Source of the DNA: Rhodospirillaceae bacterium
GTDB taxonomy: Bacteria; Pseudomonadota; Alphaproteobacteria; UBA6615
Reading direction: 5' to 3'
NCBI GenBank assembly: GCA_038140435.1
Contig: JAYQGE010000001.1
Span: forward strand, 16,228-80,227
DNA length: 64,000 nt
Shown here: in pieces, positions 1 to 64,000 of the stretch
Position numbering within the stretch: the first letter of the stretch is position 1
Layout of the letters: each line of letters starts with the position of its first letter
Made by a program: the position numbers and the translations under genes
Notes under the pieces: model-generated
The model's input: the letters and a program-made list of their open reading frames with translations, nothing else
The model's database searches: none
What the model was told of the DNA's origin: nothing

Positions 1-1
1 G

Positions 2-661
2 ATCGGCAACACCGAGGACATAGTCGCGCATATTGCCGAGCAGGGGTTCGATCGGGACCGGATCGTTTACCTCCCGAACTTCGTTCACCCACCCAAGCGG
101 CGCAAGGCCTCGCGGATCGGTTTCGACACGCCGCTCGATGTGCCGCTGCTGCTGGCCATGGGGCGGCTGCACGAGAACAAGGCCTTCGATGTTCTGCTGC
201 GCGCACTCGCCGAGTTGCCGGAAACGTGGCTCTGGATTGCAGGAGAGGGCCCCGAGGCGGCGGGCCTGTCGCGGCTCGCGGGAGAACTGGGCGTGGCCGA
301 TCGCGTGCGTTTCCTCGGCTGGCGCGACGATGCCGATGCGCTCATGCAGGCCTGCGATATCTTCGTGTGCCCGTCACGCCACGAACCGCTCGGAAACATC
401 GTGCTTGAGGCCTGGGCCGCAGAGAAACCCGTCGTGGCCGCTGCGGCGGCCGGTCCGCTGAGCCTGATCGGGGACAACGCCGCGGGCGTGATCGTGCCGG
501 TCGACGACCCGGCGGCGCTGGCCGCGGGAATCCGCGATCTCGTTGCTGACCCCGGGAATGCGGCACGCCTCGCGGTGGAGGGGCATCGCCGCTTCGAGGC
601 CGGTTACACGGAGGCGGCCGTCGTCGCGCAGTATCAGAGCTTTTTCGAGCGGGTTGCCTGA
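2..661 (+). CDS. glycosyltransferase family 1 (GT4-type), C-terminal part; 5' end lies outside the window
   Basis: Frame open from position 2. C-terminal GT1 motifs are present (..EPLGNIVLEAWAAEKPVVAAAAAGPLSLIG..). Stop is at 661. Confidence 0.7.
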   Translation: MGNTEDIVAHIAEQGFDRDRIVYLPNFVHPPKRRKASRIGFDTPLDVPLLLAMGRLHENKAFDVLLRALAELPETWLWIAGEGPEAAGLSRLAGELGVADRVRFLGWRDDADALMQACDIFVCPSRHEPLGNIVLEAWAAEKPVVAAAAAGPLSLIGDNAAGVIVPVDDPAALAAGIRDLVADPGNAARLAVEGHRRFEAGYTEAAVVAQYQSFFERVA

Positions 662-663
662 CC

Positions 664-2439
664 ATGTGCGGGATCGCAGGCGTTATGGGGGCAGATGGCA
701 CGACCGCGGATGCGCTGACGCTGGAGCGTCTCGTCTCGGCACTGCATCATCGCGGCCCTGACGGAGACGGCGCTTACAGTGCGCGAAACGTTGCCCTCGG
801 CCAGACGCGGCTTGCGATCATCGATCTGGAGACCGGAAACCAGCCGCTCTATGAGCCCGGCGGCGCCGTGCTCGTGGCCAACGGTGAAATCTACAATTAC
901 GTGGAACTGCGTGCGCAGCTGGACGGCGAGGCATTTTCGACCCGCTCTGACTGCGAGCCACCCTTGCATCTCTACCGCAAGCACGGACTCGATTTCGTCG
1001 ATCACCTGCGCGGCATGTACGCCATCGCGCTCTACGATCCGATCGAGGGTCAGCTGGTCCTCGCCCGCGATCCGTTCGGGATCAAGCCGCTCTACTACGC
1101 CCAGACCGATCAAGGCTTCGCCTTTGCGTCCGAGCCCCAAGCGCTGATCGAATCCGGAATGGTTGCGCCACGGGTCAATGAAACCGCGCTCACGGAATTG
1201 CTCCAGCTTCAGTTCACCACCGGGGCGGAGACGGTCTTCGACCAGGTGATGCGTGTGCTGCCCGGAGAGTCCGTGGTGTTGCGCGACGGCCGTGTGGTCG
1301 CGCGCCGCCGCCGGTCGGGTCTGCCGTCCGGCGGGGCGGCAGACTGGTCGGAGGCGGAGGCGCTGGAGCTGCTCGATGCGGCGCTGCGCGACAGCGTCGA
1401 GGTGCACCAGCGTTCCGATGTGCCCTACGGGATGTTCCTGTCGGGTGGCGTCGACAGCTCGGTGTTGCTGGCCCTGATGGCCGAGCTCAACGACACACCC
1501 GTGCAGGCGTTCACGGCGGGTTTCGTGGGTACATCCGTTCCCGACGAGCGTGCGCATGCGCGCGAACTTGCGCGGATCACCGGCGCGGAGATGACCGAAC
1601 TCACGATCGACGCGGACATGTTCTGGCGCGATCTGCCGCGCATCGCGGCGGCGATGGATGACCCGACGGCCGACTACGCGATGGTTCCCAGCTACTTCCT
1701 CGCCGAGGCGGCCAAGGCGGCCGGTCTCAAGGTTGTCCTCACGGGCGAGGGGGGCGACGAACTTTTTGCCGGGTACGGACGTTATCGCAGCGCGATGCGG
1801 CCCTGGTGGCGTGGCGGACGCAGCATGCGCGCGCGCGGCGTGTTTGACGGACTGGGTGTCCTGCGCGACACGCCCGCCGGCTGGCGCGACGGCATCGCGG
1901 CCGCGCAGCAGACAGCCGATGCCGCCGACTACACCAGGTTGCAATCGGCCCAGGCCGCCGACTGTGCGGACTGGTTGCCCAATGATCTGCTGATCAAGGT
2001 CGACCGCTGCCTCATGGCGCATGGGGTCGAGGGCCGGACCCCGTTCCTCGACCCGGAGGTTGCGGCGGTCGCGTTCCGGCTGCCCGATGCGTTGAAGGTG
2101 CGCGACGGGCTCGGCAAGTGGATCCTGCGGAAGTGGCTCAACGGCGTGCTGCCGGAGGCGCGCCCGTTCGAGCGCAAGCGCGGGTTTAGCGTGCCGGTGG
2201 CCGAATGGATCGAGGCGCGCGGCGCCGAGATCGGACCGCTCGTCGCGCATCAGCCCGGGGTCCTGGAGGTTTGCGAGCCGCGGGCCGTCGAGGCGCTGTT
2301 CGCCCGATCGGGAAAGCGCCAGGGTTTCGCTGCGTGGGTGCTGCTCTTTTATGCGTTGTGGCATGCGCACCATGTGCTGAACATCCGTGACTGCGCGGAT
2401 GTCCGCGACGCCCTCGAAACAGGCCGCCGTGCCGCCTGA
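664..2439 (+). CDS. asnB: asparagine synthase (glutamine-hydrolysing), AsnB family
   Basis: N-terminal MCGIAG Ntn-amidotransferase nucleophile. SGGVDSS PP-loop. 591 aa. Starts 3 nt after the GT1 stop. Confidence 0.85.
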   Translation: MCGIAGVMGADGTTADALTLERLVSALHHRGPDGDGAYSARNVALGQTRLAIIDLETGNQPLYEPGGAVLVANGEIYNYVELRAQLDGEAFSTRSDCEPPLHLYRKHGLDFVDHLRGMYAIALYDPIEGQLVLARDPFGIKPLYYAQTDQGFAFASEPQALIESGMVAPRVNETALTELLQLQFTTGAETVFDQVMRVLPGESVVLRDGRVVARRRRSGLPSGGAADWSEAEALELLDAALRDSVEVHQRSDVPYGMFLSGGVDSSVLLALMAELNDTPVQAFTAGFVGTSVPDERAHARELARITGAEMTELTIDADMFWRDLPRIAAAMDDPTADYAMVPSYFLAEAAKAAGLKVVLTGEGGDELFAGYGRYRSAMRPWWRGGRSMRARGVFDGLGVLRDTPAGWRDGIAAAQQTADAADYTRLQSAQAADCADWLPNDLLIKVDRCLMAHGVEGRTPFLDPEVAAVAFRLPDALKVRDGLGKWILRKWLNGVLPEARPFERKRGFSVPVAEWIEARGAEIGPLVAHQPGVLEVCEPRAVEALFARSGKRQGFAAWVLLFYALWHAHHVLNIRDCADVRDALETGRRAA

Positions 2440-2476
2440 TCGCCCCGATCGCCAGCGTGTCCCGCCCCGCGCGGTG

Positions 2477-3067
2477 TCAGTCACCGAGCAACGGTATCCC
2501 ATCCACACGCAACGATTCGAGCAGGGCGATGACATCGGGGGAATCCGTGCCGCGATCCCCGGCCGGCCGACAGATCCCCCCGCGCAGAAGCCGGTTCCCG
2601 GGACTGTCGGGTAGCGGTGCGCTGCCGAACACCGAGACGAATGCGAAGCAGGTGACCCGAGGCGAGTGGCCAACGACGTAGGTCATGTCCGAACGCACGC
2701 GAATATCCTCTGGCCTGAATCGCACACCCTGGCGCGCGAGCGACGGGTCGCTTCCGTAAAGACGATACAGATAGTTCGGGCTTTTGCTTTCTGGTCCGAA
2801 GCCGCCGTTGGTGAGCATCTCATAGACCAGGTGCCCACCCTCGAGCGACCAGCGCTCCAGATAACGACCGGGCAGTTCCATCTTCTCACGGGCGATGATG
2901 CGGGCCTGTGTGTCGGTGATGGAAAGCCGTGTCTGTGCACCGGTGATCGGATCCCAGCCGGGTGCGCCGATGCGGCGCCCCTCGAGGTCGCGCACGGCGG
3001 TGGCCGGCATGCATGCCGTCGCGAACAGGACGGACAGAAGGGGGAGAAGAGTACGGAGTCGGGCCAT
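2477..3067 (-). CDS. hypothetical lipoprotein
   Basis: Internal start MARLRTLLPLLSVLFATAC gives signal peptide plus lipobox (LFATAC). The longer ORF upstream of this Met lacks any signal. The C-terminal tail is low-complexity. Confidence 0.4.
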   Translation of the reverse strand: MARLRTLLPLLSVLFATACMPATAVRDLEGRRIGAPGWDPITGAQTRLSITDTQARIIAREKMELPGRYLERWSLEGGHLVYEMLTNGGFGPESKSPNYLYRLYGSDPSLARQGVRFRPEDIRVRSDMTYVVGHSPRVTCFAFVSVFGSAPLPDSPGNRLLRGGICRPAGDRGTDSPDVIALLESLRVDGIPLLGD

Positions 3068-3284
3068 GGGTATCGCCGGGTCGGAAGCAGCCCATCTTAG
3101 GAGCCGCGCGGCGGGGCGAACGAAATATCGCCGACAATTCAATCTGTTGCTCATGCTGTGGGCAGGATGCCCGGGTTTGGGCTGACTCCGGGCCCCGGCG
3201 GGCCTATATTCGGCTCCGACTTTGTGCACTGCACCCAAGGCGCCGCATCGGCCGGACGCCCACTGAAATCGGGGAGACAAGAGA

Positions 3285-4445
3285 ATGACCGCATGCATCG
3301 TTGGCTGGGACCATCTGAAATTCGGCAAGCGTGAGGACGACGACATCGAGGACATGATCGTCAGCGTTGCGGCGGGCGCCATGCGCGATGCGGGTGTCGA
3401 ACCCCGTGATGTGGACGCGATCTATCTGGGCACCTTCGGCGGCGGTTTCGTGCGCCAGGAGTTTCCGGCCTCGCTGGTCCTGCAGGCCCACGAGGATTTG
3501 CGCTTCAAACCGTCGACCCATGTTGAGAACGCCTGCGCGACGGGTTCCGCCGCGATCTACCAGGGGCTCAACCATATCGCGGCCAAGAAGGGGCGCGTGG
3601 TCCTCGTCGTCGGCGTCGAGAAGATGACCGAGGTCTCCGGTGAGGTTCTGGGTGGCATTCTCTCGAAGGCTTCGTACCTGCGCGAGGAATCGGCATCGAG
3701 CTTCGCCGAGATCTTCGGCCAGATCACGGACGCCTATTTCCAGAAGTATGGTGACAAGTCCGACGCGCTCGCGATGATCGCCGCGAAGAACCACAAGAAC
3801 GGCTGCGACAATCCTTATGCCCAGCTGCAAAAGGACCTGGGTTACGACTTCTGCCGCAACGTTTCGGAGAAGAACCCGGTCGTTGCCGGGCCGCTGAAGC
3901 GCACGGACTGCTCGCTGGTCTCCGACGGCGCCGCGGCCATCGTGCTCACCGACGTGGACACCGCGCTCAAGATGGACAAGGCGGTTTACTTCCGTGCGGC
4001 CCAGCATGTGCAGGACTATCTGCCCATGTCGCGTCGCACCGTGATCGACTTCGAGGGCCCCGCCGAGGCCTTCGCGCGTGCGTTTGGCGAGGCCGGTGTC
4101 TCGGTCGACGATCTCGGCTTTGCCGAGGTGCATGACTGTTTCACCAGCGCCGAGCTGCTGTCCTACGAGGCGATGGGCCTGACCGCGAAGGGCGAGGGCG
4201 AGACGGCGATCAAGGAAGGCTGGACCTATGCCGACGGGAAGCTGCCCGTGAACCGCTCGGGTGGTCTCAAGGCCAAGGGCCATCCGCTTGGCGCGACCGG
4301 CCTGTCGATGCACGCGATTGCGTCCATGCAGCTGACCGGAACCGCGGGTGACCTGCAGCTCGACAATCCCAACCTCGGTGCCGTCTTCAATATGGGCGGA
4401 TCGGCTGTCTCCAGCTACGTCTCGATCCTCGAGCCGCTTCGCTAG
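3285..4445 (+). CDS. thiolase-family protein (SCP-x / lipid-transfer-protein type acetyl-CoA acyltransferase-like)
   Basis: 386 aa. Thiolase-like N-terminus with catalytic-Cys context (ENACATGSAA), and the C-terminal GHPLGATG motif. RBS GGGGAGA upstream. Confidence 0.7.
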   Translation: MTACIVGWDHLKFGKREDDDIEDMIVSVAAGAMRDAGVEPRDVDAIYLGTFGGGFVRQEFPASLVLQAHEDLRFKPSTHVENACATGSAAIYQGLNHIAAKKGRVVLVVGVEKMTEVSGEVLGGILSKASYLREESASSFAEIFGQITDAYFQKYGDKSDALAMIAAKNHKNGCDNPYAQLQKDLGYDFCRNVSEKNPVVAGPLKRTDCSLVSDGAAAIVLTDVDTALKMDKAVYFRAAQHVQDYLPMSRRTVIDFEGPAEAFARAFGEAGVSVDDLGFAEVHDCFTSAELLSYEAMGLTAKGEGETAIKEGWTYADGKLPVNRSGGLKAKGHPLGATGLSMHAIASMQLTGTAGDLQLDNPNLGAVFNMGGSAVSSYVSILEPLR

Positions 4446-4471
4446 ACCCAGCCCTCCGGGAACGCGAATTC

Positions 4472-5473
4472 ATGGCTGAAACGTTCAAGGCCGTTCTCCT
4501 GACGGAGGGCGAGGACGAGAAGGTGTCCGCGTCGATCACGGATGTCGATGCGGCCGACCTGCCCGACGGCGATGTGACGGTCGCGATCGAGTATTCGACG
4601 ATCAACTTCAAGGACGGGCTCGTCGTCAACGGCAACATCGGCCGTCTGGTGCGGGAGTTTCCCCACGTGCCGGGAATCGATTTCGCCGGCACCGTCGAGG
4701 CTTCGGACAATCCTGCGTTCGCGCCCGGCGACAAGGTGGTGCTGACCGGCTGGCGGGTCGGAGAAATCCACTGGGGCGGACTGGCGCAGAAAGCCCGGGT
4801 CAAGGCCGATTGGCTCGTGCCGTTGCCCGAGGGCATGAGCACCCAGCAGGCCATGGCGGTGGGTACCGCGGGATTCACGTCGATGCTCTGTGTCGATGCG
4901 CTCGAGGCCCATGGTCTCGTGCCCGAGAAGGGCGAGGTGCTGGTCACGGGCGGTGCCGGTGGTGTCGGGAGCGTGGCCATCGCGATCCTCGCGAAGCGGA
5001 GCTACACGGTCGTCACGTCGTCGGGCAGACCGCAACTCGAGGACTACCTGAAGGGTCTCGGCGCGTCGGAAATCATCGACCGCGCGGAACTCTCCGAGGC
5101 AGAGCCACGGCCGCTCGAGCGCGAGCGCTGGGCGGGTTGTGTCGACGCCGTTGCCGGCCAGACGCTCGCGACCGTGCTGGCGCAGATGAAGTATGGCGGC
5201 TCGGTCGCCGCATGCGGGCTCGCCGGCGGCAACACGCTGGAGACGACCGTTCTGCCCTTCCTGTTGCGTGGCGTGAACGTGCTCGGGATCGATTCGGTCA
5301 TGCAGCCGAAGGACCATCGTACGCATATCTGGCGTCGTATTGCCGAGGACCTGCCCCTGGACAAGCTCGATGCGATGACCAGTGTCGAGCCGCTCGGTGC
5401 GGTGCCGGACCTGGCCAGGTCGATCCTCAAGGGCGGCGTGCGCGGGCGTACCGTGATCGACGTCAACGCCTGA
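4472..5473 (+). CDS. acuI: YhdH/AcuI-family NADPH-dependent quinone oxidoreductase / acrylyl-CoA reductase (MDR superfamily)
   Basis: 333 aa. MAETFKAVLL..DVTVAIEYSTINFKDGL.. is typical of the YhdH/AcuI family. GGAGGVGS Rossmann motif. Confidence 0.8.
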   Translation: MAETFKAVLLTEGEDEKVSASITDVDAADLPDGDVTVAIEYSTINFKDGLVVNGNIGRLVREFPHVPGIDFAGTVEASDNPAFAPGDKVVLTGWRVGEIHWGGLAQKARVKADWLVPLPEGMSTQQAMAVGTAGFTSMLCVDALEAHGLVPEKGEVLVTGGAGGVGSVAIAILAKRSYTVVTSSGRPQLEDYLKGLGASEIIDRAELSEAEPRPLERERWAGCVDAVAGQTLATVLAQMKYGGSVAACGLAGGNTLETTVLPFLLRGVNVLGIDSVMQPKDHRTHIWRRIAEDLPLDKLDAMTSVEPLGAVPDLARSILKGGVRGRTVIDVNA

Positions 5474-5533
5474 CCTGGTCAACGCTCTCTTAACCCGCCG
5501 TGGTTAGGCTCCGGTCGGATTGAGGGGCGAGCG

Positions 5534-5812
5534 ATGAAACTCGAAGCGACGAGATTGCGCGTAGGCGCGGCATTGGCCGCGGCAACCATGCTGTCCGCGT
5601 GCGAGAATCCGTGGCGCGAATACATGCCCGACTTCGACCAGGTTCTTTCAGCGGGGTGGCTCGAGGATGACGCCCCGCCTCGTCCCGTCACGCCGCTCTA
5701 CTGCTATGAAACCATCGGCGCCAACGACTGCTACGACGCGCCGGTCGCGGGCGCTGCGAACCGCCTTCGCGGTTTCGAGGGGCCGCCGCCCCTGATGCAG
5801 GACGACCGCTAG
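5534..5812 (+). CDS. small hypothetical lipoprotein
   Basis: Signal peptide with lipobox (AAATMLSAC), 92 aa. GAGGGG RBS. Confidence 0.45.
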   Translation: MKLEATRLRVGAALAAATMLSACENPWREYMPDFDQVLSAGWLEDDAPPRPVTPLYCYETIGANDCYDAPVAGAANRLRGFEGPPPLMQDDR

Positions 5813-5966
5813 GCGGGGTCCTTTCTCCGCCGTCACGCCCCGGCAAAACACCGAAACAATCAGACGGACGCATCCGCGCGGCGCGCATTCCTGGCGGTTC
5901 TGCTAGAATGCGCACGGCCTGGCGCACTCGCCCCTCGGCCAAACACCCACGGGATGGCGGAACCTG

Positions 5967-6491
5967 ATGCTCGTCTTTCGTTGGCTTTTTGGACTCGGGC
6001 TGGCGATCGGCGTGGCCGCCGTTTTCGTGACGTTCTCGGCCCATCGATCCGGCACGCCCCCGGAACAGGCAGCGCCCTTGCCGGAGGCCGTCGAAGCGCG
6101 CGAGGCGGACGACCGCGGCGAGGGGATCGCCAGCAACCTCAATCCGCCGAAGCTCGATCTCGAAACATCCGTGAAGCCATTGATCATCGTCGACTCGCTG
6201 CCGCTTGCGGACCAGAGCGCGCTCACCGATTGGCGCGGGATCGAGGGGGCCGCCGGGCACTTCGATCAGCTGGTTCTGGTCGATGGCTCGAAGCCCGGCC
6301 CGGGCGGCGTTTCGGCGATCGATGTCCTGGTTGCCCAGGGATGGGCCGGCGTCGGCTCGGGATCGGCCGCGGCCTCGCGCTTGCGTTCGCGCCAGCCGAC
6401 CGTGATCGACATCATCGGCGGCACGATCGCGAGGGTCAGCACCGCCGACAGCGACAGGCCTCCAAGCACCACCGAGCCGAGCCCGCGATAG
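5967..6491 (+). CDS. hypothetical membrane-anchored protein; the 3' end overlaps the convergent RND gene
   Basis: N-terminal TM helix (WLFGLGLAIGVAAVFVTF). A TAGAAT -10-like hexamer lies about 30 nt upstream. The last about 225 nt are antisense to the RND tail, so the true extent is uncertain. Confidence 0.3.
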   Translation: MLVFRWLFGLGLAIGVAAVFVTFSAHRSGTPPEQAAPLPEAVEAREADDRGEGIASNLNPPKLDLETSVKPLIIVDSLPLADQSALTDWRGIEGAAGHFDQLVLVDGSKPGPGGVSAIDVLVAQGWAGVGSGSAAASRLRSRQPTVIDIIGGTIARVSTADSDRPPSTTEPSPR

Positions 6492-9400
6492 AGTTCCGAT
6501 CCCGCGCCGGGGAAAACCACCAGCGGCAGCATCCCGAACACGGATGTGAGGGTGGACATGAAGATTGGCCGGACACGGTTCTGGGTCGCCAGCATGATCG
6601 CGTCGTCGGCGTCCATCTCGTCTTCACGAATGTGATAGAGTGTCTGGTGCACCAGAAGGATCGCGTTGTTCACCACGATCCCGGTCAGGATCACGAAGCC
6701 GAGCATGGTCAGCATGTCGAGCGGTTGCTGGACCCAGATGTTCAGAATGGCGAGGCCGGCGATGCCGCCCGCGGCCGCCACTGGCACCGTCAGCATGATG
6801 ATCAGCGGGTAAATGAAGCTCTCGAACAGGACCGCCATCACCAGATAGACGATGATGACCGCCAGGAGCAGGTCGATCACCAGTTCGTTCCAGGTCTCGA
6901 GGAGCTTGTCGGCGGTGCCCGTTAGCCGGATGCTGACGCCGTCCGGCAGCCCGCCTTCCTGCATCGGTTTGACGACTTCCTCCTGGATCAGCTCCAGCGC
7001 CTGCTGCAGGGGTGTGTCGGCGTTGGGCCGGACCTGGAGGCGCACGGTCCGCGCGCGCTCGGCGCGCCGCACCTCGGTCGGGCCGGAGGTAATCCGCACA
7101 TTGGCGAGGCCCTCGACCGGCACGATACGCCCGTCGCGGGTGACGACCGGCAGCGAGCCGATGCCCTGGGTCTGGTCGATCACGTTGCGCGGTCCCGTGA
7201 GCGTCAGGTCGATGCGCTTGCCGTCCACCGTGATCTCGTCAACACGCAACCCGTCGTTGAACGCGTCTACCGCCTGGCCAAGCGCGCGGGCGGACAGTCC
7301 ATTGTCGGACAGCGCCAGCCGGTTCGGCTCGACCCGGACCTCGGGTGCGGACAGGGTCAGGCTCGGGATCGGCCGCACCTGGTTGCCTTCGGAGAACGGA
7401 AAGCGCGGCGCGAGCCGGATGAACACATCGAAGGCCACCTGGTAGATCTGTTCGAGGTCCGAACCGCGGATGTCCACGTCGATGGTCCGCCCGCTGCCGA
7501 GCGAGCGGCCGAAGAGCGATGGCTGGCTCGGGAAGGTGCGGACGCCCGGGTCCTGGCGTCCGGCATCCTGCAGGACCGGTATGAGCTCCGCCGCCCGGTT
7601 CGGATCGACGGCCGTCCCCCCGATGAAGGCCCGCCCGGCGAAGGGCACCCGGATGAAACGCTCGAACTTCGGCGGCTGGCCCGGTTCGGACTCCGGGCCG
7701 GTCTCCGATGCCCAGAGATTTCGGGTCCGGTTCGCGATCCGCTCGGTGATCTCGGTGACGGTGTCGAGATTGTATCCCGGCGGCACGTTCACGAATCCGA
7801 AGACGAAGTTGCGGTTGCCCGTCGGCAGATAGTCGAGCTTCGGCGCGAAGACCAGCGTGAACGCGCCCGACGCAAGGGTGATCGCCCCGACGACGACGAG
7901 CGCGCGCAGCTTGGAGCGCACGACCATCCGGGTGAAATCCTGCCAGAAGGTCACGAACCGCGTGGCGAAGTCGTCGATGACCGGAATGCGCAGCGTGGTT
8001 TCACCCTCGGCGCGGCTCCTGACCAGCAGGCGGTTGGCGAGTGCGGGGATGACGGTGACGGAGACGAGCAGCGACAGCATCACCGAGACTGAGATGGCCA
8101 CGGCGATGTCGCGGAACAGCTGGCCGGCCTCGAGCTCCATCACCAGGATCGGGATGAAGACCATGACCGTCGTGAGCGACGACACGAGAACCGCCGGCCA
8201 CACCTGGGATGCGCCGAGCCGGGCGGCCTCGGCGCGCGAGTGTCCCTCCTGGCGAAGCCGGTAGATGTTCTCGAGCACGACGATCGCCGCATCGACCACC
8301 ATGCCAACCGCGAAGGCGATGCCGGCGAGACTGATCACGTTCAGCGAACGGCCGAGCGCCGCCATCGCGACGAACGAGCCGACGACGGACACGGGAATGG
8401 CGAGGGACACGACGAGGGTCGGGCGCCAGGAGCGCAGGAACAGCATCAGGATCAACGCGGCCAGGATGCCGCCGACCACGATATTCTGCTGCACGAGCGT
8501 GATGGCCGAGTTCACGTAGAGCGTTTCGTCGAACACGTTCTCGACGATCAGCCCGACGCGATCGAGCGGTCCCTCGGCGAGATCTTTGATGACGCGATGG
8601 ACCTCGTCCATGACGGTCAACACGTTTGCGCCCTGTTCGCGCGTCATGTTGAACGCCATGGCACGTTCATCGAAGCGGTGGGGCAGCGCCTGGGCTTCCT
8701 TGTAGCCGAGCTCGACATGGGCGACATCGCGGAGCGTGATGCGTCCGATGCCGCCGTCTTCGCGGTCCGCGTCCGAGCGCAGGACCACGTCGAGGACCTG
8801 ATCCGGGGTGTTGAAGTCACCCTCGGTGCGCACGACGTAGGCGCGCTTTCCCTCCTCGACGTCGCCGCCGGAGATGGAGGCGTTTTCCGCCCGCAGCCGA
8901 TCGACCACGTCGCCGACGGTCAGGCGGAACTTGGCGAGCTGCTCGGGTGCCATGATGATGCGCATCTCGCGCTCGGTCTCGCCGAAGATGTTGACGCCGG
9001 AAATGCCCGGGATGCGCTCGATCCGTTCCTGGACGACATCTTCGAGGAAGTCGCCATAGGTGATGAGATCCCGGTCGTTTCCCTTCTGGCGTCGCAGTAC
9101 GAACCAGGCGATCGGGTTGTCGTCGGTGCCCGAGGTGCGCAGCGTCGGCTCGTCGGCTTCCTCCGGGTATCCCGTCACCCGGTCGAGCCGGTTCGCAACC
9201 AGCAGCAGCGCGCGGTCCATGTTCTGGCTTGGCGCGAATTCGAGCGTGATATCGGAGCGCCCGGTGCGCGCGCGGCTCTCGATGGAGCGCACGCCCTCGA
9301 TCCCCTTGAGGACCTCCTCCTGGCGATTGACGATCTCGCGCTCGACCTCCAGCGGTGACGCGCCCGGCCAGAAGGTGTTCACGATGATGACGGGCTGGCG

Positions 9401-9520
9401 CACGTCCGGCGCGAGCTGGATCGGAATGCGTTGTAGCGCGACCCAGCCGAACATAACCACCATGATGACGACCGCGATGACCGCGATCGGGCGATGGATC
9501 GACGCGGAGATCAGGTTCAT
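6266..9520 (-). CDS. RND efflux transporter permease (AcrB/HAE1-type inner-membrane pump)
   Basis: 1084 aa. N-terminal MNLISASIHRPIAVIAVV.., 12-TM architecture with large periplasmic loops. Immediately downstream of the adaptor gene. Confidence 0.9.
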   Translation of the reverse strand: MNLISASIHRPIAVIAVVIMVVMFGWVALQRIPIQLAPDVRQPVIIVNTFWPGASPLEVEREIVNRQEEVLKGIEGVRSIESRARTGRSDITLEFAPSQNMDRALLLVANRLDRVTGYPEEADEPTLRTSGTDDNPIAWFVLRRQKGNDRDLITYGDFLEDVVQERIERIPGISGVNIFGETEREMRIIMAPEQLAKFRLTVGDVVDRLRAENASISGGDVEEGKRAYVVRTEGDFNTPDQVLDVVLRSDADREDGGIGRITLRDVAHVELGYKEAQALPHRFDERAMAFNMTREQGANVLTVMDEVHRVIKDLAEGPLDRVGLIVENVFDETLYVNSAITLVQQNIVVGGILAALILMLFLRSWRPTLVVSLAIPVSVVGSFVAMAALGRSLNVISLAGIAFAVGMVVDAAIVVLENIYRLRQEGHSRAEAARLGASQVWPAVLVSSLTTVMVFIPILVMELEAGQLFRDIAVAISVSVMLSLLVSVTVIPALANRLLVRSRAEGETTLRIPVIDDFATRFVTFWQDFTRMVVRSKLRALVVVGAITLASGAFTLVFAPKLDYLPTGNRNFVFGFVNVPPGYNLDTVTEITERIANRTRNLWASETGPESEPGQPPKFERFIRVPFAGRAFIGGTAVDPNRAAELIPVLQDAGRQDPGVRTFPSQPSLFGRSLGSGRTIDVDIRGSDLEQIYQVAFDVFIRLAPRFPFSEGNQVRPIPSLTLSAPEVRVEPNRLALSDNGLSARALGQAVDAFNDGLRVDEITVDGKRIDLTLTGPRNVIDQTQGIGSLPVVTRDGRIVPVEGLANVRITSGPTEVRRAERARTVRLQVRPNADTPLQQALELIQEEVVKPMQEGGLPDGVSIRLTGTADKLLETWNELVIDLLLAVIIVYLVMAVLFESFIYPLIIMLTVPVAAAGGIAGLAILNIWVQQPLDMLTMLGFVILTGIVVNNAILLVHQTLYHIREDEMDADDAIMLATQNRVRPIFMSTLTSVFGMLPLVVFPGAGSELYRGLGSVVLGGLSLSAVLTLAIVPPMMSITVGWRERKREAAADPEPTPAHPWATRTSIAETPPGPGFEPSTRTS

Positions 9521-9523
9521 CGG

Positions 9524-10915
9524 TCAGCCCCCGCCGCGGCCGTTCGTGGGCGCGCCGCCGACATCGAGCAGGCGCTGCCCGGGCCGGAGACCCTCGTTTC
9601 CGCGCACCACGACCAGGTCGCCGACCTTGAGCCCGGAACGGACCACGAGCCGGCTTCCCGTTGCCTCGCCCGTCGTGACCTGGCGGGGCTGGGCGCGGCC
9701 ATTGTTCGAGACGAGGACCATGCTTTGGCCGTTGCGCTGGGTGATCGCATCTTTCGAGACCGTGATGGCGTTGCGCGAGCCGCCGACGGGGATCAGGACG
9801 GTCACGCTCTGGTTGTTGGCCAGCGGGATCTCCATGTCGTCGAAATCCGGTGTGAACCGCACGGGCCGTGTCCGCGTTCGGGTGTTCTCGGTCGGCACCA
9901 CGGCGCGCAGCGTGGCCGCCGCGGAGATGCCGTCACCGATCTGCACGGTCACGAGATCGCCGTCGCTCAGGTCGGCGACGCGGGCCGCAGGCACGTCCGC
10001 CTCGACCTCGAGATTCTGGTCGTTGATGATCGTCGCAACCGGGTTGCCGATGGACAGGTAGGCGCCGACCTCGATGTGGGTCTGGCTGACGACCCCGGGA
10101 TAGGGGGCGACGACGTTGGTATCCGTCAGGTCGCGGTCGGCGCGCTTGAGCTGGGCCTCGGCCTGCGCCAGCTGGGCGCGGGTCTCGGCGACGGCGCCGG
10201 TCTGCGACGCGACCGCCTGGACCGCGTCCTCGTAGCGGGCCTGCGAGAAGGCGGCGGATTTCCGGATTCCCTCGAGCCGGTTCAGCTCGTTCCGGGTCTG
10301 CTCGAGATCGGCCCGGCGGGCGCGGAGATTGGCCTGCTGCTGCGCGACGATCGCGGCGTAGCGGTCGCGTTCGAGCTGCATGCGTTCCTGGTCGATGATC
10401 GCCAGCACGTCGCCCGCTTCGACCCGGGCGCCCACGTCCACCAGCATGTCCAGGACCGCGCCGCTGATCCGGGCTGCGACCGGACCGGTTTGCCGCGCGA
10501 CGATGCGGCCGACGACGGGCGTGGTCTGCCGGATTCGTTCCTCGACAACGGCATCGAGTTCGACGCGTGCCGGCGGCGGTCCGCCCTGGCTGCCCTGTCC
10601 GCCGCCGGACGGACGTGCCTTGTTGGCCGCATCCTGCGGTGCGCCGCCGGGCCGGGGACCGCCCGCAAAGAAGTGGCGCAGTTCGGCGCCGTCGAGGGTG
10701 CCGCTCTTGTCGATGTCGATGGTGTCGAAGTTTGCGGCCGCGGGACCCTGGGCCTCGTCGCGCTCGAGCACGCCGTTGCCGTTGCTGTCGAGGGCCTTGG
10801 CCGGGGGCGCGAGCTCGACCGTTTGTGCGTGGGCGGGGGCAGCCAGGACCATGGCCGCGAGCAACGCGGCCGCACCGGACATGCCAATCGCCCAACCTGT
10901 TCGAACGCTCTTCAT
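9524..10915 (-). CDS. RND efflux periplasmic adaptor (MFP/HlyD family) with an N-terminal EF-hand pair
   Basis: Internal start [23 protein letters not shown] gives a signal peptide. Two canonical 12-residue EF-hand loops follow ([12 protein letters not shown]; [12 protein letters not shown]), then a coiled-coil hairpin, lipoyl and beta-barrel MFP regions. Confidence 0.8.
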
Positions 10916-11136
10916 GCAACCACTCCGAAAACGGGCTTTGCGCGCGCTCGACGGGTCGCGCCGCTGACGGGAAGAACACGCCGGATTGGCAGTATAAGTC
11001 AATGGGCTAAGTCCGATATAGCCGTCCGCAGGCTCACTTACTCGCCATCCGTTTTTTGGGGGGCGGCCGCATCGCTGTTGCTGCGCGCGCACGGGCGTTA
11101 AACTGCGCGTATCTGACCCCCGCCCGGACGTCTTCC

Positions 11137-12063
11137 ATGGCCACGCGATTCTATTTCCACCCGGTCTGCATTGAGCATGAGCCGGCGCCGGGTCACCCGG
11201 AATCGCCGGACCGGCTGCGCACGATCGCCGACGTGCTGGCAGGGGGCGAGTTCGACGCGCTCGAACGCCACACGCCGGGCGAGGCGACCCGCGATCATCT
11301 GTTGCTGATGCATCCCGCCGCCCATGTGGACCGGGTGTTCGGCCTCATTCCCGGGGACGGGTACGCGAGGGTGGATGCGGACACGATCGTGTCGCCCAAG
11401 TCTGGCGCGGCTGCGCTGCGCGCGGCGGGCGCGATGATCGAGGCCGTCGATGCCGTCATGACCGGCGCCGCCGAAAACGCCTTCTGCGCCATGCGCCCGC
11501 CGGGACATCATGCCGAGCCGAGCCAGGCGATGGGATTCTGCCTGTTCAACAGCGTTGCCATCGGTGCCGAGCACGCGCGCCGCGCCCACGGCGCCCGGCG
11601 GGTCGCGGTGATGGATTTCGACGTACACCACGGCAACGGCACCCAGGCGATGTTCTGGAACGAGCCCGACCTGTTCTATGCCTCGACCCACCAGTGGCCG
11701 CTCTACCCCGGCACCGGCGACCGCGGGGAGACGGGTGCCCACGGGAACATCGTCAACGCGCCGCTCACGATTGGCGCGGATTCCGACGCCTTCCGCGCCG
11801 CGATGCGCGACGTGGTGCTGCCCGCGATGGCCGATTTCGCGCCCGACCTGGTGATGATCTCCGCCGGTTTCGATGCCCATCGCCGCGATCCGCTGGCACA
11901 GCTCTCGCTCGAAACCGAGGATTTCGCCTGGGCGACGGACGAGCTCCGCACGCTGGCCGACAAGGCCTGCGACGGTCGGCTCGTCTCGACGCTCGAGGGC
12001 GGCTACGATCTGACGGCGCTCGGCGAATCGGCCGCGGCGCATGTCCGTGTCCTGATGGGATGA
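11137..12063 (+). CDS. histone deacetylase-family amidohydrolase (AcuC/HDAC-like)
   Basis: HPESPDRL, DFDVHHGNGTQ and the GGYDL motif of arginase/deacetylase-fold HDAC-like enzymes. Start chosen at MATRFYFHP. Confidence 0.8.
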   Translation: MATRFYFHPVCIEHEPAPGHPESPDRLRTIADVLAGGEFDALERHTPGEATRDHLLLMHPAAHVDRVFGLIPGDGYARVDADTIVSPKSGAAALRAAGAMIEAVDAVMTGAAENAFCAMRPPGHHAEPSQAMGFCLFNSVAIGAEHARRAHGARRVAVMDFDVHHGNGTQAMFWNEPDLFYASTHQWPLYPGTGDRGETGAHGNIVNAPLTIGADSDAFRAAMRDVVLPAMADFAPDLVMISAGFDAHRRDPLAQLSLETEDFAWATDELRTLADKACDGRLVSTLEGGYDLTALGESAAAHVRVLMG

Positions 12064-12105
12064 TGGAGTTTGACGGCGGCCCTCGCCACCGGTAGAGGAT
12101 TGAAC

Positions 12106-12369
12106 ATGGCTAAGCACGACACGAAGGCCGAAATCCCGGCCGATATCGCGAAGCTCTCCTTCGAGGACGCGCTCGCGCAGCTTGAGGAGATCGTACGCAA
12201 CCTCGAGGGCGGCGACAGCGCGCTGGACGACGCGATCGCGGCCTATGAGCGGGGTGCGGCGCTCAAGCGGCACTGCGAATCGAAGCTGCGGCAGGCCCAG
12301 GCGCGGGTGGAGAAAATCTCGCTCGGCGCCGACGGTACGCCCGAAGCCGAGCCGGTCGCTTCGGACTGA
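12106..12369 (+). CDS. xseB: exodeoxyribonuclease VII small subunit
   Basis: 87 aa. ..[18 protein letters not shown].. is XseB-like. AGAGGA RBS. First gene of the conserved xseB-ispA-dxs operon. Confidence 0.85.
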
Positions 12370-12374
12370 ACCCG

Positions 12375-13280
12375 GTGTCCCAGCGTTACGCCGATGCGCT
12401 CGCGACCGTCGCGACGGAAGTGAATGCGACAATCGCGCAGCTTCTCGACCGCGCGGCGGCGGACGATGGTTCCGAGGTGGCAAGCCTGTGGGACGTGATG
12501 CGCTATGCGGCGCTTGCCGGTGGCAAGCGGCTGCGCCCGTTTCTCGTGCTTTCGTCCGCGGAGGTCTGCGGCGGCGACCGCCAGGTCGCGCTCCGCGTGG
12601 CCGCGGCCGTCGAGATGATGCACACCTATTCGCTGGTGCATGACGACCTGCCGGCGATGGACGATGACGACCTGCGGCGCGGTCAGCCGACCCTGCACAG
12701 GAAGTTCGACGAGGCGACCGCGATCCTGGCGGGCGACGCACTCCTGACGCTGGCCTTCGAGGTGCTTGCCGATCCTGCGACCCACCCCGACAGCGGCATT
12801 CGTGCCGAGTTGGTGCTGGGGCTCGCGCGCGCCGGCGGCCCGGAGGGGATGGCGGGCGGACAGATGCTCGACCTGGATGCCGAGCGACACCCGGTCGCCC
12901 GTGACGAACAGATCATGCGCCTCGAATCGATGAAGACCGGGGCGCTGTTCGCCTGGTCGTGCGAGGCGGGCGCGGTCGCGGCGGGCGCCGACGAGACGGC
13001 GCGCCGGCATCTGCGCCAGTTCGGGGCGGATTACGGGCTCGCGTTCCAGGTTACCGACGACATCCTGGACGAGGTCGGCGATGCGGCCGAGACAGGCAAG
13101 GCGGTGGGCAAGGACAATGCGCGCGGCAAGGCGACTTTCGTCTCGCTGCATGGCCTGGAGGCGGCGCGCGGAATCGCGGAGCGGCACGTCCGGAAGGCGG
13201 TCGGAAACCTTGATTTCTTTGGACAAAAGGCAGAGTTATTGCGGGCCGCCGCCGAGAGCTTGATCGACCGGCGCGTATGA
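12375..13280 (+). CDS. ispA: farnesyl diphosphate synthase / geranyltranstransferase
   Basis: Both aspartate-rich motifs are present ([17 protein letters not shown]; FQVTDDILD). GTG start. Confidence 0.85.
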
Positions 13281-13311
13281 TTGTATTCAAGTCCGCGATT
13301 GGATCCGTCCA

Positions 13312-15234
13312 TTGAGCGATAACAGCAAGACACCGCTTCTCGACACCGTCCGGATTCCGGCGGATATGGCGGATTTCACGCCCGAGCAGCTCAAGCAGCT
13401 CGCTGACGAGCTCCGCCAGGAGACGATCGACGCGGTGTCCATCACCGGCGGACATCTCGGGGCCGGGCTGGGCGTCGTCGAGCTCACCGTCGCGCTGCAT
13501 CACGTGTTCGATGCACCGCGCGACCGGCTGATCTGGGATGTCAGCCATCAATGCTACCCGCACAAGATTCTGACCGATCGGCGCGACCGTATCCGGACCC
13601 TGCGCCAGGGCGGCGGCCTGTCCGGGTTCACGCGCCGGGCCGAGAGCGAATACGACCCGTTCGGCGCGGCCCACAGCTCGACCTCGATCTCGGCGGGCCT
13701 CGGCATGGCCGTGGCGCGGGACCTCGCCGGCGGTGACAACAACGTGGTCGCGGTCATCGGCGACGGCTCGATGAGTGCCGGCATGGCCTATGAGGCGATG
13801 AACAACGCCGGCTCCATGGATTCGCGCCTGGTGGTCGTGCTGAACGACAACGACATGTCGATCGCGCCGGCGGTGGGCGCCATGAGTGCCTATCTGTCGC
13901 GCCTGATCTCGTCGAAGAGCTACCGCTCGCTCCGCCGGGTCGCGAAGGACATGGCCCACCGTTTCCCGAAGAGTTTCGAGGAGGCCGCGCGCCGGGCCGA
14001 GGAATATGCGCGCGGGTTCGTCACCGGCGGAACCCTGTTCGAGGAGATGGGCTTCTACTATATCGGCCCGATCGACGGCCATAACATCGACCACCTGCTG
14101 CCGGTGCTCAAGAATGTGCGCGACAGCAAGCAGGACGCGCCGGTGCTGGTGCATGTGGTGACCCAGAAGGGGCGCGGCTTCGAATCCGACAAGGGCGGCG
14201 ACGAGAAGTATCACGCCGTCTCGAAGTTCGATGTGGTGACCGGCGCCCAGGTGAAGGCCAAGTCCAACGCGCCGAGTTACACCCGCGTCTTCGCCGACAG
14301 CCTCGTCCGCGAGGCCGAGGACGACGACAGGATCGTCGCCGTGACCGCCGCGATGCCGTCGGGCACGGGGCTCGACATCTTCGGCAAGGCCTTTCCCGAG
14401 CGCTGCTTCGACGTGGCGATCGCCGAGCAGCATGGCGTGACCTTTGCCGCCGGCCTCGCATCCGAGGGCTACAAGCCCTTCGTTGCGATCTACTCGACCT
14501 TCCTGCAGCGCGGCTACGACCAGGTGGTGCATGATGTTGCCATCCAGGGGCTGCCCGTGCGCTTCGCCATCGACCGCGCCGGCCTCGTCGGCGCCGACGG
14601 CGCGACCCACCACGGCTCGTTCGACACGGCCTATCTCGGTTGCCTGCCCGGCTTCGTGCTGATGGCGGCGGGGGACGAGGCTGAGCTCGTGGACATGGTC
14701 GCGACCGCTGCGGCCATCAACGACCGCCCGTCCGCCTTCCGCTACCCGCGCGGCGAGGGGGTCGGCGTCGATATGCCCCAGCGCGGCACGCCGCTCGAGA
14801 TCGGCAAGGGCCGTGTCCTGCGCGAGGGCACTTCGGTGGCGCTGCTCTCCTATGGCGGGCGGCTCCAGGAATGCCTGCAGGCCGCTGAAGACCTGGCCAC
14901 CCACGGCCTGAGCGTGACGGTGGCCGACGCGCGGTTCGCCAAGCCGCTGGACGTGGACCTGGTGCATCGCCTCGCGCGCGAGCACGAGGTTCTGGTCACG
15001 GTCGAGGAGGGCGCGATCGGGGGCTTCGCCACCCAGGTGATGACCGAGCTCGCCAATTCAGGCCTGCTGGACGGCGGCCTGAAGTTCCGACCGATGACCC
15101 TGCCGGACATTTTCATCGACCACGACACGCCCGCACGCCAGTACGAGCAGGCCGGACTCACCGCGTCCGGGATCGTCGCTACGGTGCTCTGCGCGCTCGG
15201 CCGCGAGGAAGAGGCGACCGGCGCGCGCGCCTGA
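13312..15234 (+). CDS. dxs: 1-deoxy-D-xylulose-5-phosphate synthase
   Basis: 640 aa. TPP-binding [29 protein letters not shown], and the transketolase-like C-terminus. Apparent TTG start. Confidence 0.95.
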
Positions 15235-15362
15235 CGCGCCCGCTGTCCGGACAGGTGTTCGCGAACGCTGGACCTGAGCGCCCGGCATCGCTATCTATCG
15301 CGCCGAAATTACGACATCACGAAAGCCGCAAACGCGCTCTGCGCGGACCCCGGGAGAGAGAC

Positions 15363-16550
15363 ATGGAACAGCCCTTCGTCACCAATGAAATGCAGGAAGC
15401 GATTCTCGACTCCGTCCGGCGCTTCGTCGCCGACGAGGTGCTGCCCGTCGCCGCCGACCTGGATGCCAACGCCGACCCGGAGGAGAGCTTCTCCTGGGAC
15501 ATCGTCGAGAAGTCCGACGCGGCGGGCATCCGCACCATGACCCTGCCGGAAGAGTGGGGCGGCATCGGCGCCGACTATCTCACCACCGGCATGGTGGTCG
15601 AGGAGCTGGCCAAGGGCGATATCGGCATCTCGGTCGTCATGGCCCAGACGCTCAAGATCGCCCAGATCATGATGGAGGCGCTGTCGGAGGACCAGCAGCA
15701 GCGCTTCATCCCGCGCTTCCGCGACGATCCGCGCGGCCTGCTCGCCATCGGCATCACCGAGCCGGAAAACGGCTCCAACTACTTCGTCCATGGCGACTGG
15801 TCGTTCAACACCCGCGCCGAGAAGGTCGACGGCGGCTGGAAGATCAACGGCATGAAGCACTTCGTGTCGAACTCGAACCGGGCCAACGTCTTCCTGCTGT
15901 TCGTGCAGACGGAGAAGGACAAGGACCTGTTCAGCGGCAGCACCTGCTTCATCCTGTCGAACGAGACGCCGGGCTTCTCCCTCGGCCAGGTGCACAACAA
16001 GATGGGCGAGCGCCTCGCGAACAACGCCGAGATGATCTTCCAGGATTGCTTCGTGCCCGACGCCGATGTGGTCGGCGAGGTCGGCAACGGCTTCCAGATC
16101 CTGGCCGACTTCTTCCCCGCCAGTAACGCCTATGCCGGCGCGTCGGTGCTCGGCAACGCGGTCGCCACCTACGAGATGACGCTCGAATGGGCGAAGAACC
16201 GCATCCAGGGCGGCAAGCCGCTCATCGAGCATGACGGCATCCGGACCCAGCTCGCCGAGATGCACATGATGCTGGACGTCGCGCGGACCTATATCCGCAA
16301 GGCGACCTGGGCCGCGGACAACCGGGACTCGGTGCCCTGGGACCCGGCGCTCGGCGCACTGCCCAAGATCTACGCCTCGCAGATCGCGTGGCAGATCGCG
16401 ACCTGGGCCATGGAAATCCATGGCGGCAGCGGCTTCATGAAGGAGATCGGGCTCGAGAAGCGGGTCCGCGACGCGGCCGCGTTCCTGCACTCCGACGGCG
16501 TCAACCGGACGCTTTTCCTCAAGGCAGCGGACTACCTCTACAAGGACTAG
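15363..16550 (+). CDS. acyl-CoA dehydrogenase family protein
   Basis: ACAD N-terminal, middle and C-terminal domain pattern (..ITEPENGSN.., ..WAMEIHGGSGFMKE..). Start at MEQPFV with GGGAGAGAG RBS. The longer ORF carries a non-conserved leader. Confidence 0.8.
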   Translation: MEQPFVTNEMQEAILDSVRRFVADEVLPVAADLDANADPEESFSWDIVEKSDAAGIRTMTLPEEWGGIGADYLTTGMVVEELAKGDIGISVVMAQTLKIAQIMMEALSEDQQQRFIPRFRDDPRGLLAIGITEPENGSNYFVHGDWSFNTRAEKVDGGWKINGMKHFVSNSNRANVFLLFVQTEKDKDLFSGSTCFILSNETPGFSLGQVHNKMGERLANNAEMIFQDCFVPDADVVGEVGNGFQILADFFPASNAYAGASVLGNAVATYEMTLEWAKNRIQGGKPLIEHDGIRTQLAEMHMMLDVARTYIRKATWAADNRDSVPWDPALGALPKIYASQIAWQIATWAMEIHGGSGFMKEIGLEKRVRDAAAFLHSDGVNRTLFLKAADYLYKD

Positions 16551-16593
16551 GCCAACGGGCCGGAGCGGAATTCGGCACGGCTGAGGCCGGAGA

Positions 16594-16860
16594 CTACTTC
16601 TCCGGCTTACCGCCCTTCTTCATGCCGTCCGCCTGTTTCATCAGGCCTTTCTTCTCACCCTCGCCGCGCTCCATGGCGTTGTCGCGGCCGGTCATCCGAT
16701 CGTCCTTCTTATCCATGGCGTCGCGGGCCTTGTCCGAGGCCTTCTCAGCCGACATGGCCTTGCCGGAGGACTTGCCCTGGGCGAGCTCGACGTCGCCAGC
16801 GGCGGCCGGCATGGCGGCGCCGATCAGGATTGCCGCGGCGGCGGCGACGGTCAGTGACAT
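16594..16860 (-). CDS. small secreted Lys/Met-rich hypothetical protein
   Basis: Signal peptide (AAAAAILIGAAMPAAAG) followed by a charged low-complexity region with Met spaced every 6-8 residues. 88 aa. Confidence 0.4.
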   Translation of the reverse strand: MSLTVAAAAAILIGAAMPAAAGDVELAQGKSSGKAMSAEKASDKARDAMDKKDDRMTGRDNAMERGEGEKKGLMKQADGMKKGGKPEK

Positions 16861-17150
16861 GAAGGGCGATATGGCGAATCACCGATTCGAGTGTTCTGAA
16901 CAGAGCGCGATTATACTGTGCGACCCATGATCGTCGCTGGCTTTTGCGTCGAATGTGTGGCGATTGGCATCGAGCCTGTGGCGTTCGCAGCTATGGTCAC
17001 CGGATGACATTCGACCCGCTGCGGGGCTTCCAGCTCTCGAAATTGCGCTCTTCGACGCGGCCCTGGGGCCGGTAGCGGCGGCGGCGCTGGAAAATCACTG
17101 GCGCGTGTCGCGCGCGTCCTGAAGCGGCAGCGCGTATGTCTGTGAACTGC

Positions 17151-18323
17151 CTATAGTGGCAGTTCGTGGGGCAGCACCACATGGTCGCGGGTGATGTCCG
17201 CGATTCTGGTCAGGCCCATCACCCCCATGGTCCGGCGCATCTCGGCCTGGAGGATCTCCAGCGCCCGCGTGGCGCCGGGCTCACCGCCGGCGGACACGCC
17301 GTAGAGGGTCGCGCGGCCGATGATGACGGCGTCGGCGCCGAGCGCGAGGCCCTTCAGGATGTCGGAGCCGCGCCGGAAGCCGGAATCGACGATCACGGTC
17401 ATCCGGTCGCCCACCTCGCGGGCCACCGACGGCAGCACGTCGATGGGCGCCAGCGCCGCGTCGGACGCGATCCCGCCATGGTTCGAGATCACGACCGCGT
17501 CCACACCGCATTCGGCGCACTTGGCCGCGTCGTCGGGGTGGAGGATGCCCTTCACCACCAGCTTGCGGGGCCACATGTCGCGGATGCGCTTGAGGAAGTC
17601 CCAGTCGAGCGTGTCGTTCTTGAACAGGAAGTCGCGGACCCCGGTGGACGAGAGCCCCTCGGGCATGTCGATGTTCAGGTAGCGGGGCAGGTGGCCGTCG
17701 GCCAGCACGTAGCGTCCCACCGTGCCGAACAGCCAGCGCGGGTGGGTCACGAGATCGGCGATGTTCCGGGGCGTGAGCCGCACCGGCATGGTGGTGCCGT
17801 TCCGCACGTCGAACTCGCGGTTGTAGGGGACGGTACTGTCGACCGTCAGGACCAGCGCCTCGAAGCCCGCGGCCTCGGCGCGCGGCACGGCCTTGAGGGA
17901 CGCCTCCATGTCGCGCCAGACATACAGGTGATACCAGAGCCGCCCGCCGCCGCCCTCTTTGACGATCCGCTCCATCGGCGTGTTCGACGTGCTGGCGACG
18001 GTGAAGGGGATGCCCGCCTTGGCGGCGGCCTGGGCCAGCGCCGTCTCGCCCCGGTACCAGACGAAGCCCGCCGGTCCGGTCGGCCCGATCACCACCGGCA
18101 TGTCCACGGGCGCGCCGAATATCTCGGCCTTGGTGTTCCGTGAGGACGTGTCGTTCAGAACCCGCGAGCGCAGCTTGATTCGCTCCAGCGCCTCGCGGTT
18201 GTGGCGCAGCGCCACGTCGTCCTCGGAACCCCGGTCGCAGAACTCGAACAGCCCCTTGGTCAGCCGCTTCTTCGCGAGCAGCCGCAGTTCTTCGATGTTG
18301 AGGGCGGAGGAGACGGAGGGCAT
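17151..18323 (-). CDS. FMN-dependent alpha-hydroxy-acid dehydrogenase/oxidase (L-lactate dehydrogenase / glycolate oxidase family)
   Basis: 390 aa. TIM-barrel FMN motifs (..VLTVD.., ..VVISNHGG.., ..VIVDSGFRRGSDILKGLALGA..). Confidence 0.8.
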   Translation of the reverse strand: MPSVSSALNIEELRLLAKKRLTKGLFEFCDRGSEDDVALRHNREALERIKLRSRVLNDTSSRNTKAEIFGAPVDMPVVIGPTGPAGFVWYRGETALAQAAAKAGIPFTVASTSNTPMERIVKEGGGGRLWYHLYVWRDMEASLKAVPRAEAAGFEALVLTVDSTVPYNREFDVRNGTTMPVRLTPRNIADLVTHPRWLFGTVGRYVLADGHLPRYLNIDMPEGLSSTGVRDFLFKNDTLDWDFLKRIRDMWPRKLVVKGILHPDDAAKCAECGVDAVVISNHGGIASDAALAPIDVLPSVAREVGDRMTVIVDSGFRRGSDILKGLALGADAVIIGRATLYGVSAGGEPGATRALEILQAEMRRTMGVMGLTRIADITRDHVVLPHELPL

Positions 18324-18326
18324 GGG

Positions 18327-19250
18327 CTATTTCTTCCCGAACGGTACGTCGTCGATACCTTCACGCTCCTCGAGGCCGGCCATGCCGCGCATGATCTCGT
18401 AGAAGGCCACCGTGTCCTTCTCGCCGTAGCCCTTCTCGAGCGCCGCCTGCATGAGTTGCGAGTAGACCTGGATCATCAGGGTCGGCGCGCCGAGGGCCCG
18501 GCCCATGTCCTGCATCAGGCGCGAATCCTTGAGGCTGATCGCCACCTTGCCCTGTTGCGAGTAGTCGGCGTTGATCATCTTCGGGCCCTTGTCGACCATG
18601 GTCTTGGAGCTGCACGCCCCGTCCTGCAGGACCGACAGGAGATTGTCGGAGTCGAGCCCCGCCTTCTCGCCGAGCAGCATCCCTTCGGCCATGGCGAGGC
18701 GGTTGCCGGCCAGGATCAGGTTGATGATCAGCTTGGTGCGCGCGCCCGAGCCCGACGGGCCCATGTAGTAGGCCGCGCGCGAGAAGCCCGCGAAGGCCTC
18801 ACGGCAGGCCTCGAAGTCGGCCTCCTCGCCGCCGGCGATGACCACCAGGTCGCCCGCCTGGGCCATGGTCGAGGTGCCCGACACGGCACTGTCGAGATAG
18901 CGGATACCCATCTCCTTGAGCTCGGCCGCCGTGCGCTCGCTGTCCTCGGGCCGCGCGGTGGTCGTGTCCATGACGATGAGGCCTTCCTCGGCGCCCGCCG
19001 CGAGCCCGCTGCCGTCCTCGAAGATGACCGACCGCGCGATGTCGCTGGTGGGGACGGAGACGATCACCCGGTCCACCCCCTTCGCCGCGGCGGCCGGCGT
19101 GTCCGCCGGGTGGCCGCCGGCCTCGGCGAGCTGGTCCATCCGCGCGGGATCGACGTCGAAGCCCTGAACGATGAACTGGCGTTCGCGCATGTTCTTGATG
19201 AAGGCCTGGCCCATCAGGCCCATGCCAACGAGACCGACACGCTGTGTCAT
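18327..19250 (-). CDS. NAD(P)-dependent oxidoreductase, 3-hydroxyisobutyrate / tartronate-semialdehyde reductase family
   Basis: N-terminal GLVGMGLMG Rossmann motif, 6-PGDH-like NAD-binding domain plus C-terminal helical domain. 307 aa. Confidence 0.8.
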   Translation of the reverse strand: MTQRVGLVGMGLMGQAFIKNMRERQFIVQGFDVDPARMDQLAEAGGHPADTPAAAAKGVDRVIVSVPTSDIARSVIFEDGSGLAAGAEEGLIVMDTTTARPEDSERTAAELKEMGIRYLDSAVSGTSTMAQAGDLVVIAGGEEADFEACREAFAGFSRAAYYMGPSGSGARTKLIINLILAGNRLAMAEGMLLGEKAGLDSDNLLSVLQDGACSSKTMVDKGPKMINADYSQQGKVAISLKDSRLMQDMGRALGAPTLMIQVYSQLMQAALEKGYGEKDTVAFYEIMRGMAGLEEREGIDDVPFGKK

Positions 19251-19345
19251 GGAAAATCCCCCCGAGACGAACGTTGTTTGTTGTTGGGGGTGATCTTACG
19301 GGGGCGGGGCCGCACGGACAATTGATGCGTGATCCAGCCAAAGCT

Positions 19346-19420
19346 CGTCATGCCCGGACTTGATCCGGGCATCTCTTTCGACACCGAGACGAGATACGCG
19401 GGTCAAGCCCGCGTATGACG
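19346..19420. repeat. 75-bp double-hairpin dispersed repeat (REP/MITE-like), copy 1
   Basis: CGTCATGCCCGGActtgaTCCGGGCAT..GATACGCGGGtcaagCCCGCGTATGACG: two 9-bp stem-loops closed by CGTCAT/ATGACG termini. About 95% identical to the copy at 21497..21571. Confidence 0.8.
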
Positions 19421-19456
19421 GTGAAGGTTGATGGGCATTCATGCTAATCCGTCCCC

Positions 19457-20215
19457 GTGGCACAGCAGACCAAAGCATCGAAGACCCGGGCCGACGTGGC
19501 GCTGGTGGATCGCGGGCTCGTCGAGACGCGCTCGCGCGCCCAGGCGCTGATCCTCGCGGGCAAGGTCTTCTCGGGCGAGCGCCGGGTCGAGAAGGCGGGC
19601 GAGACCGTCGCCGACGACGCGCCGCTGGAGGTGCGTGGCCAGGACCATCCGTGGGTCAGCCGGGGCGGGCTCAAGCTCGATCACGCGCTGGAGGAACTCG
19701 CAATCGACGCCGCAGGTGCGGTGGCGATCGACGTGGGCGCGTCGACGGGCGGGTTCACCGACGTGCTGCTCGCGCGCGGCGCGGCGCGGGTCTATGCGGT
19801 CGATGTGGGTCACGGCCAGTTCGCCTGGAAGCTTCGCAACGACGACCGGGTGGTGGTGCTCGAAAAGACCAACGCCCGACACCTGACGAATGAACAGATA
19901 CCTGAGCCGGTCTCGGCGATCGTCTGCGACGCGAGCTTCATCGGGCTCGAGACAGTGCTGCCCGCGTCGATGGCGCTGGCCGCGCCCGGCGCCTGGCTGG
20001 TGGCGCTGATCAAGCCCCAGTTCGAGGTCGGCCGGGACCAGGTCGGGAAGAAGGGGGTCGTCCGCGACCCGGCGTTGCACGAGGCGGTGTGTGACCGGAT
20101 CCGCGGCTGGCTCGACGTGCAGCCCGGCTGGCGGGTCATCGGCCTCGCCGAGAGCCCGATTACCGGGCCCGAGGGGAACAAGGAATTCCTGATCGGCGCG
20201 GCTTATGACGGATAG
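19457..20215 (+). CDS. tlyA: TlyA-family rRNA (cytidine-2'-O)-methyltransferase (hemolysin A-like)
   Basis: N-terminal S4 domain (RADVALVDRGLVETRSRAQALI), FtsJ-like MTase motif (VDVGASTGGFTD). GTG start. Confidence 0.85.
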   Translation: MAQQTKASKTRADVALVDRGLVETRSRAQALILAGKVFSGERRVEKAGETVADDAPLEVRGQDHPWVSRGGLKLDHALEELAIDAAGAVAIDVGASTGGFTDVLLARGAARVYAVDVGHGQFAWKLRNDDRVVVLEKTNARHLTNEQIPEPVSAIVCDASFIGLETVLPASMALAAPGAWLVALIKPQFEVGRDQVGKKGVVRDPALHEAVCDRIRGWLDVQPGWRVIGLAESPITGPEGNKEFLIGAAYDG

Positions 20216-21494
20216 CGGCAAGGACCTGACGGTCACGGTGGACGCGCTCGGCCCGCGCGGCGACGGCATCGCCGCGAGCGACGCAGGCCGGCTCTACATT
20301 GCGGGCGCGCTCCCCGGCGAGACGGTGCGGGCGCGCACCCTGGGCAAGCGGGGCGAGGGGCACGCCGCGAAGCTGGTCGAGGTGGTGACGCCGTCGGGCG
20401 ACCGGGTGCCGCCACCCTGCCGCCACTTCGAGGCCTGCGGCGGGTGCAGCGTCCAGCATTTCGCGATGGAGGCCTACCACGCCTGGAAGCGTGATCTGGT
20501 GGCGACGGCGATCGCCCGTGTCGGCCTCGATCCCGGGGTGGTTGCGCCGCTGGTCCCGACCGCGACGGACGGCCGCCGCCGGGCGACGTTTGCGGCCTTC
20601 CGCCCGCGCGCCAAGGGATCGAAGACCTTCTTCGGGTTTCACGGGCGGGCCAGCCGGCACGTGGTCGAGATCGAGGAATGCCTGATCCTGTGCCCGGAGC
20701 TCATGGCGCTGGTGTCGGCTCTACGCACACTCCTGGGCGCGCTCGTGCCGCCCGGCGCCCGCTGGGACGTGGCGGTGACCCTCGCCGACAACGGGGCCGA
20801 CCTGCTGATCGCGGCGAACCATGATCCCGGACCCGACGCGAGCATGGCGCTCGCGATGTTCGCCGAGGAGCGCGGGTTCGCCCGGATCGCGTGGCGCAAC
20901 GAAAGCCACGATGCCGTCGAGCCGGTTGCGCTCCGCGAGACGCCGGTCCTCGAGGTCTCGGGCGTACCCGTGGAGATACCGCCGGGCGTGTTCCTGCAGG
21001 CGAGCGCCGAGGCCGAGCGCATTCTGTCCAAGCTGGTGGTCGATGCCGTCGCCGGTTCGCGCTTGGCCGATCTCTACTGCGGGGTCGGCACCTTCGCGCT
21101 GCCGCTCGCGGCCGCCGGCGCGAACGTGCTCGCGGTGGACGGCGATGCCGATGCCGTAGGTGCGCTTGCCCGCGCGGCGGGAACGGCCGGGTTCGGCGGG
21201 CAGGTCACGACCGAGGCGCGCGATCTTGTGCGGCGGCCGCTCGCGGCGGCGGAGCTCAAGGGGATGGAGACGATCGTCTTCGATCCGCCGCGCGCGGGCG
21301 CGCCGGCCCAGGCCGAGGAGATCGCGCAATCGGGTGCGTCGCACGTCGTCGCCGTGTCGTGCAACCCGACGACGTTTGCCCGCGACGCGCGGACGCTGGC
21401 TGATGCCGGGTTCACCCTCGAACGGGTGACGCCGGTCGACCAGTTCGTCTGGACCGGCCATGTGGAACTGGTCGGGGTGTTCTCCACACAATAA
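20205..21494 (+). CDS. RumA/RlmD-family 23S rRNA (uracil-5-)-methyltransferase (TRAM + [4Fe-4S] + SAM MTase)
   Basis: TRAM domain at the N-terminus, Cys cluster (C..CGGC), SAM motif (DLYCGVGTF), catalytic region (..VSCNP..). Overlaps the tlyA 3' end by 11 nt. Confidence 0.8.
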   Translation: MTDSGKDLTVTVDALGPRGDGIAASDAGRLYIAGALPGETVRARTLGKRGEGHAAKLVEVVTPSGDRVPPPCRHFEACGGCSVQHFAMEAYHAWKRDLVATAIARVGLDPGVVAPLVPTATDGRRRATFAAFRPRAKGSKTFFGFHGRASRHVVEIEECLILCPELMALVSALRTLLGALVPPGARWDVAVTLADNGADLLIAANHDPGPDASMALAMFAEERGFARIAWRNESHDAVEPVALRETPVLEVSGVPVEIPPGVFLQASAEAERILSKLVVDAVAGSRLADLYCGVGTFALPLAAAGANVLAVDGDADAVGALARAAGTAGFGGQVTTEARDLVRRPLAAAELKGMETIVFDPPRAGAPAQAEEIAQSGASHVVAVSCNPTTFARDARTLADAGFTLERVTPVDQFVWTGHVELVGVFSTQ

Positions 21495-21496
21495 TC

Positions 21497-21571
21497 GTCA
21501 TGTCCGGACTTGATCCGGGCATCTCTTCTGACACCGAGGCGAGATACGCGGGTCAAGCCCGCGTATGACGT
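21497..21571. repeat. 75-bp double-hairpin dispersed repeat (REP/MITE-like), copy 2
   Basis: Same element as 19346..19420 (4 mismatches), directly abutting the rlmD stop and lying between convergent genes. Confidence 0.8.
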
Positions 21572-21586
21572 TACATTGAAGGGCCG

Positions 21587-22543
21587 CTAGAACAGCGGGT
21601 GATTCGCCGTCACCATCGCGGCCTGCAGGAGCGAGGCCCCCAGGGCGACGATCAGGACGCCGCCGCAGAAGGCGATGCCGTCGAGCATCAGGGCGAAGGA
21701 TCCCGAGCTCTGGGGCCAGCGTTCCGCGGCGCGCAGGGTCGCCTTGCGGGCGTAGATCGAGGCGAGCGCGATCGCGGATACCGTAAGCGCGGTCCCGACG
21801 GACATCGCGAACACCGCGGCCCAGGCGGTGAACCGCAACCCCAGCACGTTCGCCAGGATCAGGACCAGGATGGCGCCGGTACACGGGCGCAGGCCGATTG
21901 AGAAGATCACGGCGGCCAACGCCCCGAGCGAGCCCTTGTCGGCCACGTGGGCGGCATCGGGCGCGTGGACATGCCCGCAGGTCCCGCAGGCGTCCGCCGC
22001 GTTGGGATCGCGGGCCCGGCGGACCAGCCGGCGCGCGGTCACGCCCGCGAGGATGAGGCCGAGCACGAGCACCAGCGCGTAGCTGGTCATCTCGAGTTGG
22101 GACGCAATCCCGGTCGCCTCGCGCAGGCTTGCGCCGATGATCGCCAGCACGACCTCGATGATGACTATGGCCGTGACGCCTTGCATCAGCGCGGCGAGGA
22201 CGGACAGCGCCAGCGAGCGCCGGACGGCGTCCTCGTGGGTCAGCACGTAGGTCGAAATCACCAGCTTGCCGTGTCCGGGACCCGCAGCGTGCAGGACGCC
22301 GTAGGCGAAACTCAGGCCAATCAGGGCTCCCGCGGCCTCCACACCGTTCTCCGCCACGAGGCGGGTCGCCGCGGCGAGCCCCTCCTGCAGGTCGCGCTGC
22401 ATGGCCTGGATGTCAGCAAGGATCAGACGCCAGGTATCGTTGAACAGGAAGACGAGGATCAGCCAGAGCGCGACGATCCCCAATGCCAGCAGCAGGGGGA
22501 CCGCCAGGTCCCGCAAGGCCGGACGACCGGTCGTCAGTTGCAT
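21587..22543 (-). CDS. NicO/RcnA-like nickel/cobalt transporter family membrane protein
   Basis: Multi-TM protein with HAAGPGHGK metal-binding signature and a His/Cys/Asp-rich loop (CGTCGHVHAPDAAH). Overlaps the upstream DUF1007 gene by 10 nt. Confidence 0.7.
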   Translation of the reverse strand: MQLTTGRPALRDLAVPLLLALGIVALWLILVFLFNDTWRLILADIQAMQRDLQEGLAAATRLVAENGVEAAGALIGLSFAYGVLHAAGPGHGKLVISTYVLTHEDAVRRSLALSVLAALMQGVTAIVIIEVVLAIIGASLREATGIASQLEMTSYALVLVLGLILAGVTARRLVRRARDPNAADACGTCGHVHAPDAAHVADKGSLGALAAVIFSIGLRPCTGAILVLILANVLGLRFTAWAAVFAMSVGTALTVSAIALASIYARKATLRAAERWPQSSGSFALMLDGIAFCGGVLIVALGASLLQAAMVTANHPLF

Positions 22544-23214
22544 GCGATGCGCACGCGCTGCGCAAACATCTCCCCGAGGGTCTCGGGGCCGGCCGCGGCG
22601 CGGTCGAGCGACTGTGCCAGCGTGATCGCCTCGGCAGTGGGGTTCGGTTCCTCGAGCTGCGCGCTGCAGCCCGCCGGAGCGGCGGCCTCGAGGTTCGCCT
22701 TGGCGGGGTCGGTGTAGGCGATCTCGATATAGTAGGTCGGATCGAAGACGGCGTAGGACAGAGAGGTCGTACGCGGATCCACCGGCTCGGCGAAGGTCAC
22801 GACAAACCGCATCCAGAGATTGTCCTCGATAAGGCCGGCATCGAAGGTCTCGACCGGGCCGAGCGGCACCTTGGCGCCGCCAGCGCGGATATCGGTGAAG
22901 AAGTCATACGGCCGGAGCTTCTGAAGGTTCGTGCCGATCATCCGGACCAGCCCCTCCTGGTCGACGCCGTCGTCGGTGCGCTTATCCTCGATCGCGAAGA
23001 CTGTATAGAAGGGATCGAAAATCCAGGCGATGTCGATACCCGTGACCCGGCCAGCATCATCATATATCGGCTTCGTCTCGAGATCGATCCAGACATGGGG
23101 GTGCGCGGCGGCTGGGCCGTCGGCGACCACCAGTCCCAATGTCAGCGCGAGCGCGCCGAGGAATCCCGAAAACTTACGCAACCCGAATCGCCGGCCGGGG
23201 TTCGATCCGCGCAT
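22534..23214 (-). CDS. DUF1007-family periplasmic protein (partner of the NicO-like transporter)
   Basis: Signal peptide, then the HPHVWID signature that begins DUF1007 proteins. Conserved pairing with NicO-type permeases. Confidence 0.75.
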   Translation of the reverse strand: MRGSNPGRRFGLRKFSGFLGALALTLGLVVADGPAAAHPHVWIDLETKPIYDDAGRVTGIDIAWIFDPFYTVFAIEDKRTDDGVDQEGLVRMIGTNLQKLRPYDFFTDIRAGGAKVPLGPVETFDAGLIEDNLWMRFVVTFAEPVDPRTTSLSYAVFDPTYYIEIAYTDPAKANLEAAAPAGCSAQLEEPNPTAEAITLAQSLDRAAAGPETLGEMFAQRVRIACN

Positions 23215-23301
23215 CCTACATGGGGCCGTCGTGGCCGCGGAACAACTTCGCGCGACTTGTGAACCGCAATTGGGTCGGTATTGAGGCGGTGGGCTTGTTT
23301 C

Positions 23302-23940
23302 CTACTCCGCCGCCTTCTTGTCGTGCAGGCCCGGGTCGGGCAGGCGGTTCATGCCGAAATACTCCTCGTTCGGCAGCATCCCGAGGCCGTGGGTCATCCG
23401 ATTCGTGTAGTTGAAGTAGGCCGTCGTGTCGGTGATCTCGAACACGTCCTCGGGCGTGAAGCCCGCGTCGAACAGGAGCTGGCGGTCGGCATCGCCGGTC
23501 TGGGCCGGGTTCGACGTCAGCTTCCATGCATAGTCGAGCATCGCGCGCTGCCGGTCGGTCAGGTTCGCCTCGCGGTAGTTCACCATCAGGATGTCGCCCA
23601 GCACCGGGTCGTCGGAGAGCTCGCGCACGGCCTGGCTGTGGGACGTAATGCAATAGACGCAGTGATTGTGCGACGACACCACGACGGCGATCATCTCTCG
23701 CTCCAGGCGCGAAAGCCGCGCGTCCTCGCCCAGCATCAGTTCGTTGTACTTGGCGATGAAGGTGCGGAGCTTTTCGGGCCGGAGGGCGAACGCACGGATT
23801 ACGTTCGGCACCAGGCCGAGCTTCTCCTGGCAGATTCGCATGTACTTCTGAAGGTCCTCCGGCAGCCCGCCGGGGTCGGGGACCGGCAGCTTCGAGATGT
23901 GCTGCAACTGATCGGGGGTTTCGCGCTTCTTCTTGGCCAT
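23302..23940 (-). CDS. peroxidase-related enzyme, carboxymuconolactone decarboxylase / AhpD-like family
   Basis: AhpD-like CxxxH core (HNHCVYCITSH), 212 aa. Confidence 0.7.
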   Translation of the reverse strand: MAKKKRETPDQLQHISKLPVPDPGGLPEDLQKYMRICQEKLGLVPNVIRAFALRPEKLRTFIAKYNELMLGEDARLSRLEREMIAVVVSSHNHCVYCITSHSQAVRELSDDPVLGDILMVNYREANLTDRQRAMLDYAWKLTSNPAQTGDADRQLLFDAGFTPEDVFEITDTTAYFNYTNRMTHGLGMLPNEEYFGMNRLPDPGLHDKKAAE

Positions 23941-24127
23941 GGGTCTCTCCGCTTCGGGTTTCGGCGAGTATAGGCGCGACCCAACTGCTCGTCATGCCCG
24001 CGCCCGCCTTTGCGCTTTGCGCTACGGCGGACAAACAAGCGGGCATCCATTGACACCGAACTCTGCCATCGCGCCTTCGGTGATCATGGGTTCCCGCCTT
24101 CGCGGGAACGACGACTTCAGTTGGCTT

Positions 24128-25240
24128 CTACTGCGCCAGCGGCGCCCGGGACTCGAAGGTCCCGATCTGGGCGCGGTGGCGCAGCAGGTGATCCGCGATC
24201 ACGCAGGCCATCATCGCCTCGCCGACGGGTACGGCGCGGATGCCCACGCAAGGATCGTGGCGGCCCTTTGTCGAGACCTCGGTGTCTTCGCCGTCGCGGC
24301 TGACGGTGTCGCGCGGCGTCAGGATCGAGCTCGTGGGCTTCACCGCGAAGCGAATCACCAGGTCCTGGCCCGTGGTGATGCCGCCGAGCACGCCGCCGGC
24401 GTTGTTGGAGCCGAATCTGACGTCCTTGCCGTCCATCCGCATCTCGTCGGCGTTTTCCGCGCCGGTGAGTGCCGCGGCGCCCATGCCGGCGCCGATTTCG
24501 ACACCCTTCACCGCGTTGATGGTCATCATGGCCGCGGCGAGATCGGAATCGATCTTGCCGTAGATAGGTTCGCCGAGGCCGACGGGCACGCCCTCGGCGA
24601 CGACCTCGATCACCGCGCCGACCGACGAACCGGCCTTGCGGATCCCGTCGAGATAGCTTTCCCACGGTTCCACCATCGCCGGGTCGGGGCACCAGAAGGG
24701 GTTATCCCCGGTCGTATCCCAGTCCCAGTTGGCGCGGTCGATCGCCATGGTGCCGACCTGCACCAGCGCGCCGCGGACCGTGATGCCGCCGGGCAGGAGA
24801 TGTTCGATCACCTTGCGGGCGAGCGCGCCCGCGGCCACGCGGCTCGCGGTCTCGCGCGCCGACGAGCGGCCGCCGCCGCGATAGTCGCGGATACCGTACT
24901 TGGCGTCGTAGGTGTAGTCGGCGTGGCCCGGGCGGTACTTGCGCGCGATCCCGGAATAGTCCTTCGAGCGGGCATCCACATTCTCGATCATCATCGAGAC
25001 GGGCGCGCCGGTCGTCTCGCCCTCGAAGACGCCGGAGAGGATTTTCACTGCGTCGGGTTCCTGGCGCTGGGTCGTGAAGCGCGACTGGCCGGGGCGACGT
25101 TTGTCCAGCCAGCCCTGGATGTCGGCCTCGGCGAAAGGCACGCGCGGCGGCACGCCGTCGACGACGACGCCGATGGCGGGCCCGTGGCTCTCGCCCCAGG
25201 TTGTGAACCGGAAAATCTGGCCGAAGCTGTTGCCGGCCAT
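24128..25240 (-). CDS. aroC: chorismate synthase
   Basis: [26 protein letters not shown].. is the canonical AroC N-terminus. 370 aa. Confidence 0.95.
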
Positions 25241-25271
25241 GGTGCTGCTCCTTCGTCCTTCGAAAGGCCGG

Positions 25272-26114
25272 TTACGCGTCGTCGGGCTTCAGGCCCGAGA
25301 GCAGTTCCGCGACCCCGGCCGCCTCGTCGACCGCGACCATGCCGACCACGTTGTAGCCGCTGTCCACGTGATGAATCTCGCCCGTAACGCCCGCGCCGAG
25401 ATCGCTCAGCAGGTAAAGCCCCGCGCCGCCCACCTGGTCGATGGTGACGTTGCGCTTGAGGGGCGCATTCAGCTCGTTCCACTTGAGGATGTAGCGGAAG
25501 TCGCCGATGCCGCTCGCTGCCAGGGTCTTGATCGGGCCCGCCGAGATCGCGTTGACACGGATGCCCGCGCCGCCGAGATCGACCGCGAGGTAGCGTACGC
25601 TGGTCTCGAGCGCCGCCTTCGCGACGCCCATGACGTTGTAGTGAGGCATGACGCGCTCTGCGCCGAAGTAGGTAAGGGTCAGCAGGCTGCCACCGTCGGG
25701 CATCATCGCCGACGCGCGCTTGCAGACGTCCGTGAAGGAGAAGCAGGAGATATCGAGGGAGCGCAGGAAATTCTCCCGGCTGGTGTCGACATACTGGCCC
25801 TTGAGCTCGTCCTTGTCGGAATAGGCGATCGCGTGGACGACGAAGTCGAGCTTGCCCCAGCTCTTGCCGATCTCGTCGAAGACCGCGTCCATGCTCGCCG
25901 CGTCGGTGACGTCGCAGGGCAGCACCAGCGAACCGCCGATCGATTCCGCGAGCGGGCGCACGCGCTTCTCCAGCGCCTCGCCCTGGAAGGTGAACGCCAG
26001 TTCCGCGCCGTGGTCGGCCGCCATCTTGGCGATGCCCCAGGCGATGGACCGGTCGTTCGCGACCCCCATGATGAGGCCGCGCTTGCCGGCCATCAGTTGC
26101 GGTGCAGCGGTCAT
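25272..26114 (-). CDS. fabI: enoyl-[acyl-carrier-protein] reductase (NADH), FabI
   Basis: ..[20 protein letters not shown].., catalytic Y..K region, SDR fold. The start may instead be the internal Met at 26093. Confidence 0.9.
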
Positions 26115-26257
26115 GAAAACCCCGTTGATCCTGCTCGTGCCCCGTGTGGCGTCATCCTACACCAACCCGATGGCGCGGCAAGGCCCACCGACGATTCGCG
26201 GCGGATGGCTTTTTGTCTTTGTTCTGATAGGGTTAGCCGCTTCGCGAGAGGGCAGGC

Positions 26258-27364
26258 ATGGACGAGAAACGACTCAGACGGCTGGCGGACGAGCTTCAGT
26301 TCGCGCGGACGGTGGTCCGGCGGTTTTCCAAGGACCGGGTCCTCGTGGCCGCCGCGTCGCTCAGCTACACCTCGCTGCTGGCGATCGTGCCCCTGTTCGC
26401 GATCGCGTTTTCCGTGATGATGGCCTTTCCGGTCTTCGACGGCATGACCCAGCAGCTGCTGTCCATCGTGCTCAGTTACACCGCCCCCCATGTCGGCGGC
26501 GAGCTCGAGACCTATGTGGACCGGTTCGTGTCCAACACCAGCGAGCTGACCACCCTCGGCGTCGTCTGGCTGGCGGTGACGGCGGTGATGCTCCTGTCCA
26601 CCATCGAGGCGGCGTTCAACGCGATCTGGCGGATCGAGAAGTCGCGCCCGCTCGGCATGCGGCTGATCGCCTACTGGACGACGCTGACGCTCGGCCCGCT
26701 GCTGCTCGGCACGGGGCTGTCGGTCAGCACCGCGTTTGCGATGAACAGCTTCATGCCGCTCGGGCTCGATTTCGGCGTGGTCCGGAACTTCTTCCTGCGG
26801 ATGCTGCCGTTCCTGTTCGCCGTCGGCGGGTTCGCGATTCTCTACCTGGCGTTGCCCAATCGTCGGGTCGGGGTGCGCTACGCACTGCTCGGGGCGCTGG
26901 TCGCGGGGATCCTGTTCGAGGCGCTGAAGGCGCTGTTCGGTGTCTATATCCAGAACGCCGGCACCTTCGAGAGCGTCTACGGATCGCTCGCCGCCCTGCC
27001 GGTCTTCCTGATCTGGATGTACCTGGTCTGGGCGGTGGTCTTGTTCGGCGCGATCGTCGCCGCGACCCGACCCGAATGGGTGGCCGCGCGCCGGGCCGAG
27101 GAATTCGGGCCACTCACGCCTTCGCGCGCGCTTTTGCGTGCCCTCCAGACCATCGGCTGCCTGCTGGCGGCGTCGCGGACCAGCACGCCGGTAGGCGAAG
27201 ACCGGCTACTCGACGTCACCGGAGGCGACGGTGCGGGGCTGGGACTGGTGCTTGCACGGCTGCAGGACTCCGGTTTTGTTGCCCGCACCGACGACGACCG
27301 GCCCGTGCTGATCCGCGACCTCGACGGGGTGAGCGTAGCGGACCTGTACCTCGCGCTTGGCTAA
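26258..27364 (+). CDS. YihY/BrkB-family inner-membrane protein; in-frame TAA followed by a 57-codon coding-like extension to 27538
   Basis: Six-TM YihY core (..LSYTSLLAIVPLFAI.., ..LPVFLIWMYLVWAVVLFGA..). See findings for the extension. Confidence 0.8.
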   Translation: MDEKRLRRLADELQFARTVVRRFSKDRVLVAAASLSYTSLLAIVPLFAIAFSVMMAFPVFDGMTQQLLSIVLSYTAPHVGGELETYVDRFVSNTSELTTLGVVWLAVTAVMLLSTIEAAFNAIWRIEKSRPLGMRLIAYWTTLTLGPLLLGTGLSVSTAFAMNSFMPLGLDFGVVRNFFLRMLPFLFAVGGFAILYLALPNRRVGVRYALLGALVAGILFEALKALFGVYIQNAGTFESVYGSLAALPVFLIWMYLVWAVVLFGAIVAATRPEWVAARRAEEFGPLTPSRALLRALQTIGCLLAASRTSTPVGEDRLLDVTGGDGAGLGLVLARLQDSGFVARTDDDRPVLIRDLDGVSVADLYLALG

Positions 27365-27547
27365 GGTCCCGGCGCCCCCTTCCTCGACGAGGACGAGGAT
27401 TCCCGCTGGACCGAGCCGCTGGCCGCGCTCATCGACGCCTACAACAGGGCGCGCGACGAGACGATGGGTGCGCTTGTGAAAGACCTGATCGCCGGCGCGG
27501 CCGATGCCGGCCCGCGGGTGGTCAGTGACCGCGGCTGAACCGAACCC

Positions 27548-28336
27548 GTGACCGACGAACACTATGGCGGTGACGATGTCGCCGGGCGCGTCCTGGGTGC
27601 TCTCGATCCGGCCCGCGCGGACCGGTTGGCGGCGCTCGACCAGTTTCATGTCGGCGGTGTCGCGGCGTCGCACCGCCTGGCCGAACGCGCGGAGATCGCC
27701 GCGGGTCAGCATGTTCTCGACCTGGGGTCCGGCCTCGGCGGCCCTGCGCGGCTGCTCGCGCGCGAGTTCGCGGCGGACGTCACGGGGATCGACCTGACCC
27801 CCGGATTTTGCCGGATCGCCCGGGTCCTGTCGGAGCATTCGAGCATGGTTGATCAGACGCACTTCTGCGCGGCCGATGCACTCTCCCTGCCATTCGCCGA
27901 CGGCGTGTTCGACCTTGTCTGGACCGAGCATGTGGCGATGAACATTGCCGACCGCGACGCGCTCTACCGTGAGCTTCTGCGCGTGGCCCGGCCTGGCGGC
28001 CGGCTGGCCCTCTACGACATCGCGGCCGGCGCGGACCCGGCGTCGCTCGTCTATCCCGTGCCCTGGGCGTCCGACCCGGCGCACAGCCACCTGGTCGCGG
28101 CGGACGAGCTTCGACGGGTGGTCGCCGATGCCGGCTGGCGCGAGGTCAGCGTCCATGACGAGACGCGGACGGCGCGGGACTGGCTCGCCGGGGCAAAGCC
28201 GCCAGGTGACACTGGCGGACCCACCCTGCGCGACGTCATGGGCGCCGATTTCCCGCAGATGATCGGGAACCTGCGCGCGAATTTCGAGGCCGGACGGCTG
28301 ACCGCGATCCAGGCGGTCTTTGAAAAACATCCGTGA
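27548..28336 (+). CDS. class I SAM-dependent methyltransferase (Methyltransf_11-like)
   Basis: Motif I VLDLGSGLGGPARLLA; post-I acidic; LKPGGRL-like (ARPGGRLALYD). Confidence 0.7.
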   Translation: MTDEHYGGDDVAGRVLGALDPARADRLAALDQFHVGGVAASHRLAERAEIAAGQHVLDLGSGLGGPARLLAREFAADVTGIDLTPGFCRIARVLSEHSSMVDQTHFCAADALSLPFADGVFDLVWTEHVAMNIADRDALYRELLRVARPGGRLALYDIAAGADPASLVYPVPWASDPAHSHLVAADELRRVVADAGWREVSVHDETRTARDWLAGAKPPGDTGGPTLRDVMGADFPQMIGNLRANFEAGRLTAIQAVFEKHP

Positions 28337-28387
28337 TCGATATGATGCGCGCCTTGACCCCAGCGAGTTCGAGAGCAGATTCCGGCC

Positions 28388-28969
28388 ATGTCCGATCGCG
28401 ATCCGTTTGAAGAGTTCACCGCCTGGTTCGACGCGGCCGTCGCGGCGGAGCCGGCGCTGCCCGAAGCGATGACGCTGGCGACCGTTTCGCCCGAGGGGCA
28501 GCCATCCACACGCATGGTGCTGCTCAAGGCCCACGACGCGCGCGGCTTCGTGTTCTATACGAATTTCGACAGTGCCAAGGGGCGGGATCTGTTGGCCAAC
28601 CCCAACGCATCCCTGTGCTTCCACTGGAAGTCGCTGGGCCGCCAGGTGCGCATCGACGGCACGGTGTCGCCCGTCGACGACGCCGAGGCGGACGCCTACT
28701 TCGCGAGCCGTCCGAGGGGCAGCCAGATCGGCGCCTGGGCGTCCGAGCAGTCCGCACCGCTGGAATCCCGCGCGGCCCTCGAGGCGCGGGTCACGGCGCT
28801 CGAGGCCGAGCACGCCGGCGGCGACGTGCCGCGTCCGCCCCACTGGTCGGGGTTTCGGCTGGCGCCCGCTCGCATCGAGTTCTGGCAGGATCGTCCCGAC
28901 CGGCTGCATGACCGCCTGGTTTTCGAGCGCGACGGCGTCGGCTGGCGCGAGACCCGCCTGCAACCCTAG
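28388..28969 (+). CDS. pdxH: pyridoxamine 5'-phosphate oxidase
   Basis: ..[38 protein letters not shown].. and the C-terminal [19 protein letters not shown].. signature. Confidence 0.9.
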
Positions 28970-29079
28970 TTCGGCATGCGGGCGGCAGCGGGTCGATTGA
29001 TCCATGCCAATTCCGTTCCGTCATGAAACTGTCATTCTCCTGCCGTCGGGCACCGGAACGGCGGTGCGCATGGAGGATG

Positions 29080-29343
29080 AAGATGCTGACACGCGAAGAC
29101 TGCCTCGCCCTGTGCGAGTTGACGGAATCCGAAGTTGCTGCGATTGCAGAGCACGAGCATGTGCCCGAGTTGATCGCGATGGAGATGGGCCAGTATCTCT
29201 GCCACACGCCCGAGGGTGAGGCACGCATCGAACGGATGATCGTCGAGGACATCAAGGTTGCGCGTTCCAACGGGAACATCGCGCACATGTCCAAGCTCGT
29301 GGGCGTCCTGCGACACTTCGTCGAAAACCATCCACACAAGTGA
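29080..29343 (+). CDS. small hypothetical protein (87 aa)
   Basis: ATG preceded by GGAGGA. No recognisable family. First gene of a same-strand run: small ORF, SDR, cupin, cupin. Confidence 0.35.
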   Translation, partial: KMLTREDCLALCELTESEVAAIAEHEHVPELIAMEMGQYLCHTPEGEARIERMIVEDIKVARSNGNIAHMSKLVGVLRHFVENHPHK

Positions 29344-29403
29344 TCGGTGGCGTTCGCGCCCGTCCGCTTTTCATTGCCGCCGGGGTATATTACCTAGGAC
29401 GGC

Positions 29404-30189
29404 ATGAATGAGAGCCGCCGCAGCCTGATCCTGACCGGAGCCAGCCGAGGTATCGGTCATGCGACCGTGAAGCGCTTCTCGGACGAAGGCTGGCAGATCA
29501 TCACCTGTTCGCGTGACCCGGTCCCCGCCCATTGCGAACGCGACCCCAACTGGACGTCGCACATTCCCACGGACCTGAGCGATCCGGACGATGTCGCGCG
29601 CTTCATCGACGAGGCCAACGCGCTTCTCGGCGACGCACCGCTCAACGCGCTCGTCAACAATGCCGCGGTCTCGCCGAAGGCGGATTTCCAGGAACGGCTC
29701 GGCTGCCTGAACGGCCCGATCGAGAACTGGCGCGAGGTGTTCCAGCTCAACTTCTTCACGCCGCTGGTCCTGGCCCGCGGTTTCGCGCCGGCGCTGGCGC
29801 GCGCCGGCCGGATCGACGAGGACGACCCGGACGCGGCCGACAAGCAGGGGCGCGCTGCCATCGTCAACATCACCTCGATCGCCGGCCACGCCATCCACCC
29901 GTTTGCGGGGTCGGCCTATTCGACGTCGAAGGCCGCCCTGTCGGCGCTGACCCGGGAGATGGCGGTCGAGTTCGCCGACCTGGGGGTCCGCGTGAACGCG
30001 GTCGCGCCGGGCGAGATCGAAACCGAGATGGTCGGCGACGAGTACGAGCCGCTGGTAAACCGAATTCCGATGCACCGGATGGGCACGGCCGACGAGGTCG
30101 CGTCCGCGGTGTTCCAGCTCTGCAATCCGGATTTCTCCTACGTGACCGGCACCGAGATTTTCATCACGGGCGGTCAGCATCTCTATTGA
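29404..30189 (+). CDS. SDR-family oxidoreductase
   Basis: TGASRGIGHA glycine-rich motif, NNAA, catalytic YSTSK. Confidence 0.85.
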   Translation: MNESRRSLILTGASRGIGHATVKRFSDEGWQIITCSRDPVPAHCERDPNWTSHIPTDLSDPDDVARFIDEANALLGDAPLNALVNNAAVSPKADFQERLGCLNGPIENWREVFQLNFFTPLVLARGFAPALARAGRIDEDDPDAADKQGRAAIVNITSIAGHAIHPFAGSAYSTSKAALSALTREMAVEFADLGVRVNAVAPGEIETEMVGDEYEPLVNRIPMHRMGTADEVASAVFQLCNPDFSYVTGTEIFITGGQHLY

Positions 30190-30215
30190 TCCAACCTGAA
30201 GCAGGAGTCGCTGTC

Positions 30216-30767
30216 ATGCCGATCGAAGTCATTCGTCCGAACAGAGAAGATGTTCTGAAATGCGTTGCCCGGTTTGCGGATCTTTCGGCGACCGACAAGG
30301 GGCTGCCCGATCAGCCCGTTGAGGGTTTTCATCGCGATTTTCGCAATGTCCTGGGGTTTGAGCAGCCCGAGGGCGCGGAGACCTACTCTCCGATCGGCGA
30401 TGACGCCAAGCCGCACATCAGCCATCTGAAGGCCGGCTTCGGCATGGCCTATGTCTCCGCATGCCCCGGCCAGGGCGTGATGATGCACACCCATGACACG
30501 AACGAGACGTTTGTCGTGATGGAAGGCACATGGATGTTCGAATGGGAGGGGGAGGACGGTGACGACCATGTCATCCTCGAGGAGCAGGACATCGTATCCT
30601 TTCCCCCGGGTATCCAGCGTCGCTTCGAGTGCCAGTCGGCACGTGAAGGAAAAGACCAGGGCATGATTCTCGGCGTGATCGGCGGCGATACGCCCGGCGC
30701 GGAATTCTCTCCGGAGTCCGTCGAGCGCATGAAGGCGGCCGGCACCTGGCCCGACGCGGCGGAATAG
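30216..30767 (+). CDS. cupin-domain protein (paralogue A of a tandem pair)
   Basis: Canonical cupin motif 1, G-x5-HxH-x3-E-x6-G (GQGVMMHTHDTNETFVVMEG). 183 aa. AGGAG RBS. Confidence 0.7.
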   Translation: MPIEVIRPNREDVLKCVARFADLSATDKGLPDQPVEGFHRDFRNVLGFEQPEGAETYSPIGDDAKPHISHLKAGFGMAYVSACPGQGVMMHTHDTNETFVVMEGTWMFEWEGEDGDDHVILEEQDIVSFPPGIQRRFECQSAREGKDQGMILGVIGGDTPGAEFSPESVERMKAAGTWPDAAE

Positions 30768-30861
30768 GCGGCTGCGCCCCGGGCGCGATTGATACAGGAC
30801 AAGTCGCAAGGTCCGCCTTGCAATAATCTCCGCCGGAAACAAATCGGAGGAGACCGAGCAA

Positions 30862-31413
30862 ATGACGATTCCTGTTCACAAGCCGACGCGGGACGAGATT
30901 CTCAAGTGCGTCGCCCGGTTCGACGAGATCGAGGCGGTGGACGGTGGCCTTCCGGACCAGAAGGTCGAGGGTTACTACCGCACCTTCCGCAACGCGCTCG
31001 GCTTCGCCCAGCCCGAGGGCGAGGATGTCTATTCGCCCATCGGCGACGAGGCGAAGCCGAAGATTTCCCATCTCAGTCCGGGCTTCGGGATCGGATGGGT
31101 CACCGCGGACCCTGGCCAGGGCGTGATGATGCACGTCCACGACACCAACGAGACCTTCATCGTCACCGAAGGGACCTGGATGTTCGAGTGGGAAGGCGAC
31201 CAGGGCAACGACCATGTGATCCTTGGCGAAAAGGACATCGTGTCGTTTCCGCCAGGCATGCAGCGCCGTTTCGAGTGCGTGAGTGCGCGCGAGGGCGAGA
31301 CCCGAGGCACGATCATGGCCGTGATCGGCGGCGATACGCCGGGCGTCGAGTGGTCGCCCGAGGCGGTCGAGGAGCTGAAGGCCGCGGGCGCGTGGCCCGA
31401 TGCGGCGGAGTAG
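30862..31413 (+). CDS. cupin-domain protein (paralogue B, roughly 65% identical to A)
   Basis: Same length and motif (GQGVMMHVHDTNETFIVTEG). GGAGGAG RBS. Confidence 0.75.
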   Translation: MTIPVHKPTRDEILKCVARFDEIEAVDGGLPDQKVEGYYRTFRNALGFAQPEGEDVYSPIGDEAKPKISHLSPGFGIGWVTADPGQGVMMHVHDTNETFIVTEGTWMFEWEGDQGNDHVILGEKDIVSFPPGMQRRFECVSAREGETRGTIMAVIGGDTPGVEWSPEAVEELKAAGAWPDAAE

Positions 31414-31416
31414 GCG

Positions 31417-31956
31417 CTAGCTTTCCGGGCTCACCGAATCGAGCCACTTGAGGCGGGCTTCGACCTGCGCCAGTTCGAGTTCGAGCCAGGCGTCGAACTT
31501 TCCCGGTTCGGCGCCGTAGCGCGCCTTCAGATCGATCAGGCGCGCCTGCTCGTTCTCGCTGATCTCGCGCATCCGCTCGATCTGGCTCTCCGCCTCGGCG
31601 TCCGACAACAGGTGCAGGAAGCGGAGCTTGAGGGCGAAGACGAGCTGCGAGTTCCCGTCGACCGGGCTGCGCAGGTTCGACACCATCAGCTCACGAAGCA
31701 CCTCGCGGCCGGCGTCGGTGATTTCCAGCATTTCGTCGGCTGCGTCCGACGAATCGGTCGTGGGCCGCACGAGGCCCTCGGCGATCAGCACCTCGATCGA
31801 CAGCCCCATCATGTCCAGCGAGGGGCCGACGATGCGGCTGGCGAAGGTGCGCACCTCGCGGGCGAGCTCGGCATAGGTCTGGGGCTGAACCGCGAGGGTG
31901 CCGAGGGTGCACAGCCGCAGCGCCTCGGTCGGGATCAGGGAGTTGTCGCGGTACAT
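31417..31956 (-). CDS. hypothetical protein, possibly a winged-helix (PadR-like) regulator
   Basis: 179 aa. The N-terminal region loosely resembles a PadR-type winged helix (LCTLGTLA..PQTYAELAREV....EGLV). Immediately downstream of hemA on the same strand. Confidence 0.35.
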   Translation of the reverse strand: MYRDNSLIPTEALRLCTLGTLAVQPQTYAELAREVRTFASRIVGPSLDMMGLSIEVLIAEGLVRPTTDSSDAADEMLEITDAGREVLRELMVSNLRSPVDGNSQLVFALKLRFLHLLSDAEAESQIERMREISENEQARLIDLKARYGAEPGKFDAWLELELAQVEARLKWLDSVSPES

Positions 31957-31969
31957 GCGCCGGGGTCGT

Positions 31970-33181
31970 TCAGGCCGCGGAGCGAAGATTCAACCGGGTC
32001 CAGACATCCTCGAAGGCGGCGACCAGCGCGTCCATCATCGCGTCGTCGTGGAGCGGGGTCGGCGCGATCCGCAGACGCTCCGTGCCGCGCGGCACGGTCG
32101 GGAAGTTGATGGGCTGGACATAGATGCCGTGGCGGTCGAGCAGTTCGTCGCTCGCGACCTTGCACAGGGCCGCATCGCCGACGAACACCGGCACGATGTG
32201 GCTGACCGACGGCATCACTTCCATGCCGGCGGCCGTCAGGCGCGCCTTCAGCGTGGCCGCGCGTTCCTGGTGGCGTTCCCGGATGCCATTGTCGGCCTTG
32301 AGAATCTGGATCGCGGCGCGCGCACCGGCCGCCACATGGGGCGGCAGCGACGTCGAGAAGATGAAACCCGCGCCGTTCGAGCGCACGAAATCGACCAGGT
32401 TCGCCGACGCGGCGATATACCCGCCGACATTGCCGAAGGCCTTGCCGAGCGTTCCCTGCACGATGTCGATACGGTCCATGAGGCCGTCCCGTTCGGCGAC
32501 CCCGGCGCCGCGCTCGCCATACATGCCGACGGCATGGACCTCGTCGAGGTAGGTCAGGGCACCATGCTTCTTAGCGACCTCGACGATCTCCGCGATCGGC
32601 GCGATGTCTCCGTCCATGGAATAGACGGACTCGAACGCCACGAGTTTCGCGCGCTCGGGTCCGGCCGCGGCGAGCAGCTCGTCAAGATGCTCCGGGTCGT
32701 TGTGGCGGAAGATGACTTTCTCCGACCGGCCGTGACGGATGCCCTCGATCATCGAGTTGTGGTTCAGGGCGTCGGACACAACCAGGCAGTCGGGCAGCAT
32801 CGAGGCGAGGGTCGAGAGCGCGGTCCAGTTGGCGACATACCCGGAGGTAAACAGGAGTGCCGCTTCCTTGCGATGAAGGTCGGCGAGCTCTTCCTCGAGC
32901 AGGACGTGATAATGGTTGGTGCCCGAGATGTTGCGCGTGCCGCCCGCACCGGCGCCGCATTTCTCCAGCGCCTCATGCATGGCCGCGAGCACATCGGGGT
33001 GCTGACCCATGCCCAGATAGTCGTTCGCGCACCACACGGTGATGTCCTGGGTGCCGCCGTCGACATAGCGCACCGCACGCGGGAAATCGCCCGAAGTCCG
33101 CTCCAGGTCCGCGAACTCGCGATAGCGTCCTTCGGCCCGCAGGCCGTTCAGATTGCTGGAAAAAAACTTCTCATAGTTCAT
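31970..33181 (-). CDS. hemA: 5-aminolevulinate synthase
   Basis: Near-canonical ALAS sequence (..[17 protein letters not shown].., ..[10 protein letters not shown].., PLP-Lys region TLGKAFG). Confidence 0.9.
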
Positions 33182-33312
33182 GAGCGGGAATCCAATCGCC
33201 GTTCCCGACGGAGGGGCAAGCCGCCGACGCTCGTTTCAGGCCCGGAATATAGCAGCCGGGTCCGATATTTCCATCGCGGCGGCTCGCCGCAGCAACAACC
33301 TCGCCGGGTACC

Positions 33313-33738
33313 TCAGGCGGGCATGCCCGGCGGCGGATCGCAGGGCTCGGTCTCCATCTTCGCCGGGATCGAGATCTCGATCAGGTCGAAGGTGTCCGAG
33401 GTGCCCGTCTCGTTGTGCGGCACGCCGCCCGGAATGTAGATGGAATCGCCCGGCTCCAGGTGGACCGTCCCGTCGGCGAAGGCGAGATCGAGCCAGCCCT
33501 CGAGCATATAGACGAACTGCCCTTCGCAGATATGGGTGTGCCAGCCCGTCGGTTTCACAAGACCCTGCTTGGCGCGCGTGATCTGGACCCGCATCTTGCC
33601 GTCGCTGGCCTCCTGGGTGCCCAGGTCGATGTAGTCGAAGAAGTTGCGCCGTCCCTCGACGAACTGCGGGTCGTCCTTGCGGCGAACCTCGTAACCCGGC
33701 GCCGCGGCGCCGTCCTCCAGTACGACTGCTTCACTCAT
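33313..33738 (-). CDS. cupin-domain protein (141 aa)
   Basis: Cupin motifs (GWHTHICEGQFVYMLEG; IPGGVPHNE). Start MSEAV with GGGGAGAAA RBS. The upstream part of the ORF is non-coding-like. Confidence 0.65.
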   Translation of the reverse strand: MSEAVVLEDGAAAPGYEVRRKDDPQFVEGRRNFFDYIDLGTQEASDGKMRVQITRAKQGLVKPTGWHTHICEGQFVYMLEGWLDLAFADGTVHLEPGDSIYIPGGVPHNETGTSDTFDLIEISIPAKMETEPCDPPPGMPA

Positions 33739-33794
33739 GACCGTTTCTCCCCTTCTTGCGGTTTTGTTGCGGCGTTTCCGCGCGGCGTGGCGGG

Positions 33795-35198
33795 CTAGAC
33801 CAGCCCCTCGGCCTGCACATGCTCCCAGGTCTCGTCGAGCGCCTTCGAGAAGCGCTCGATGCAGACACCGATCTGGTCTTCCGTGATGATCAGCGGCGGG
33901 CAGAGCGCGATCGAGTCCGACGGCAGCGCGCGCGAGATCAGGCCGTGGGCCTGGGTGCGCGCCATCATCCCCGGCGCGACCTTCGCGGCCGGGTCGAACA
34001 GGCCCTTGTTCTCCTTGTCCGGCGTCAGCTCGAGTGCCGCGAACAGGCCGACGCCGCGCACCTCGCCGACGAGCGGGTGTTCCGCGAACTGCCGCATCTG
34101 TTCCTGGAAGGTGCCCATGACCGAACGCACATGGCCCAGCGTGTCGCGCTCCTCGTAGATGCGGAGCGTCTCGAGCGCGACGGCGGCGGAGACCGGGTGG
34201 CCCGAATAGGTGTAGCCGGTGTTCCACATGCCGAACTTGTCGCTGCCCTCGCGCAGCACCTGGTAGATCTCGTCGGTCATCAGCACCGCGCCGATGGGCA
34301 GGTAGGCCGACGACAATGCCTTGGCGATCGACATCAGGTCCGGCTGGATGTTGTAGGTCTCGCAGGCGAACATGTTGCCCGTGCGCATGAAGCCGGTGAT
34401 CACCTCGTCGGCGATCATCAGGACGTCATGCTTCTTGAGGACGGCCTGGATCTTCTCGAAATAGGTCGCGGGCGGCGGGATCAGCCCGCCGGCGCCCATC
34501 ACCGGCTCGGCGATGAAGGCGGCGACCGTGTCCGGGCCCTCACTGACGATCAGGTCGTCGAGCTCCTGGGCCAGCCGGCCCGCGAAATCCTCCTCGCTCT
34601 CGCCGTCCTGTCCCTCGCGCCAGTAGTGCGGGGTCGTGACGTGGAGGAACCGGTCAAGCGGCACGTCGAAGCCCTTCTGGGCGTAATCCACGCCGGTCAG
34701 GCTCGAGGCGGCCAGCGTGATGCCGTGATACGCCTTGTGGCGGCCGATGATCTTCTTCTTCTCGGGCTTGCCGCGGGCGTTGTTGTAGTACCAGACGATC
34801 TTCACCTGGGTGTCGTTGGCCTCGGAGCCGGAGTTGGTGAAGAACACCTTGCCCATCTCGACCGGGGCCATCTTGACCAGCTTCTCGGCGAGGTCGATGG
34901 CAACCTCGTTCGACCGGTGGGTGAAGCCCTGGATGTAGGGCAGGCGCAACATCTGCTCGTAGGCGACCTTGGCAAGGCGTTCCTCGCCGAAGCCGAGCGA
35001 GGTGCACCAGAGGCCGGCCATGCCCTCGATATATTCCTTCCCCTGGTCGTCATAGACATAGATGCCCTTGCCCTCGTTCACGATGAACGGGCCGTTCTGC
35101 TCGTGCACCTTGGGGTTGGTGAACGGGTGCAGGTAGTACGCAATGTCGCGCGCTGCGGGGGAATTGGGTGCAAACTGGGTGCGGTCGGACGGTGCCAT
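33795..35198 (-). CDS. class III (omega-) aminotransferase, beta-alanine/taurine-pyruvate aminotransferase-like
   Basis: ..YLHPFTN.., GMAGLWC, FTNSGSEANDT, ADEVITGF plus PLP-Lys (SIAKAL). 467 aa. Confidence 0.85.
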   Translation of the reverse strand: MAPSDRTQFAPNSPAARDIAYYLHPFTNPKVHEQNGPFIVNEGKGIYVYDDQGKEYIEGMAGLWCTSLGFGEERLAKVAYEQMLRLPYIQGFTHRSNEVAIDLAEKLVKMAPVEMGKVFFTNSGSEANDTQVKIVWYYNNARGKPEKKKIIGRHKAYHGITLAASSLTGVDYAQKGFDVPLDRFLHVTTPHYWREGQDGESEEDFAGRLAQELDDLIVSEGPDTVAAFIAEPVMGAGGLIPPPATYFEKIQAVLKKHDVLMIADEVITGFMRTGNMFACETYNIQPDLMSIAKALSSAYLPIGAVLMTDEIYQVLREGSDKFGMWNTGYTYSGHPVSAAVALETLRIYEERDTLGHVRSVMGTFQEQMRQFAEHPLVGEVRGVGLFAALELTPDKENKGLFDPAAKVAPGMMARTQAHGLISRALPSDSIALCPPLIITEDQIGVCIERFSKALDETWEHVQAEGLV

Positions 35199-35290
35199 GA
35201 CGCTCGCCTTCGTATGTTCTGGTGCGTTTCCGGGGGAACGTTAAGCGCCCGGGGCGGTCGCGGCAAGCGGTAGGGCGCTGAGCCCCGGAT

Positions 35291-36706
35291 TCAAGCCGTT
35301 TCCAGCCGCTCGAACTCGTCCTTACCCGCGTTGGGGCCGGCCTGGACCTCGATCAGGGTCAGGGCGCGGTTGTCCGCCGTGGCCAGCGCGTGGGCCGCGC
35401 CGGCCGGGATCGAGATGGACTCGCCCGGCTCGAGCGCGCGGGTCTCGTCCTCCAGGGTCACCTCGGCGGTGCCGTCGACGATCATCCAGTGCTGGGCGGC
35501 ATGCCGGTGGCGGCGCAGGTTCACGCGGCCGCCCGCATGGACGGAGATGCGCTTGACGTGGAAGCCGGGGCCGGTGTTGAGGGTCTTGTACCAGCCCCAG
35601 GGGCGATAGACCTCCGGGAAGGTGACCGCCTCGGAGCGGCCCGACTTGCCGAGCGCCTCGACGATGTCGCGCACCTGCTGCACCTCGTCCTTGGGGGCGA
35701 CGAGCACGGCATCCGCCGATGCGACGACGACAAAGTCCTCGAGGCCGATCGCGGCGACGAGCGTGCCGTCGCTGCGCAGGTAGCAATCGCGCGCGCCGAC
35801 CTGCACGACGTCGCCGACGACGACATTGCCGGCGTTGTCCTTGGCGCCGATCTCCCACAGTGCGCGCCAGGATCCGACGTCCGACCAGCCCATGTCGACG
35901 GGTACGACGGCGGCGCGGTCGGTCTTCTCCATGACCGCGTAGTCGATCGAGGTGGCGGGGGCGGCGGCGAACGATTCCGCGTTCAACCGCAGGAAGTCGA
36001 GGTCCTCGCTGCCGCCGGCCAGCGCCGCGCGGCACGCGATGCCCGTCTCGGGCGTCAGCCGGTCGATCTCGGCGATGAGCGTGTCGGCCCGGAACACGAA
36101 CATGCCGCTGTTCCAGAAATGGTTGCCGCCGTCCACGAAGGCCTGCGCGGTCGTGAGATCGGGCTTCTCGACGAAGCCGTCGACAGCGCGCACCCCGTCC
36201 AGGCCGTCCACGGATCCGCCCGCGGCGATATAGCCAAAGCCCGTCTCCGGTGCGCGCGGCGCGATCCCGAAGGTGACGAGGCGGCCGGACTCGGCGGCGG
36301 CTGCTGCCATGTACGCGGCCTCCCGGAACGCAGCCGCGTTCTGGACCACATGGTCCGAGGGCAGCACCAGCATGATTGCGTCGGGGTCGCGGTCCAGCAG
36401 CCAAAGCGCGGCCGCGGTCAGGGCCGGCGCCGTGTTGCGGCCGATGGGCTCCAGCAGGATTCCCTGCGGGGCCTGTTCCTGGCGGCGGAGCTGTTCGGCC
36501 ACCATGAACCGGTGCTCCTCGTTGCAGACCACCAGCACCGGCGCGAAGCGCTGGGGCACGCCGACCCGTAGCGCGGTTTCCTGCAGCATCGTCTGGTCGC
36601 CCGCGAGCGGCAGGAACTGCTTCGGGTAGTCCCTGCGGCTCATGGGCCACAGGCGAGTTCCCGCGCCGCCGGACAGGATGACGGGTGTGATCAGGCCGCT
36701 CGCCAA
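35291..36706 (-). CDS. mannose-1-phosphate guanylyltransferase / mannose-6-phosphate isomerase (type II, bifunctional with C-terminal cupin)
   Basis: N-terminal PVILSGGAGTRLWP nucleotidyltransferase motif. C-terminal cupin (..HRHAAQHWMIVDGTAEV..). Confidence 0.85.
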   Translation of the reverse strand: MASGLITPVILSGGAGTRLWPMSRRDYPKQFLPLAGDQTMLQETALRVGVPQRFAPVLVVCNEEHRFMVAEQLRRQEQAPQGILLEPIGRNTAPALTAAALWLLDRDPDAIMLVLPSDHVVQNAAAFREAAYMAAAAAESGRLVTFGIAPRAPETGFGYIAAGGSVDGLDGVRAVDGFVEKPDLTTAQAFVDGGNHFWNSGMFVFRADTLIAEIDRLTPETGIACRAALAGGSEDLDFLRLNAESFAAAPATSIDYAVMEKTDRAAVVPVDMGWSDVGSWRALWEIGAKDNAGNVVVGDVVQVGARDCYLRSDGTLVAAIGLEDFVVVASADAVLVAPKDEVQQVRDIVEALGKSGRSEAVTFPEVYRPWGWYKTLNTGPGFHVKRISVHAGGRVNLRRHRHAAQHWMIVDGTAEVTLEDETRALEPGESISIPAGAAHALATADNRALTLIEVQAGPNAGKDEFERLETA

Positions 36707-36809
36707 GAAAGATCTCCTTCTAGGGCACCCTTGCTAGCGGACTTTCGTGTGCAGGCCAACGCCGGTGTGGCTTCGAGACAGGAATATTGCCCTGCGCTAC
36801 CATGATCGC

Positions 36810-37634
36810 ATGAAAATCAGCGTCATCCAGATGAACACCCGCAGCGACAAGGCCGCCAACCTCGAACAGGCGCGCACGCTGGCTGCGCGCGCAATCGCCG
36901 CGGACGCGCCCGACATGCTGGTGCTGCCCGAGGTCTTCGCGTTCATGGGCAGTTCGGTCGCCGACAAGCGCGCCGCGGCCGAGGAGCTTCCCGAGGCGGG
37001 CGAGACAGGCGGCGATGCCTATGAGACTCTGCGGACGCTTGCGATGGAGCACGGTGTGTTCGTCCACGGCGGCAGCTTCGTCGAGCGGTCGGGAGACGAT
37101 TGCTTCAACACCACCATCGCCTTCGATCGCGCAGGTGTCGAGCTCGCGCGCTACCGCAAGATCCACCTGTTCGACGTCTCGACGCCGGACGGCCGCGAGT
37201 ATCGGGAATCGGACACCTTCGGAGCGGGTCGGGACATCGTCACCTACGCGGCCGGGGACATCACGGTCGGCTGCAGCATCTGCTACGACCTGCGCTTCGC
37301 GGAGCTCTATCGCGCGCTCGCCGAGGCGGGCGCCCAGGTGATCATGGTGCCGGCGGCCTTCACCCTGCAGACCGGCAAGGATCACTGGGAGCCGCTGTTG
37401 CGCGCGCGTGCCATCGAGACCCAGACCTATGTCGTTGCGGCGGCCCAGACCGGCACGTATCACGAGGGCAACGACGAGCGGGCGAGCTGGGGCCATTCGA
37501 TGATCGTCGATCCCTGGGGCCACATTCTTGCCCAGGCGCGCGAGGGAACAGGCCACGCGACGGCGACCGTTGAACTGGATTATCTCGATACGGTGCGCCA
37601 ACGTATCCCGGTCGCGCAGCACCGGGTGTTATGA
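36810..37634 (+). CDS. carbon-nitrogen hydrolase (nitrilase superfamily; Nit2/omega-amidase-like)
   Basis: E-K-C triad context (..LVLPEVF.., ..YRKIHLFD.., ..CSICYDLRF..). Confidence 0.8.
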   Translation: MKISVIQMNTRSDKAANLEQARTLAARAIAADAPDMLVLPEVFAFMGSSVADKRAAAEELPEAGETGGDAYETLRTLAMEHGVFVHGGSFVERSGDDCFNTTIAFDRAGVELARYRKIHLFDVSTPDGREYRESDTFGAGRDIVTYAAGDITVGCSICYDLRFAELYRALAEAGAQVIMVPAAFTLQTGKDHWEPLLRARAIETQTYVVAAAQTGTYHEGNDERASWGHSMIVDPWGHILAQAREGTGHATATVELDYLDTVRQRIPVAQHRVL

Positions 37635-37664
37635 GGCCGGACGACGGGCCAAAGGGGAACTGAG

Positions 37665-38843
37665 ATGAACATCAAGGACGAGATCGCCCGCGACCACGAA
37701 CTGCTGACCGTGTGGCGCCGGGACTTCCACGCCCATCCCGAGCTGGCGTTCCAGGAGGAGCGTACCGCCGCGCTGGTCGCCGAGCGGCTCGAGAGTTTCG
37801 GGGTCGAGGTCCATCGCGGTATCGCCAAGACCGGCGTCGTCGGCCGGCTGAGCGTCGGGACGGGCAATCGCGCGATTGCGCTGCGCGCCGACATGGACGC
37901 GCTGCCGATGGAGGAGGGCAACGATTTTGCCCACGCCTCGGAGACACCCGGCCTCATGCATGGCTGCGGCCATGACGGGCACACGACGATGCTCTTGGGT
38001 GCGGCGAAGTATCTCGCCGAGACGAAGCAGTTTGACGGCACGGTCTATTTCGTGTTCCAGCCGGCCGAGGAGGCCGAGGGCGGCGCCGCGGTGATGGTCA
38101 AGGAGGGCTTGTTCGAGAAGTTCCCGGTCGAGTCCGTCTACGGCATGCACAACTGGCCGGGAATGCCCGTGGGCGAGTTCGCCATCGCATCCGGGCCCAT
38201 GATGGCGGCCTTCGACATCTTCGACCTCACCATTCGCGGGCGGGGCAGCCATGCGGCGATGCCCCACCAGGGGGTCGACAGCATCCTCATGGCGTCGAAG
38301 GTGGTGGACGCGTTGCAAAGCATCACGAGCCGGAACATCGACCCCATCGACTCCCTCGTTGTGTCCGTTACCCAGATCCACGGCGGCGACGCCTATAATG
38401 TGATCCCGGACGAGGTGGTGCTGCGCGGCACGGTGCGGTCGTTCAGCGAGGCGGTGCGCGACGGCGTGGAACCGGCGATGCGCCGGATCGCCGACGGGGT
38501 GTGTGCGGCGTTCGGCGGCACCGCGGAGCTGCGCTACGAGCGGCGCTACCCGGCGACCGTGAACAGCGTTGAGGAGACCGAGCATGCCGAGGCAGCGGCG
38601 CTGGCAATCGTCGACGATGCGAAGATCGACCGCAAACCGGTCCCGAGCATGGGCTCGGAGGACTTCGCCTACATGCTGCGCGAGAAGCCGGGGAGCTATG
38701 TCTGGGTCGGCAACGGGGCAGCCGAGGGTGGCTGCATGCTTCACAACCCGGGCTATGACTTCAACGACGAGATCATTCCCATCGGGGTGACCTACTGGTC
38801 CGAACTGGTGGAGCAGGTGCTGCCCGCGGACCGGTCGGAATAG
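37665..38843 (+). CDS. M20-family amidohydrolase (hippurate hydrolase / aminoacylase type)
   Basis: ..MHGCGHDGH.. metal-binding motif, FQPAEE. 392 aa. Confidence 0.85.
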   Translation: MNIKDEIARDHELLTVWRRDFHAHPELAFQEERTAALVAERLESFGVEVHRGIAKTGVVGRLSVGTGNRAIALRADMDALPMEEGNDFAHASETPGLMHGCGHDGHTTMLLGAAKYLAETKQFDGTVYFVFQPAEEAEGGAAVMVKEGLFEKFPVESVYGMHNWPGMPVGEFAIASGPMMAAFDIFDLTIRGRGSHAAMPHQGVDSILMASKVVDALQSITSRNIDPIDSLVVSVTQIHGGDAYNVIPDEVVLRGTVRSFSEAVRDGVEPAMRRIADGVCAAFGGTAELRYERRYPATVNSVEETEHAEAAALAIVDDAKIDRKPVPSMGSEDFAYMLREKPGSYVWVGNGAAEGGCMLHNPGYDFNDEIIPIGVTYWSELVEQVLPADRSE

Positions 38844-38910
38844 GCGCCAACAGGCCTAATTTCCGTTAACCATATGGCAAGGCTTCGGCGCCACTCTGTG
38901 CCCCGAGCCT

Positions 38911-39201
38911 ATGTCACTGATTCTGCATATCGTAATCATCGCGTCCTATTTCGTGCTGGCGACCGCCGTGGCACTGGTTGCGCCCGCGCTTGTGCCGTCC
39001 CTGACGGCCGACCTGGCGCCGCTGGCCGCGGGCATCGTGTTCGTCGCCTGCGCGCTCGCGCACCTGGTGTTTGCCCAGTCGGAACGCAACCGGCGCCTCG
39101 TCGAGGAGCTGTCCCTGGTGCGCCGCCAGACGCGCGAGATCGCCGAGGACCTGCTTAACACCCAGACCCAGGCGCTCCAGATGCGCCAGGTGATCGACTA
39201 G
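38911..39201 (+). CDS. N-terminal fragment (2 TM + coiled coil) of a membrane-anchored EAL protein, ending at an in-frame TAG
   Basis: Two TM helices, then a helical linker. Same reading frame as the EAL ORF 33 nt downstream. Confidence 0.5.
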   Translation: MSLILHIVIIASYFVLATAVALVAPALVPSLTADLAPLAAGIVFVACALAHLVFAQSERNRRLVEELSLVRRQTREIAEDLLNTQTQALQMRQVID

Positions 39202-39234
39202 GCCGGCCGCGCCGGCGAGCAGCGAGTCTCGGAG

Positions 39235-40146
39235 GTGGTTTCCGAGGTCAAGGTGCTGCAGGGGCTGATCGAGGCCTTCTCGCGCAAGCAGGCCGAAAGC
39301 GCGCTCTCCGGCGAGGTCGAGCTGGCCGAACGGCCGCGGCTGGTTGCGGTCGAGGGCGGCAAGGCGGTCAGCGCGCCGTCGGCCGACGATCTGGGGAGCG
39401 TCGACGACCCGGAGGTGATCGACATCGTTCGCGAGGCGCTGCGCCTCGACCGGGTGGATGTCTATCTGCAGCCGATCGTCAGCCTGCCCCAGCGCAAGAA
39501 CCGCTACTATGAATGCTACACCCGGATCCGCAGCGAGGACGGCACGGTCATCGGCCCGGGCCAGTATATCGGCGTGGCGGAGCGCGAGGGGATGGTCAGC
39601 GCCATCGACAACATGCTGCTGTTCCGCTGCGTGCAGCTGATCCGGCGCACCCAGAAGCGCAACTACGACACGTCCTTCTTCTGCAACATCTCCCGCGAGA
39701 GCCTTGGCGACACCGCCTTCATCGGCGACTTCGTGGACTTCGTCTCGGAAAATCCCGACCTGGCGCCGAAGCTTTACTTCGAATTCGGCCAGAGCGACAT
39801 CGAGACCGCCCCGCCGGCGACCATCGGCAACCTGGCCCGGCTCGCGGACCTCGGGTTCCGCTTCTCCCTCGACCAGGTCACCCATCTCAACCTGGACATC
39901 CAGGGGCTGTCGGCCAAGAACTTCCGGTTCGTGAAGCTCGACGCATCCTTCCTGCTCGACCGGGACCGGGATCTCGTCGGCGATATCGCCCGCGAGGACA
40001 TCAAGAAGATGCTCGATCGTGACGGGCTCGATCTGATTGTCGAGAAGATCGAGGACGAGGCCCAGCTGGTCGAGCTGCTCGATTTCGAGATCGACTTCGG
40101 CCAGGGCTACCTGTTCGGCGAGCCCCGCCTCAGCCGCACCGACTGA
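39235..40146 (+). CDS. EAL-domain protein (c-di-GMP phosphodiesterase-like); likely the C-terminal part of a gene interrupted by an in-frame stop
   Basis: EAL signature (VREALRL..LQPIVSL), DFGQGY, and the ..N..E..ER.. catalytic residues. No plausible RBS for an independent start. Confidence 0.6.
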   Translation: MVSEVKVLQGLIEAFSRKQAESALSGEVELAERPRLVAVEGGKAVSAPSADDLGSVDDPEVIDIVREALRLDRVDVYLQPIVSLPQRKNRYYECYTRIRSEDGTVIGPGQYIGVAEREGMVSAIDNMLLFRCVQLIRRTQKRNYDTSFFCNISRESLGDTAFIGDFVDFVSENPDLAPKLYFEFGQSDIETAPPATIGNLARLADLGFRFSLDQVTHLNLDIQGLSAKNFRFVKLDASFLLDRDRDLVGDIAREDIKKMLDRDGLDLIVEKIEDEAQLVELLDFEIDFGQGYLFGEPRLSRTD

Positions 40147-40166
40147 CGCGCGCTTTCTTCTCGCCC

Positions 40167-41066
40167 GTGGACATGGCATACGCCTGTTCCATGAACACCG
40201 AGTTGCTTCCCGGCTTCCGCAGCATATCCGAGCGCTACGATCACCTGATCGTCGATCTGTGGGGCACCCTGCATAACGGCATCGAGCCGCTGCCCGGCGC
40301 GATCGAATGTCTGGAGCATTTCGGCGGCGCGGGCGCGCGGATCGTTCTCCTGTCCAACGCGCCGTTCCGGGTGTCCGGCGTTCGAGACGTGCTCGGCCAT
40401 ATCGGGATTCCCGAGACGATCTACGAGGATGTCTTCTGTTCCGGCGAGATCGCCTGGCGCGCCATTCGTGATCGCGCCGATCCCTGGCACGCGAAACTGG
40501 GCCGTCGTGCCGCGTTCATCGGGCCGGATCGCCATCGGCCCATGCTCGACAATCCCGGCATCGACGGCGCGGCGGACTTCGAGGATGCGGACTTCGTGAT
40601 CTGCACCGGGCCGCGCGACGCCGGTCATGCCCTCGACGACTACATCCCCGACCTCGAGCGCGCCGCCGCGGCGAAGCTGCCGATGATCTGCACCAATCCG
40701 GACCGCGAGGTTTTGCGCGGCGATGCGCGCGAGATCTGCGCCGGCGCGATCGCCGAAGCCTACGAGACGCGCTTCGGCGGCGACGTCGCCTGGCACGGGA
40801 AGCCGTACCGCCCCGTCTATGACGAGGTTCTCCGGATCCTCGGCGAACCCGATCGCGCGCGGGTCCTGATGATCGGCGACGGTCTCGGGACCGATGTCGC
40901 GGGAGCGGCGGTCGCAGGCATCGATGCGGCCTTCATCGTCGGCGGAATTGCCGCCGAACGACTGGGTGCCGCGCCGGGTGCGCTGCCGGACCCGGAGCGG
41001 CTTGCGACCCTGCTCGATGAGGTGGGCCAGGCGCCGCGCTACGCGATGCCCGGGCTGTTCTGGTAA
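40167..41066 (+). CDS. HAD-superfamily hydrolase, subfamily IIA
   Basis: DLWGTLHNG (DxD-like motif I variant), MIGDGLGTDV motif IV. Confidence 0.7.
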   Translation: MDMAYACSMNTELLPGFRSISERYDHLIVDLWGTLHNGIEPLPGAIECLEHFGGAGARIVLLSNAPFRVSGVRDVLGHIGIPETIYEDVFCSGEIAWRAIRDRADPWHAKLGRRAAFIGPDRHRPMLDNPGIDGAADFEDADFVICTGPRDAGHALDDYIPDLERAAAAKLPMICTNPDREVLRGDAREICAGAIAEAYETRFGGDVAWHGKPYRPVYDEVLRILGEPDRARVLMIGDGLGTDVAGAAVAGIDAAFIVGGIAAERLGAAPGALPDPERLATLLDEVGQAPRYAMPGLFW

Positions 41067-41114
41067 CGATTCTCTTACGTAAACCGGCATAGGTATCGGC
41101 ACCGGATAGCGCCG

Positions 41115-42998
41115 ATGCGGCGCGGGGCGGAAGGACAATCGGTAGGACGGGAATTGGGCATTCACCGCCACGCGTGGAACTGGTCCTTCGATGCGCCGCC
41201 CGAGACGATCTGGCCGATCCTGTCGGACACCGCGCGTTTCAACGAGGCGGCGGGGCTCCCGAAGCACGAAATCACCGAAACTCCTCAGGATGACGGTTCG
41301 GTGCTCTACACGGCCGAGGCGAAGCAGGGGCCGTTCCATATGGCCTGGCGCGAGGAGCCGGTGAACTGGATCGCGAACCGCTGGTTCGAGCATCGCCGCC
41401 ACTTTACGCGGGGGCCGTTCCGGATGGTCTTTGCGAACCTCGAGATCACGTCAGCAGGCGCCGACGGCGCGCGCAGCGAGGTGCATTACACCCTTGAGGT
41501 CGAGGCCGCGAACCTGGTGGGCGAGATTCTCCTGCGGACAGTCTTCTTCAAGGCCACCGACAAGATGTTCGGCGCGCTGATCGACGCGACGCGGGACTAC
41601 GCACGGGGAAATCGCGAGACTCCGTTCGACGCCACGCCACCCGAACTGGACCTGGCCGCGCGCCAGCGTGTCGATCGTGCGATCGCGGCCATCAACGAAA
41701 CCCCGCATGCCCACGGTCTTGCGGAAGCTTTGGCGGCACACGCGACCACTGCCCAGGAGGTGGATGTGGTCAAAATTCGCCCGCTGGCGCTGGCCCGTCG
41801 TTGGGATGTGCCCGCCCGCGATGTGATCGAGCTTTGCCTCGAGGCGACGCGTGCGGGCCTGCTCGACCTGCGCTGGGATATCCTGTGCCCGCGCTGCCGG
41901 GTCGCCAAGTCGATCTCCGCAGGACTCGACGAGTTGCCGACGGGCGCCCATTGCGGGACGTGCAACATCGACTATGACCGCGACTTCTCGCGCAACGTCG
42001 AACTGAGTTTCCAGCCGGCGGCAGGTATACGGCCACTGGCCTTCGGCGAGTACTGCCTGTTCGGCCCCATGAGCACACCGCATATCGTCGCCCAGGTCCG
42101 TGTCGCGGCGGGGGAGCCCCGCGAGCTGGAGGCCGAACTCGCACCCGGCCGCTATCTGGCGCGCACGCTCGAGGCCGGACCAGAGGCGGAACTCGACCAC
42201 GAGGGCGGCGGTTTCCCCGAGGTTCTGATCGGCGATGGCAGCGTGACGACGGGCGCGCCGGCCGGGCCGGGCTTGCTGCGGCTCGTCAACACGTCCGCGC
42301 ATGACCGGAATGTCGTGATCGAGGAGCGCGCCTGGGAGCGCGACGCCCTGACAGCGGACAGGGTCACCGCGATGCAGGCGTTCCGCGACCTGTTCTCGGA
42401 CCAGGTCCTGCGTCCCGGCGACGAGGTGGCGATCCAGCGGGTCACGCTGATGTTCACCGACCTTCGTGGGTCCACGGCACTTTATGAAACCATGGGGGAT
42501 GCGCGGGCCTACGGGCTGGTGCGCGACCATTTCGCCTTCCTGACCGGCATCGTGCGCGATCACGAGGGCGCGGTCGTGAAGACCATCGGCGATGCCGTGA
42601 TGGCGGCGTTCCTGGAGCCGGGCCATGCGCTTGCCGCGGGGTTGGAGATCCAGGCTGCGGTTGCGGCCTTCAACCGCGATCATGCGCCGACGGATGGCGG
42701 CGAGGAGCTGGTCGCTATCAAGGTCGGCATTCACGAAGGCCCGTGCATCGCGGTCAACCTGAACGACCGGCTGGACTATTTCGGGACGGCGGTGAACCTA
42801 ACTGCCCGTCTCGAGGGGCAGAGCCGGGGCGGCGATATCGTGATCTCGAAGAGCCTCGCCGCCGACCCGGGCGTCGCTGCGCTCCTCGAGGGCCGCGCAT
42901 TGAGCGAGGAATCGGCGGAACTGCGGGGATTCGACGCTGCCGTGCCGTTCCTGCGCATCGACCGCTCTGCCGGCGCCCCGGTCGTGGCGGGCCGATAG
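41115..42998 (+). CDS. class III adenylate/guanylate cyclase with a large N-terminal sensor region containing a Cys4 zinc ribbon
   Basis: C-terminal cyclase homology domain ([12 protein letters not shown].., [16 protein letters not shown]). The N-terminal about 400 aa carry CPRC..x20..CGTC. Confidence 0.8.
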
Positions 42999-43047
42999 AC
43001 CGGCCCCCGGCCACGCATTATACTTCCCGGCCATTCCTGTCGGGGCA

Positions 43048-45218
<2,171 letters not shown>

Positions 45219-45219
<1 letters not shown>

Positions 45220-48200
45220 TGTCGGGTTCCGGGGACGACTGGCGGGCCGACGAGGACGCGTCCGGGCCCGAACCGGAGCGCGAGGATGCGCCCGACGACC
45301 CCTTCGAAGACGTCTTCGACGACGACGAAGGATTCGATCAGCCCCGTGACGACCGCGACGGCGACAGGTATGGCGAGCCAGCGCCCCGCCGCCGCGCAGG
45401 CCTCAACTTCATGAGCTGGGTGCTGGGCCTGGCCGGGGCGGCGTGGCTCGCGTTTTTCGCCATGTTTGTCGCGCGCGCCATCGGCTGGTCGCTGGTGCCC
45501 CAGCTTCTGCCCTACGAGGTCGGCAGCCTCGTCGCGGGCCTGCTGGTGCCGCCAGGCTTTCTGTTCGCGCTCGCGGTTCTGGCCGCGCGCCGCCGCCGGC
45601 TCAACGACACACTGGCCGGGCTCGAGGAGCAGATTGCGCGCCTGGAATCGCCCTTTTCCAACGCGAACTCCGAACTGACGGAGCTTGGCGAGATGCTCGT
45701 CCTTTACGGGCAGGCCCTGCAGGAGGCGGTTGCGGATGCCCGTCGGCAGATGTCCGAGCTGCGGGGCGGATTCGCGCGCGAGGCGTCGGAGCTCGCCCAG
45801 ATCACCGAGGCACTCGCCAACATGATGATCTCGGCCAACGAATCCGCCGGAACCCAGGCCGGGGTTCTTGCGGACATGACCAAGCAGATCGAGGGGAACC
45901 TTCAGAAGATCAGCGGCGTCGGGAAGGGCGAGGCCGAGGTGATCGACGCCGCCTCGCGTCGCGCCGAGGAAGTCGTACAGCAGCTTCTGTCCGCGCTGCA
46001 TGAGCAGATCGCGGCCATCGAGTCCGGCTTCGAGAAGGCGGTCAACGAGACGGTCGGGCGCGTGTCGGGCACGGGCGATACGGCGGTCGAGGAAATTCGC
46101 GCCGTGGCGAACCAGCTCGCCGAACGTGCCCGGGAGGCCGTCGACACGGTGACCCAGCAGGCCGATGAGGCGGGCACCGCCATCGGCGACGCGGGTGCAC
46201 GAGCGGCCGGGGCAATTGCAGAGGCGTCGGATGACGCGCTGAGCAAGTCGGCGGCGCTGGGTGAGGAACTGGAACGGCGGTCGGCGGACGCCGGGGAGGC
46301 GTTCGAGGCGGCGATCGGTCGGGCGTCGGAGAGGCTTGCCGCCATGTCGGAGGAAGCCGCCGGACACGCGGAGCGGCTGGCGGCCGAGATCTCCGGCCAG
46401 ATGCAGCAGGCGGGGGGCGCACTCGACCGTGTCGTCGAGGCCATGGCCGCACAGCTCTCGGAGGTTTCGGACCAGGCCGGTCAGCGGGCGCGGGAGATCA
46501 CCGAGGCCGCTGCTGCGGAGATGGCACAGGCCGGGCGCGCGGTCGGCGCAAGCGCCGCGGAAACCCGCCAGGAGATCGAACGCATGACCGCGAACCTGCG
46601 CGAGCAGGCAGACGCCTTTGCCGCCATATCTCGCGCGAGCGTTGCGCAGGTGGATGCTGCGAGTGAGCGGCTGAACGCGTTTGCCGACGGTCTCGCGGCG
46701 GCGGGAGAATCGGCCGACGAACGCGCACGCGCTCTGGGCGACACGTATCGCAGCGAGGCGAGCGCGCTGGAAACAGTCGCGCGCAGCACGTCCGCCGAAG
46801 CAGAGCGACTCACGGCTGAACTGCGGAGCGCAGCGGGGGCGCTGTCTGCGTCCGCCGGCAGCATCGCGACCGGCGCGGCCGAGGCGCGCGAGGCGCTGGG
46901 AGAACATGCGCAGCTCGTGGAGACCGAGTATGCGCAGACGCTGAGCCGCGCCCAGCGCACCCGCGACGAGATTGTCGAGCAGCGGGAAGTCCTGGAATCC
47001 GCGGCGGATGCGGCGTTGGCCAGGATCACGGCGATCCGCGACACGCTGGGCGACAGCAGCCTGTCGCTCGATCAGGCCGCGGAGCGCGCCAGCGGCCAGC
47101 TGCGCGGCCTGCGTGAGCAGCTCGGCAACGATCAACATTTCATGTCGGAGATCGTCTCCGGCGCGGAGACCCGCTTCAGCGCGCTGGGCGACACACTGCG
47201 TGACAGCGCAGGCGATGTGACCGAGGCCTCCGGAATCGCCGAGGCCGCGGCGCGCAGTGCCCACGAGGCCTTGCGCCGCAACTCCCAGGAGCTGACGAAT
47301 GCCAGCGTGACCGCCGGTGCGCGGGCCGAAGCGCTCGGCGAGTCCCTGACCCAGCATACGGAGGCCCTCAACCAGTCGGCAGCGGACTCGCTGTCCCGCC
47401 TGACGGAGGTCCGGGACATGATCCAGCGCGAGAGCGACGCGGTCGAGGCGACGGCACGGGCGGCGATGGAAGGCCTGTCCGATGTTGCCGGCGCCATGCG
47501 CCAGCGTCGTGAAGAACTGACGACCAGTACGGAGGAGATGCGCCGCGCCGCCAACGATACCGAGGAGTCGCTCGCCGCCCGCAGCCGGGATGTGCGCGAG
47601 ACGATGGAATCGATTCTCGAAAGCTGGCGCGACCTCGGCGATGTTCTGGTCAGCCGTACGGACGCCCTGCGCGAGACCGGCGAGACCGCCGTGACGCGTG
47701 CCGAGGCGGTCCTTCAGACCATCGATCGCCACGCGGGTGATCTGTCGACGTCTGCCGATCGGATGGAAGGGCGTGTCAACGGGCTTGGCGAGCAGCTGCG
47801 CGAGCAGACGCGCGACATGCAGTCGGCGATCGAGCAGGTGGCGGAACGCGCCGAGACCATCGCCGCGACGTTCCGGATGCAGGAGCGGGCGCTTGTCGAG
47901 GCCGCCGAGGATGCCGGCCGGAAGGCCGATGAAGTGCGGGTGTCGTTCATCGATGCCAACCGGGGCGTGTTCCTGCACACCGTCAACCGCGTGCTCGATA
48001 CGCTCGGTTCACTGGGAAACGAAATCGAGGAAGCGCTGGATGGTGCTGCGGCGCCGGAGATCATGCGCAGGTTCTCGAAGGGTGACCGGGGGGTCGCGCT
48101 TCGCCGCATTTCCGCGCGCGCGGGAGATCCGATCGCGGTCAACCGCGTGCGTGAGCTCTACGAGGATGACGAGGACTTCCGGACGCTGGCGACGCGCTAC

Positions 48201-48335
48201 CTGCGCGAATTCGAGCGCCTGCTGGCCCAGGCAGGCGATGCCGATCCGGATGAACTTCTGAGCGCCAGTCTGCTGACCGCCGACGTCGGCAAGGCCTATC
48301 TGCTGCTGTCCCGCGCCGTCGAGCGCCACAAGTAA
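45219..48335 (+). CDS. large (1038 aa) membrane-anchored coiled-coil protein of unknown function
   Basis: ATG overlaps the mcm stop (TGATG). Acidic disordered N-terminus, two TM helices, then about 900 aa of Ala/Glu/Arg-rich amphipathic heptad/11-mer repeats. High GC3. Confidence 0.7.
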
Positions 48336-48529
48336 ACGCAACCAAACTCGTTGCGCGTGCACCGGGCCTGACAAATGTCAGGCTTGCAGGATGATCCGTT
48401 CGCGATTGTAAGGGGGAGTATATAAAAAATTACCGAATGGAATAAAAAAGATCATAAGAATAGACAATAAGAAATTATAATGGCATTGTTCATGCGATTT
48501 GGAACATCATTGTCGCCGGTGCATTACAA

Positions 48530-49006
48530 ATGGAAGGTCAGATAGACCAAATCGACCGAAAACTCCTGGACGTGGTCCAGGACGATGCGCGCCTGTCGTT
48601 CCGGGAGATCGGGCGCCGGGTCGGCATGTCCACGCCGGCCGTGGCGGAGCGCATTCGGCGGCTCGAGGCGGCCGGCATCATTCGGGGATATGCCGCGCAA
48701 GTGGATCGCGCGGCGCTCGGTCGGGAGATCGGGGCGTTTGTGCGCCTCTCGGTCTCGGACAAGGATTTCCGCCGTGTGTCCGGCCTGTGCCGGTCCCTCG
48801 ACGCGGTGGTGGAGTGTCATCACATCACCGGCGAGGACTGTTTCGTCATTCGCGTTGCCGTTGCGTCGATCGCCGAACTCGAGGATGTCATCTCCCGTTT
48901 CCGCAAGATCGGATCCGCGCAAAGCTCGGTCATTCTTTCGTCCCCGGTCGACGGCAAGCCGGTGCCGGTGGACGGTGCGCTGTTGCCGCCTGCGGCGGTT
49001 CGCTAG
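48530..49006 (+). CDS. Lrp/AsnC-family transcriptional regulator
   Basis: ..DRKLLDVVQDDARLSFREIGRRVGMSTPAVAERIRRLE.. HTH, plus the RAM domain. Confidence 0.85.
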   Translation: MEGQIDQIDRKLLDVVQDDARLSFREIGRRVGMSTPAVAERIRRLEAAGIIRGYAAQVDRAALGREIGAFVRLSVSDKDFRRVSGLCRSLDAVVECHHITGEDCFVIRVAVASIAELEDVISRFRKIGSAQSSVILSSPVDGKPVPVDGALLPPAAVR

Positions 49007-49015
49007 GTTGGTGCG

Positions 49016-50029
49016 ATGACGAAGGATGACGGAAAGACATCGGCGAACGCCACCGACGACCCGGCTAGCCTCGCTGCCCGGGTGCGCGCTGGCGACCGGC
49101 GGGCGCTGGCCCGCGCGATCACCCTCATCGAATCGACCCGCGAGGATCATCGAAGCCAGGCCGAGGCGCTGCTCGAATTGCTGCTGCCCCATACAGGTCG
49201 GGCGAGCCGTATCGGCATCTCCGGGGTCCCCGGCGTGGGCAAGTCCACCTTCATCGAGGCATTCGGGCTCGACTGGATCGATGCGGGCCACCGGGTGGCC
49301 GTTCTGGCCGTTGACCCGTCATCGCGCCGCAGCGGCGGTTCGATTCTGGGCGACAAGACCCGGATGGAACAGCTTTCGCGCGCGCCCGACGCCTTCATCC
49401 GGCCGTCGCCGACCGCCGGCACGCTCGGCGGGGTCGCGCGGCGCACCCGCGAGGTCATGCTCGCCTGCGAGGCCGCCGGGTTTGACGTGATCCTGATCGA
49501 GACCGTCGGTGTGGGGCAGTCCGAGACGGCGGTCGCGGACCTCGTGGACATGTTTGTCCTTTTGCTGCTGCCGGGGGGTGGCGACGAGCTACAGGGCCTG
49601 AAGCGCGGGATCATGGAACTCGCCGACCTGCTGGTGATCAACAAGGCGGATGGGGACATGACCGACGCCGCGGAACGGTCCGCGGCCGAGTATTCAAACG
49701 CCGTACGGTTGCTGCACCCGGCGGCGTCGGACTGGGTTCCCCCGGTCCTGACCTGTTCATCCCTCGAGAATCGGGGAGTTTCCGAGATTCGCGAGACGGC
49801 CGAGCGCCATCGCGCACAGGCAGAGGCGAACGATGCGCTGGAATCCCGCCGCGCGGACCAGGCCCGGCGCTGGATGTGGGGCGAGGTCGACGAGCATCTG
49901 CTCGCGGCCTTTCAGCGCCATCCCGAGGTCCGCGAGCGGCTCGCGGCCCTCGAGGCGCAGGTGTCGCGCGCGCAAATCACACCCTCGGCCGCGGCCCAGG
50001 CCCTGCTCGAGGCGTTTCGCGGGGGCTGA
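49016..50029 (+). CDS. meaB: methylmalonyl-CoA mutase-associated GTPase MeaB (ArgK family)
   Basis: P-loop GVPGVGKST, ..[14 protein letters not shown].., NKAD. Confidence 0.85.
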
Positions 50030-50127
50030 ATCCGCGCGACGCCGGGCTTGACCCGCCTCCCGGCTTCGCCTAAAAACACCGCCGTTCGCGCCGATTTCGG
50101 CGCGTTAGCCGTTCATGGAGCAAGGAA

Positions 50128-50416
50128 TATGTCGCGTCGCTGCGCCATCACAGGCAAGGGTGTGCTGACCGGGAACAACGTCAGCCACGCGCATAACAAG
50201 ACACGCCGCCGGTTCCTGCCGAACCTGCAGACGACCATGCTGTACAGCGAGACGCTGGCGCGTGGTGTCCGCGTCAACCTGACCGCCCGCGCGATCCGCA
50301 CGATCGAGCACAAGGGTGGCGTCGATGCGTTCCTGCGCGGGACGGCAGCCTCGAAGCTGCCGCGTGAGCTCCGCCGCATGAAGCGTGACCTCGAGAAGGC
50401 CGGCACGACCGCCTGA
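50128..50416 (+). CDS. rpmB: 50S ribosomal protein L28
   Basis: [31 protein letters not shown].. is canonical L28. GGAGCAAGGA RBS. Confidence 0.9.
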
Positions 50417-50442
50417 TCGCGCGCATCGCCCGGTCTGACGAA

Positions 50443-50468
50443 AAGCCCGCGTCATGCGGGCTTTTTTG
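50443..50468 (+). terminator. rho-independent terminator of rpmB
   Basis: AAGCCCGCgtcatGCGGGCTT stem-loop followed by TTTTTT. Confidence 0.8.
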
Positions 50469-50533
50469 CGCCCGGTGCCTGTATGATCACGATTGCCCGA
50501 GAATGAAACCCGATCCACCGGCGCGTCCAAGCC

Positions 50534-51769
50534 ATGTCCGACTATCCAGGTTTCGCGTTCGAAGTCACCCGCACCGCAACGGGTGAGGCGGGTTGGCCGG
50601 GCGCGGCACGCCGGGGCCGGATCACCACGCCCCACGGTGTGATCGAGACGCCCGCTTTCGTCTTCTGTGCGACACGGGGCGCGCTGCGCGGCGTGTTGCC
50701 GGCCCAGGCCCGAGCCGAGGCGACGCAGATCATTCTCGGCAACACCTATCACCTGATGTTGCAGCCGGGTGCCGAGCGCGTCGCGCAACTCGGCGGCCTG
50801 CACAGGATGATGGGTTGGGACGGCCCGATGCTGACCGATTCGGGCGGGTTCCAGATCTTCTCCCTCGGTCGCGGTGGCGATCAGCAGGAAATCAAGGGCA
50901 GCCGGACCGATGTGCGCGATCCCTCGCTGCTGGCCATCGACGAGGCGGGGGCCTCCTTCCGCTCCTACATCGACGGGTCGAAGGTGACGCTCACGCCCGA
51001 GGATTCGATCCGGATTCAGCGTCAGATCGGGGCGGACATCATCCTCGTGCTCGACGAATGCACGCCCTATCACGTCGATCGGGACTACACGGCCCGGTCG
51101 ATGGAGCTGACCCATCGCTGGGCGTCGCGCTCGATCGCGGCGTTCGGGGAGGCCGAAGAAGGCTCCGCTGGCCCCCAGGGGCTCTACGGGATCGTCCAGG
51201 GCGGGGTCTATGAGGACCTGCGCCGGGAGAGCGCGGAGTTCACGGCCGCGCAGCCCTATTTCGGATATGCGGTGGGCGGCTGTCTTGGCGGTACGCCTGA
51301 AGAGATGGACGAGGTGGTGGCGCTTGCCATGGCGCCGCTGAACGCCGCGACGCCGTCCGCCCGGCCGATTCATCTGCTGGGCGTCGGCAGTGTCCGCGAT
51401 GTCTGGTACGGGATCGCGAAGGGGATCGACACCTTCGACTGCGTCAACCCGACCCGGCTGGCGCGCCATGGCAGCGCCTACATCCGGCCCGGCCTCGGCG
51501 AGACCGAGAACGGCCGGGAATTCATAAACCTCAAGAATGCGCGCTTCCGCGAAGACGATGGCCCCGTCGATCCCGAGTGCAACTGCGCGACCTGCACCAC
51601 CGTTTCGCGCGCCTACCTGCACCACCTGGTCAAGGCTGGCGAACTCAACGCGGTCAGCCTGCTGGCGGTCCACAATGTGCGCTTCATGAACAGGCTGCTC
51701 GAGGATGTGCGCGCGGCGATCGACAATGACGACATTGCCGCACGGCGGGCTCACTGGATCGACGGCTGA
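50534..51769 (+). CDS. tgt: queuine tRNA-ribosyltransferase
   Basis: DSGGFQ, VLDECTPY, GIVQGG, and the zinc motif C-x-C-x2-C..H (CNCATCTTVSRAYLHH). Confidence 0.85.
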   Translation: MSDYPGFAFEVTRTATGEAGWPGAARRGRITTPHGVIETPAFVFCATRGALRGVLPAQARAEATQIILGNTYHLMLQPGAERVAQLGGLHRMMGWDGPMLTDSGGFQIFSLGRGGDQQEIKGSRTDVRDPSLLAIDEAGASFRSYIDGSKVTLTPEDSIRIQRQIGADIILVLDECTPYHVDRDYTARSMELTHRWASRSIAAFGEAEEGSAGPQGLYGIVQGGVYEDLRRESAEFTAAQPYFGYAVGGCLGGTPEEMDEVVALAMAPLNAATPSARPIHLLGVGSVRDVWYGIAKGIDTFDCVNPTRLARHGSAYIRPGLGETENGREFINLKNARFREDDGPVDPECNCATCTTVSRAYLHHLVKAGELNAVSLLAVHNVRFMNRLLEDVRAAIDNDDIAARRAHWIDG

Positions 51770-51782
51770 GACGTCTCGCGAA

Positions 51783-52739
51783 TTAGGGCAAGAGCTCGAA
51801 CATCAGCAGCAGGCTGCGCTGGTCGTCGGAAAAGTTGTTGTCGCTCGCGACGTAGATCAGCGTCTTGCCGCGCCCGGCCGCACGGGCAGTGATGGCTTCG
51901 AAATTCTCGGTCACAAACGGCGACTCAAGCCGGGCGATCTCGAATGTCTGGATCGGTGCGCCCGGTCGCAGGCCGCGCTGCGGGATGCGCGTGATTCGCG
52001 AGCCCACGTCGCGGGGCGGCGTGAAGCGTCGCTCGAGCACGACGATGTCGCCGTTGGCCAGAAGCGCGGCGCCGGTGGGCTTGTAGGGTGGGAACAGTGT
52101 GTAGGCCATCGGCGTCCATTCCGCGCCGTTGCCGAGCCAGGCAGTCGGAAAGGCGCGGGTCGTGATCAGATCTTCGGTGATGGGCAGGATCTGTTTGTCC
52201 GCGGTTTCGCTCGCCGCCTCGATGCCCCGGTTCGCGCGTGCGCGCTCGAGACCGGGTGGCGTGATGAGCAGGCGTGGCGAGGAGCGCAGGGGCGCGAACG
52301 AGGCCGGAAAATGGAGGAGCCGGTGATTGCGCTCGAAGGCGACCACCCAGCCACCGTTTGGCATCCGCGCAATCGCCTCGATGTCGGAATTTCGCTCGTC
52401 GTTGATGGAGCGGCCGGCAGCGCCGGTGACCGGCGCGATATCCTCGAGCTTCGCGACGGACAGGTCGCCGGTCCGGTCGTAATCGAGGAACAGTTCCGCC
52501 CTGTAACCTCGATCGGTCAGCATGGTGAGTGCGCGGCCGGCGGAGTCGATCTCCATGGCCGAGATGCCGCCGAAGTTCGGATTGTCGAAGTTTAGTTCCA
52601 GTCCGCCGCGATAGATCAGTCGTCCCACGCGGTCCTGTCCGCTCAAACCTTCATGCAGCTGGATCGGCGTGGAGTCCGCAGCGGCCGGAGTGGCCAGCAG
52701 TGTGCCGGCGACCAGCAGGGCTGAAAGGAATCGCATCAT
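51783..52739 (-). CDS. secreted phytase-like esterase family protein
   Basis: Signal peptide at MMRFLSALLVAGTLLATPAAA. ..GISAMEID..LTDRG.. and the C-terminal ..SDNNFS..Q.. typical of PF13449-like proteins. Start chosen to avoid overlap with cobT. Confidence 0.6.
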   Translation of the reverse strand: MMRFLSALLVAGTLLATPAAADSTPIQLHEGLSGQDRVGRLIYRGGLELNFDNPNFGGISAMEIDSAGRALTMLTDRGYRAELFLDYDRTGDLSVAKLEDIAPVTGAAGRSINDERNSDIEAIARMPNGGWVVAFERNHRLLHFPASFAPLRSSPRLLITPPGLERARANRGIEAASETADKQILPITEDLITTRAFPTAWLGNGAEWTPMAYTLFPPYKPTGAALLANGDIVVLERRFTPPRDVGSRITRIPQRGLRPGAPIQTFEIARLESPFVTENFEAITARAAGRGKTLIYVASDNNFSDDQRSLLLMFELLP

Positions 52740-52797
52740 CCGTCGTTTATAGCCGTATTCCGAGGCGCGGACAGGGCCGAACTTCGCCGGTGCACGA

Positions 52798-54687
52798 TCA
52801 GGCGACGCGGCGCGAGGCTCCCCGGGAGGTGCGCTGGGCAACGCCGTCTTCCTCGTCGAACAGCTCGGCGAGCTGGTCCATCACGGTGCCGCCAAGCTGT
52901 TCGGCGTCGACGATCGTCACCGCGCGCCGGTAGTAGCGCGTCACATCATGGCCGATGCCGATCGCCAGCAACTCGATGGGCGAATAGGTCTCGATCCATT
53001 CGATGATCTGACGCAGGTGGCGCTCCAGATAGTTGCCGGCGTTCACCGACAGCGTGGAATCGTCGACCGGAGCGCCGTCGGAGATGATCATCAGAATGCG
53101 GCGCTGCTCCGAGCGGGCGAGCAGCCGGTTGTGGGCCCACAGGAGTGCCTCGCCGTCGATATTCTCCTTGAGCAGCCCCTCGCGCAGCATCAGGCCGAGA
53201 TTCTTGCGCGCGCGGCGCCAGGGCGCGTCGGCGGACTTGTAGATGATGTGGCGCAGGTCGTTGAGCCGGCCCGGGTTGGCGGGCTTGCCGGCGGCGAGCC
53301 AGTTCTCACGGGCTTGTCCGCCCTTCCACGCGCGGGTCGTGAAGCCCAGGATCTCGACCTTCACGCCGCACCGCTCGAGCGTGCGCGCCAGGATGTCGGC
53401 GCTCATCGCCGCGACCGAAATCGGGCGGCCGCGCATCGAGCCGGAATTGTCGATGAGCAGGGTGACCACCGTGTCGCGGAAGTTGGTGTCTTCTTCCATT
53501 TTGAACGACAGCGGGTGTGCCGGGTTCGTGACGACGCGGGTGAGGCGGGCCGTATCGAGCAGACCTTCCTCGAGGTCGAATTCCCAGTTCCGGGTCTGTT
53601 TCGCCATCAGGCGGCGCTGCAGCCGGTTGGCAAGCCGCGAGATGACGCTCTGGAGATGGCCGAGCTGCTGGTCGAGCTGTTGGCGCAGGCGCGACAGTTC
53701 GTCCGGGTCGCACAGGTCCGGCGCCTCGACGATCTCGTCATATTCGGTCGTGAAGGCGCCGTAGACGAACTGTTCACCCTGGTTGTGTCCGTATTCGGGT
53801 GGTCGCCAGGGCTGGCCCGGGGCGTCGGGGTCTTCGTCGCCCGCGCCCTCTTCCATGTCGCCGTCGCCGTCCTCGAACGGCATGTCCATTTCCTCGCTCT
53901 CGGCGCCGGCCTGCTCGTCCTCGCCCTCGCCCTCCATGGCCTGGGCTTCGCCGTCGCTCTTGCCTTCGCCGGTGCTCTCGCCGTCGGCGTCGTCCTGTTC
54001 GTCACCGCTGTTGTCGTCGGAATCGGGTTCGGTCGCGAGCTCTTCCTCCGCGAGGCCGAGATCGGAGATCATCTGCCGTACAACGTCCTGGAACGCGAGT
54101 TGATCGTCGAGACTGTCGCTCAGGTCCGAGAGGGCGGCGCCGATCTTGGATTCGACGAACGGACGCCAGACATCGACCATCGCGCGGGCCGAGGGTGGCG
54201 GTGCCATGCCGGTGAGCGCCTCACGCGCCAGCAGGGCGACGGCCTCGGACACCGGCGCCTGGTCGCGCTGGGTGACGCGCGCATATCCCTTGTCACGGCA
54301 GCGCATCTCGAGCGCGGCGCCCAGATTGTCCGCGACCCCCGACATCCGGTTTGCGCCGATCGCCTCGACGCGCGCCTGTTCGACCGCGTCGTAGAGCGCA
54401 CGCGCGGCGGGAGCTGTCGGCACCCGGGACTGGTGCAACTCGGCATTATGGTGGCGCAGACGCAACGCCAGTGCGTCGGCTTCGCCGCGCACGACGCCAA
54501 CCTCCTCGGCCGGAAGATCGCGCGCGGGCAGAGGCAGGCGCGCTTCCGCTCCGGCGACTCCCGGTGGATCGGGCGTGAAGGAGACGGTCAGTTCGGGCTC
54601 GCGGGCCATGGCTCGCATGGCCGCCGCCGTCACCCGGCGGAACTCCTCGACCGGTCCGTCGTTGTTGCCTCTGTTCGAGCCCGCCAT
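52798..54687 (-). CDS. cobT: cobaltochelatase subunit CobT-like (vWA-domain protein with acidic linker)
   Basis: 629 aa. Long Asp/Glu-rich central region, C-terminal vWA/MIDAS (LLIDNSGSM). Confidence 0.85.
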
Positions 54688-54694
54688 CGGGATC

Positions 54695-55702
54695 CTACTG
54701 GGTTGGCGCCGGGGCGATCACGCCGTCTTCGAGCTCGGTGCCGAAGCAGCGCTGGTAATACTCGGCGACCGTGGATCGCTCGACCTCGTCGCACTTGTTC
54801 AGGAATGTGACCCGGAAGCCGACCGGAATGGAACCGAAGATCTCGGCATTCTCCGCCCAGGTGATGACCGTGCGCGGCGACATGACCGTGGAGATGTCGC
54901 CGGCAACGAAGCCCGAACGGGTCAGCTCGGCCGTCGCGACCATCGCGGAGATCTTCTCGCGACCCTCCTTGCCCTCGTAGCTCGAGCATTTCGCCATGAC
55001 GATATCGACTTCCTGCTCATGCGGCAGGTAGTTGAGCGTCGTGACGATGTTCCAGCGGTCCATCTGCGCCTGGTTGATCTGCTGGGTGCCGTGATAGAGG
55101 CCCGTCGTGTCGCCCAGGCCCACGGTGTTTGCGGTCGCGAAAAGCCGGAAGCTCGGATGCGGCCGGATCACCTTGTTCTGGTCGAGAAGGGTCAGCTTGC
55201 TGTCGGCCTCGAGCACGCGCTGGATCACGAACATCACATCGGGCCGGCCGGCGTCATACTCGTCGAACACGAGCGCGCAGGGGTGCTGCAGCGTCCATGG
55301 CAGGATGCCCTCGCGGAACTCGGTCACCTGAGCGCCATCCTGCAGGACGATTGCGTCCTTGCCGATCAGGTCGATACGGCTGATGTGGCTGTCCAGGTTG
55401 ACGCGCACGCACGGCCAGTTGAGTCGTGAGGCCACCTGCTCGATATGCGTGGACTTGCCGGTGCCGTGGTATCCCTGGATCATCACGCGGCGGTTGTGCG
55501 TGAACCCGGCTAGGATTGCGAGCGTCGTGTCATGGTCGAACTGGTAGGTCTCGTCGAGGGCCGGGACGTGCACGGTTTCCTCGGAGAAGGCCGGCACCTC
55601 CATGTCGGAATCGATGCCGAAAACCTGGCGCGCCGAGACCTTGATGTCCGGCTCCGGGTTCGCGGGCATATCTGCGCTGGTGATCGATTCTGTCGCTTCC
55701 AT
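54695..55702 (-). CDS. cobS: cobaltochelatase subunit CobS-like (MoxR/AAA+ ATPase)
   Basis: Walker [10 protein letters not shown], Walker [10 protein letters not shown]. Start MEATES. Confidence 0.85.
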
Positions 55703-55730
55703 AATCCGGTCCACTTTCGTCAAAATGTCT

Positions 55731-56327
55731 TCATTCGGTGCGGCCCCGTTCGGGGTCGACCGATTGCATAAGGGTTGCGTAGGCTTGGTTGATCGCCTTG
55801 AGGCGTTCTTCCGCCAGCTTGTCGCCGCCATTCGCGTCAGGATGGTGCTGTTTGACCAGCGCCTTGTAGCGCCGTTTTATAGCGTCTGCGGTGACCGGAG
55901 GCGACAGTTTCATTGTAGCAAGCGCGTCAAGCGTTTCGGGGTCCAGTCCGGCATTCGCGGCGGCCGACGCCCCGCGCTCCATGCCGTGGCGCTCCGCGTC
56001 GAAAAAGCCGAACTCGTCGCGCATGCCGTCGCCGATGTGCCGGCCGTTGAACGGCCAGGTCGGCCGGTTCCAGAAGGTCTTGCTGTGCCGGTCGGACTCG
56101 ATTTCGGCCTCCGACATGCCATCATAATAGTTCCAGGATTTGTTGTACGCGCGCACATGATCGAGACAGAACCAGATATATTCGCGCAAGTTCTCCCGCG
56201 AACTCGGCGCGCGGAACTCGCCCGGCAGGTCGCAGCCGGGTTCCGCGCAAACGTGCGCGCGGGACGTACTGTCACCGCCTTCGGTGAGCAGGTCGTCCAG
56301 GTCGATGGATTTTCGCCGGCGGGTCAT
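55731..56327 (-). CDS. J-domain protein conserved upstream of cobS-cobT
   Basis: C-terminal J domain with HPD (..[16 protein letters not shown]..). N-terminal Cys-containing region. Confidence 0.75.
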
Positions 56328-56401
56328 GGGCGGAATATGTCCGGTGGGGCCGCGCGAGGCAACAACAGGCCGGCAAAGGTCATATGTCGAGGAGGGACGC
56401 G

Positions 56402-56686
56402 ATGAATCGCTCGGAACGTATCACGGCGGCGCTGGAGGCCGCGATCGATGTGCACCGGATCGAGGTGCGCGACGACTCGCATCTGCACGCGGGTCATGCG
56501 GGCGCCTCACCCGAGGGTGAAACACATTTCGACCTGCTGGTCGTGAGTCCCGATTTCACCGGCCAGTCGCGGGTGATGCGCCAGCGCGCCGTCTATGCCC
56601 TTCTGGGCGCGGAGTTTGAGGGTGGATTGCATGCGTTGTCGATGCGCGCGCTCACGCCGGAGGAGGCCGCAAAAGAAACAAATTGA
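56402..56686 (+). CDS. BolA-family protein
   Basis: ..DDSHLHAGHAG.. plus ..FDLLVVSPDFTGQSRVMRQR.. BolA signature. GAGGAGGG RBS. Confidence 0.8.
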   Translation: MNRSERITAALEAAIDVHRIEVRDDSHLHAGHAGASPEGETHFDLLVVSPDFTGQSRVMRQRAVYALLGAEFEGGLHALSMRALTPEEAAKETN

Positions 56687-56788
56687 AACGAAAATCATCA
56701 ATGTGTTGCAAACGTGTCGCCTGCGTTCTACCTTTCGCCTCGGGAATCATTCGCAAGACCCCTATTCGGGGTCGGAAGGACGGCCAAC

Positions 56789-57085
56789 ATGCTTGTCAAT
56801 CGCAACATCACGGTGGGTTCGCTGCGCACCAGCGTGCGCCTGGAGCCGCAATTCTGGGAAGCCTTGTCGGATATCGCGGCGCGCGAACGCCTGACGGTGG
56901 ATCGTCTCTGCACCATCATCGACGCGAATGCGGGGGTCCTCGGACGCACGGCGGCGATCCGGGTTTTTATTGCCAGCTACTTCGCGGAAATCCGCAGCCG
57001 GGCCGACATGGCGTCGTCGGCCGTGATCGAGCGGCCCGCGGCGTATCCGCCAGTCTACGTCCCGGCGACCCGCGCGGTCGGCTAG
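56789..57085 (+). CDS. ribbon-helix-helix domain protein (RHH_4-like)
   Basis: ..RTSVRLEPQFWEALSDIAARERLTVDRLCTIID.. matches the small alphaproteobacterial RHH family. Internal Met chosen. Confidence 0.55.
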   Translation: MLVNRNITVGSLRTSVRLEPQFWEALSDIAARERLTVDRLCTIIDANAGVLGRTAAIRVFIASYFAEIRSRADMASSAVIERPAAYPPVYVPATRAVG

Positions 57086-57133
57086 GCGGCTCGGCCGGTT
57101 TGCGAACCGGCGCCCCGACGCTTCGGTGCGGCG

Positions 57134-57697
57134 CTAGTCGTGTACGGGCCCGTCATAGTGATCGGGCCAGAATTCCTTCACCTTCGGGCCATTGCTGCGG
57201 AACGCATGGCATGTGTTCAGCAGGCGCGGTGCGCGCGTTGACGCAGCCCGGCTCTCGGGCTGCTCCTTGTTCTTGATCGGATAGATCGTCTGGAATGCGG
57301 TCGTCGCGACCGGCCCCAGCATCTCGACGATGTGGGTGCAGCCCTCTACGCCGCCGACCCGATCACGCACTTTCTTGCGCCAGCCCGGCCCGATACTGAT
57401 CCCGACCAGCCGTTCGAAGTTGGGCGCGATCTCCTTGCACACCGAAAAAGGACTGTACTCGGTGGTCGCCTCGACTCCGTGAATCTTCAGGTCGTCGTCG
57501 ACGGTCAGGCGAATCCACATCTCGTGGACGGGTTCGCCCGGCGGCACATCGCCGCGTTCGTTGTTGTGGAACGTGTAGCTCTTCACGTCCACGAGTCGGC
57601 CCTCGATGTCCCATAGCCCGTCCGAGCGCCGGTAGCCGTTGCACTCGACCGTGCGGGTGTGAATGTGCTCGCGCTCCGCCGGGCTCGACAGTGGCAT
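57134..57697 (-). CDS. DUF2889-like hypothetical protein
   Basis: ..HIHTRTVECNGYRRSDGLWDIEG.. and ..GCTHIVEMLGPVATTAFQT.., recalled as DUF2889 signatures. Confidence 0.5.
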   Translation of the reverse strand: MPLSSPAEREHIHTRTVECNGYRRSDGLWDIEGRLVDVKSYTFHNNERGDVPPGEPVHEMWIRLTVDDDLKIHGVEATTEYSPFSVCKEIAPNFERLVGISIGPGWRKKVRDRVGGVEGCTHIVEMLGPVATTAFQTIYPIKNKEQPESRAASTRAPRLLNTCHAFRSNGPKVKEFWPDHYDGPVHD

Positions 57698-57804
57698 GGG
57701 GTCCGTCCTCGCGGGATGTGGCTGGGTTCGCATGTGTCGTGGGGACTATAGGAGCCGTCGCCGTACGGTCAAGGAAGCCCCGGGCGGGCAGTCTCCGCGG
57801 TTGG

Positions 57805-59109
57805 CTAGTCCTGCGGTGCGGGCGCCTGGGGAGTCGACTGGGGTTCCGTCGGCCGCGGGGTGATGCGCAGCGAGCGCAGCTGATTGCCGCTGCGGCGCAG
57901 GATATCGACCTTCAGTCCCTCGATGTCGAAGCTCTGCCCCTCCTCGGGTATGAAGCGCGCCTCGTGCAGCACGAGCCCCGCGATCGTGGAGGCCTCGTCG
58001 TCAGACAGGTTCCAGCCGAACTCGCGGTTCAAATCGCGGATTGTCACCCGGCCATCGACGATGAAACTGCCGTCTGCCTGCCGCCGCATTCCCGGCACCG
58101 GGATGTCGTGCTCGTCGTCGATCTCGCCGACGATCTCCTCGATAATGTCCTCGAGCGTCACCACTCCCTGCAGCGCGCCATACTCATCGACCACAAGCGC
58201 GAAATGCTCGCGGCGGTCGCGAAACTCGTGGAGCTGGCGCAGGCAGTCCGTCGATTCCGGCACGAACCAGGGATCGGCCGCGACGGCCCGGACATCGATC
58301 TCGTCGATATGTCCGTCATGGCTCTGGACCTCGCGCAGCAGTGCCTTCGCATGCAGGACCCCGACGATGTTCTCCGGGTCGTCCTCGAACAGCGGGATCC
58401 GCGTGTACGGGCAGTCGAGCACCTTGGTCACGATCGCGCTGGGCGAGAGCGCGGCGTCGACCATCTGCACATCGGTGCGGTGGGTCATGATCTCGCCAAC
58501 CTCGACATCGTCGAGATCCATCACGCCGCCGAGCATCTGTCCCTCATGGGCGGCGACGGTGTTGGTGTCCGCGTGCAGTCGGATCGCGCCGCGCAGTTCC
58601 TGCTCGCGCGCGGCATCTTCCTCTGCCGAGATCCGTTCGCCCATGAGCCGCAGCAACACCCCGACCACCGCCTCGATGGCACGCGACAGCGGTGACAGGA
58701 TGGTCACGACAAAACGGATCGGCCGCGCGACCGTCAGCGCGACATCGTCGGCGTGCCGGATCGCGTAGGTCTTGGGCAACACCTCGGAAAAGATCACCAC
58801 CAGTGTTGTCATGGCGATCGTCGCGTAGGCGACGCCGGCGTCGCCGAACAGGGTGATCATCATGCTGGTCGCCAGCGCCGAGGCGAGAATGTTGACGATG
58901 TTGTTGCCGATCAGGATGCCGCCGATCAGCCGTTCCTGCCGGGCGTGCAGGAAGTTCACCGTGCCCGCGCGCCGGTTGCCCTCGCTCTCCAGTTGATGCA
59001 TGCGCGGCCGCGACGCGCCGGTGAGGGCGGTTTCCGAACCGGAGAAGAACGCCGAAAGCGCCAGCAGAACCACGATTCCGATGACGATGATGGTGATGGG
59101 ATCACTCAT
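57805..59109 (-). CDS. HlyC/CorC-family transporter (CNNM-type: DUF21 + CBS pair + CorC_HlyC)
   Basis: N-terminal 4-TM DUF21 (..LSAFFSGSETAL..), CBS pair, C-terminal transporter-associated domain. Confidence 0.85.
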   Translation of the reverse strand: MSDPITIIVIGIVVLLALSAFFSGSETALTGASRPRMHQLESEGNRRAGTVNFLHARQERLIGGILIGNNIVNILASALATSMMITLFGDAGVAYATIAMTTLVVIFSEVLPKTYAIRHADDVALTVARPIRFVVTILSPLSRAIEAVVGVLLRLMGERISAEEDAAREQELRGAIRLHADTNTVAAHEGQMLGGVMDLDDVEVGEIMTHRTDVQMVDAALSPSAIVTKVLDCPYTRIPLFEDDPENIVGVLHAKALLREVQSHDGHIDEIDVRAVAADPWFVPESTDCLRQLHEFRDRREHFALVVDEYGALQGVVTLEDIIEEIVGEIDDEHDIPVPGMRRQADGSFIVDGRVTIRDLNREFGWNLSDDEASTIAGLVLHEARFIPEEGQSFDIEGLKVDILRRSGNQLRSLRITPRPTEPQSTPQAPAPQD

Positions 59110-59119
59110 GGATCTGGAC

Positions 59120-60256
59120 CTATGTGGTTGGCGTTGCCGCCATGTCGGTGAGCAGCCGCGAGACGTCGTTCCCTGCCACCTCGTTGGTGACGAAGGCGTC
59201 GCCGATGCCCTTCGTCAGGATGAAGGTCAGACGACCCTCCTGGACCTTCTTGTCCCGGCCCATATGACCGAGCAGGACGTCCGTATCCCAGCCGTCCCCG
59301 GGATGGGACGGGAATTCCGTCGGCAGGCCGCAGGCCGCCAGGTGTTCGCGCACACGTGCGGTGTCCGCCGCGGCGCTCAGGCCCATGCGAGCCGACAGCT
59401 CGAACGCCGCGACCATGCCGATCGCGACCGCCTCGCCATGCAGCAGGGTCGCGCCATAGCCGGTTTCTGCCTCGAGCGCATGGGCGAAGGTGTGACCGAG
59501 GTTGAGGAGCGCACGACGTCCGGTTTCCCGCTCGTCCTGGTTCACGATCTCCGCCTTCATCTCGCAACAGCGCTCGATCGCGTGCGCCTGTGCGTCCGCA
59601 TCGCCGGCCAGGAGTGCCGGACCGTTGTGCTCGAGCCATGCGAAAAACTCCGCATCGCCCAGCAGTCCGTACTTCGCGACCTCGGCATAGCCCGCGCGCA
59701 ACTCACGGTCGGGCAGGGTGTCGAGCGTGTCCGTATCGGCGACAACCAGACGCGGCTGATAGAAGGTGCCGACAAGATTCTTGCCTGCGCGCGCGTTGAT
59801 GGCGGTTTTGCCGCCGACGGAGCTGTCCACCTGGGCGAGAAGCGACGTGGGAACCTGCACGAACTCGACCCCGCGCAGCGCGATGCTTGCCGCGAAACCT
59901 GTCAGGTCACCGATCACGCCGCCGCCGAGTGCAACCAGCACGCTGCCGCGTTCCAGTCCGCCCGCGATCAGGTCCTCGAGCAGGGTCTCGAGCTGGGCGT
60001 AGGACTTGGAACCTTCACCGGCAGGGACCGTGATCGTCCGGCTCTGGTGTCCGCTCTTGCGCAACGCGGCGTCCAGGCGTTTGGCGTAGAGCGGGCCGAC
60101 ATTCTCGTCCGTGACGATCGCGCACCGGCGTTCGCCGAGCCGCTCTGCCAGCAACTCGCCCGTCCGGTCGATCAGCCCGGGGCCGATCAGGATGTCGTAG
60201 GAGCGCGTGCCGAGCTCGACGCGAATCTTGCGCATGCTGTCTACCGTTCCGTTCAT
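59120..60256 (-). CDS. aroB: 3-dehydroquinate synthase
   Basis: ..GGGVIGDLTGFAA.., ..VDSSVGGKTAIN.., ..LNLGHTFAHALE.. Confidence 0.9.
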   Translation of the reverse strand: MNGTVDSMRKIRVELGTRSYDILIGPGLIDRTGELLAERLGERRCAIVTDENVGPLYAKRLDAALRKSGHQSRTITVPAGEGSKSYAQLETLLEDLIAGGLERGSVLVALGGGVIGDLTGFAASIALRGVEFVQVPTSLLAQVDSSVGGKTAINARAGKNLVGTFYQPRLVVADTDTLDTLPDRELRAGYAEVAKYGLLGDAEFFAWLEHNGPALLAGDADAQAHAIERCCEMKAEIVNQDERETGRRALLNLGHTFAHALEAETGYGATLLHGEAVAIGMVAAFELSARMGLSAAADTARVREHLAACGLPTEFPSHPGDGWDTDVLLGHMGRDKKVQEGRLTFILTKGIGDAFVTNEVAGNDVSRLLTDMAATPTT

Positions 60257-60858
60257 GATGCGGGCGCTGCCTCGGTCCTTCGGTTGAATGCCGCCAGCGC
60301 CTCGACCACGCGCGCGACGGTTTCGTCGGGCGGGCCGTCATCGCTTTCGACGGTGATGTCCGCCTGCGCATAGACCGGATATCGTGTCGCCATCAAGTCT
60401 TCCAGCGTCCGTTCGGGGTCTGCGTTGTTCAGGAGCGGGCGGCTGCTGCGACGCGCGGTGCGACGCACGAGTGTCTCCAGATCGGCCCGCAGCCAGACCG
60501 AAATGCCGGTTTCGGCGACGGCCGCGCGCGTCTGGGCGTCCATGAATGCGCCGCCGCCTGTCGCCAGAACCTTGGGCTCGCCGTCGAGCAGGCGCGCGAT
60601 GACCCGGCGTTCGCCGTCGCGAAACTCCGCCTCGCCGTGCTGTTCGAAGAATTCGGCAATTGTGCAGCCCGCGGCGGCCTCGATCTCCGAATCGGCGTCG
60701 ACGAAGGGCAGGTCCAGCCGCGCGGCCAGTCGGCGACCGATCGACGACTTGCCGGCACCCATAAGCCCGACCATCACGATCGTGCGGTCGGACGCGCGCG
60801 CGGCGGCGTCGGGATGGGCCGGTCCGGCCTCGTCTTCGGCTTGCTCAGAATCACCCAT
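60253..60858 (-). CDS. aroK: shikimate kinase
   Basis: Walker A GLMGAGKSS, ..GGG lid motif (ATGGGAF). Overlaps aroB by 4 nt. Confidence 0.9.
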   Translation of the reverse strand: MGDSEQAEDEAGPAHPDAAARASDRTIVMVGLMGAGKSSIGRRLAARLDLPFVDADSEIEAAAGCTIAEFFEQHGEAEFRDGERRVIARLLDGEPKVLATGGGAFMDAQTRAAVAETGISVWLRADLETLVRRTARRSSRPLLNNADPERTLEDLMATRYPVYAQADITVESDDGPPDETVARVVEALAAFNRRTEAAPAS

Positions 60859-61013
60859 GGACTGCTATCTTGTCGCGAGTCGGTCCGGCAACGGATTCGC
60901 CGCGTTCTCGCCATTGTTCGGGTGTCATAATAGGCGTTCGCGCGTGGCCCTGCGAGATCGAAACCGCAGATCGTGACGTTCGCCGCGCCGATCGGATTGA
61001 CCGGGAGAATGAC

Positions 61014-61145
61014 TTGGCCAAGTACATCATCGTCCTCTTTCTTGCCGTGATCGTCGCCGGCGGCGTGTTTCTCGCCACCTGGGATATTCCCGCGCCGAGC
61101 GAGAGCGTCGAGAAAACCATTCCCAACGACCGCTTCCCGCGTTGA
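61014..61145 (+). CDS. possible small (43 aa) single-TM protein
   Basis: TTG start. Hydrophobic core IIVLFLAVIVAGGVFLA. Stop overlaps the start region of the next gene. Weak evidence. Confidence 0.2.
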   Translation: MAKYIIVLFLAVIVAGGVFLATWDIPAPSESVEKTIPNDRFPR

Positions 61146-61153
61146 TCGACGTC

Positions 61154-63085
61154 ATGCGCCGGCTCGCCGCCACCCTTGCCTGTGCGCTTGCGCTTTCGGT
61201 GCCGCCTGCGCTGGCGCAGCAGTCCGGGCCCATTCGCCTGACCCCGCTGCCGCCACCGACAGCCGATGCGCCCGAAACCCGCACAGAGGGCCAACTGTAC
61301 TCGGGGCCGCAGGCTGACCCGTCGACGTCCGCGCCGATCGAGACACCCGGTGGCGTACTCATTCGTGGTCTCGATGCCGTGGCGGAAGACGCCGTAGGTG
61401 TGCTCTCCGCCGCCAACGGCAGCCTGGGTGACGACATGTGGGCCGGCACCGACCGTGCGACGGCCATCCGCCTGCTCGAGGCGCTGCCACCCGCGTTGCC
61501 GTTTTCGGACACACGGGATCTTGCCCGCCGGCTGTTACTGTCCATCGCGACGCCGCCGGCCGGCGATAGCGAGACATCCGGCCTGCTGGCCGCGCGGCTT
61601 GCAGGACTCGTCGCCATTGGTGCGCCGGCGGATGCGATCGAGCTCGCGCGCGCCGCCAGTTCGCGCAGCGTGCCCGATCACATCGCACAGGCGGTCACCA
61701 GCGCGCATTTCCTGCGCGGCGATGTGGCGGCAGGCTGCGATGTGCTCGCGCGCTTCGAGGGTGGCTATGTGGAACCCTTCTGGCAGAAGGCGCTGATCGT
61801 TTGCCAGATCGCGGACGGGAAGGGCGCGGAGGCCGCGCTCGGCCTCGACTTGTTGCGCGAGGAAGGCACGGAGGCCGACCGGTTTTTCGAGACGATCGCC
61901 TACACCGCGACGGCGGGCTCCGCGATCGCGCCGGAACAGCTCGCCGGGCCGGGGACGCCCGACATCCTGACATTCGCGCTGCTGACCATCACGGACGCCG
62001 AGCTTCCGGACTGGATGCTGACCAGCGACGACCCGGCGATCCTGCGCGCAGTCCTTGCGTTGCATCTCGTGGATCCCCTGCGCAAGCTCGCGCGGGCGCA
62101 TGACGCATTGCGGACCGGCCAGATCAGCGCGGCGGAGGTGGTCGCCATCTACGAGGGGCTCGAGGCCGACGATGAGGCCATCGCGGCGGCGCTTCTTGAT
62201 CCCGATTCCGTCGAGCGGGACCTCTGGCTCGCTTATCTCTATCTCGCCGCGCGCGGCCAGACGGTGGCCATTGCTCGCTCGGAGGCGCTCTGGGAGGCGT
62301 GGAGCCTGGCGGAGGCAGCGGAACTCGACGATATCGTCATGGCCACGACCGCGCGGCTGCTCGCGGACATTCCCGCGACGAGCGACTTTGGCTGGCTCGC
62401 CGCGGGTGCGACCCGGGCCGCGCTGCTCGCGGGCGAGGACGACCTCGCCATCACCTGGTACCAGCTGGTGGTGCGCCAGGCGAGCGCGGTCGCCGACATG
62501 GCGCGGGCGACGGCGATGCTGTGGCCCGAGATGCGGGTCATCGGCCGAGACCCGGTTCAGACCGAGGCTGCGATGTCGCCTGAGCCCGAAGCCACGCCCG
62601 ACCCGCGCGCCACGATCGCGGCAAACGCGGTGCCGCCGGTCGGCGCCGCAGTCTCGGCTCCGCGGGCGCAGCCGGTTTTCCCGATCGAGGCCCGCGCGCC
62701 CGTGCCGTGGAGCCCAACGCGCCTGTCCCGCTGGATCGACCTCGCGGAAAACAATCCGGGCACCGCCGAGGTCGGGGCGGCGCTCTACCTGCTCCAGGTG
62801 CTGGGCGATCCGGTCACCGGCGAACACTGGGCGGCTGCACCGATCGGAAACGAGGCGACGCTCGGGGCCATGCCGGGTGTTGCGGCACTTGCCGGGTTGG
62901 CGCGCGCGTCGGCGGCCGAGCGCCGGGCCGAGACGATTCTTTACGCGCTGATCGTGCTGGGGCAGGCGGGCGCGCCGCCCCATGCCGGGATTGTCGGCAG
63001 CGTCGTCCGCGGTCTGCAACGCGTGGGCCTCGACGCGGACGCCCGGTCGATTGCCCGTGCGGCCCTGGTCGCACCCGCGCAATGA
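61154..63085 (+). CDS. large secreted alpha-helical hypothetical protein
   Basis: Signal peptide MRRLAATLACALALSVPPALAQQ, Ala/Leu-rich helical-repeat-like body, 644 aa. Stop overlaps the xerD start (ATGA). Confidence 0.6.
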   Translation: MRRLAATLACALALSVPPALAQQSGPIRLTPLPPPTADAPETRTEGQLYSGPQADPSTSAPIETPGGVLIRGLDAVAEDAVGVLSAANGSLGDDMWAGTDRATAIRLLEALPPALPFSDTRDLARRLLLSIATPPAGDSETSGLLAARLAGLVAIGAPADAIELARAASSRSVPDHIAQAVTSAHFLRGDVAAGCDVLARFEGGYVEPFWQKALIVCQIADGKGAEAALGLDLLREEGTEADRFFETIAYTATAGSAIAPEQLAGPGTPDILTFALLTITDAELPDWMLTSDDPAILRAVLALHLVDPLRKLARAHDALRTGQISAAEVVAIYEGLEADDEAIAAALLDPDSVERDLWLAYLYLAARGQTVAIARSEALWEAWSLAEAAELDDIVMATTARLLADIPATSDFGWLAAGATRAALLAGEDDLAITWYQLVVRQASAVADMARATAMLWPEMRVIGRDPVQTEAAMSPEPEATPDPRATIAANAVPPVGAAVSAPRAQPVFPIEARAPVPWSPTRLSRWIDLAENNPGTAEVGAALYLLQVLGDPVTGEHWAAAPIGNEATLGAMPGVAALAGLARASAAERRAETILYALIVLGQAGAPPHAGIVGSVVRGLQRVGLDADARSIARAALVAPAQ

Positions 63086-64000
63086 GCCGGCGGCGGGAGC
63101 CTCTCGCGCCGGCGCGGGTCAGCCGCTACTTCGAGGCCTTCCTGGAACTGCTGCTCGCCGAACGCGGTGCCTCGCCGAACACGGTCGCGGCCTATGGACG
63201 TGACCTGGAGGATGCCGCCCGATTTCTGGGCGGTGCCGAATCCCCTCGCCCCGGTATCCTCGACGCAGCCTCGACCGAAGACCTTCGCGCCTATCTGAGG
63301 CATCTCGAGGGTCGCGGCATGTCCGCGCGCACCGCCGCGCGCCGCTTGTCGACGTTGCGCCAGTTCTACCGCTTTCTGTACGCCGACGGTTTGCGCGCCG
63401 ACGATCCGAGCGCCATCCTCGAAAGTCCGCGGCAGGGACGGTCGCTTCCGAAACTGCTCTCCGAGGACGACGTTGCGGCGCTGCTCGATGCCGCCGCCAC
63501 CCGCGACGGACCCGAGGGCAAGCGCCTGTGCGCTCTGGTCGAGCTCTGCTACGCCACGGGCATGCGAGTGACAGAACTGGTCAGCCTTCCCCTGGCTGCC
63601 GTCCAGCGCGATCCGGAAATGCTCATCGTCCGGGGCAAGGGCGACAAGGAACGCATGGTCCCGTTGAGCGAACCGGCCCGCGAGGCCGTTCGCGCCTATC
63701 TCGCGGTGCGCGATGCGTTCGTGCCGGACGGGACGTCGAACCCGTTCCTGTTCGCCGGGCGCGGCGGCAAGCATCTCTCGCGCCAGCGCTTCTTCCAGCT
63801 CCTCAAGGACCTGGCCGCGACTGCGCGGCTCGACCCGCGCAGGGTCAGTCCCCATGTGTTGCGCCACGCGTTCGCAACGCATTTGCTGCATCACGACGCC
63901 GATCTGCGCAGCGTTCAGCAGATGCTCGGCCACGCCGACATCTCGACGACCCAGATCTACACCCATGTGCTCGACGAGCGCATGCGCCGGCTCGTGGCCG
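63082..64000 (+). CDS. xerD: site-specific tyrosine recombinase XerD (3' end lies outside the window)
   Basis: ..LSPNTVAAYGRDL.. N-terminal core-binding domain. Catalytic R..HVLRHAFATHLL..; runs off the window end. Confidence 0.9.
   Translation, partial: MSRRREPLAPARVSRYFEAFLELLLAERGASPNTVAAYGRDLEDAARFLGGAESPRPGILDAASTEDLRAYLRHLEGRGMSARTAARRLSTLRQFYRFLYADGLRADDPSAILESPRQGRSLPKLLSEDDVAALLDAAATRDGPEGKRLCALVELCYATGMRVTELVSLPLAAVQRDPEMLIVRGKGDKERMVPLSEPAREAVRAYLAVRDAFVPDGTSNPFLFAGRGGKHLSRQRFFQLLKDLAATARLDPRRVSPHVLRHAFATHLLHHDADLRSVQQMLGHADISTTQIYTHVLDERMRRLVA

Follow-up and report, generated by a model that had tools for sequence, protein, structure and literature searches.

Does the locus at 38911..40146 of this alphaproteobacterial DNA hold two genes, or one gene that has been broken? 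In the window, by which we mean the whole stretch of 64,000 nucleotides that was analysed, ATG 38911 starts a 96-codon open reading frame (ORF) closed by TAG 39199..39201, and the same frame runs on through 11 sense codons (39202..39234) to GTG 39235 and then to TGA 40144..40146. The junction peptide reads ..MRQVID*AGRAGEQRVSEVVSEVKVLQ.. An earlier note on this DNA had described two same-frame ORFs parted by a TAG and 11 sense codons, an arrangement that was found as described on re-reading, and had offered a recent nonsense pseudogene, a sequencing error or stop-codon read-through as explanations.

Homology of the fused reading frame

The fused translation of ORFs 38911..39201 and 39235..40146 comprises 411 aa, in which two transmembrane (TM) helices precede a long helix and an EAL domain. 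A protein search with this product returned uninterrupted proteins of ~410 aa by the hundred, with E-values down to 7.6e-259, and the translation was 100% collinear with P0001/P0126 and with about 120 full-length homologues among the matches listed. Because the fused product is collinear with hundreds of unbroken proteins of this length, the ORF pair is no chance juxtaposition. In a profile search, the NCBIfam TipF model NF051880 matched residues 2-407 in full-length collinear fashion with 316.3 bits; as this score lies under the equivalog cut-off of 600, the protein is named TipF-like and not a TipF equivalog. Many of the homologues carry a TipF annotation at JGI. The features of the locus are collected in Table 1. 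When the gene carries TAG, codons 1-96 are the sole part whose translation is certain, and gene callers report this 96-aa product on no fewer than 23 contigs.

Table 1. Coordinates of the features of the interrupted locus within the window.
Feature	Position	Strand	Basis
Ancestral tipF-like gene, 411 codons plus stop, broken at codon 97	38911..40146	+	homologue collinearity, NCBIfam TipF model
N-terminal fragment, codons 1-96: TM1, TM2 and first ~40 residues of the post-membrane helix	38911..39198	+	sequence, AlphaFold
Premature amber codon TAG, Q97*, CAG to TAG by C-to-T at 39199	39199..39201	+	allele comparison
Eleven sense codons (AGRAGEQRVSE) of the ancestral frame, from the stop to the first downstream GTG	39202..39234	+	sequence
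Candidate weak restart, GAGG + 5 nt + in-frame GTG 39253	39244..39255	+	sequence
EAL domain, fused-protein residues 173-405, degenerate receptor type	39427..40125	+	Pfam PF00563
TTAACCAT, ungapped CtrA-type motif, putative regulatory site	38866..38873	+	motif match; conserved upstream of orthologues

Ancestral state and distribution of the amber codon

The earlier note had asked whether orthologues keep a sense codon at the position of the stop, and close orthologues do, in the form of CAG (Gln). Gln occupied the stop column in all close orthologues in the protein alignment, a sense codon stood at this position in 29/29 aligned orthologues and in 79/80 genome loci, and the conspecific alleles read CAG. 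In orthologues the next 11 codons (39202..39234) are also preserved as part of the coding region. The codon context is GAC CAG GCC in L001 and L088-L091 and GAC TAG GCC in the window, L002-L005 and L092-L100. Moreover, the nearest intact allele, P0126, equals the window product in full apart from Q97. Judged from this alignment, TAG is the derived state, produced by a C-to-T change from CAG.

At least 23 contigs carried the TAG allele; their sources were JGI, Logan (eight SRA runs), ENA and one NCBI MAG. This count derives from assemblies and not from reads, and many of the samples probably come from the same few studies. TAG carriers include SRR26337536-45, ERZ27313177, JGI 3300061617/3300061872/3300063451/3300066316 and the MAG GCA_038119115.1, and CAG carriers include ERZ27313045, ERZ27313156, JGI 3300018426/3300020184 and the MAG GCA_049602635.1. 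One of the ENA contigs bears a MEGAHIT-style k141 name. TAG haplotypes were mutually distinct at other sites (99.83-99.99% identity), and CAG haplotypes showed 99.66-99.83% identity to the window. A sequencing or assembly artefact, with CAG as the real base, would agree with the one-base difference between the window and the intact alleles and with the CCAGG context of the site, since CCAGG methylation could in principle cause long-read base-calling errors. However, the T at 39199 recurs in independent assemblies from four archives and on haplotypes that vary elsewhere, ENA samples with neighbouring accession numbers are divided between CAG (two samples) and TAG (another), and variants were not in excess at CCWGG sites, where 4/194 inner C/G positions were polymorphic among 18 haplotypes against 4.5 expected. 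The artefact reading is thus effectively refuted.

As the CAG haplotypes are 99.7-99.8% identical, both alleles are placed in one population. The linked site 39225 has A in every TAG haplotype and in the CAG haplotype L090, and C in the remaining CAG haplotypes, a pattern that fits a single origin of the TAG mutation on the A-at-39225 background. L095, which carries TAG at 98% identity, was considered as a sign of an old or introgressed allele and was dropped as unreliable; blocks of window type and of L001 type form a mosaic in its contig, which is possibly an assembly chimera. An exact-pattern scan of the genome collection for both alleles gave 0 matches. The species is absent from the GTDB representatives. 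L006, an exact-pattern match in the metagenome collection (two matches), was set aside as a chance match, since the sequence around it is different and unrelated.

Age of the allele and mutational context

Comparison of the window allele with L001, a 96%-identical relative, gave a dN/dS of 0.021 at a dS of 0.10, indicating that the gene was under constraint until very recently. The window allele breaks 0/45 invariant and 0/76 near-invariant columns, and none of the 14 TAG haplotypes showed a further stop or a frameshift. The low dN/dS, the intact invariant columns and the lack of a second lesion together point to a recent event, and the absence of signs of relaxed constraint (extra stops, frameshifts, hits to invariant residues) in the window lineage fits an allele of very recent origin. 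A synonymous/nonsynonymous test among the TAG haplotypes was powerless, as variants were too few and several also occurred in CAG haplotypes. Taken with the CAG codon of the close orthologues, these results favour the recent nonsense pseudogene among the explanations first offered.

The base change turns CCAGG into CTAGG. Hotspots at the 5-methylcytosine of CCAGG are known in E. coli lacI, as are classical amber CAG-to-TAG alleles, and the window shares both the base change and the pentanucleotide context with them. In contrast to lacI, the window lacks a Dcm-type hotspot signal: neither CCAGG (124 vs. 136) nor CCTGG (139 vs. 147) was depleted, and no DNA methyltransferase was found within the 64-kb window. 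A Dcm-type 5-methylcytosine deamination hotspot was therefore rejected, with support from neither the CCWGG counts nor the methyltransferase scan.

Predicted architecture of the intact protein

Two N-terminal TM segments are recognised from the hydrophobicity of residues 2-28 and 35-55. For the intact allele, AlphaFold predicts helices at residues 2-27 and 33-131, with a pLDDT of 84-91 across the first 80 residues, values below 50 past residue 100 and, in this monomer model, below 50 at 101-130; within that low-confidence part of the predicted long helix, E112, V113, Q117 and L119 are invariant. These models bear out the earlier description of two N-terminal TM helices and of a helical linker that crosses the stop. 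The stop is thus predicted to sit within the continuous helix 33-131 and not at a domain boundary.

A single Pfam EAL domain was detected in the fused product (E=5e-41). Its signature is degenerate: the EAL triplet is replaced by ECY, DDFG by LDQV (second Asp = Gln322) and ELTE by FEFGQ (second Glu = Gln294), while E201, R205, N259, E291, D321, K342, E381 and Q398 are kept. Among 50 homologues, E201 was invariant, and D321 and K342 were at least 90% conserved. The best matches of the domain were the receptors LapD (3pjt/3pju/3pjw) and FimX (3hv8/3hv9/4j40), both by sequence (E 1.8e-18 to 1e-12) and by fold (Foldseek E 8.5e-15, TM about 0.77 to target), and the likeness extends to a partly missing catalytic signature (second Asp of DDFG, second Glu of ELTE, EAL triplet). 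Unlike LapD and FimX, which have GGDEF-EAL dual modules and other N-terminal sensor or output parts, the EAL domain here comes straight after a module of two TM segments, a helix and a linker. The locus had been taken to encode a phosphodiesterase-like sensor; the EAL domain itself stands, whereas the protein is better described, from its sequence signature, as TipF-like, a receptor whose EAL domain is degenerate.

Comparison with Caulobacter TipF

TipF of Caulobacter crescentus is a flagellar assembly and placement factor with two predicted membrane-spanning segments in its first 115 residues, and E211, D331 and K352 are essential (Davis et al., 2013, PMC3792480). The protein described here shares with it the two N-terminal TM segments and a C-terminal degenerate EAL domain, and the long helix predicted between them may correspond to the coiled-coil region of TipF. 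The counterparts of the essential residues are conserved, E211/D331/K352 corresponding to E201/D321/K342 by a constant offset of 10 and motif identity and not by direct alignment to the Caulobacter sequence. A candidate cell-cycle-type promoter motif may be counted as a further likeness: TTAACCAT lies 45 nt upstream of the start codon, is the sole copy in the 64-kb window (0.12 expected) and is identified as an ungapped CtrA-type binding motif from PMC6180460. Among 76 orthologous loci, the exact motif was found within 150 nt upstream in 26, and TTAA-N7-TTAA lay upstream in nine, one of which was also among the 26. This recurrence makes TTAACCAT a probable promoter-proximal regulatory site of the tipF-like gene, and the motif is intact upstream of the TAG allele. 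Promoter and terminator scans returned nothing informative.

The differences from Caulobacter concern host and setting. The host is a Rhodospirillales-like uncultured alphaproteobacterium, and, unlike the Caulobacter gene, the window copy is broken at codon 97 and lacks flagellar neighbours; no flagellar genes were found in the 64-kb window, nor adjoining the homologues in the Azospirillum/Niveispirillum loci. Furthermore, Caulobacter TipF binds c-di-GMP, localises to the pole and has TipN, PflI and FliG as partners, traits that are putative for the present protein. By analogy, the function lost with the amber codon is probably c-di-GMP-dependent, cell-cycle-coupled flagellum placement or assembly, as suggested by homology with Caulobacter TipF and by the CtrA-type motif that is conserved ahead of the gene.

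Premature stops in sister lineages

Independent premature TAG codons were found in two sister lineages: Q26* in three assemblies (L101-L103), and Y401* in L010/P0020. In the Q26* lineage (P0023/P0025), the substitutions G399V and D267G also fall at invariant columns. These independent stops suggest repeated loss, and also that loss of the tipF-like gene is tolerated, or even favoured, in the clade. Nonsense polymorphisms in motility genes are common. Three further candidate disruptions were rejected, namely L023 (a run of N at a scaffold gap), P0021 (a frameshift on a 1.6x-coverage contig) and P0074 (located at a contig start).

In Caulobacterales, tipF and other c-di-GMP effectors were lost convergently along with flagella (PMC12700997). 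The pattern here resembles that loss in being repeated and lineage-specific, with three independent premature stops in sister lineages. The Caulobacterales study, however, found the gene absent from flagella-less genomes, whereas the present locus is at the point-mutation stage and still polymorphic.

Read-through and codon reassignment

Might the amber codon be translated? Near-cognate decoding of UAG in bacteria typically inserts Gln, the ancestral residue, so that minor read-through by tRNA-Gln would restore the exact wild-type, full-length protein and the allele would be hypomorphic but functional instead of null. The intact promoter motif fits this account, as does a TAG allele that is common and widespread without secondary decay. 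Several results count against it. TAG was conserved as an in-frame stop in none of the orthologues, the RNA 3' of the stop folds no better than shuffled sequence (MFE of 39190..39290, z = -0.02), and TAG is an ordinary frequent terminator that ends about 20/48 coding ORFs in the window; the missing decay is equally explained by the youth of the allele, given the dN/dS of 0.02. Read-through, one of the explanations in the earlier note, accordingly lost ground, and a leaky functional allele is considered unlikely. We hold as still less likely the stronger proposal that the amber codon acts as a dosage switch, in which Gln read-through would supply a low amount of wild-type protein and the TAG allele would be selectively maintained. 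If true, TAG (and perhaps Q26* too) would be a low-motility or bet-hedging variant beside CAG and not gene loss.

The premature stop in the three sister lineages is always TAG, never TGA or TAA, as would be expected if TAG were a sense codon here through reassignment, pyrrolysine or an amber suppressor. The gene is GC-rich, and 77-86% of its one-step nonsense mutations give TAG, so three of three is unsurprising (P about 0.46-0.64). In addition, none of the annotated window ORFs needs an internal TAG, many of them end in this codon, and where single assemblies from these populations show other premature stops, the codon is TAA. No tRNA genes were found in the 64-kb window. TAG-specific recoding was therefore rejected on the one-step bias and the TAA stops, and reassignment is given a negligible probability.

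Restart sites and the downstream ORF

A functional split would turn the locus into a 96-aa stub and a separately started, soluble coil-EAL protein, with function retained or changed. In-frame GTG codons lie 34 and 52 nt past the stop. Gene callers begin the downstream ORF at the first of these, GTG 39235 (303 aa); GTG 39253 would give a 297-aa soluble coil-EAL piece, and one such 297-aa call is known (P0131). Moreover, Caulobacter TipF without its first 115 residues is soluble and retains c-di-GMP binding in vitro (PMC3792480), which would be compatible with a working downstream piece. The downstream piece had been said to lack a credible ribosome-binding site. This holds for GTG 39235, where GGAGG 39231..39235 overlaps the start codon and leaves no spacer, but not for GTG 39253, which is preceded by GAGG 39244..39247 at a 5-nt spacing and is possibly, on its sequence, a weak translational restart site. 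The same GTG and GAGG are present in intact alleles, however, where they encode conserved residues, and the cut falls inside the predicted continuous helix.

Relatives also speak against a split. Apart from L010, each of the 80 genome loci holds a single ORF, and the apparent partial matches are either contig-end cuts or full-length ORFs with a divergent N-terminus; on these grounds L035, L045, L046, L066, L074 and L080 were rejected as naturally split or short orthologues. Orthologues that end at this position and are followed by a separate EAL gene, the case named earlier as contradicting a broken gene, were thus not found among the 80 genome loci. The other two disrupted lineages are cut at the unrelated codons 26 and 401. 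A functional split is therefore regarded as very unlikely, and the downstream 303-codon ORF is best seen as a remnant and not an independent gene.

Interpretation

We place a probability of about 0.8 on the reading that a single gene occupies the locus, that it encodes, as judged from homology, a TipF-like inner-membrane c-di-GMP receptor, and that its TAG allele is an ordinary young loss-of-function allele, null or strongly hypomorphic, and hence an incipient pseudogene. The intact protein would begin with two TM helices, followed by a long helix of coiled-coil type, a flexible linker and the degenerate EAL domain. A single, very recent C-to-T transition, on the haplotype with A at 39225, changed Gln97 (CAG) to amber, and the resulting allele segregates at appreciable frequency beside the intact allele in one species-level uncultured alphaproteobacterial population. 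Translation from the normal start would halt after 96 residues, within the helix that links the EAL domain to the membrane anchor, leaving a membrane stub devoid of the c-di-GMP-binding domain. Since the stop removes the whole EAL domain, the allele is most likely null or strongly hypomorphic. The frequent, widespread and undecayed state of the allele would also fit partial function, and both the restart site 52 nt downstream of the stop and near-cognate decoding by tRNA-Gln argue against a strictly null reading.

For annotation, 38911..40146 is to be treated as one interrupted tipF-like gene, and not as a hypothetical 96-aa protein next to an independent EAL phosphodiesterase, nor as a case of recoding. 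The finding will not surprise specialists. It shows the inactivation of a gene at its outset, while both alleles circulate within the same species. If the gene governs flagellar placement as TipF does, the stops would point to motility having been lost or tuned down repeatedly, possibly under selection, in an uncultured alphaproteobacterial clade, and the allele could then serve as a natural marker of motile versus non-motile genotypes in time-series metagenomes.

Gene layout and protein family

In the window, a 96-codon ORF runs from ATG 38911 to TAG 39199..39201 and is followed in the same frame by 11 sense codons, GTG 39235 and, finally, the stop codon TGA 40144..40146. The bridged product of 411 aa contains EAL as its single Pfam domain (residues 173–405, E=5e-41) and is collinear from end to end with hundreds of unbroken proteins of ~410 aa (best E=7.6e-259). 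This collinearity and the shared frame show that ORFs 38911..39201 and 39235..40146 are two halves of one gene, confirming the earlier note, which had described one EAL gene split by an in-frame TAG.

The top curated match of the bridged product was the NCBIfam flagellar assembly factor TipF model (316 bits, residues 2–407), a score that does not reach the equivalog cut-off of 600 bits, and many homologues carry the name TipF in JGI annotation. An AlphaFold model built on the intact allele (mean pLDDT 76) gave a layout that agrees with Caulobacter TipF, in which two N-terminal membrane segments (within residues 1–115) are joined by a coiled coil to a degenerate EAL domain, whose binding of c-di-GMP (KD about 0.4 μM) is not accompanied by hydrolysis (Davis et al., 2013, PMC3792480). 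Moreover, E201, D321 and K342 are the counterparts of the essential TipF residues E211, D331 and K352 at a constant offset of 10 and are invariant or near-invariant among 50 homologues. Part of the catalytic signature is degenerate, with ECY in place of EAL, LDQV in place of DDFG and FEFGQ in place of ELTE. Among solved structures, LapD and FimX come nearest, in sequence and fold alike, through their c-di-GMP receptor EAL domains. Taken together, these features led us to call the predicted product a TipF-like c-di-GMP receptor, not a strict TipF equivalog, and we infer a flagellar function for the gene.

Features of the tipF-like gene, its predicted product, related lesions and neighbouring ORFs
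Feature	Position	Strand	Details
CtrA-type motif TTAACCAT	38866-38873	+	Single copy in window
TM1 helix	Residues 2-27		AlphaFold model, intact allele
TM2 and conserved helical region, one unbroken helix	Residues 33-131		AlphaFold monomer; low confidence past residue 100
Disordered linker	Residues 132-166		AlphaFold model, intact allele
EAL fold	Residues 167-405		AlphaFold model, intact allele
Q97* (CAG to TAG)	Window species		At least 23 contigs, four archives
Q26* (CAG to TAG)	P0023/P0025 lineage (77% identity); L101 2926-2928 region, also L102, L103		With G399V, D267G in one variant, otherwise invariant columns; three separate assemblies
Y401* (TAC to TAG)	L010/P0020 (77% identity); L010 5079-5081 (JAYOFO010000035.1)		Last 11 residues removed, conserved YLFGEP tail lost; NCBI and JGI contigs
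DUF5939 and class III nucleotidyl cyclase gene	41115-42998	+	Two genes downstream of tipF-like gene
1049-aa ORF	45186-48335	+	Flanked by methylmalonyl-CoA mutase and MeaB; all matches sub-threshold, to apolipoprotein-like helical repeats; the gene called at this place in L088 (intact-CAG locus) has no Pfam match
690-aa ORF	61013-63085	+	Coding-like composition; no Pfam match

Origin of the TAG allele

Comparison with orthologues, proposed earlier as a check for a sense codon at the stop, revealed Gln at position 97 in all close orthologues and GAC CAG GCC in intact alleles, compared with GAC TAG GCC in the window. The intact 411-aa allele P0126 (ENA and JGI assemblies) matches the window product at every residue but Q97. 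Gene calls gave the 96-aa product on at least 23 contigs, which fill 28 index blocks. The TAG loci are spread over JGI (four metagenomes), Logan (eight assemblies of SRA runs), ENA (one assembly, its contig named in MEGAHIT style) and NCBI (a MAG). The TAG haplotypes are 99.83–99.99% identical to the window and vary among themselves at other positions. This recurrence across independent assemblies and differing haplotypes rules out, for practical purposes, an assembly error or the sequencing error that the earlier note had considered. One further TAG locus, L095 (GCA_038119115.1, JAYOJE010000079.1; 98.0% identity), was set aside: along window 34732-41823 it alternates between window-identical blocks, TAG included, and blocks identical to the type of L001, a 96% identical relative, a pattern explained by recombination or by a chimeric MAG contig.

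The CAG haplotypes are 99.66–99.83% identical to the window, which places both alleles in one population. At the linked synonymous site 39225, every TAG haplotype carries A, as does L090 alone among the CAG haplotypes, the rest having C; this pattern fits a single origin of TAG on an A background. A Dcm deamination hotspot (CCAGG to CTAGG) was considered and rejected, with 4 CCWGG inner-C variants against 4.5 expected and no depletion of CCWGG. CTAG is strongly under-represented in the window (18 observed vs. ~51 expected from trinucleotide counts), and the amber mutation adds one.

Comparison of the gene with L001 gave 30 synonymous and 2 non-synonymous differences, the stop not counted, and a dN/dS of 0.021 at dS 0.10; the value for the neighbouring HAD gene is higher (0.087). 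Among the family columns, the window allele is intact at all 45 invariant and all 76 near-invariant ones, and second lesions are absent from the TAG haplotypes. These results indicate strong constraint until shortly before the amber mutation.

Read-through and restart

Stop-codon read-through, also raised in the earlier note, found no support. TAG is a regular and unusually common terminator, ending ~20 of the 48 coding-like ORFs in the window (about 40%). None of the ORFs annotated there has to be read through a stop, and neighbours in the same frame proved to be distinct genes. In addition, the RNA 3′ of the stop is no more stably folded than shuffled controls (z = -0.02), the stop is absent from every relative compared, and a naturally split gene occurs in none of the 80 genome loci. 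The TAG lies midway along a predicted unbroken helix and not at a domain boundary. The premature TAG thus appears not to be recoding. Conjecturally, Gln might be inserted at the stop at a low level, regenerating the wild-type protein exactly, or translation might restart weakly at the in-frame GTG 39253, where GAGG lies upstream at 5-nt spacing.

Premature stops in sister lineages

Q26* is independent of Q97*, and the orthologue that carries it resembles a pseudogene of greater age. The presence of TAG in all three lineages was dropped as a meaningful pattern, since in a gene as GC-rich as this 77–86% of the one-step changes to a stop give TAG and three of three is therefore expected (P about 0.46–0.64). 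Two further premature stops, both TAC to TAA, lie in neighbouring genes and in single assemblies, at window 42053 in the DUF5939-guanylate cyclase (L004 only) and at window ~37150 in the CN-hydrolase (L095 only, 2420 region); rare variation or assembly error may account for them. Three other apparent disruptions were artefacts of a scaffold gap (L023), a contig at 1.6x coverage (P0021) and a contig start (P0074).

A premature stop was found in 1 of 80 genome representatives, compared with three lesions in the window's narrow clade, which suggests that the gene is dispensable or disadvantageous there. The recurrent stops parallel the Caulobacterales, in which tipF is reported to have been convergently lost together with flagella (PMC12700997).

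Upstream motif and neighbourhood

TTAACCAT occurs once in the 64-kb window (0.12 copies expected), 45 nt before the tipF-like start codon. It is the ungapped variant of the site bound by CtrA, which governs flagellar genes in a number of alphaproteobacteria (PMC6180460). Of 76 orthologous loci, 26 have the exact motif in the 150 nt before the gene, and many more have near variants; the full TTAA-N7-TTAA site occurs in 9 of the 76, one of which also has the exact motif. TTAACCAT is embedded in a longer block, GTTAACCATAT.GCAAGGCTTG, conserved upstream in many orthologous loci (among L008-L087). This putative CtrA-type motif is a hint, providing an additional, independent regulatory clue.

The neighbours are metabolic in the window and in named relatives, with no flagellar genes around the homologues in either. 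The order ManC, CN-hydrolase, M20 peptidase, tipF-like, HAD, cyclase and methylmalonyl-CoA mutase is kept in all three sister lineages. A link between the tipF-like and cyclase genes, both of cyclic-nucleotide signalling, is possible.

Discussion

We put at about 0.8 the probability that the amber allele of this TipF-like c-di-GMP receptor gene is young, causes loss of function and segregates in the population. The recent nonsense pseudogene suggested previously is thus favoured, the stop being derived from a conserved Gln codon in a gene under strong constraint until recently. The sole certain product of the TAG allele is a 96-residue membrane stub. The amber allele is of an ordinary kind and has modest value for the population genomics of motility.

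Follow-up and report, generated by a model that had tools for sequence, protein, structure and literature searches.

A putative RgsE/GPR-family membrane protein encoded directly behind methylmalonyl-CoA mutase in a Rhodospirillaceae bacterium

The locus and the predicted protein

Here we describe the gene that directly follows mcm, which encodes methylmalonyl-CoA mutase (MCM), in a Rhodospirillaceae bacterium (GenBank assembly GCA_038140435.1, contig JAYQGE010000001.1). The DNA analysed, hereafter called the window, comprises 64,000 nucleotides of this contig (positions 16,228 to 80,227 of the forward strand), and all coordinates are counted from its first nucleotide. The open reading frame (ORF) behind mcm, designated X, its parts and its neighbours are listed in Table 1.

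Table 1. Features of the mcm-X-lrp-meaB region of the window.
Feature	Position	Strand	Description and basis
mcm, methylmalonyl-CoA mutase	43048..45219	+	723 aa, single-chain form with B12-binding domain; upstream partner of the conserved pair
TGATG stop/start overlap of mcm and X	45217..45221	+	read directly in the sequence (cctgatgtcg)
X	45219..48335 (including stop codon)	+	1038 aa, ATG start; putative RgsE/GPR-family membrane-anchored helical scaffold protein
Acidic disordered N-terminal tail of X, aa 1-57	45219..45389	+	net charge; pLDDT about 40
N-module of X, two-TM hairpin, aa ~59-124	45393..45590	+	hydropathy, K/R distribution; pLDDT about 90
Helical rod of X, aa ~125-889	45591..47885	+	25-residue repeat; autocorrelation, AlphaFold2
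C-module of X, aa 890-1038	47886..48332	+	compact all-helical domain at the extreme C-terminus; family-defining
Two stable hairpins	48337..48390	+	immediately 3' of the X stop; no U-tract
AT-rich island	48405..48505		28.7% GC; upstream of lrp
lrp, Lrp/AsnC-family regulator	48530..49006	+	PF13404 and PF01037; lineage-specific neighbour
meaB, G-protein chaperone of MCM	49016..50029	+	PF03308 374 bits, NF006958 494 bits; downstream anchor of the conserved block

The original prediction had placed a 1038-aa ORF at this site, with an ATG overlapping the mcm stop codon, and had named mcm, lrp and meaB as its neighbours; the ORF is present as claimed, and the identities of the neighbours were confirmed by Pfam and NCBIfam matches. 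The mcm stop codon (TGA, 45217-45219) shares its A with the ATG of X. The mutase matches PF01642 (787 bits), PF02310 and NF006944 (1242 bits, residues 5-719 of a 721-position model), and because the latter match covers nearly the full model length, the stop codon is the native one. GC3 ranges from 0.77 to 0.87 across every 100-codon block of X and equals that of mcm and meaB, which identifies X as a real gene.

The hairpins that follow the stop codon of X (-27 kcal/mol for 48334-48395, RNAfold) mark a possible end of the mcm-X transcript. Beyond them lies the sole spot in the window where 100-nt segments fall below 45% GC, the AT-rich island, with a promoter-like site just upstream (48368-48395). 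This island is probably a promoter or regulatory region that divides the mcm-X unit from lrp-meaB. Another promoter-like site precedes mcm; the promoter and terminator scans were otherwise uninformative, and an Rfam scan of positions 38000-56000 gave no match, including none to a B12 riboswitch.

X is an inner-membrane protein that consists of an acidic tail, a two-TM hairpin, a helical rod and a compact helical C-terminal domain. The acidic N-terminus, the pair of TM helices and the conserved C-terminus that had been proposed were all borne out by net charge, hydropathy and alignments. The tail carries a net charge of -17 over the first 50 residues, is poorly conserved and is ~30 aa longer than in the nearest relatives. 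The hydrophobic segments of the hairpin (residues ~64-92 and 101-124) enclose a 13-residue periplasmic loop with the family motif LP(H/Y)E.G...AG...P, and the K/R counts (5 before TM1, 0 in the loop, 4 after TM2) place both termini in the cytoplasm. AlphaFold2 models residues 59-143 with a pLDDT of about 90.

Past the hairpin, the protein is almost wholly helical in the AlphaFold2 model. The rod spans ~770 residues, contains only 1 Pro in 775 residues and shows a strong autocorrelation at lag 25 (z = 12.3), with harmonics from 50 to 150. It is predicted as five very long helices with short breaks (149-282, 287-473, 479-635, 640-788, 793-941; DSSP on the AlphaFold2 model), the packing of which is not settled by the full-length model (alignment A5, pTM 0.35).

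The C-terminal ~150 residues are the best-conserved part of X. The C-module is modelled with a pLDDT of 92 and a pTM of 0.79; F918, G1024 and Y1027 are invariant in alignments A1, A2 and A5, while G955 and D1022 never vary in A1 and reach at least 90% conservation in the other two alignments. No Pfam model matched the C-module at E <= 1. A search of X for domains of the MCM-accessory type found neither a MeaB-type P-loop GTPase nor a B12-handling domain, and the expected lack of a catalytic motif in X was confirmed.

Kinship with known proteins and extent of the family

Both the two-TM hairpin and the C-terminal domain of X have homologues, in matching order, in RgsE (SMc00190) of Sinorhizobium meliloti and GPR (Atu1348) of Agrobacterium tumefaciens. 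A profile-profile alignment of the C-module with RgsE (hhalign) gave a probability of 99.85% (E = 1.2e-30), and the C-module HMM reached 99.6 bits with GPR and 124 bits with RgsE. Sequence identity of the C-module is 34.5% to GPR (E = 1.7e-13) and 34-36% over RgsE/GPR. At the other end, BLASTP aligned residues 3-208 of X colinearly with residues 56-253 of RgsE (E = 6e-6), and the N-module HMM recognised both proteins colinearly, if modestly, with 20.9 bits for GPR (conditional E = 1.2e-8) and 18.7 bits for RgsE. Judged by these alignments, X is a real, shorter, Rhodospirillales-type relative of the RgsE/GPR proteins, the polar-growth scaffolds of Rhizobiales, with which it shares the two-TM hairpin, the homology of that hairpin, the C-terminal domain and a very long helical cytoplasmic region.

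X differs from these proteins in size (1038 aa vs 2089 aa in RgsE and 2115 aa in GPR) and in its rod, which repeats every 25 residues instead of as 11/22-mers and in which the multiple PF01442 domains of RgsE/GPR are not recognised at the Pfam threshold. It also has no counterpart of the low-complexity, Pro-rich stretch found ahead of the C-domain in GPR, and it is paired in operon-like fashion with mcm, whereas rgsE of S. meliloti is flanked by a divergent Hpt gene. The behaviour described for the RgsE/GPR family comprises localisation at the growth pole (as a ring), shape defects on depletion and interaction with TolQ, RgsA and RgsS (PMC7327166, PMC8262873), and the C-terminus of GPR is essential for function and localisation (PMC8262873). 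Distant homologues of RgsE in Rhodospirillales have already been noted; the other Rgs proteins were reported absent from this order, and a possibly different role was proposed there (PMC7327166). X had originally been singled out as the likeliest bearer of an undescribed function in the window; it belongs instead to a described family whose Rhodospirillales members were on record (PMC7327166).

The likeness to a TipN-type polarity scaffold with two TM helices and a coiled coil, as suggested originally, pointed in the right direction, since X is homologous to RgsE/GPR and GPR has been described as similar to TipN (PMC8546619). TipN (CC_1485), the new-pole landmark of Caulobacter crescentus, has two inner-membrane helices, a periplasmic linker of ~15 aa and a remainder of cytoplasmic coiled coil (bioRxiv 10.1101/784066); X has the same layout, with two TM helices, its slightly shorter loop and a cytoplasmic helical region, and is close in size to TipN, which has about 882 aa (PMC13170164). 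TipN interacts with Tol-Pal (bioRxiv 10.1101/784066), with TolA suggested as the point of contact, which parallels the link of RgsE with TolQ. The putative relation between X and TipN is drawn from the published likeness of GPR to TipN and from the shared architecture.

Exchangeable apolipoproteins (PF01442, PF07464) and phasins share with X the Ala/Glu/Arg/Gln-rich amphipathic helical repeats. A coat protein of lipid or polyhydroxybutyrate (PHB) inclusions, connected to mcm through acyl-CoA and ethylmalonyl-CoA metabolism, would fit this composition, the placement of GPR under PF01442 and the occurrence of apolipoprotein-like bacterial proteins on lipid droplets (PMC8262873). The Pfam matches of X that point the same way are weak: the score for PF01442 is 41.6 bits, far under the gathering score of 90, and that for ApoLp-III is 38 bits without an individually significant stretch. 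The rod repeats every 25 residues, where exchangeable apolipoproteins typically show a period of 11/22. As an integral membrane protein, X is permanently anchored and carries a globular C-domain, which sets it apart from phasins and from soluble proteins that bind lipid surfaces. Moreover, its family is defined by the conserved, non-repetitive hairpin and C-module and not by amphipathic repeats. We therefore regard a coat function as very unlikely.

The family was delimited by an exhaustive HMMER search of cluster representatives, which returned 1187 of them with E <= 1e-3, among which 362 reached E <= 1e-10; nearly all matches finish at the C-terminus of the subject. All three parts (N-module, variable rod and C-module) are present in 46 full-length members, which measure 246-1900 aa, with rod lengths that differ more than tenfold. 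The carriers are mostly uncultured bacteria, and the few that are classified are Alphaproteobacteria; Sphingomonas is also represented. The 25-residue period was found in nearly all members outside the Rhizobiales, whereas GPR and RgsE show periods of 22 and 11. Neither Pfam nor NCBIfam holds a model for the end modules. The size and length range of the family with its unmodelled end modules, the 25-residue rod repeat outside the Rhizobiales and the linkage to mcm have not been described previously.

Annotation of the relatives was of little help. A word-indexed protein search with full-length X was dominated by Ala/Glu-rich words and gave five weak matches without a self-match, and the C-module alignment, run through the same tool with its bias towards short or near-identical sequences, retrieved nothing but short fragments, each named "hypothetical". 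Cluster look-ups of 20 family members yielded no useful names and several spurious ones ("methyl-accepting chemotaxis protein", "Zn-ribbon", "YhgE", "YicC"). The automatic names attached to P0207, P0213 and the S. meliloti coding sequence ("methyl-accepting chemotaxis protein", "kinesin"), together with weak NCBIfam SMC matches in 3 of 15 members, would point to X as a chemoreceptor or as a protein of the SMC or kinesin type. Neither a signalling domain of the MCP type nor a P-loop, a motor domain or the hinge or head of an SMC protein was detected in Pfam and NCBIfam scans of X and 14 other members, and the SMC-type matches are typical of coiled-coil composition, so that such an identity is effectively refuted.

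Gene order around mcm

The metagenome scan, which used a narrower alignment (A3), covered 80 loci and is biased towards the short-form clade. Within one clade, 14 of 21 informative lineages have mcm directly upstream of X and co-directional with it, mostly with gaps of -4 to +30 nt; the C-modules of these 14 share less than 70% identity. The TGATG junction recurs identically in L001, L002, L003, L005, L015, L018 and L020; other junctions are 4-nt overlaps of the type ATGA or GTGA (L012, L043, L067) or carry a 4-nt spacer (TGAnnCCATG). The position of X directly behind mcm is ancient and widespread. The mcm-X junction is real and conserved well beyond the source genome, and a fortuitous insertion, once considered as an explanation, is refuted by the deep conservation of this position.

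Conservation does not extend to the order mcm-X-lrp-meaB, which had been put forward as a possible conserved unit: lrp directly follows X in only one of 22 lineages, that of the window, and is therefore a lineage-specific element. X lies inside the mcm...meaB interval throughout the clade, and mcm and meaB, which had been supposed to be direct neighbours in most bacteria, were adjacent in none of 15 lineages sampled from it. The mcm-X pair belongs to an ancient, unusually stable block with the order EAL-HAD-cyclase-mcm-X-...-meaB-rpmB-...-cobT.

Such an arrangement might be expected if X were a dedicated accessory of the B12 enzyme that uses its conserved C-terminal domain to hold MCM, MeaB or both at the inner membrane, as co-translation from one mRNA would explain why the pair has been kept. 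The tight, co-directional junctions in the 14 lineages (TGATG, ATGA or GTGA overlaps, or gaps of up to ~30 nt) and the confinement of X to the mcm...meaB interval are in line with this reading, and so is the survival of the pair where meaB has been inverted to the other side (L011) or where the remaining neighbourhood differs (L012). However, meaB and rpmB, which are unrelated to each other, have stayed together to about the same degree (10 of 13 lineages), and the adjacency of mcm and X is consequently not specific evidence for a role in the mutase reaction. In one natural population, hairpin and rod have been deleted and a 151-aa, C-module-only ORF is retained 4 nt after mcm, which would also suit a tether acting through this domain; the copies are 98-99% identical and hence represent one recent deletion. 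Selection on the C-module, as read from these ORFs, was downgraded for the same reason.

X also persists where its supposed partners do not: in L014 it stays in the same block while mcm and meaB are both absent, and in L006, L007, L013, L089, L097-L099, Sphingomonas and S. meliloti (rgsE) it occurs in unrelated contexts. It evolves much faster than mcm (69% vs 89% identity), and the roles of RgsE and GPR are in the envelope and in polar growth, with no connection to MCM. Membership in a known family that is never linked to mcm or meaB, which was to count against the original prediction, was found in part: members from Rhizobiales, Sphingomonas and the long-form clade are unlinked, but the clade of X itself is nearly always linked. 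Given the about equal conservation of meaB-rpmB, the occurrence of X without mcm and the unlinked clades, a dedicated role in the mutase reaction is unproven, and we consider it unlikely.

Proposed role of X

The reading that we favour, with a probability of roughly 60%, is that X is a non-enzymatic membrane scaffold of the RgsE/GPR family and that its pairing with mcm sets its expression rather than reflecting a dedicated part in the mutase reaction. The scaffold function is extrapolated from RgsE and GPR, which share only the two end modules with X. As in the contacts of RgsE with TolQ and of TipN with Tol-Pal, the hairpin may dock X to envelope machinery in the membrane. The rod would serve as a spacer or would assemble with itself, and its length would change in evolution as repeats are added or lost. 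The C-terminal domain, by analogy with the C-terminus of GPR, where a GFP tag disrupts the protein, may be a module for assembly or partner binding. X is most likely co-transcribed with mcm and, in the lineage of the window, presumably coupled to it in translation.

Two of the points given above speak against a scaffold, namely the divergent period of the rod (25 vs 11/22) with its sub-threshold apolipoprotein score, and the reported absence of the other Rgs partners from Rhodospirillales (PMC7327166).

Few landmarks or scaffolds of polarity and zonal growth are known in Alphaproteobacteria; RgsE/GPR and TipN belong to them and have been treated as order-specific. A much larger family, unannotated and numbering hundreds of cluster representatives, emerges from the two end modules; a defined C-terminal domain is now available to model and test, and the natural length series of the family (246-1900 aa) allows the idea of the rod as a ruler to be addressed. 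The locus also raises the testable question of whether a metabolic operon is functionally tied to an envelope scaffold; should the linkage be purely historical, X would be a family member like any other, placed in a very stable block of genes.

The tight and long-lived mcm-X junction, which has survived the rearrangements in L011 and L012, exceeds what block synteny strictly requires, and its persistence may stem from a genuine functional link with MCM. Binding of MCM or MeaB by the short-form C-module on a membrane- or pole-anchored scaffold, or a stoichiometric tie of X synthesis to propionyl-CoA metabolism, would explain this junction across X proteins that are only ~22-25% identical; we rate either as a long shot.

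The X gene and its product

The original prediction placed a 1038-aa ORF, X, behind the methylmalonyl-CoA mutase gene (mcm), with its ATG overlapping the mutase stop codon and an Lrp-family gene separating it from meaB; the ORF and its ATG start lie exactly as claimed, and both the overlap and the intervening lrp were recovered. The last base of the mcm TGA (45217-45219) is the A of the X start codon (junction cc-TGATG-tcg), and the mcm stop codon is native, since the NF006944 match of the gene product spans residues 5-719 of the 721-position model. X is a genuine gene because its GC3 (0.77-0.87 in each 100-codon block) equals that of mcm and meaB throughout the ORF.

Two stable hairpins (-27 kcal/mol) lie 3' of the X stop codon. 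Between X and lrp there is an AT-rich island with 28.7% GC (vs 67% for the 64-kb window), which is the only site in the window where 100-nt windows drop below 45% GC. The island probably serves lrp-meaB as a promoter or as a regulatory region bound by Lrp, and together with the hairpins it fits two transcription units, mcm-X and lrp-meaB. An Rfam scan of positions 38000-56000 found none of its families, including the B12 riboswitch. Directly 5' of mcm, a 627-aa fusion protein combines SRPBCC/polyketide-cyclase-like, DUF5939 and adenylate/guanylate cyclase domains; many loci with this block carry it at the same position (54-83% identity).

Positions of features in the window and in comparison loci (L numbers)
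Feature	Locus	Position	Strand	Remarks
Cyclase fusion	window	41115-42998	+	627 aa
mcm	window	43048..45219	+	methylmalonyl-CoA mutase; PF01642 + PF02310; NF006944 1242 bits
X	window	45219..48335	+	1038 aa, ATG start
Hairpins	window	48337-48390		two
AT-rich island	window	48405-48505		X-lrp spacer
Lrp/AsnC regulator	window	48530..49006	+	downstream of X
meaB	window	49016..50029	+	downstream of lrp
Hpt gene	L095, S. meliloti	2087-2455	-	adjoins rgsE
rgsE	L095, S. meliloti	3073-9342	+
Hpt gene	L096, S. parapaucimobilis	4829-5122	-	adjoins family gene
Family gene	L096, S. parapaucimobilis	5225-7549	+
151-aa C-module variant	L031	2736-3191		proteins P0174-P0183 (both loci)
151-aa C-module variant	L030	93-548

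Our analysis shows X to be an integral protein of the inner membrane: a hairpin of N-in/C-in topology anchors it, a long rod of helical repeats follows, and a globular, conserved domain forms the C-terminus. The acidic N-terminus and two TM helices of the original prediction were borne out by a net charge of -17 in the first 50 residues and hydrophobic segments at ~64-92 and 101-124. Both termini are cytoplasmic because K/R residues number five before TM1, none in the 13-residue loop and four (RRRR) after TM2. The rod is strongly periodic, repeating every 25 residues (z=12.3 at lag 25, harmonics up to 150). In the full-length model, residues 1-57 are disordered, the TM hairpin (pLDDT about 90) and the C-terminal domain are confident, and five very long helices (149-282, 287-473, 479-635, 640-788, 793-941) form the middle, three of them of ~150 residues or six 25-mers each; overall pTM is only 0.35, and rod packing is not given by the model. 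The acidic tail (45219-45389), a fast-evolving disordered extension, is ~30 residues longer than in ~69% identical relatives (L001 8001-8090) and is common to X and its near-identical counterpart in L015.

Homology to RgsE and GPR

Matches of X in curated libraries were all sub-threshold and of composition type (PF01442, 41.6 bits vs a gathering score of 90; also ApoLp-III and DUF948), and a phasin-like or chemoreceptor-type nature of X is very improbable. The C-terminal 149 residues had no match in curated libraries even at E<=1. HMMER, run exhaustively against 1.84 billion cluster representatives, yielded 1187 hits at E<=1e-3, of which 362 reached E<=1e-10; nearly all matches stop at about query residue 1036 and, in the subject, at the very C-terminus. 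Full-length members (246-1900 aa) share the order N-module (the two-TM hairpin, motif LPHE(L/I)G..AG...P...W), very variable helical middle and C-module (~135 residues, consensus FL..A....E.LNS.A.D..R.L....P...W..Y..GD...F.RRL...D......Y..D..FR..V.RY...FE.LL.QA...D....L..TF.TADVGKLYL.L..A.GR.). Neither end module matched any Pfam or NCBIfam model in the 15 members scanned. Many long-form members (P0022, P0029, P0103, P0146 and many C-modules of the broad alignment A2) end in ...KAA or ...AA behind a short basic tail, resembling ClpXP-recognised C-terminal degrons of Alphaproteobacteria; X ends in ERHK, without such a tail.

RgsE of Sinorhizobium meliloti (2089 aa) and its Agrobacterium tumefaciens homologue GPR (2115 aa) have a two-TM anchor and a largely cytoplasmic bulk (PMC7327166). 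The GPR sequence was taken as OCR text from Fig. S3 of PMC8262873 (2099/2115 residues). Its last 113 residues align with X 924-1038 (34.5% identity, E 1.7e-13); the C-module HMM scored 99.6 bits on GPR (E 1.5e-23 scaled to 1.8 billion sequences), and the N-module HMM 20.9 bits on residues 140-187, comprising TM2 and the juxtamembrane segment. By tblastn, PLSDB yielded a 2089-aa CDS, annotated 'kinesin', from a mislabelled S. meliloti chromosome record; its full-length identity to GPR of 43% matches the published RgsE figure. This protein scored 124 bits with the C-module HMM, as against 125 bits for a 774-aa Sphingomonas protein. Comparing the 15-member family alignment with RgsE, hhalign gave 99.85% probability (E 1.2e-30, terminal 115 columns), and BLASTP found X 3-208 colinear with RgsE 56-253 (E 6e-6). 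By these HMM, hhalign and BLASTP matches, X is a short homologue of RgsE/GPR, and the end modules of both are homologous at the sequence level. The rods differ: periodicity is 22/11 residues (apolipoprotein-type) in GPR and RgsE and 25 in X, the latter also in almost all non-Rhizobiales members tested, short and long. The literature likens GPR to Caulobacter TipN (PMC8546619); set beside the published description of TipN, with two TM helices, a ~15-residue periplasmic linker and a cytoplasmic remainder (bioRxiv 10.1101/784066), X has the same topology.

Membership of X in the RgsE/GPR family is established, and Rhodospirillales homologues of RgsE have already been mentioned in print (PMC7327166). 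New, to our knowledge and in the papers searched, are the two end modules as defined here, the family's size and length range, the 25-residue rod repeat and the long-lived operon-like mcm pairing in one clade. The X data do not show a new kind of system; bacterial cell biologists gain a useful lead from the finding, and the conservation of the mcm-X pair is a curiosity.

In both S. meliloti and Sphingomonas parapaucimobilis, the gene next upstream of the family member, in divergent orientation, is a small one with an Hpt domain. The two species are from different orders, and the arrangement hints at a phosphorelay link; no divergent Hpt gene was seen in the window or in loci L006, L007, L013 and L097-L099.

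Linkage to mcm and proposed role

Five close relatives (~69% identity; marine Rhodospirillaceae/Alphaproteobacteria MAGs) have the same gene order and TGATG junction, and within the block X evolves fastest (69% identity vs 80-92% for neighbours). The position of X behind mcm is old, as more distant members show. In L009 (X ~26% identical) the order is EAL-HAD-...-mcm-X-HlyC-ABC-meaB-rpmB-...-cobT; in L011 mcm and X are 16 nt apart and meaB-rpmB-tgt lies, inverted, across mcm from X; L012 has a 4-nt mcm-X overlap in an otherwise different neighbourhood; and L014 has X in the same block, with both mcm and meaB missing. A metagenome scan added 80 loci, and dereplication at 70% C-module identity gave 24 lineages. 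The mcm-X-lrp-meaB synteny held in its first part, mcm being directly upstream of X on the same strand in 14 lineages (7 without, 3 uninformative), mostly with gaps of -4 to +30 nt. It failed in its second, X and lrp being adjacent in 1/22 lineages, and the lrp gene behind X is peculiar to the lineage of the window. Outside X's own short-form clade, no mcm linkage was found in L006, L007, L013, L097-L099, Sphingomonas or at S. meliloti rgsE.

As a control, meaB and rpmB, which have no functional relation, were compared across these loci and are adjacent in 10/13 lineages. Direct mcm-meaB adjacency occurs in 0/15 lineages. The block is therefore very stable, and adjacency alone within it is no proof of a functional tie. 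A dedicated MCM/MeaB tether, with which the mcm pairing would also agree, is unlikely, if less so than the phasin-like or chemoreceptor-type readings. The rpmB (L28) gene lies ~20-100 nt 3' of meaB (window 49016-50416), and the pair moves as one when inverted (L011).

We favour, with a probability of about 0.6, an RgsE/GPR-like non-enzymatic scaffold coupled to mcm translation. By analogy with its described relatives, X would be non-enzymatic, and its hairpin may contact envelope machinery within the membrane; RgsE binds TolQ, and TipN interacts with Tol-Pal, a contact suggested to go through TolA. The rod may serve for spacing or assembly, its length shifting by repeat gain or loss, and the C-module may be an assembly or partner-binding end; function and localisation of GPR require its C-terminus (PMC8262873). 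The stop/start overlap most likely ties X translation to that of mcm, a dependence that would suit a low-copy structural protein.

Deleted and broken copies

In one population, a clean in-frame deletion of the TM hairpin and the entire rod has left, 4 nt behind the mcm stop, a gene for a 151-aa protein that consists of the first ~9 residues (MSDNRGEEW) and the C-module. This variant was found in several samples and represents a single recent event, since all copies are 98-99% identical; it was accordingly rejected as a sign of long-term selection. In L016 (1144-2557; C-module 88% identical), X is split across several frames with internal deletions, by pseudogenisation or assembly error, and a 158-aa C-module ORF is intact.
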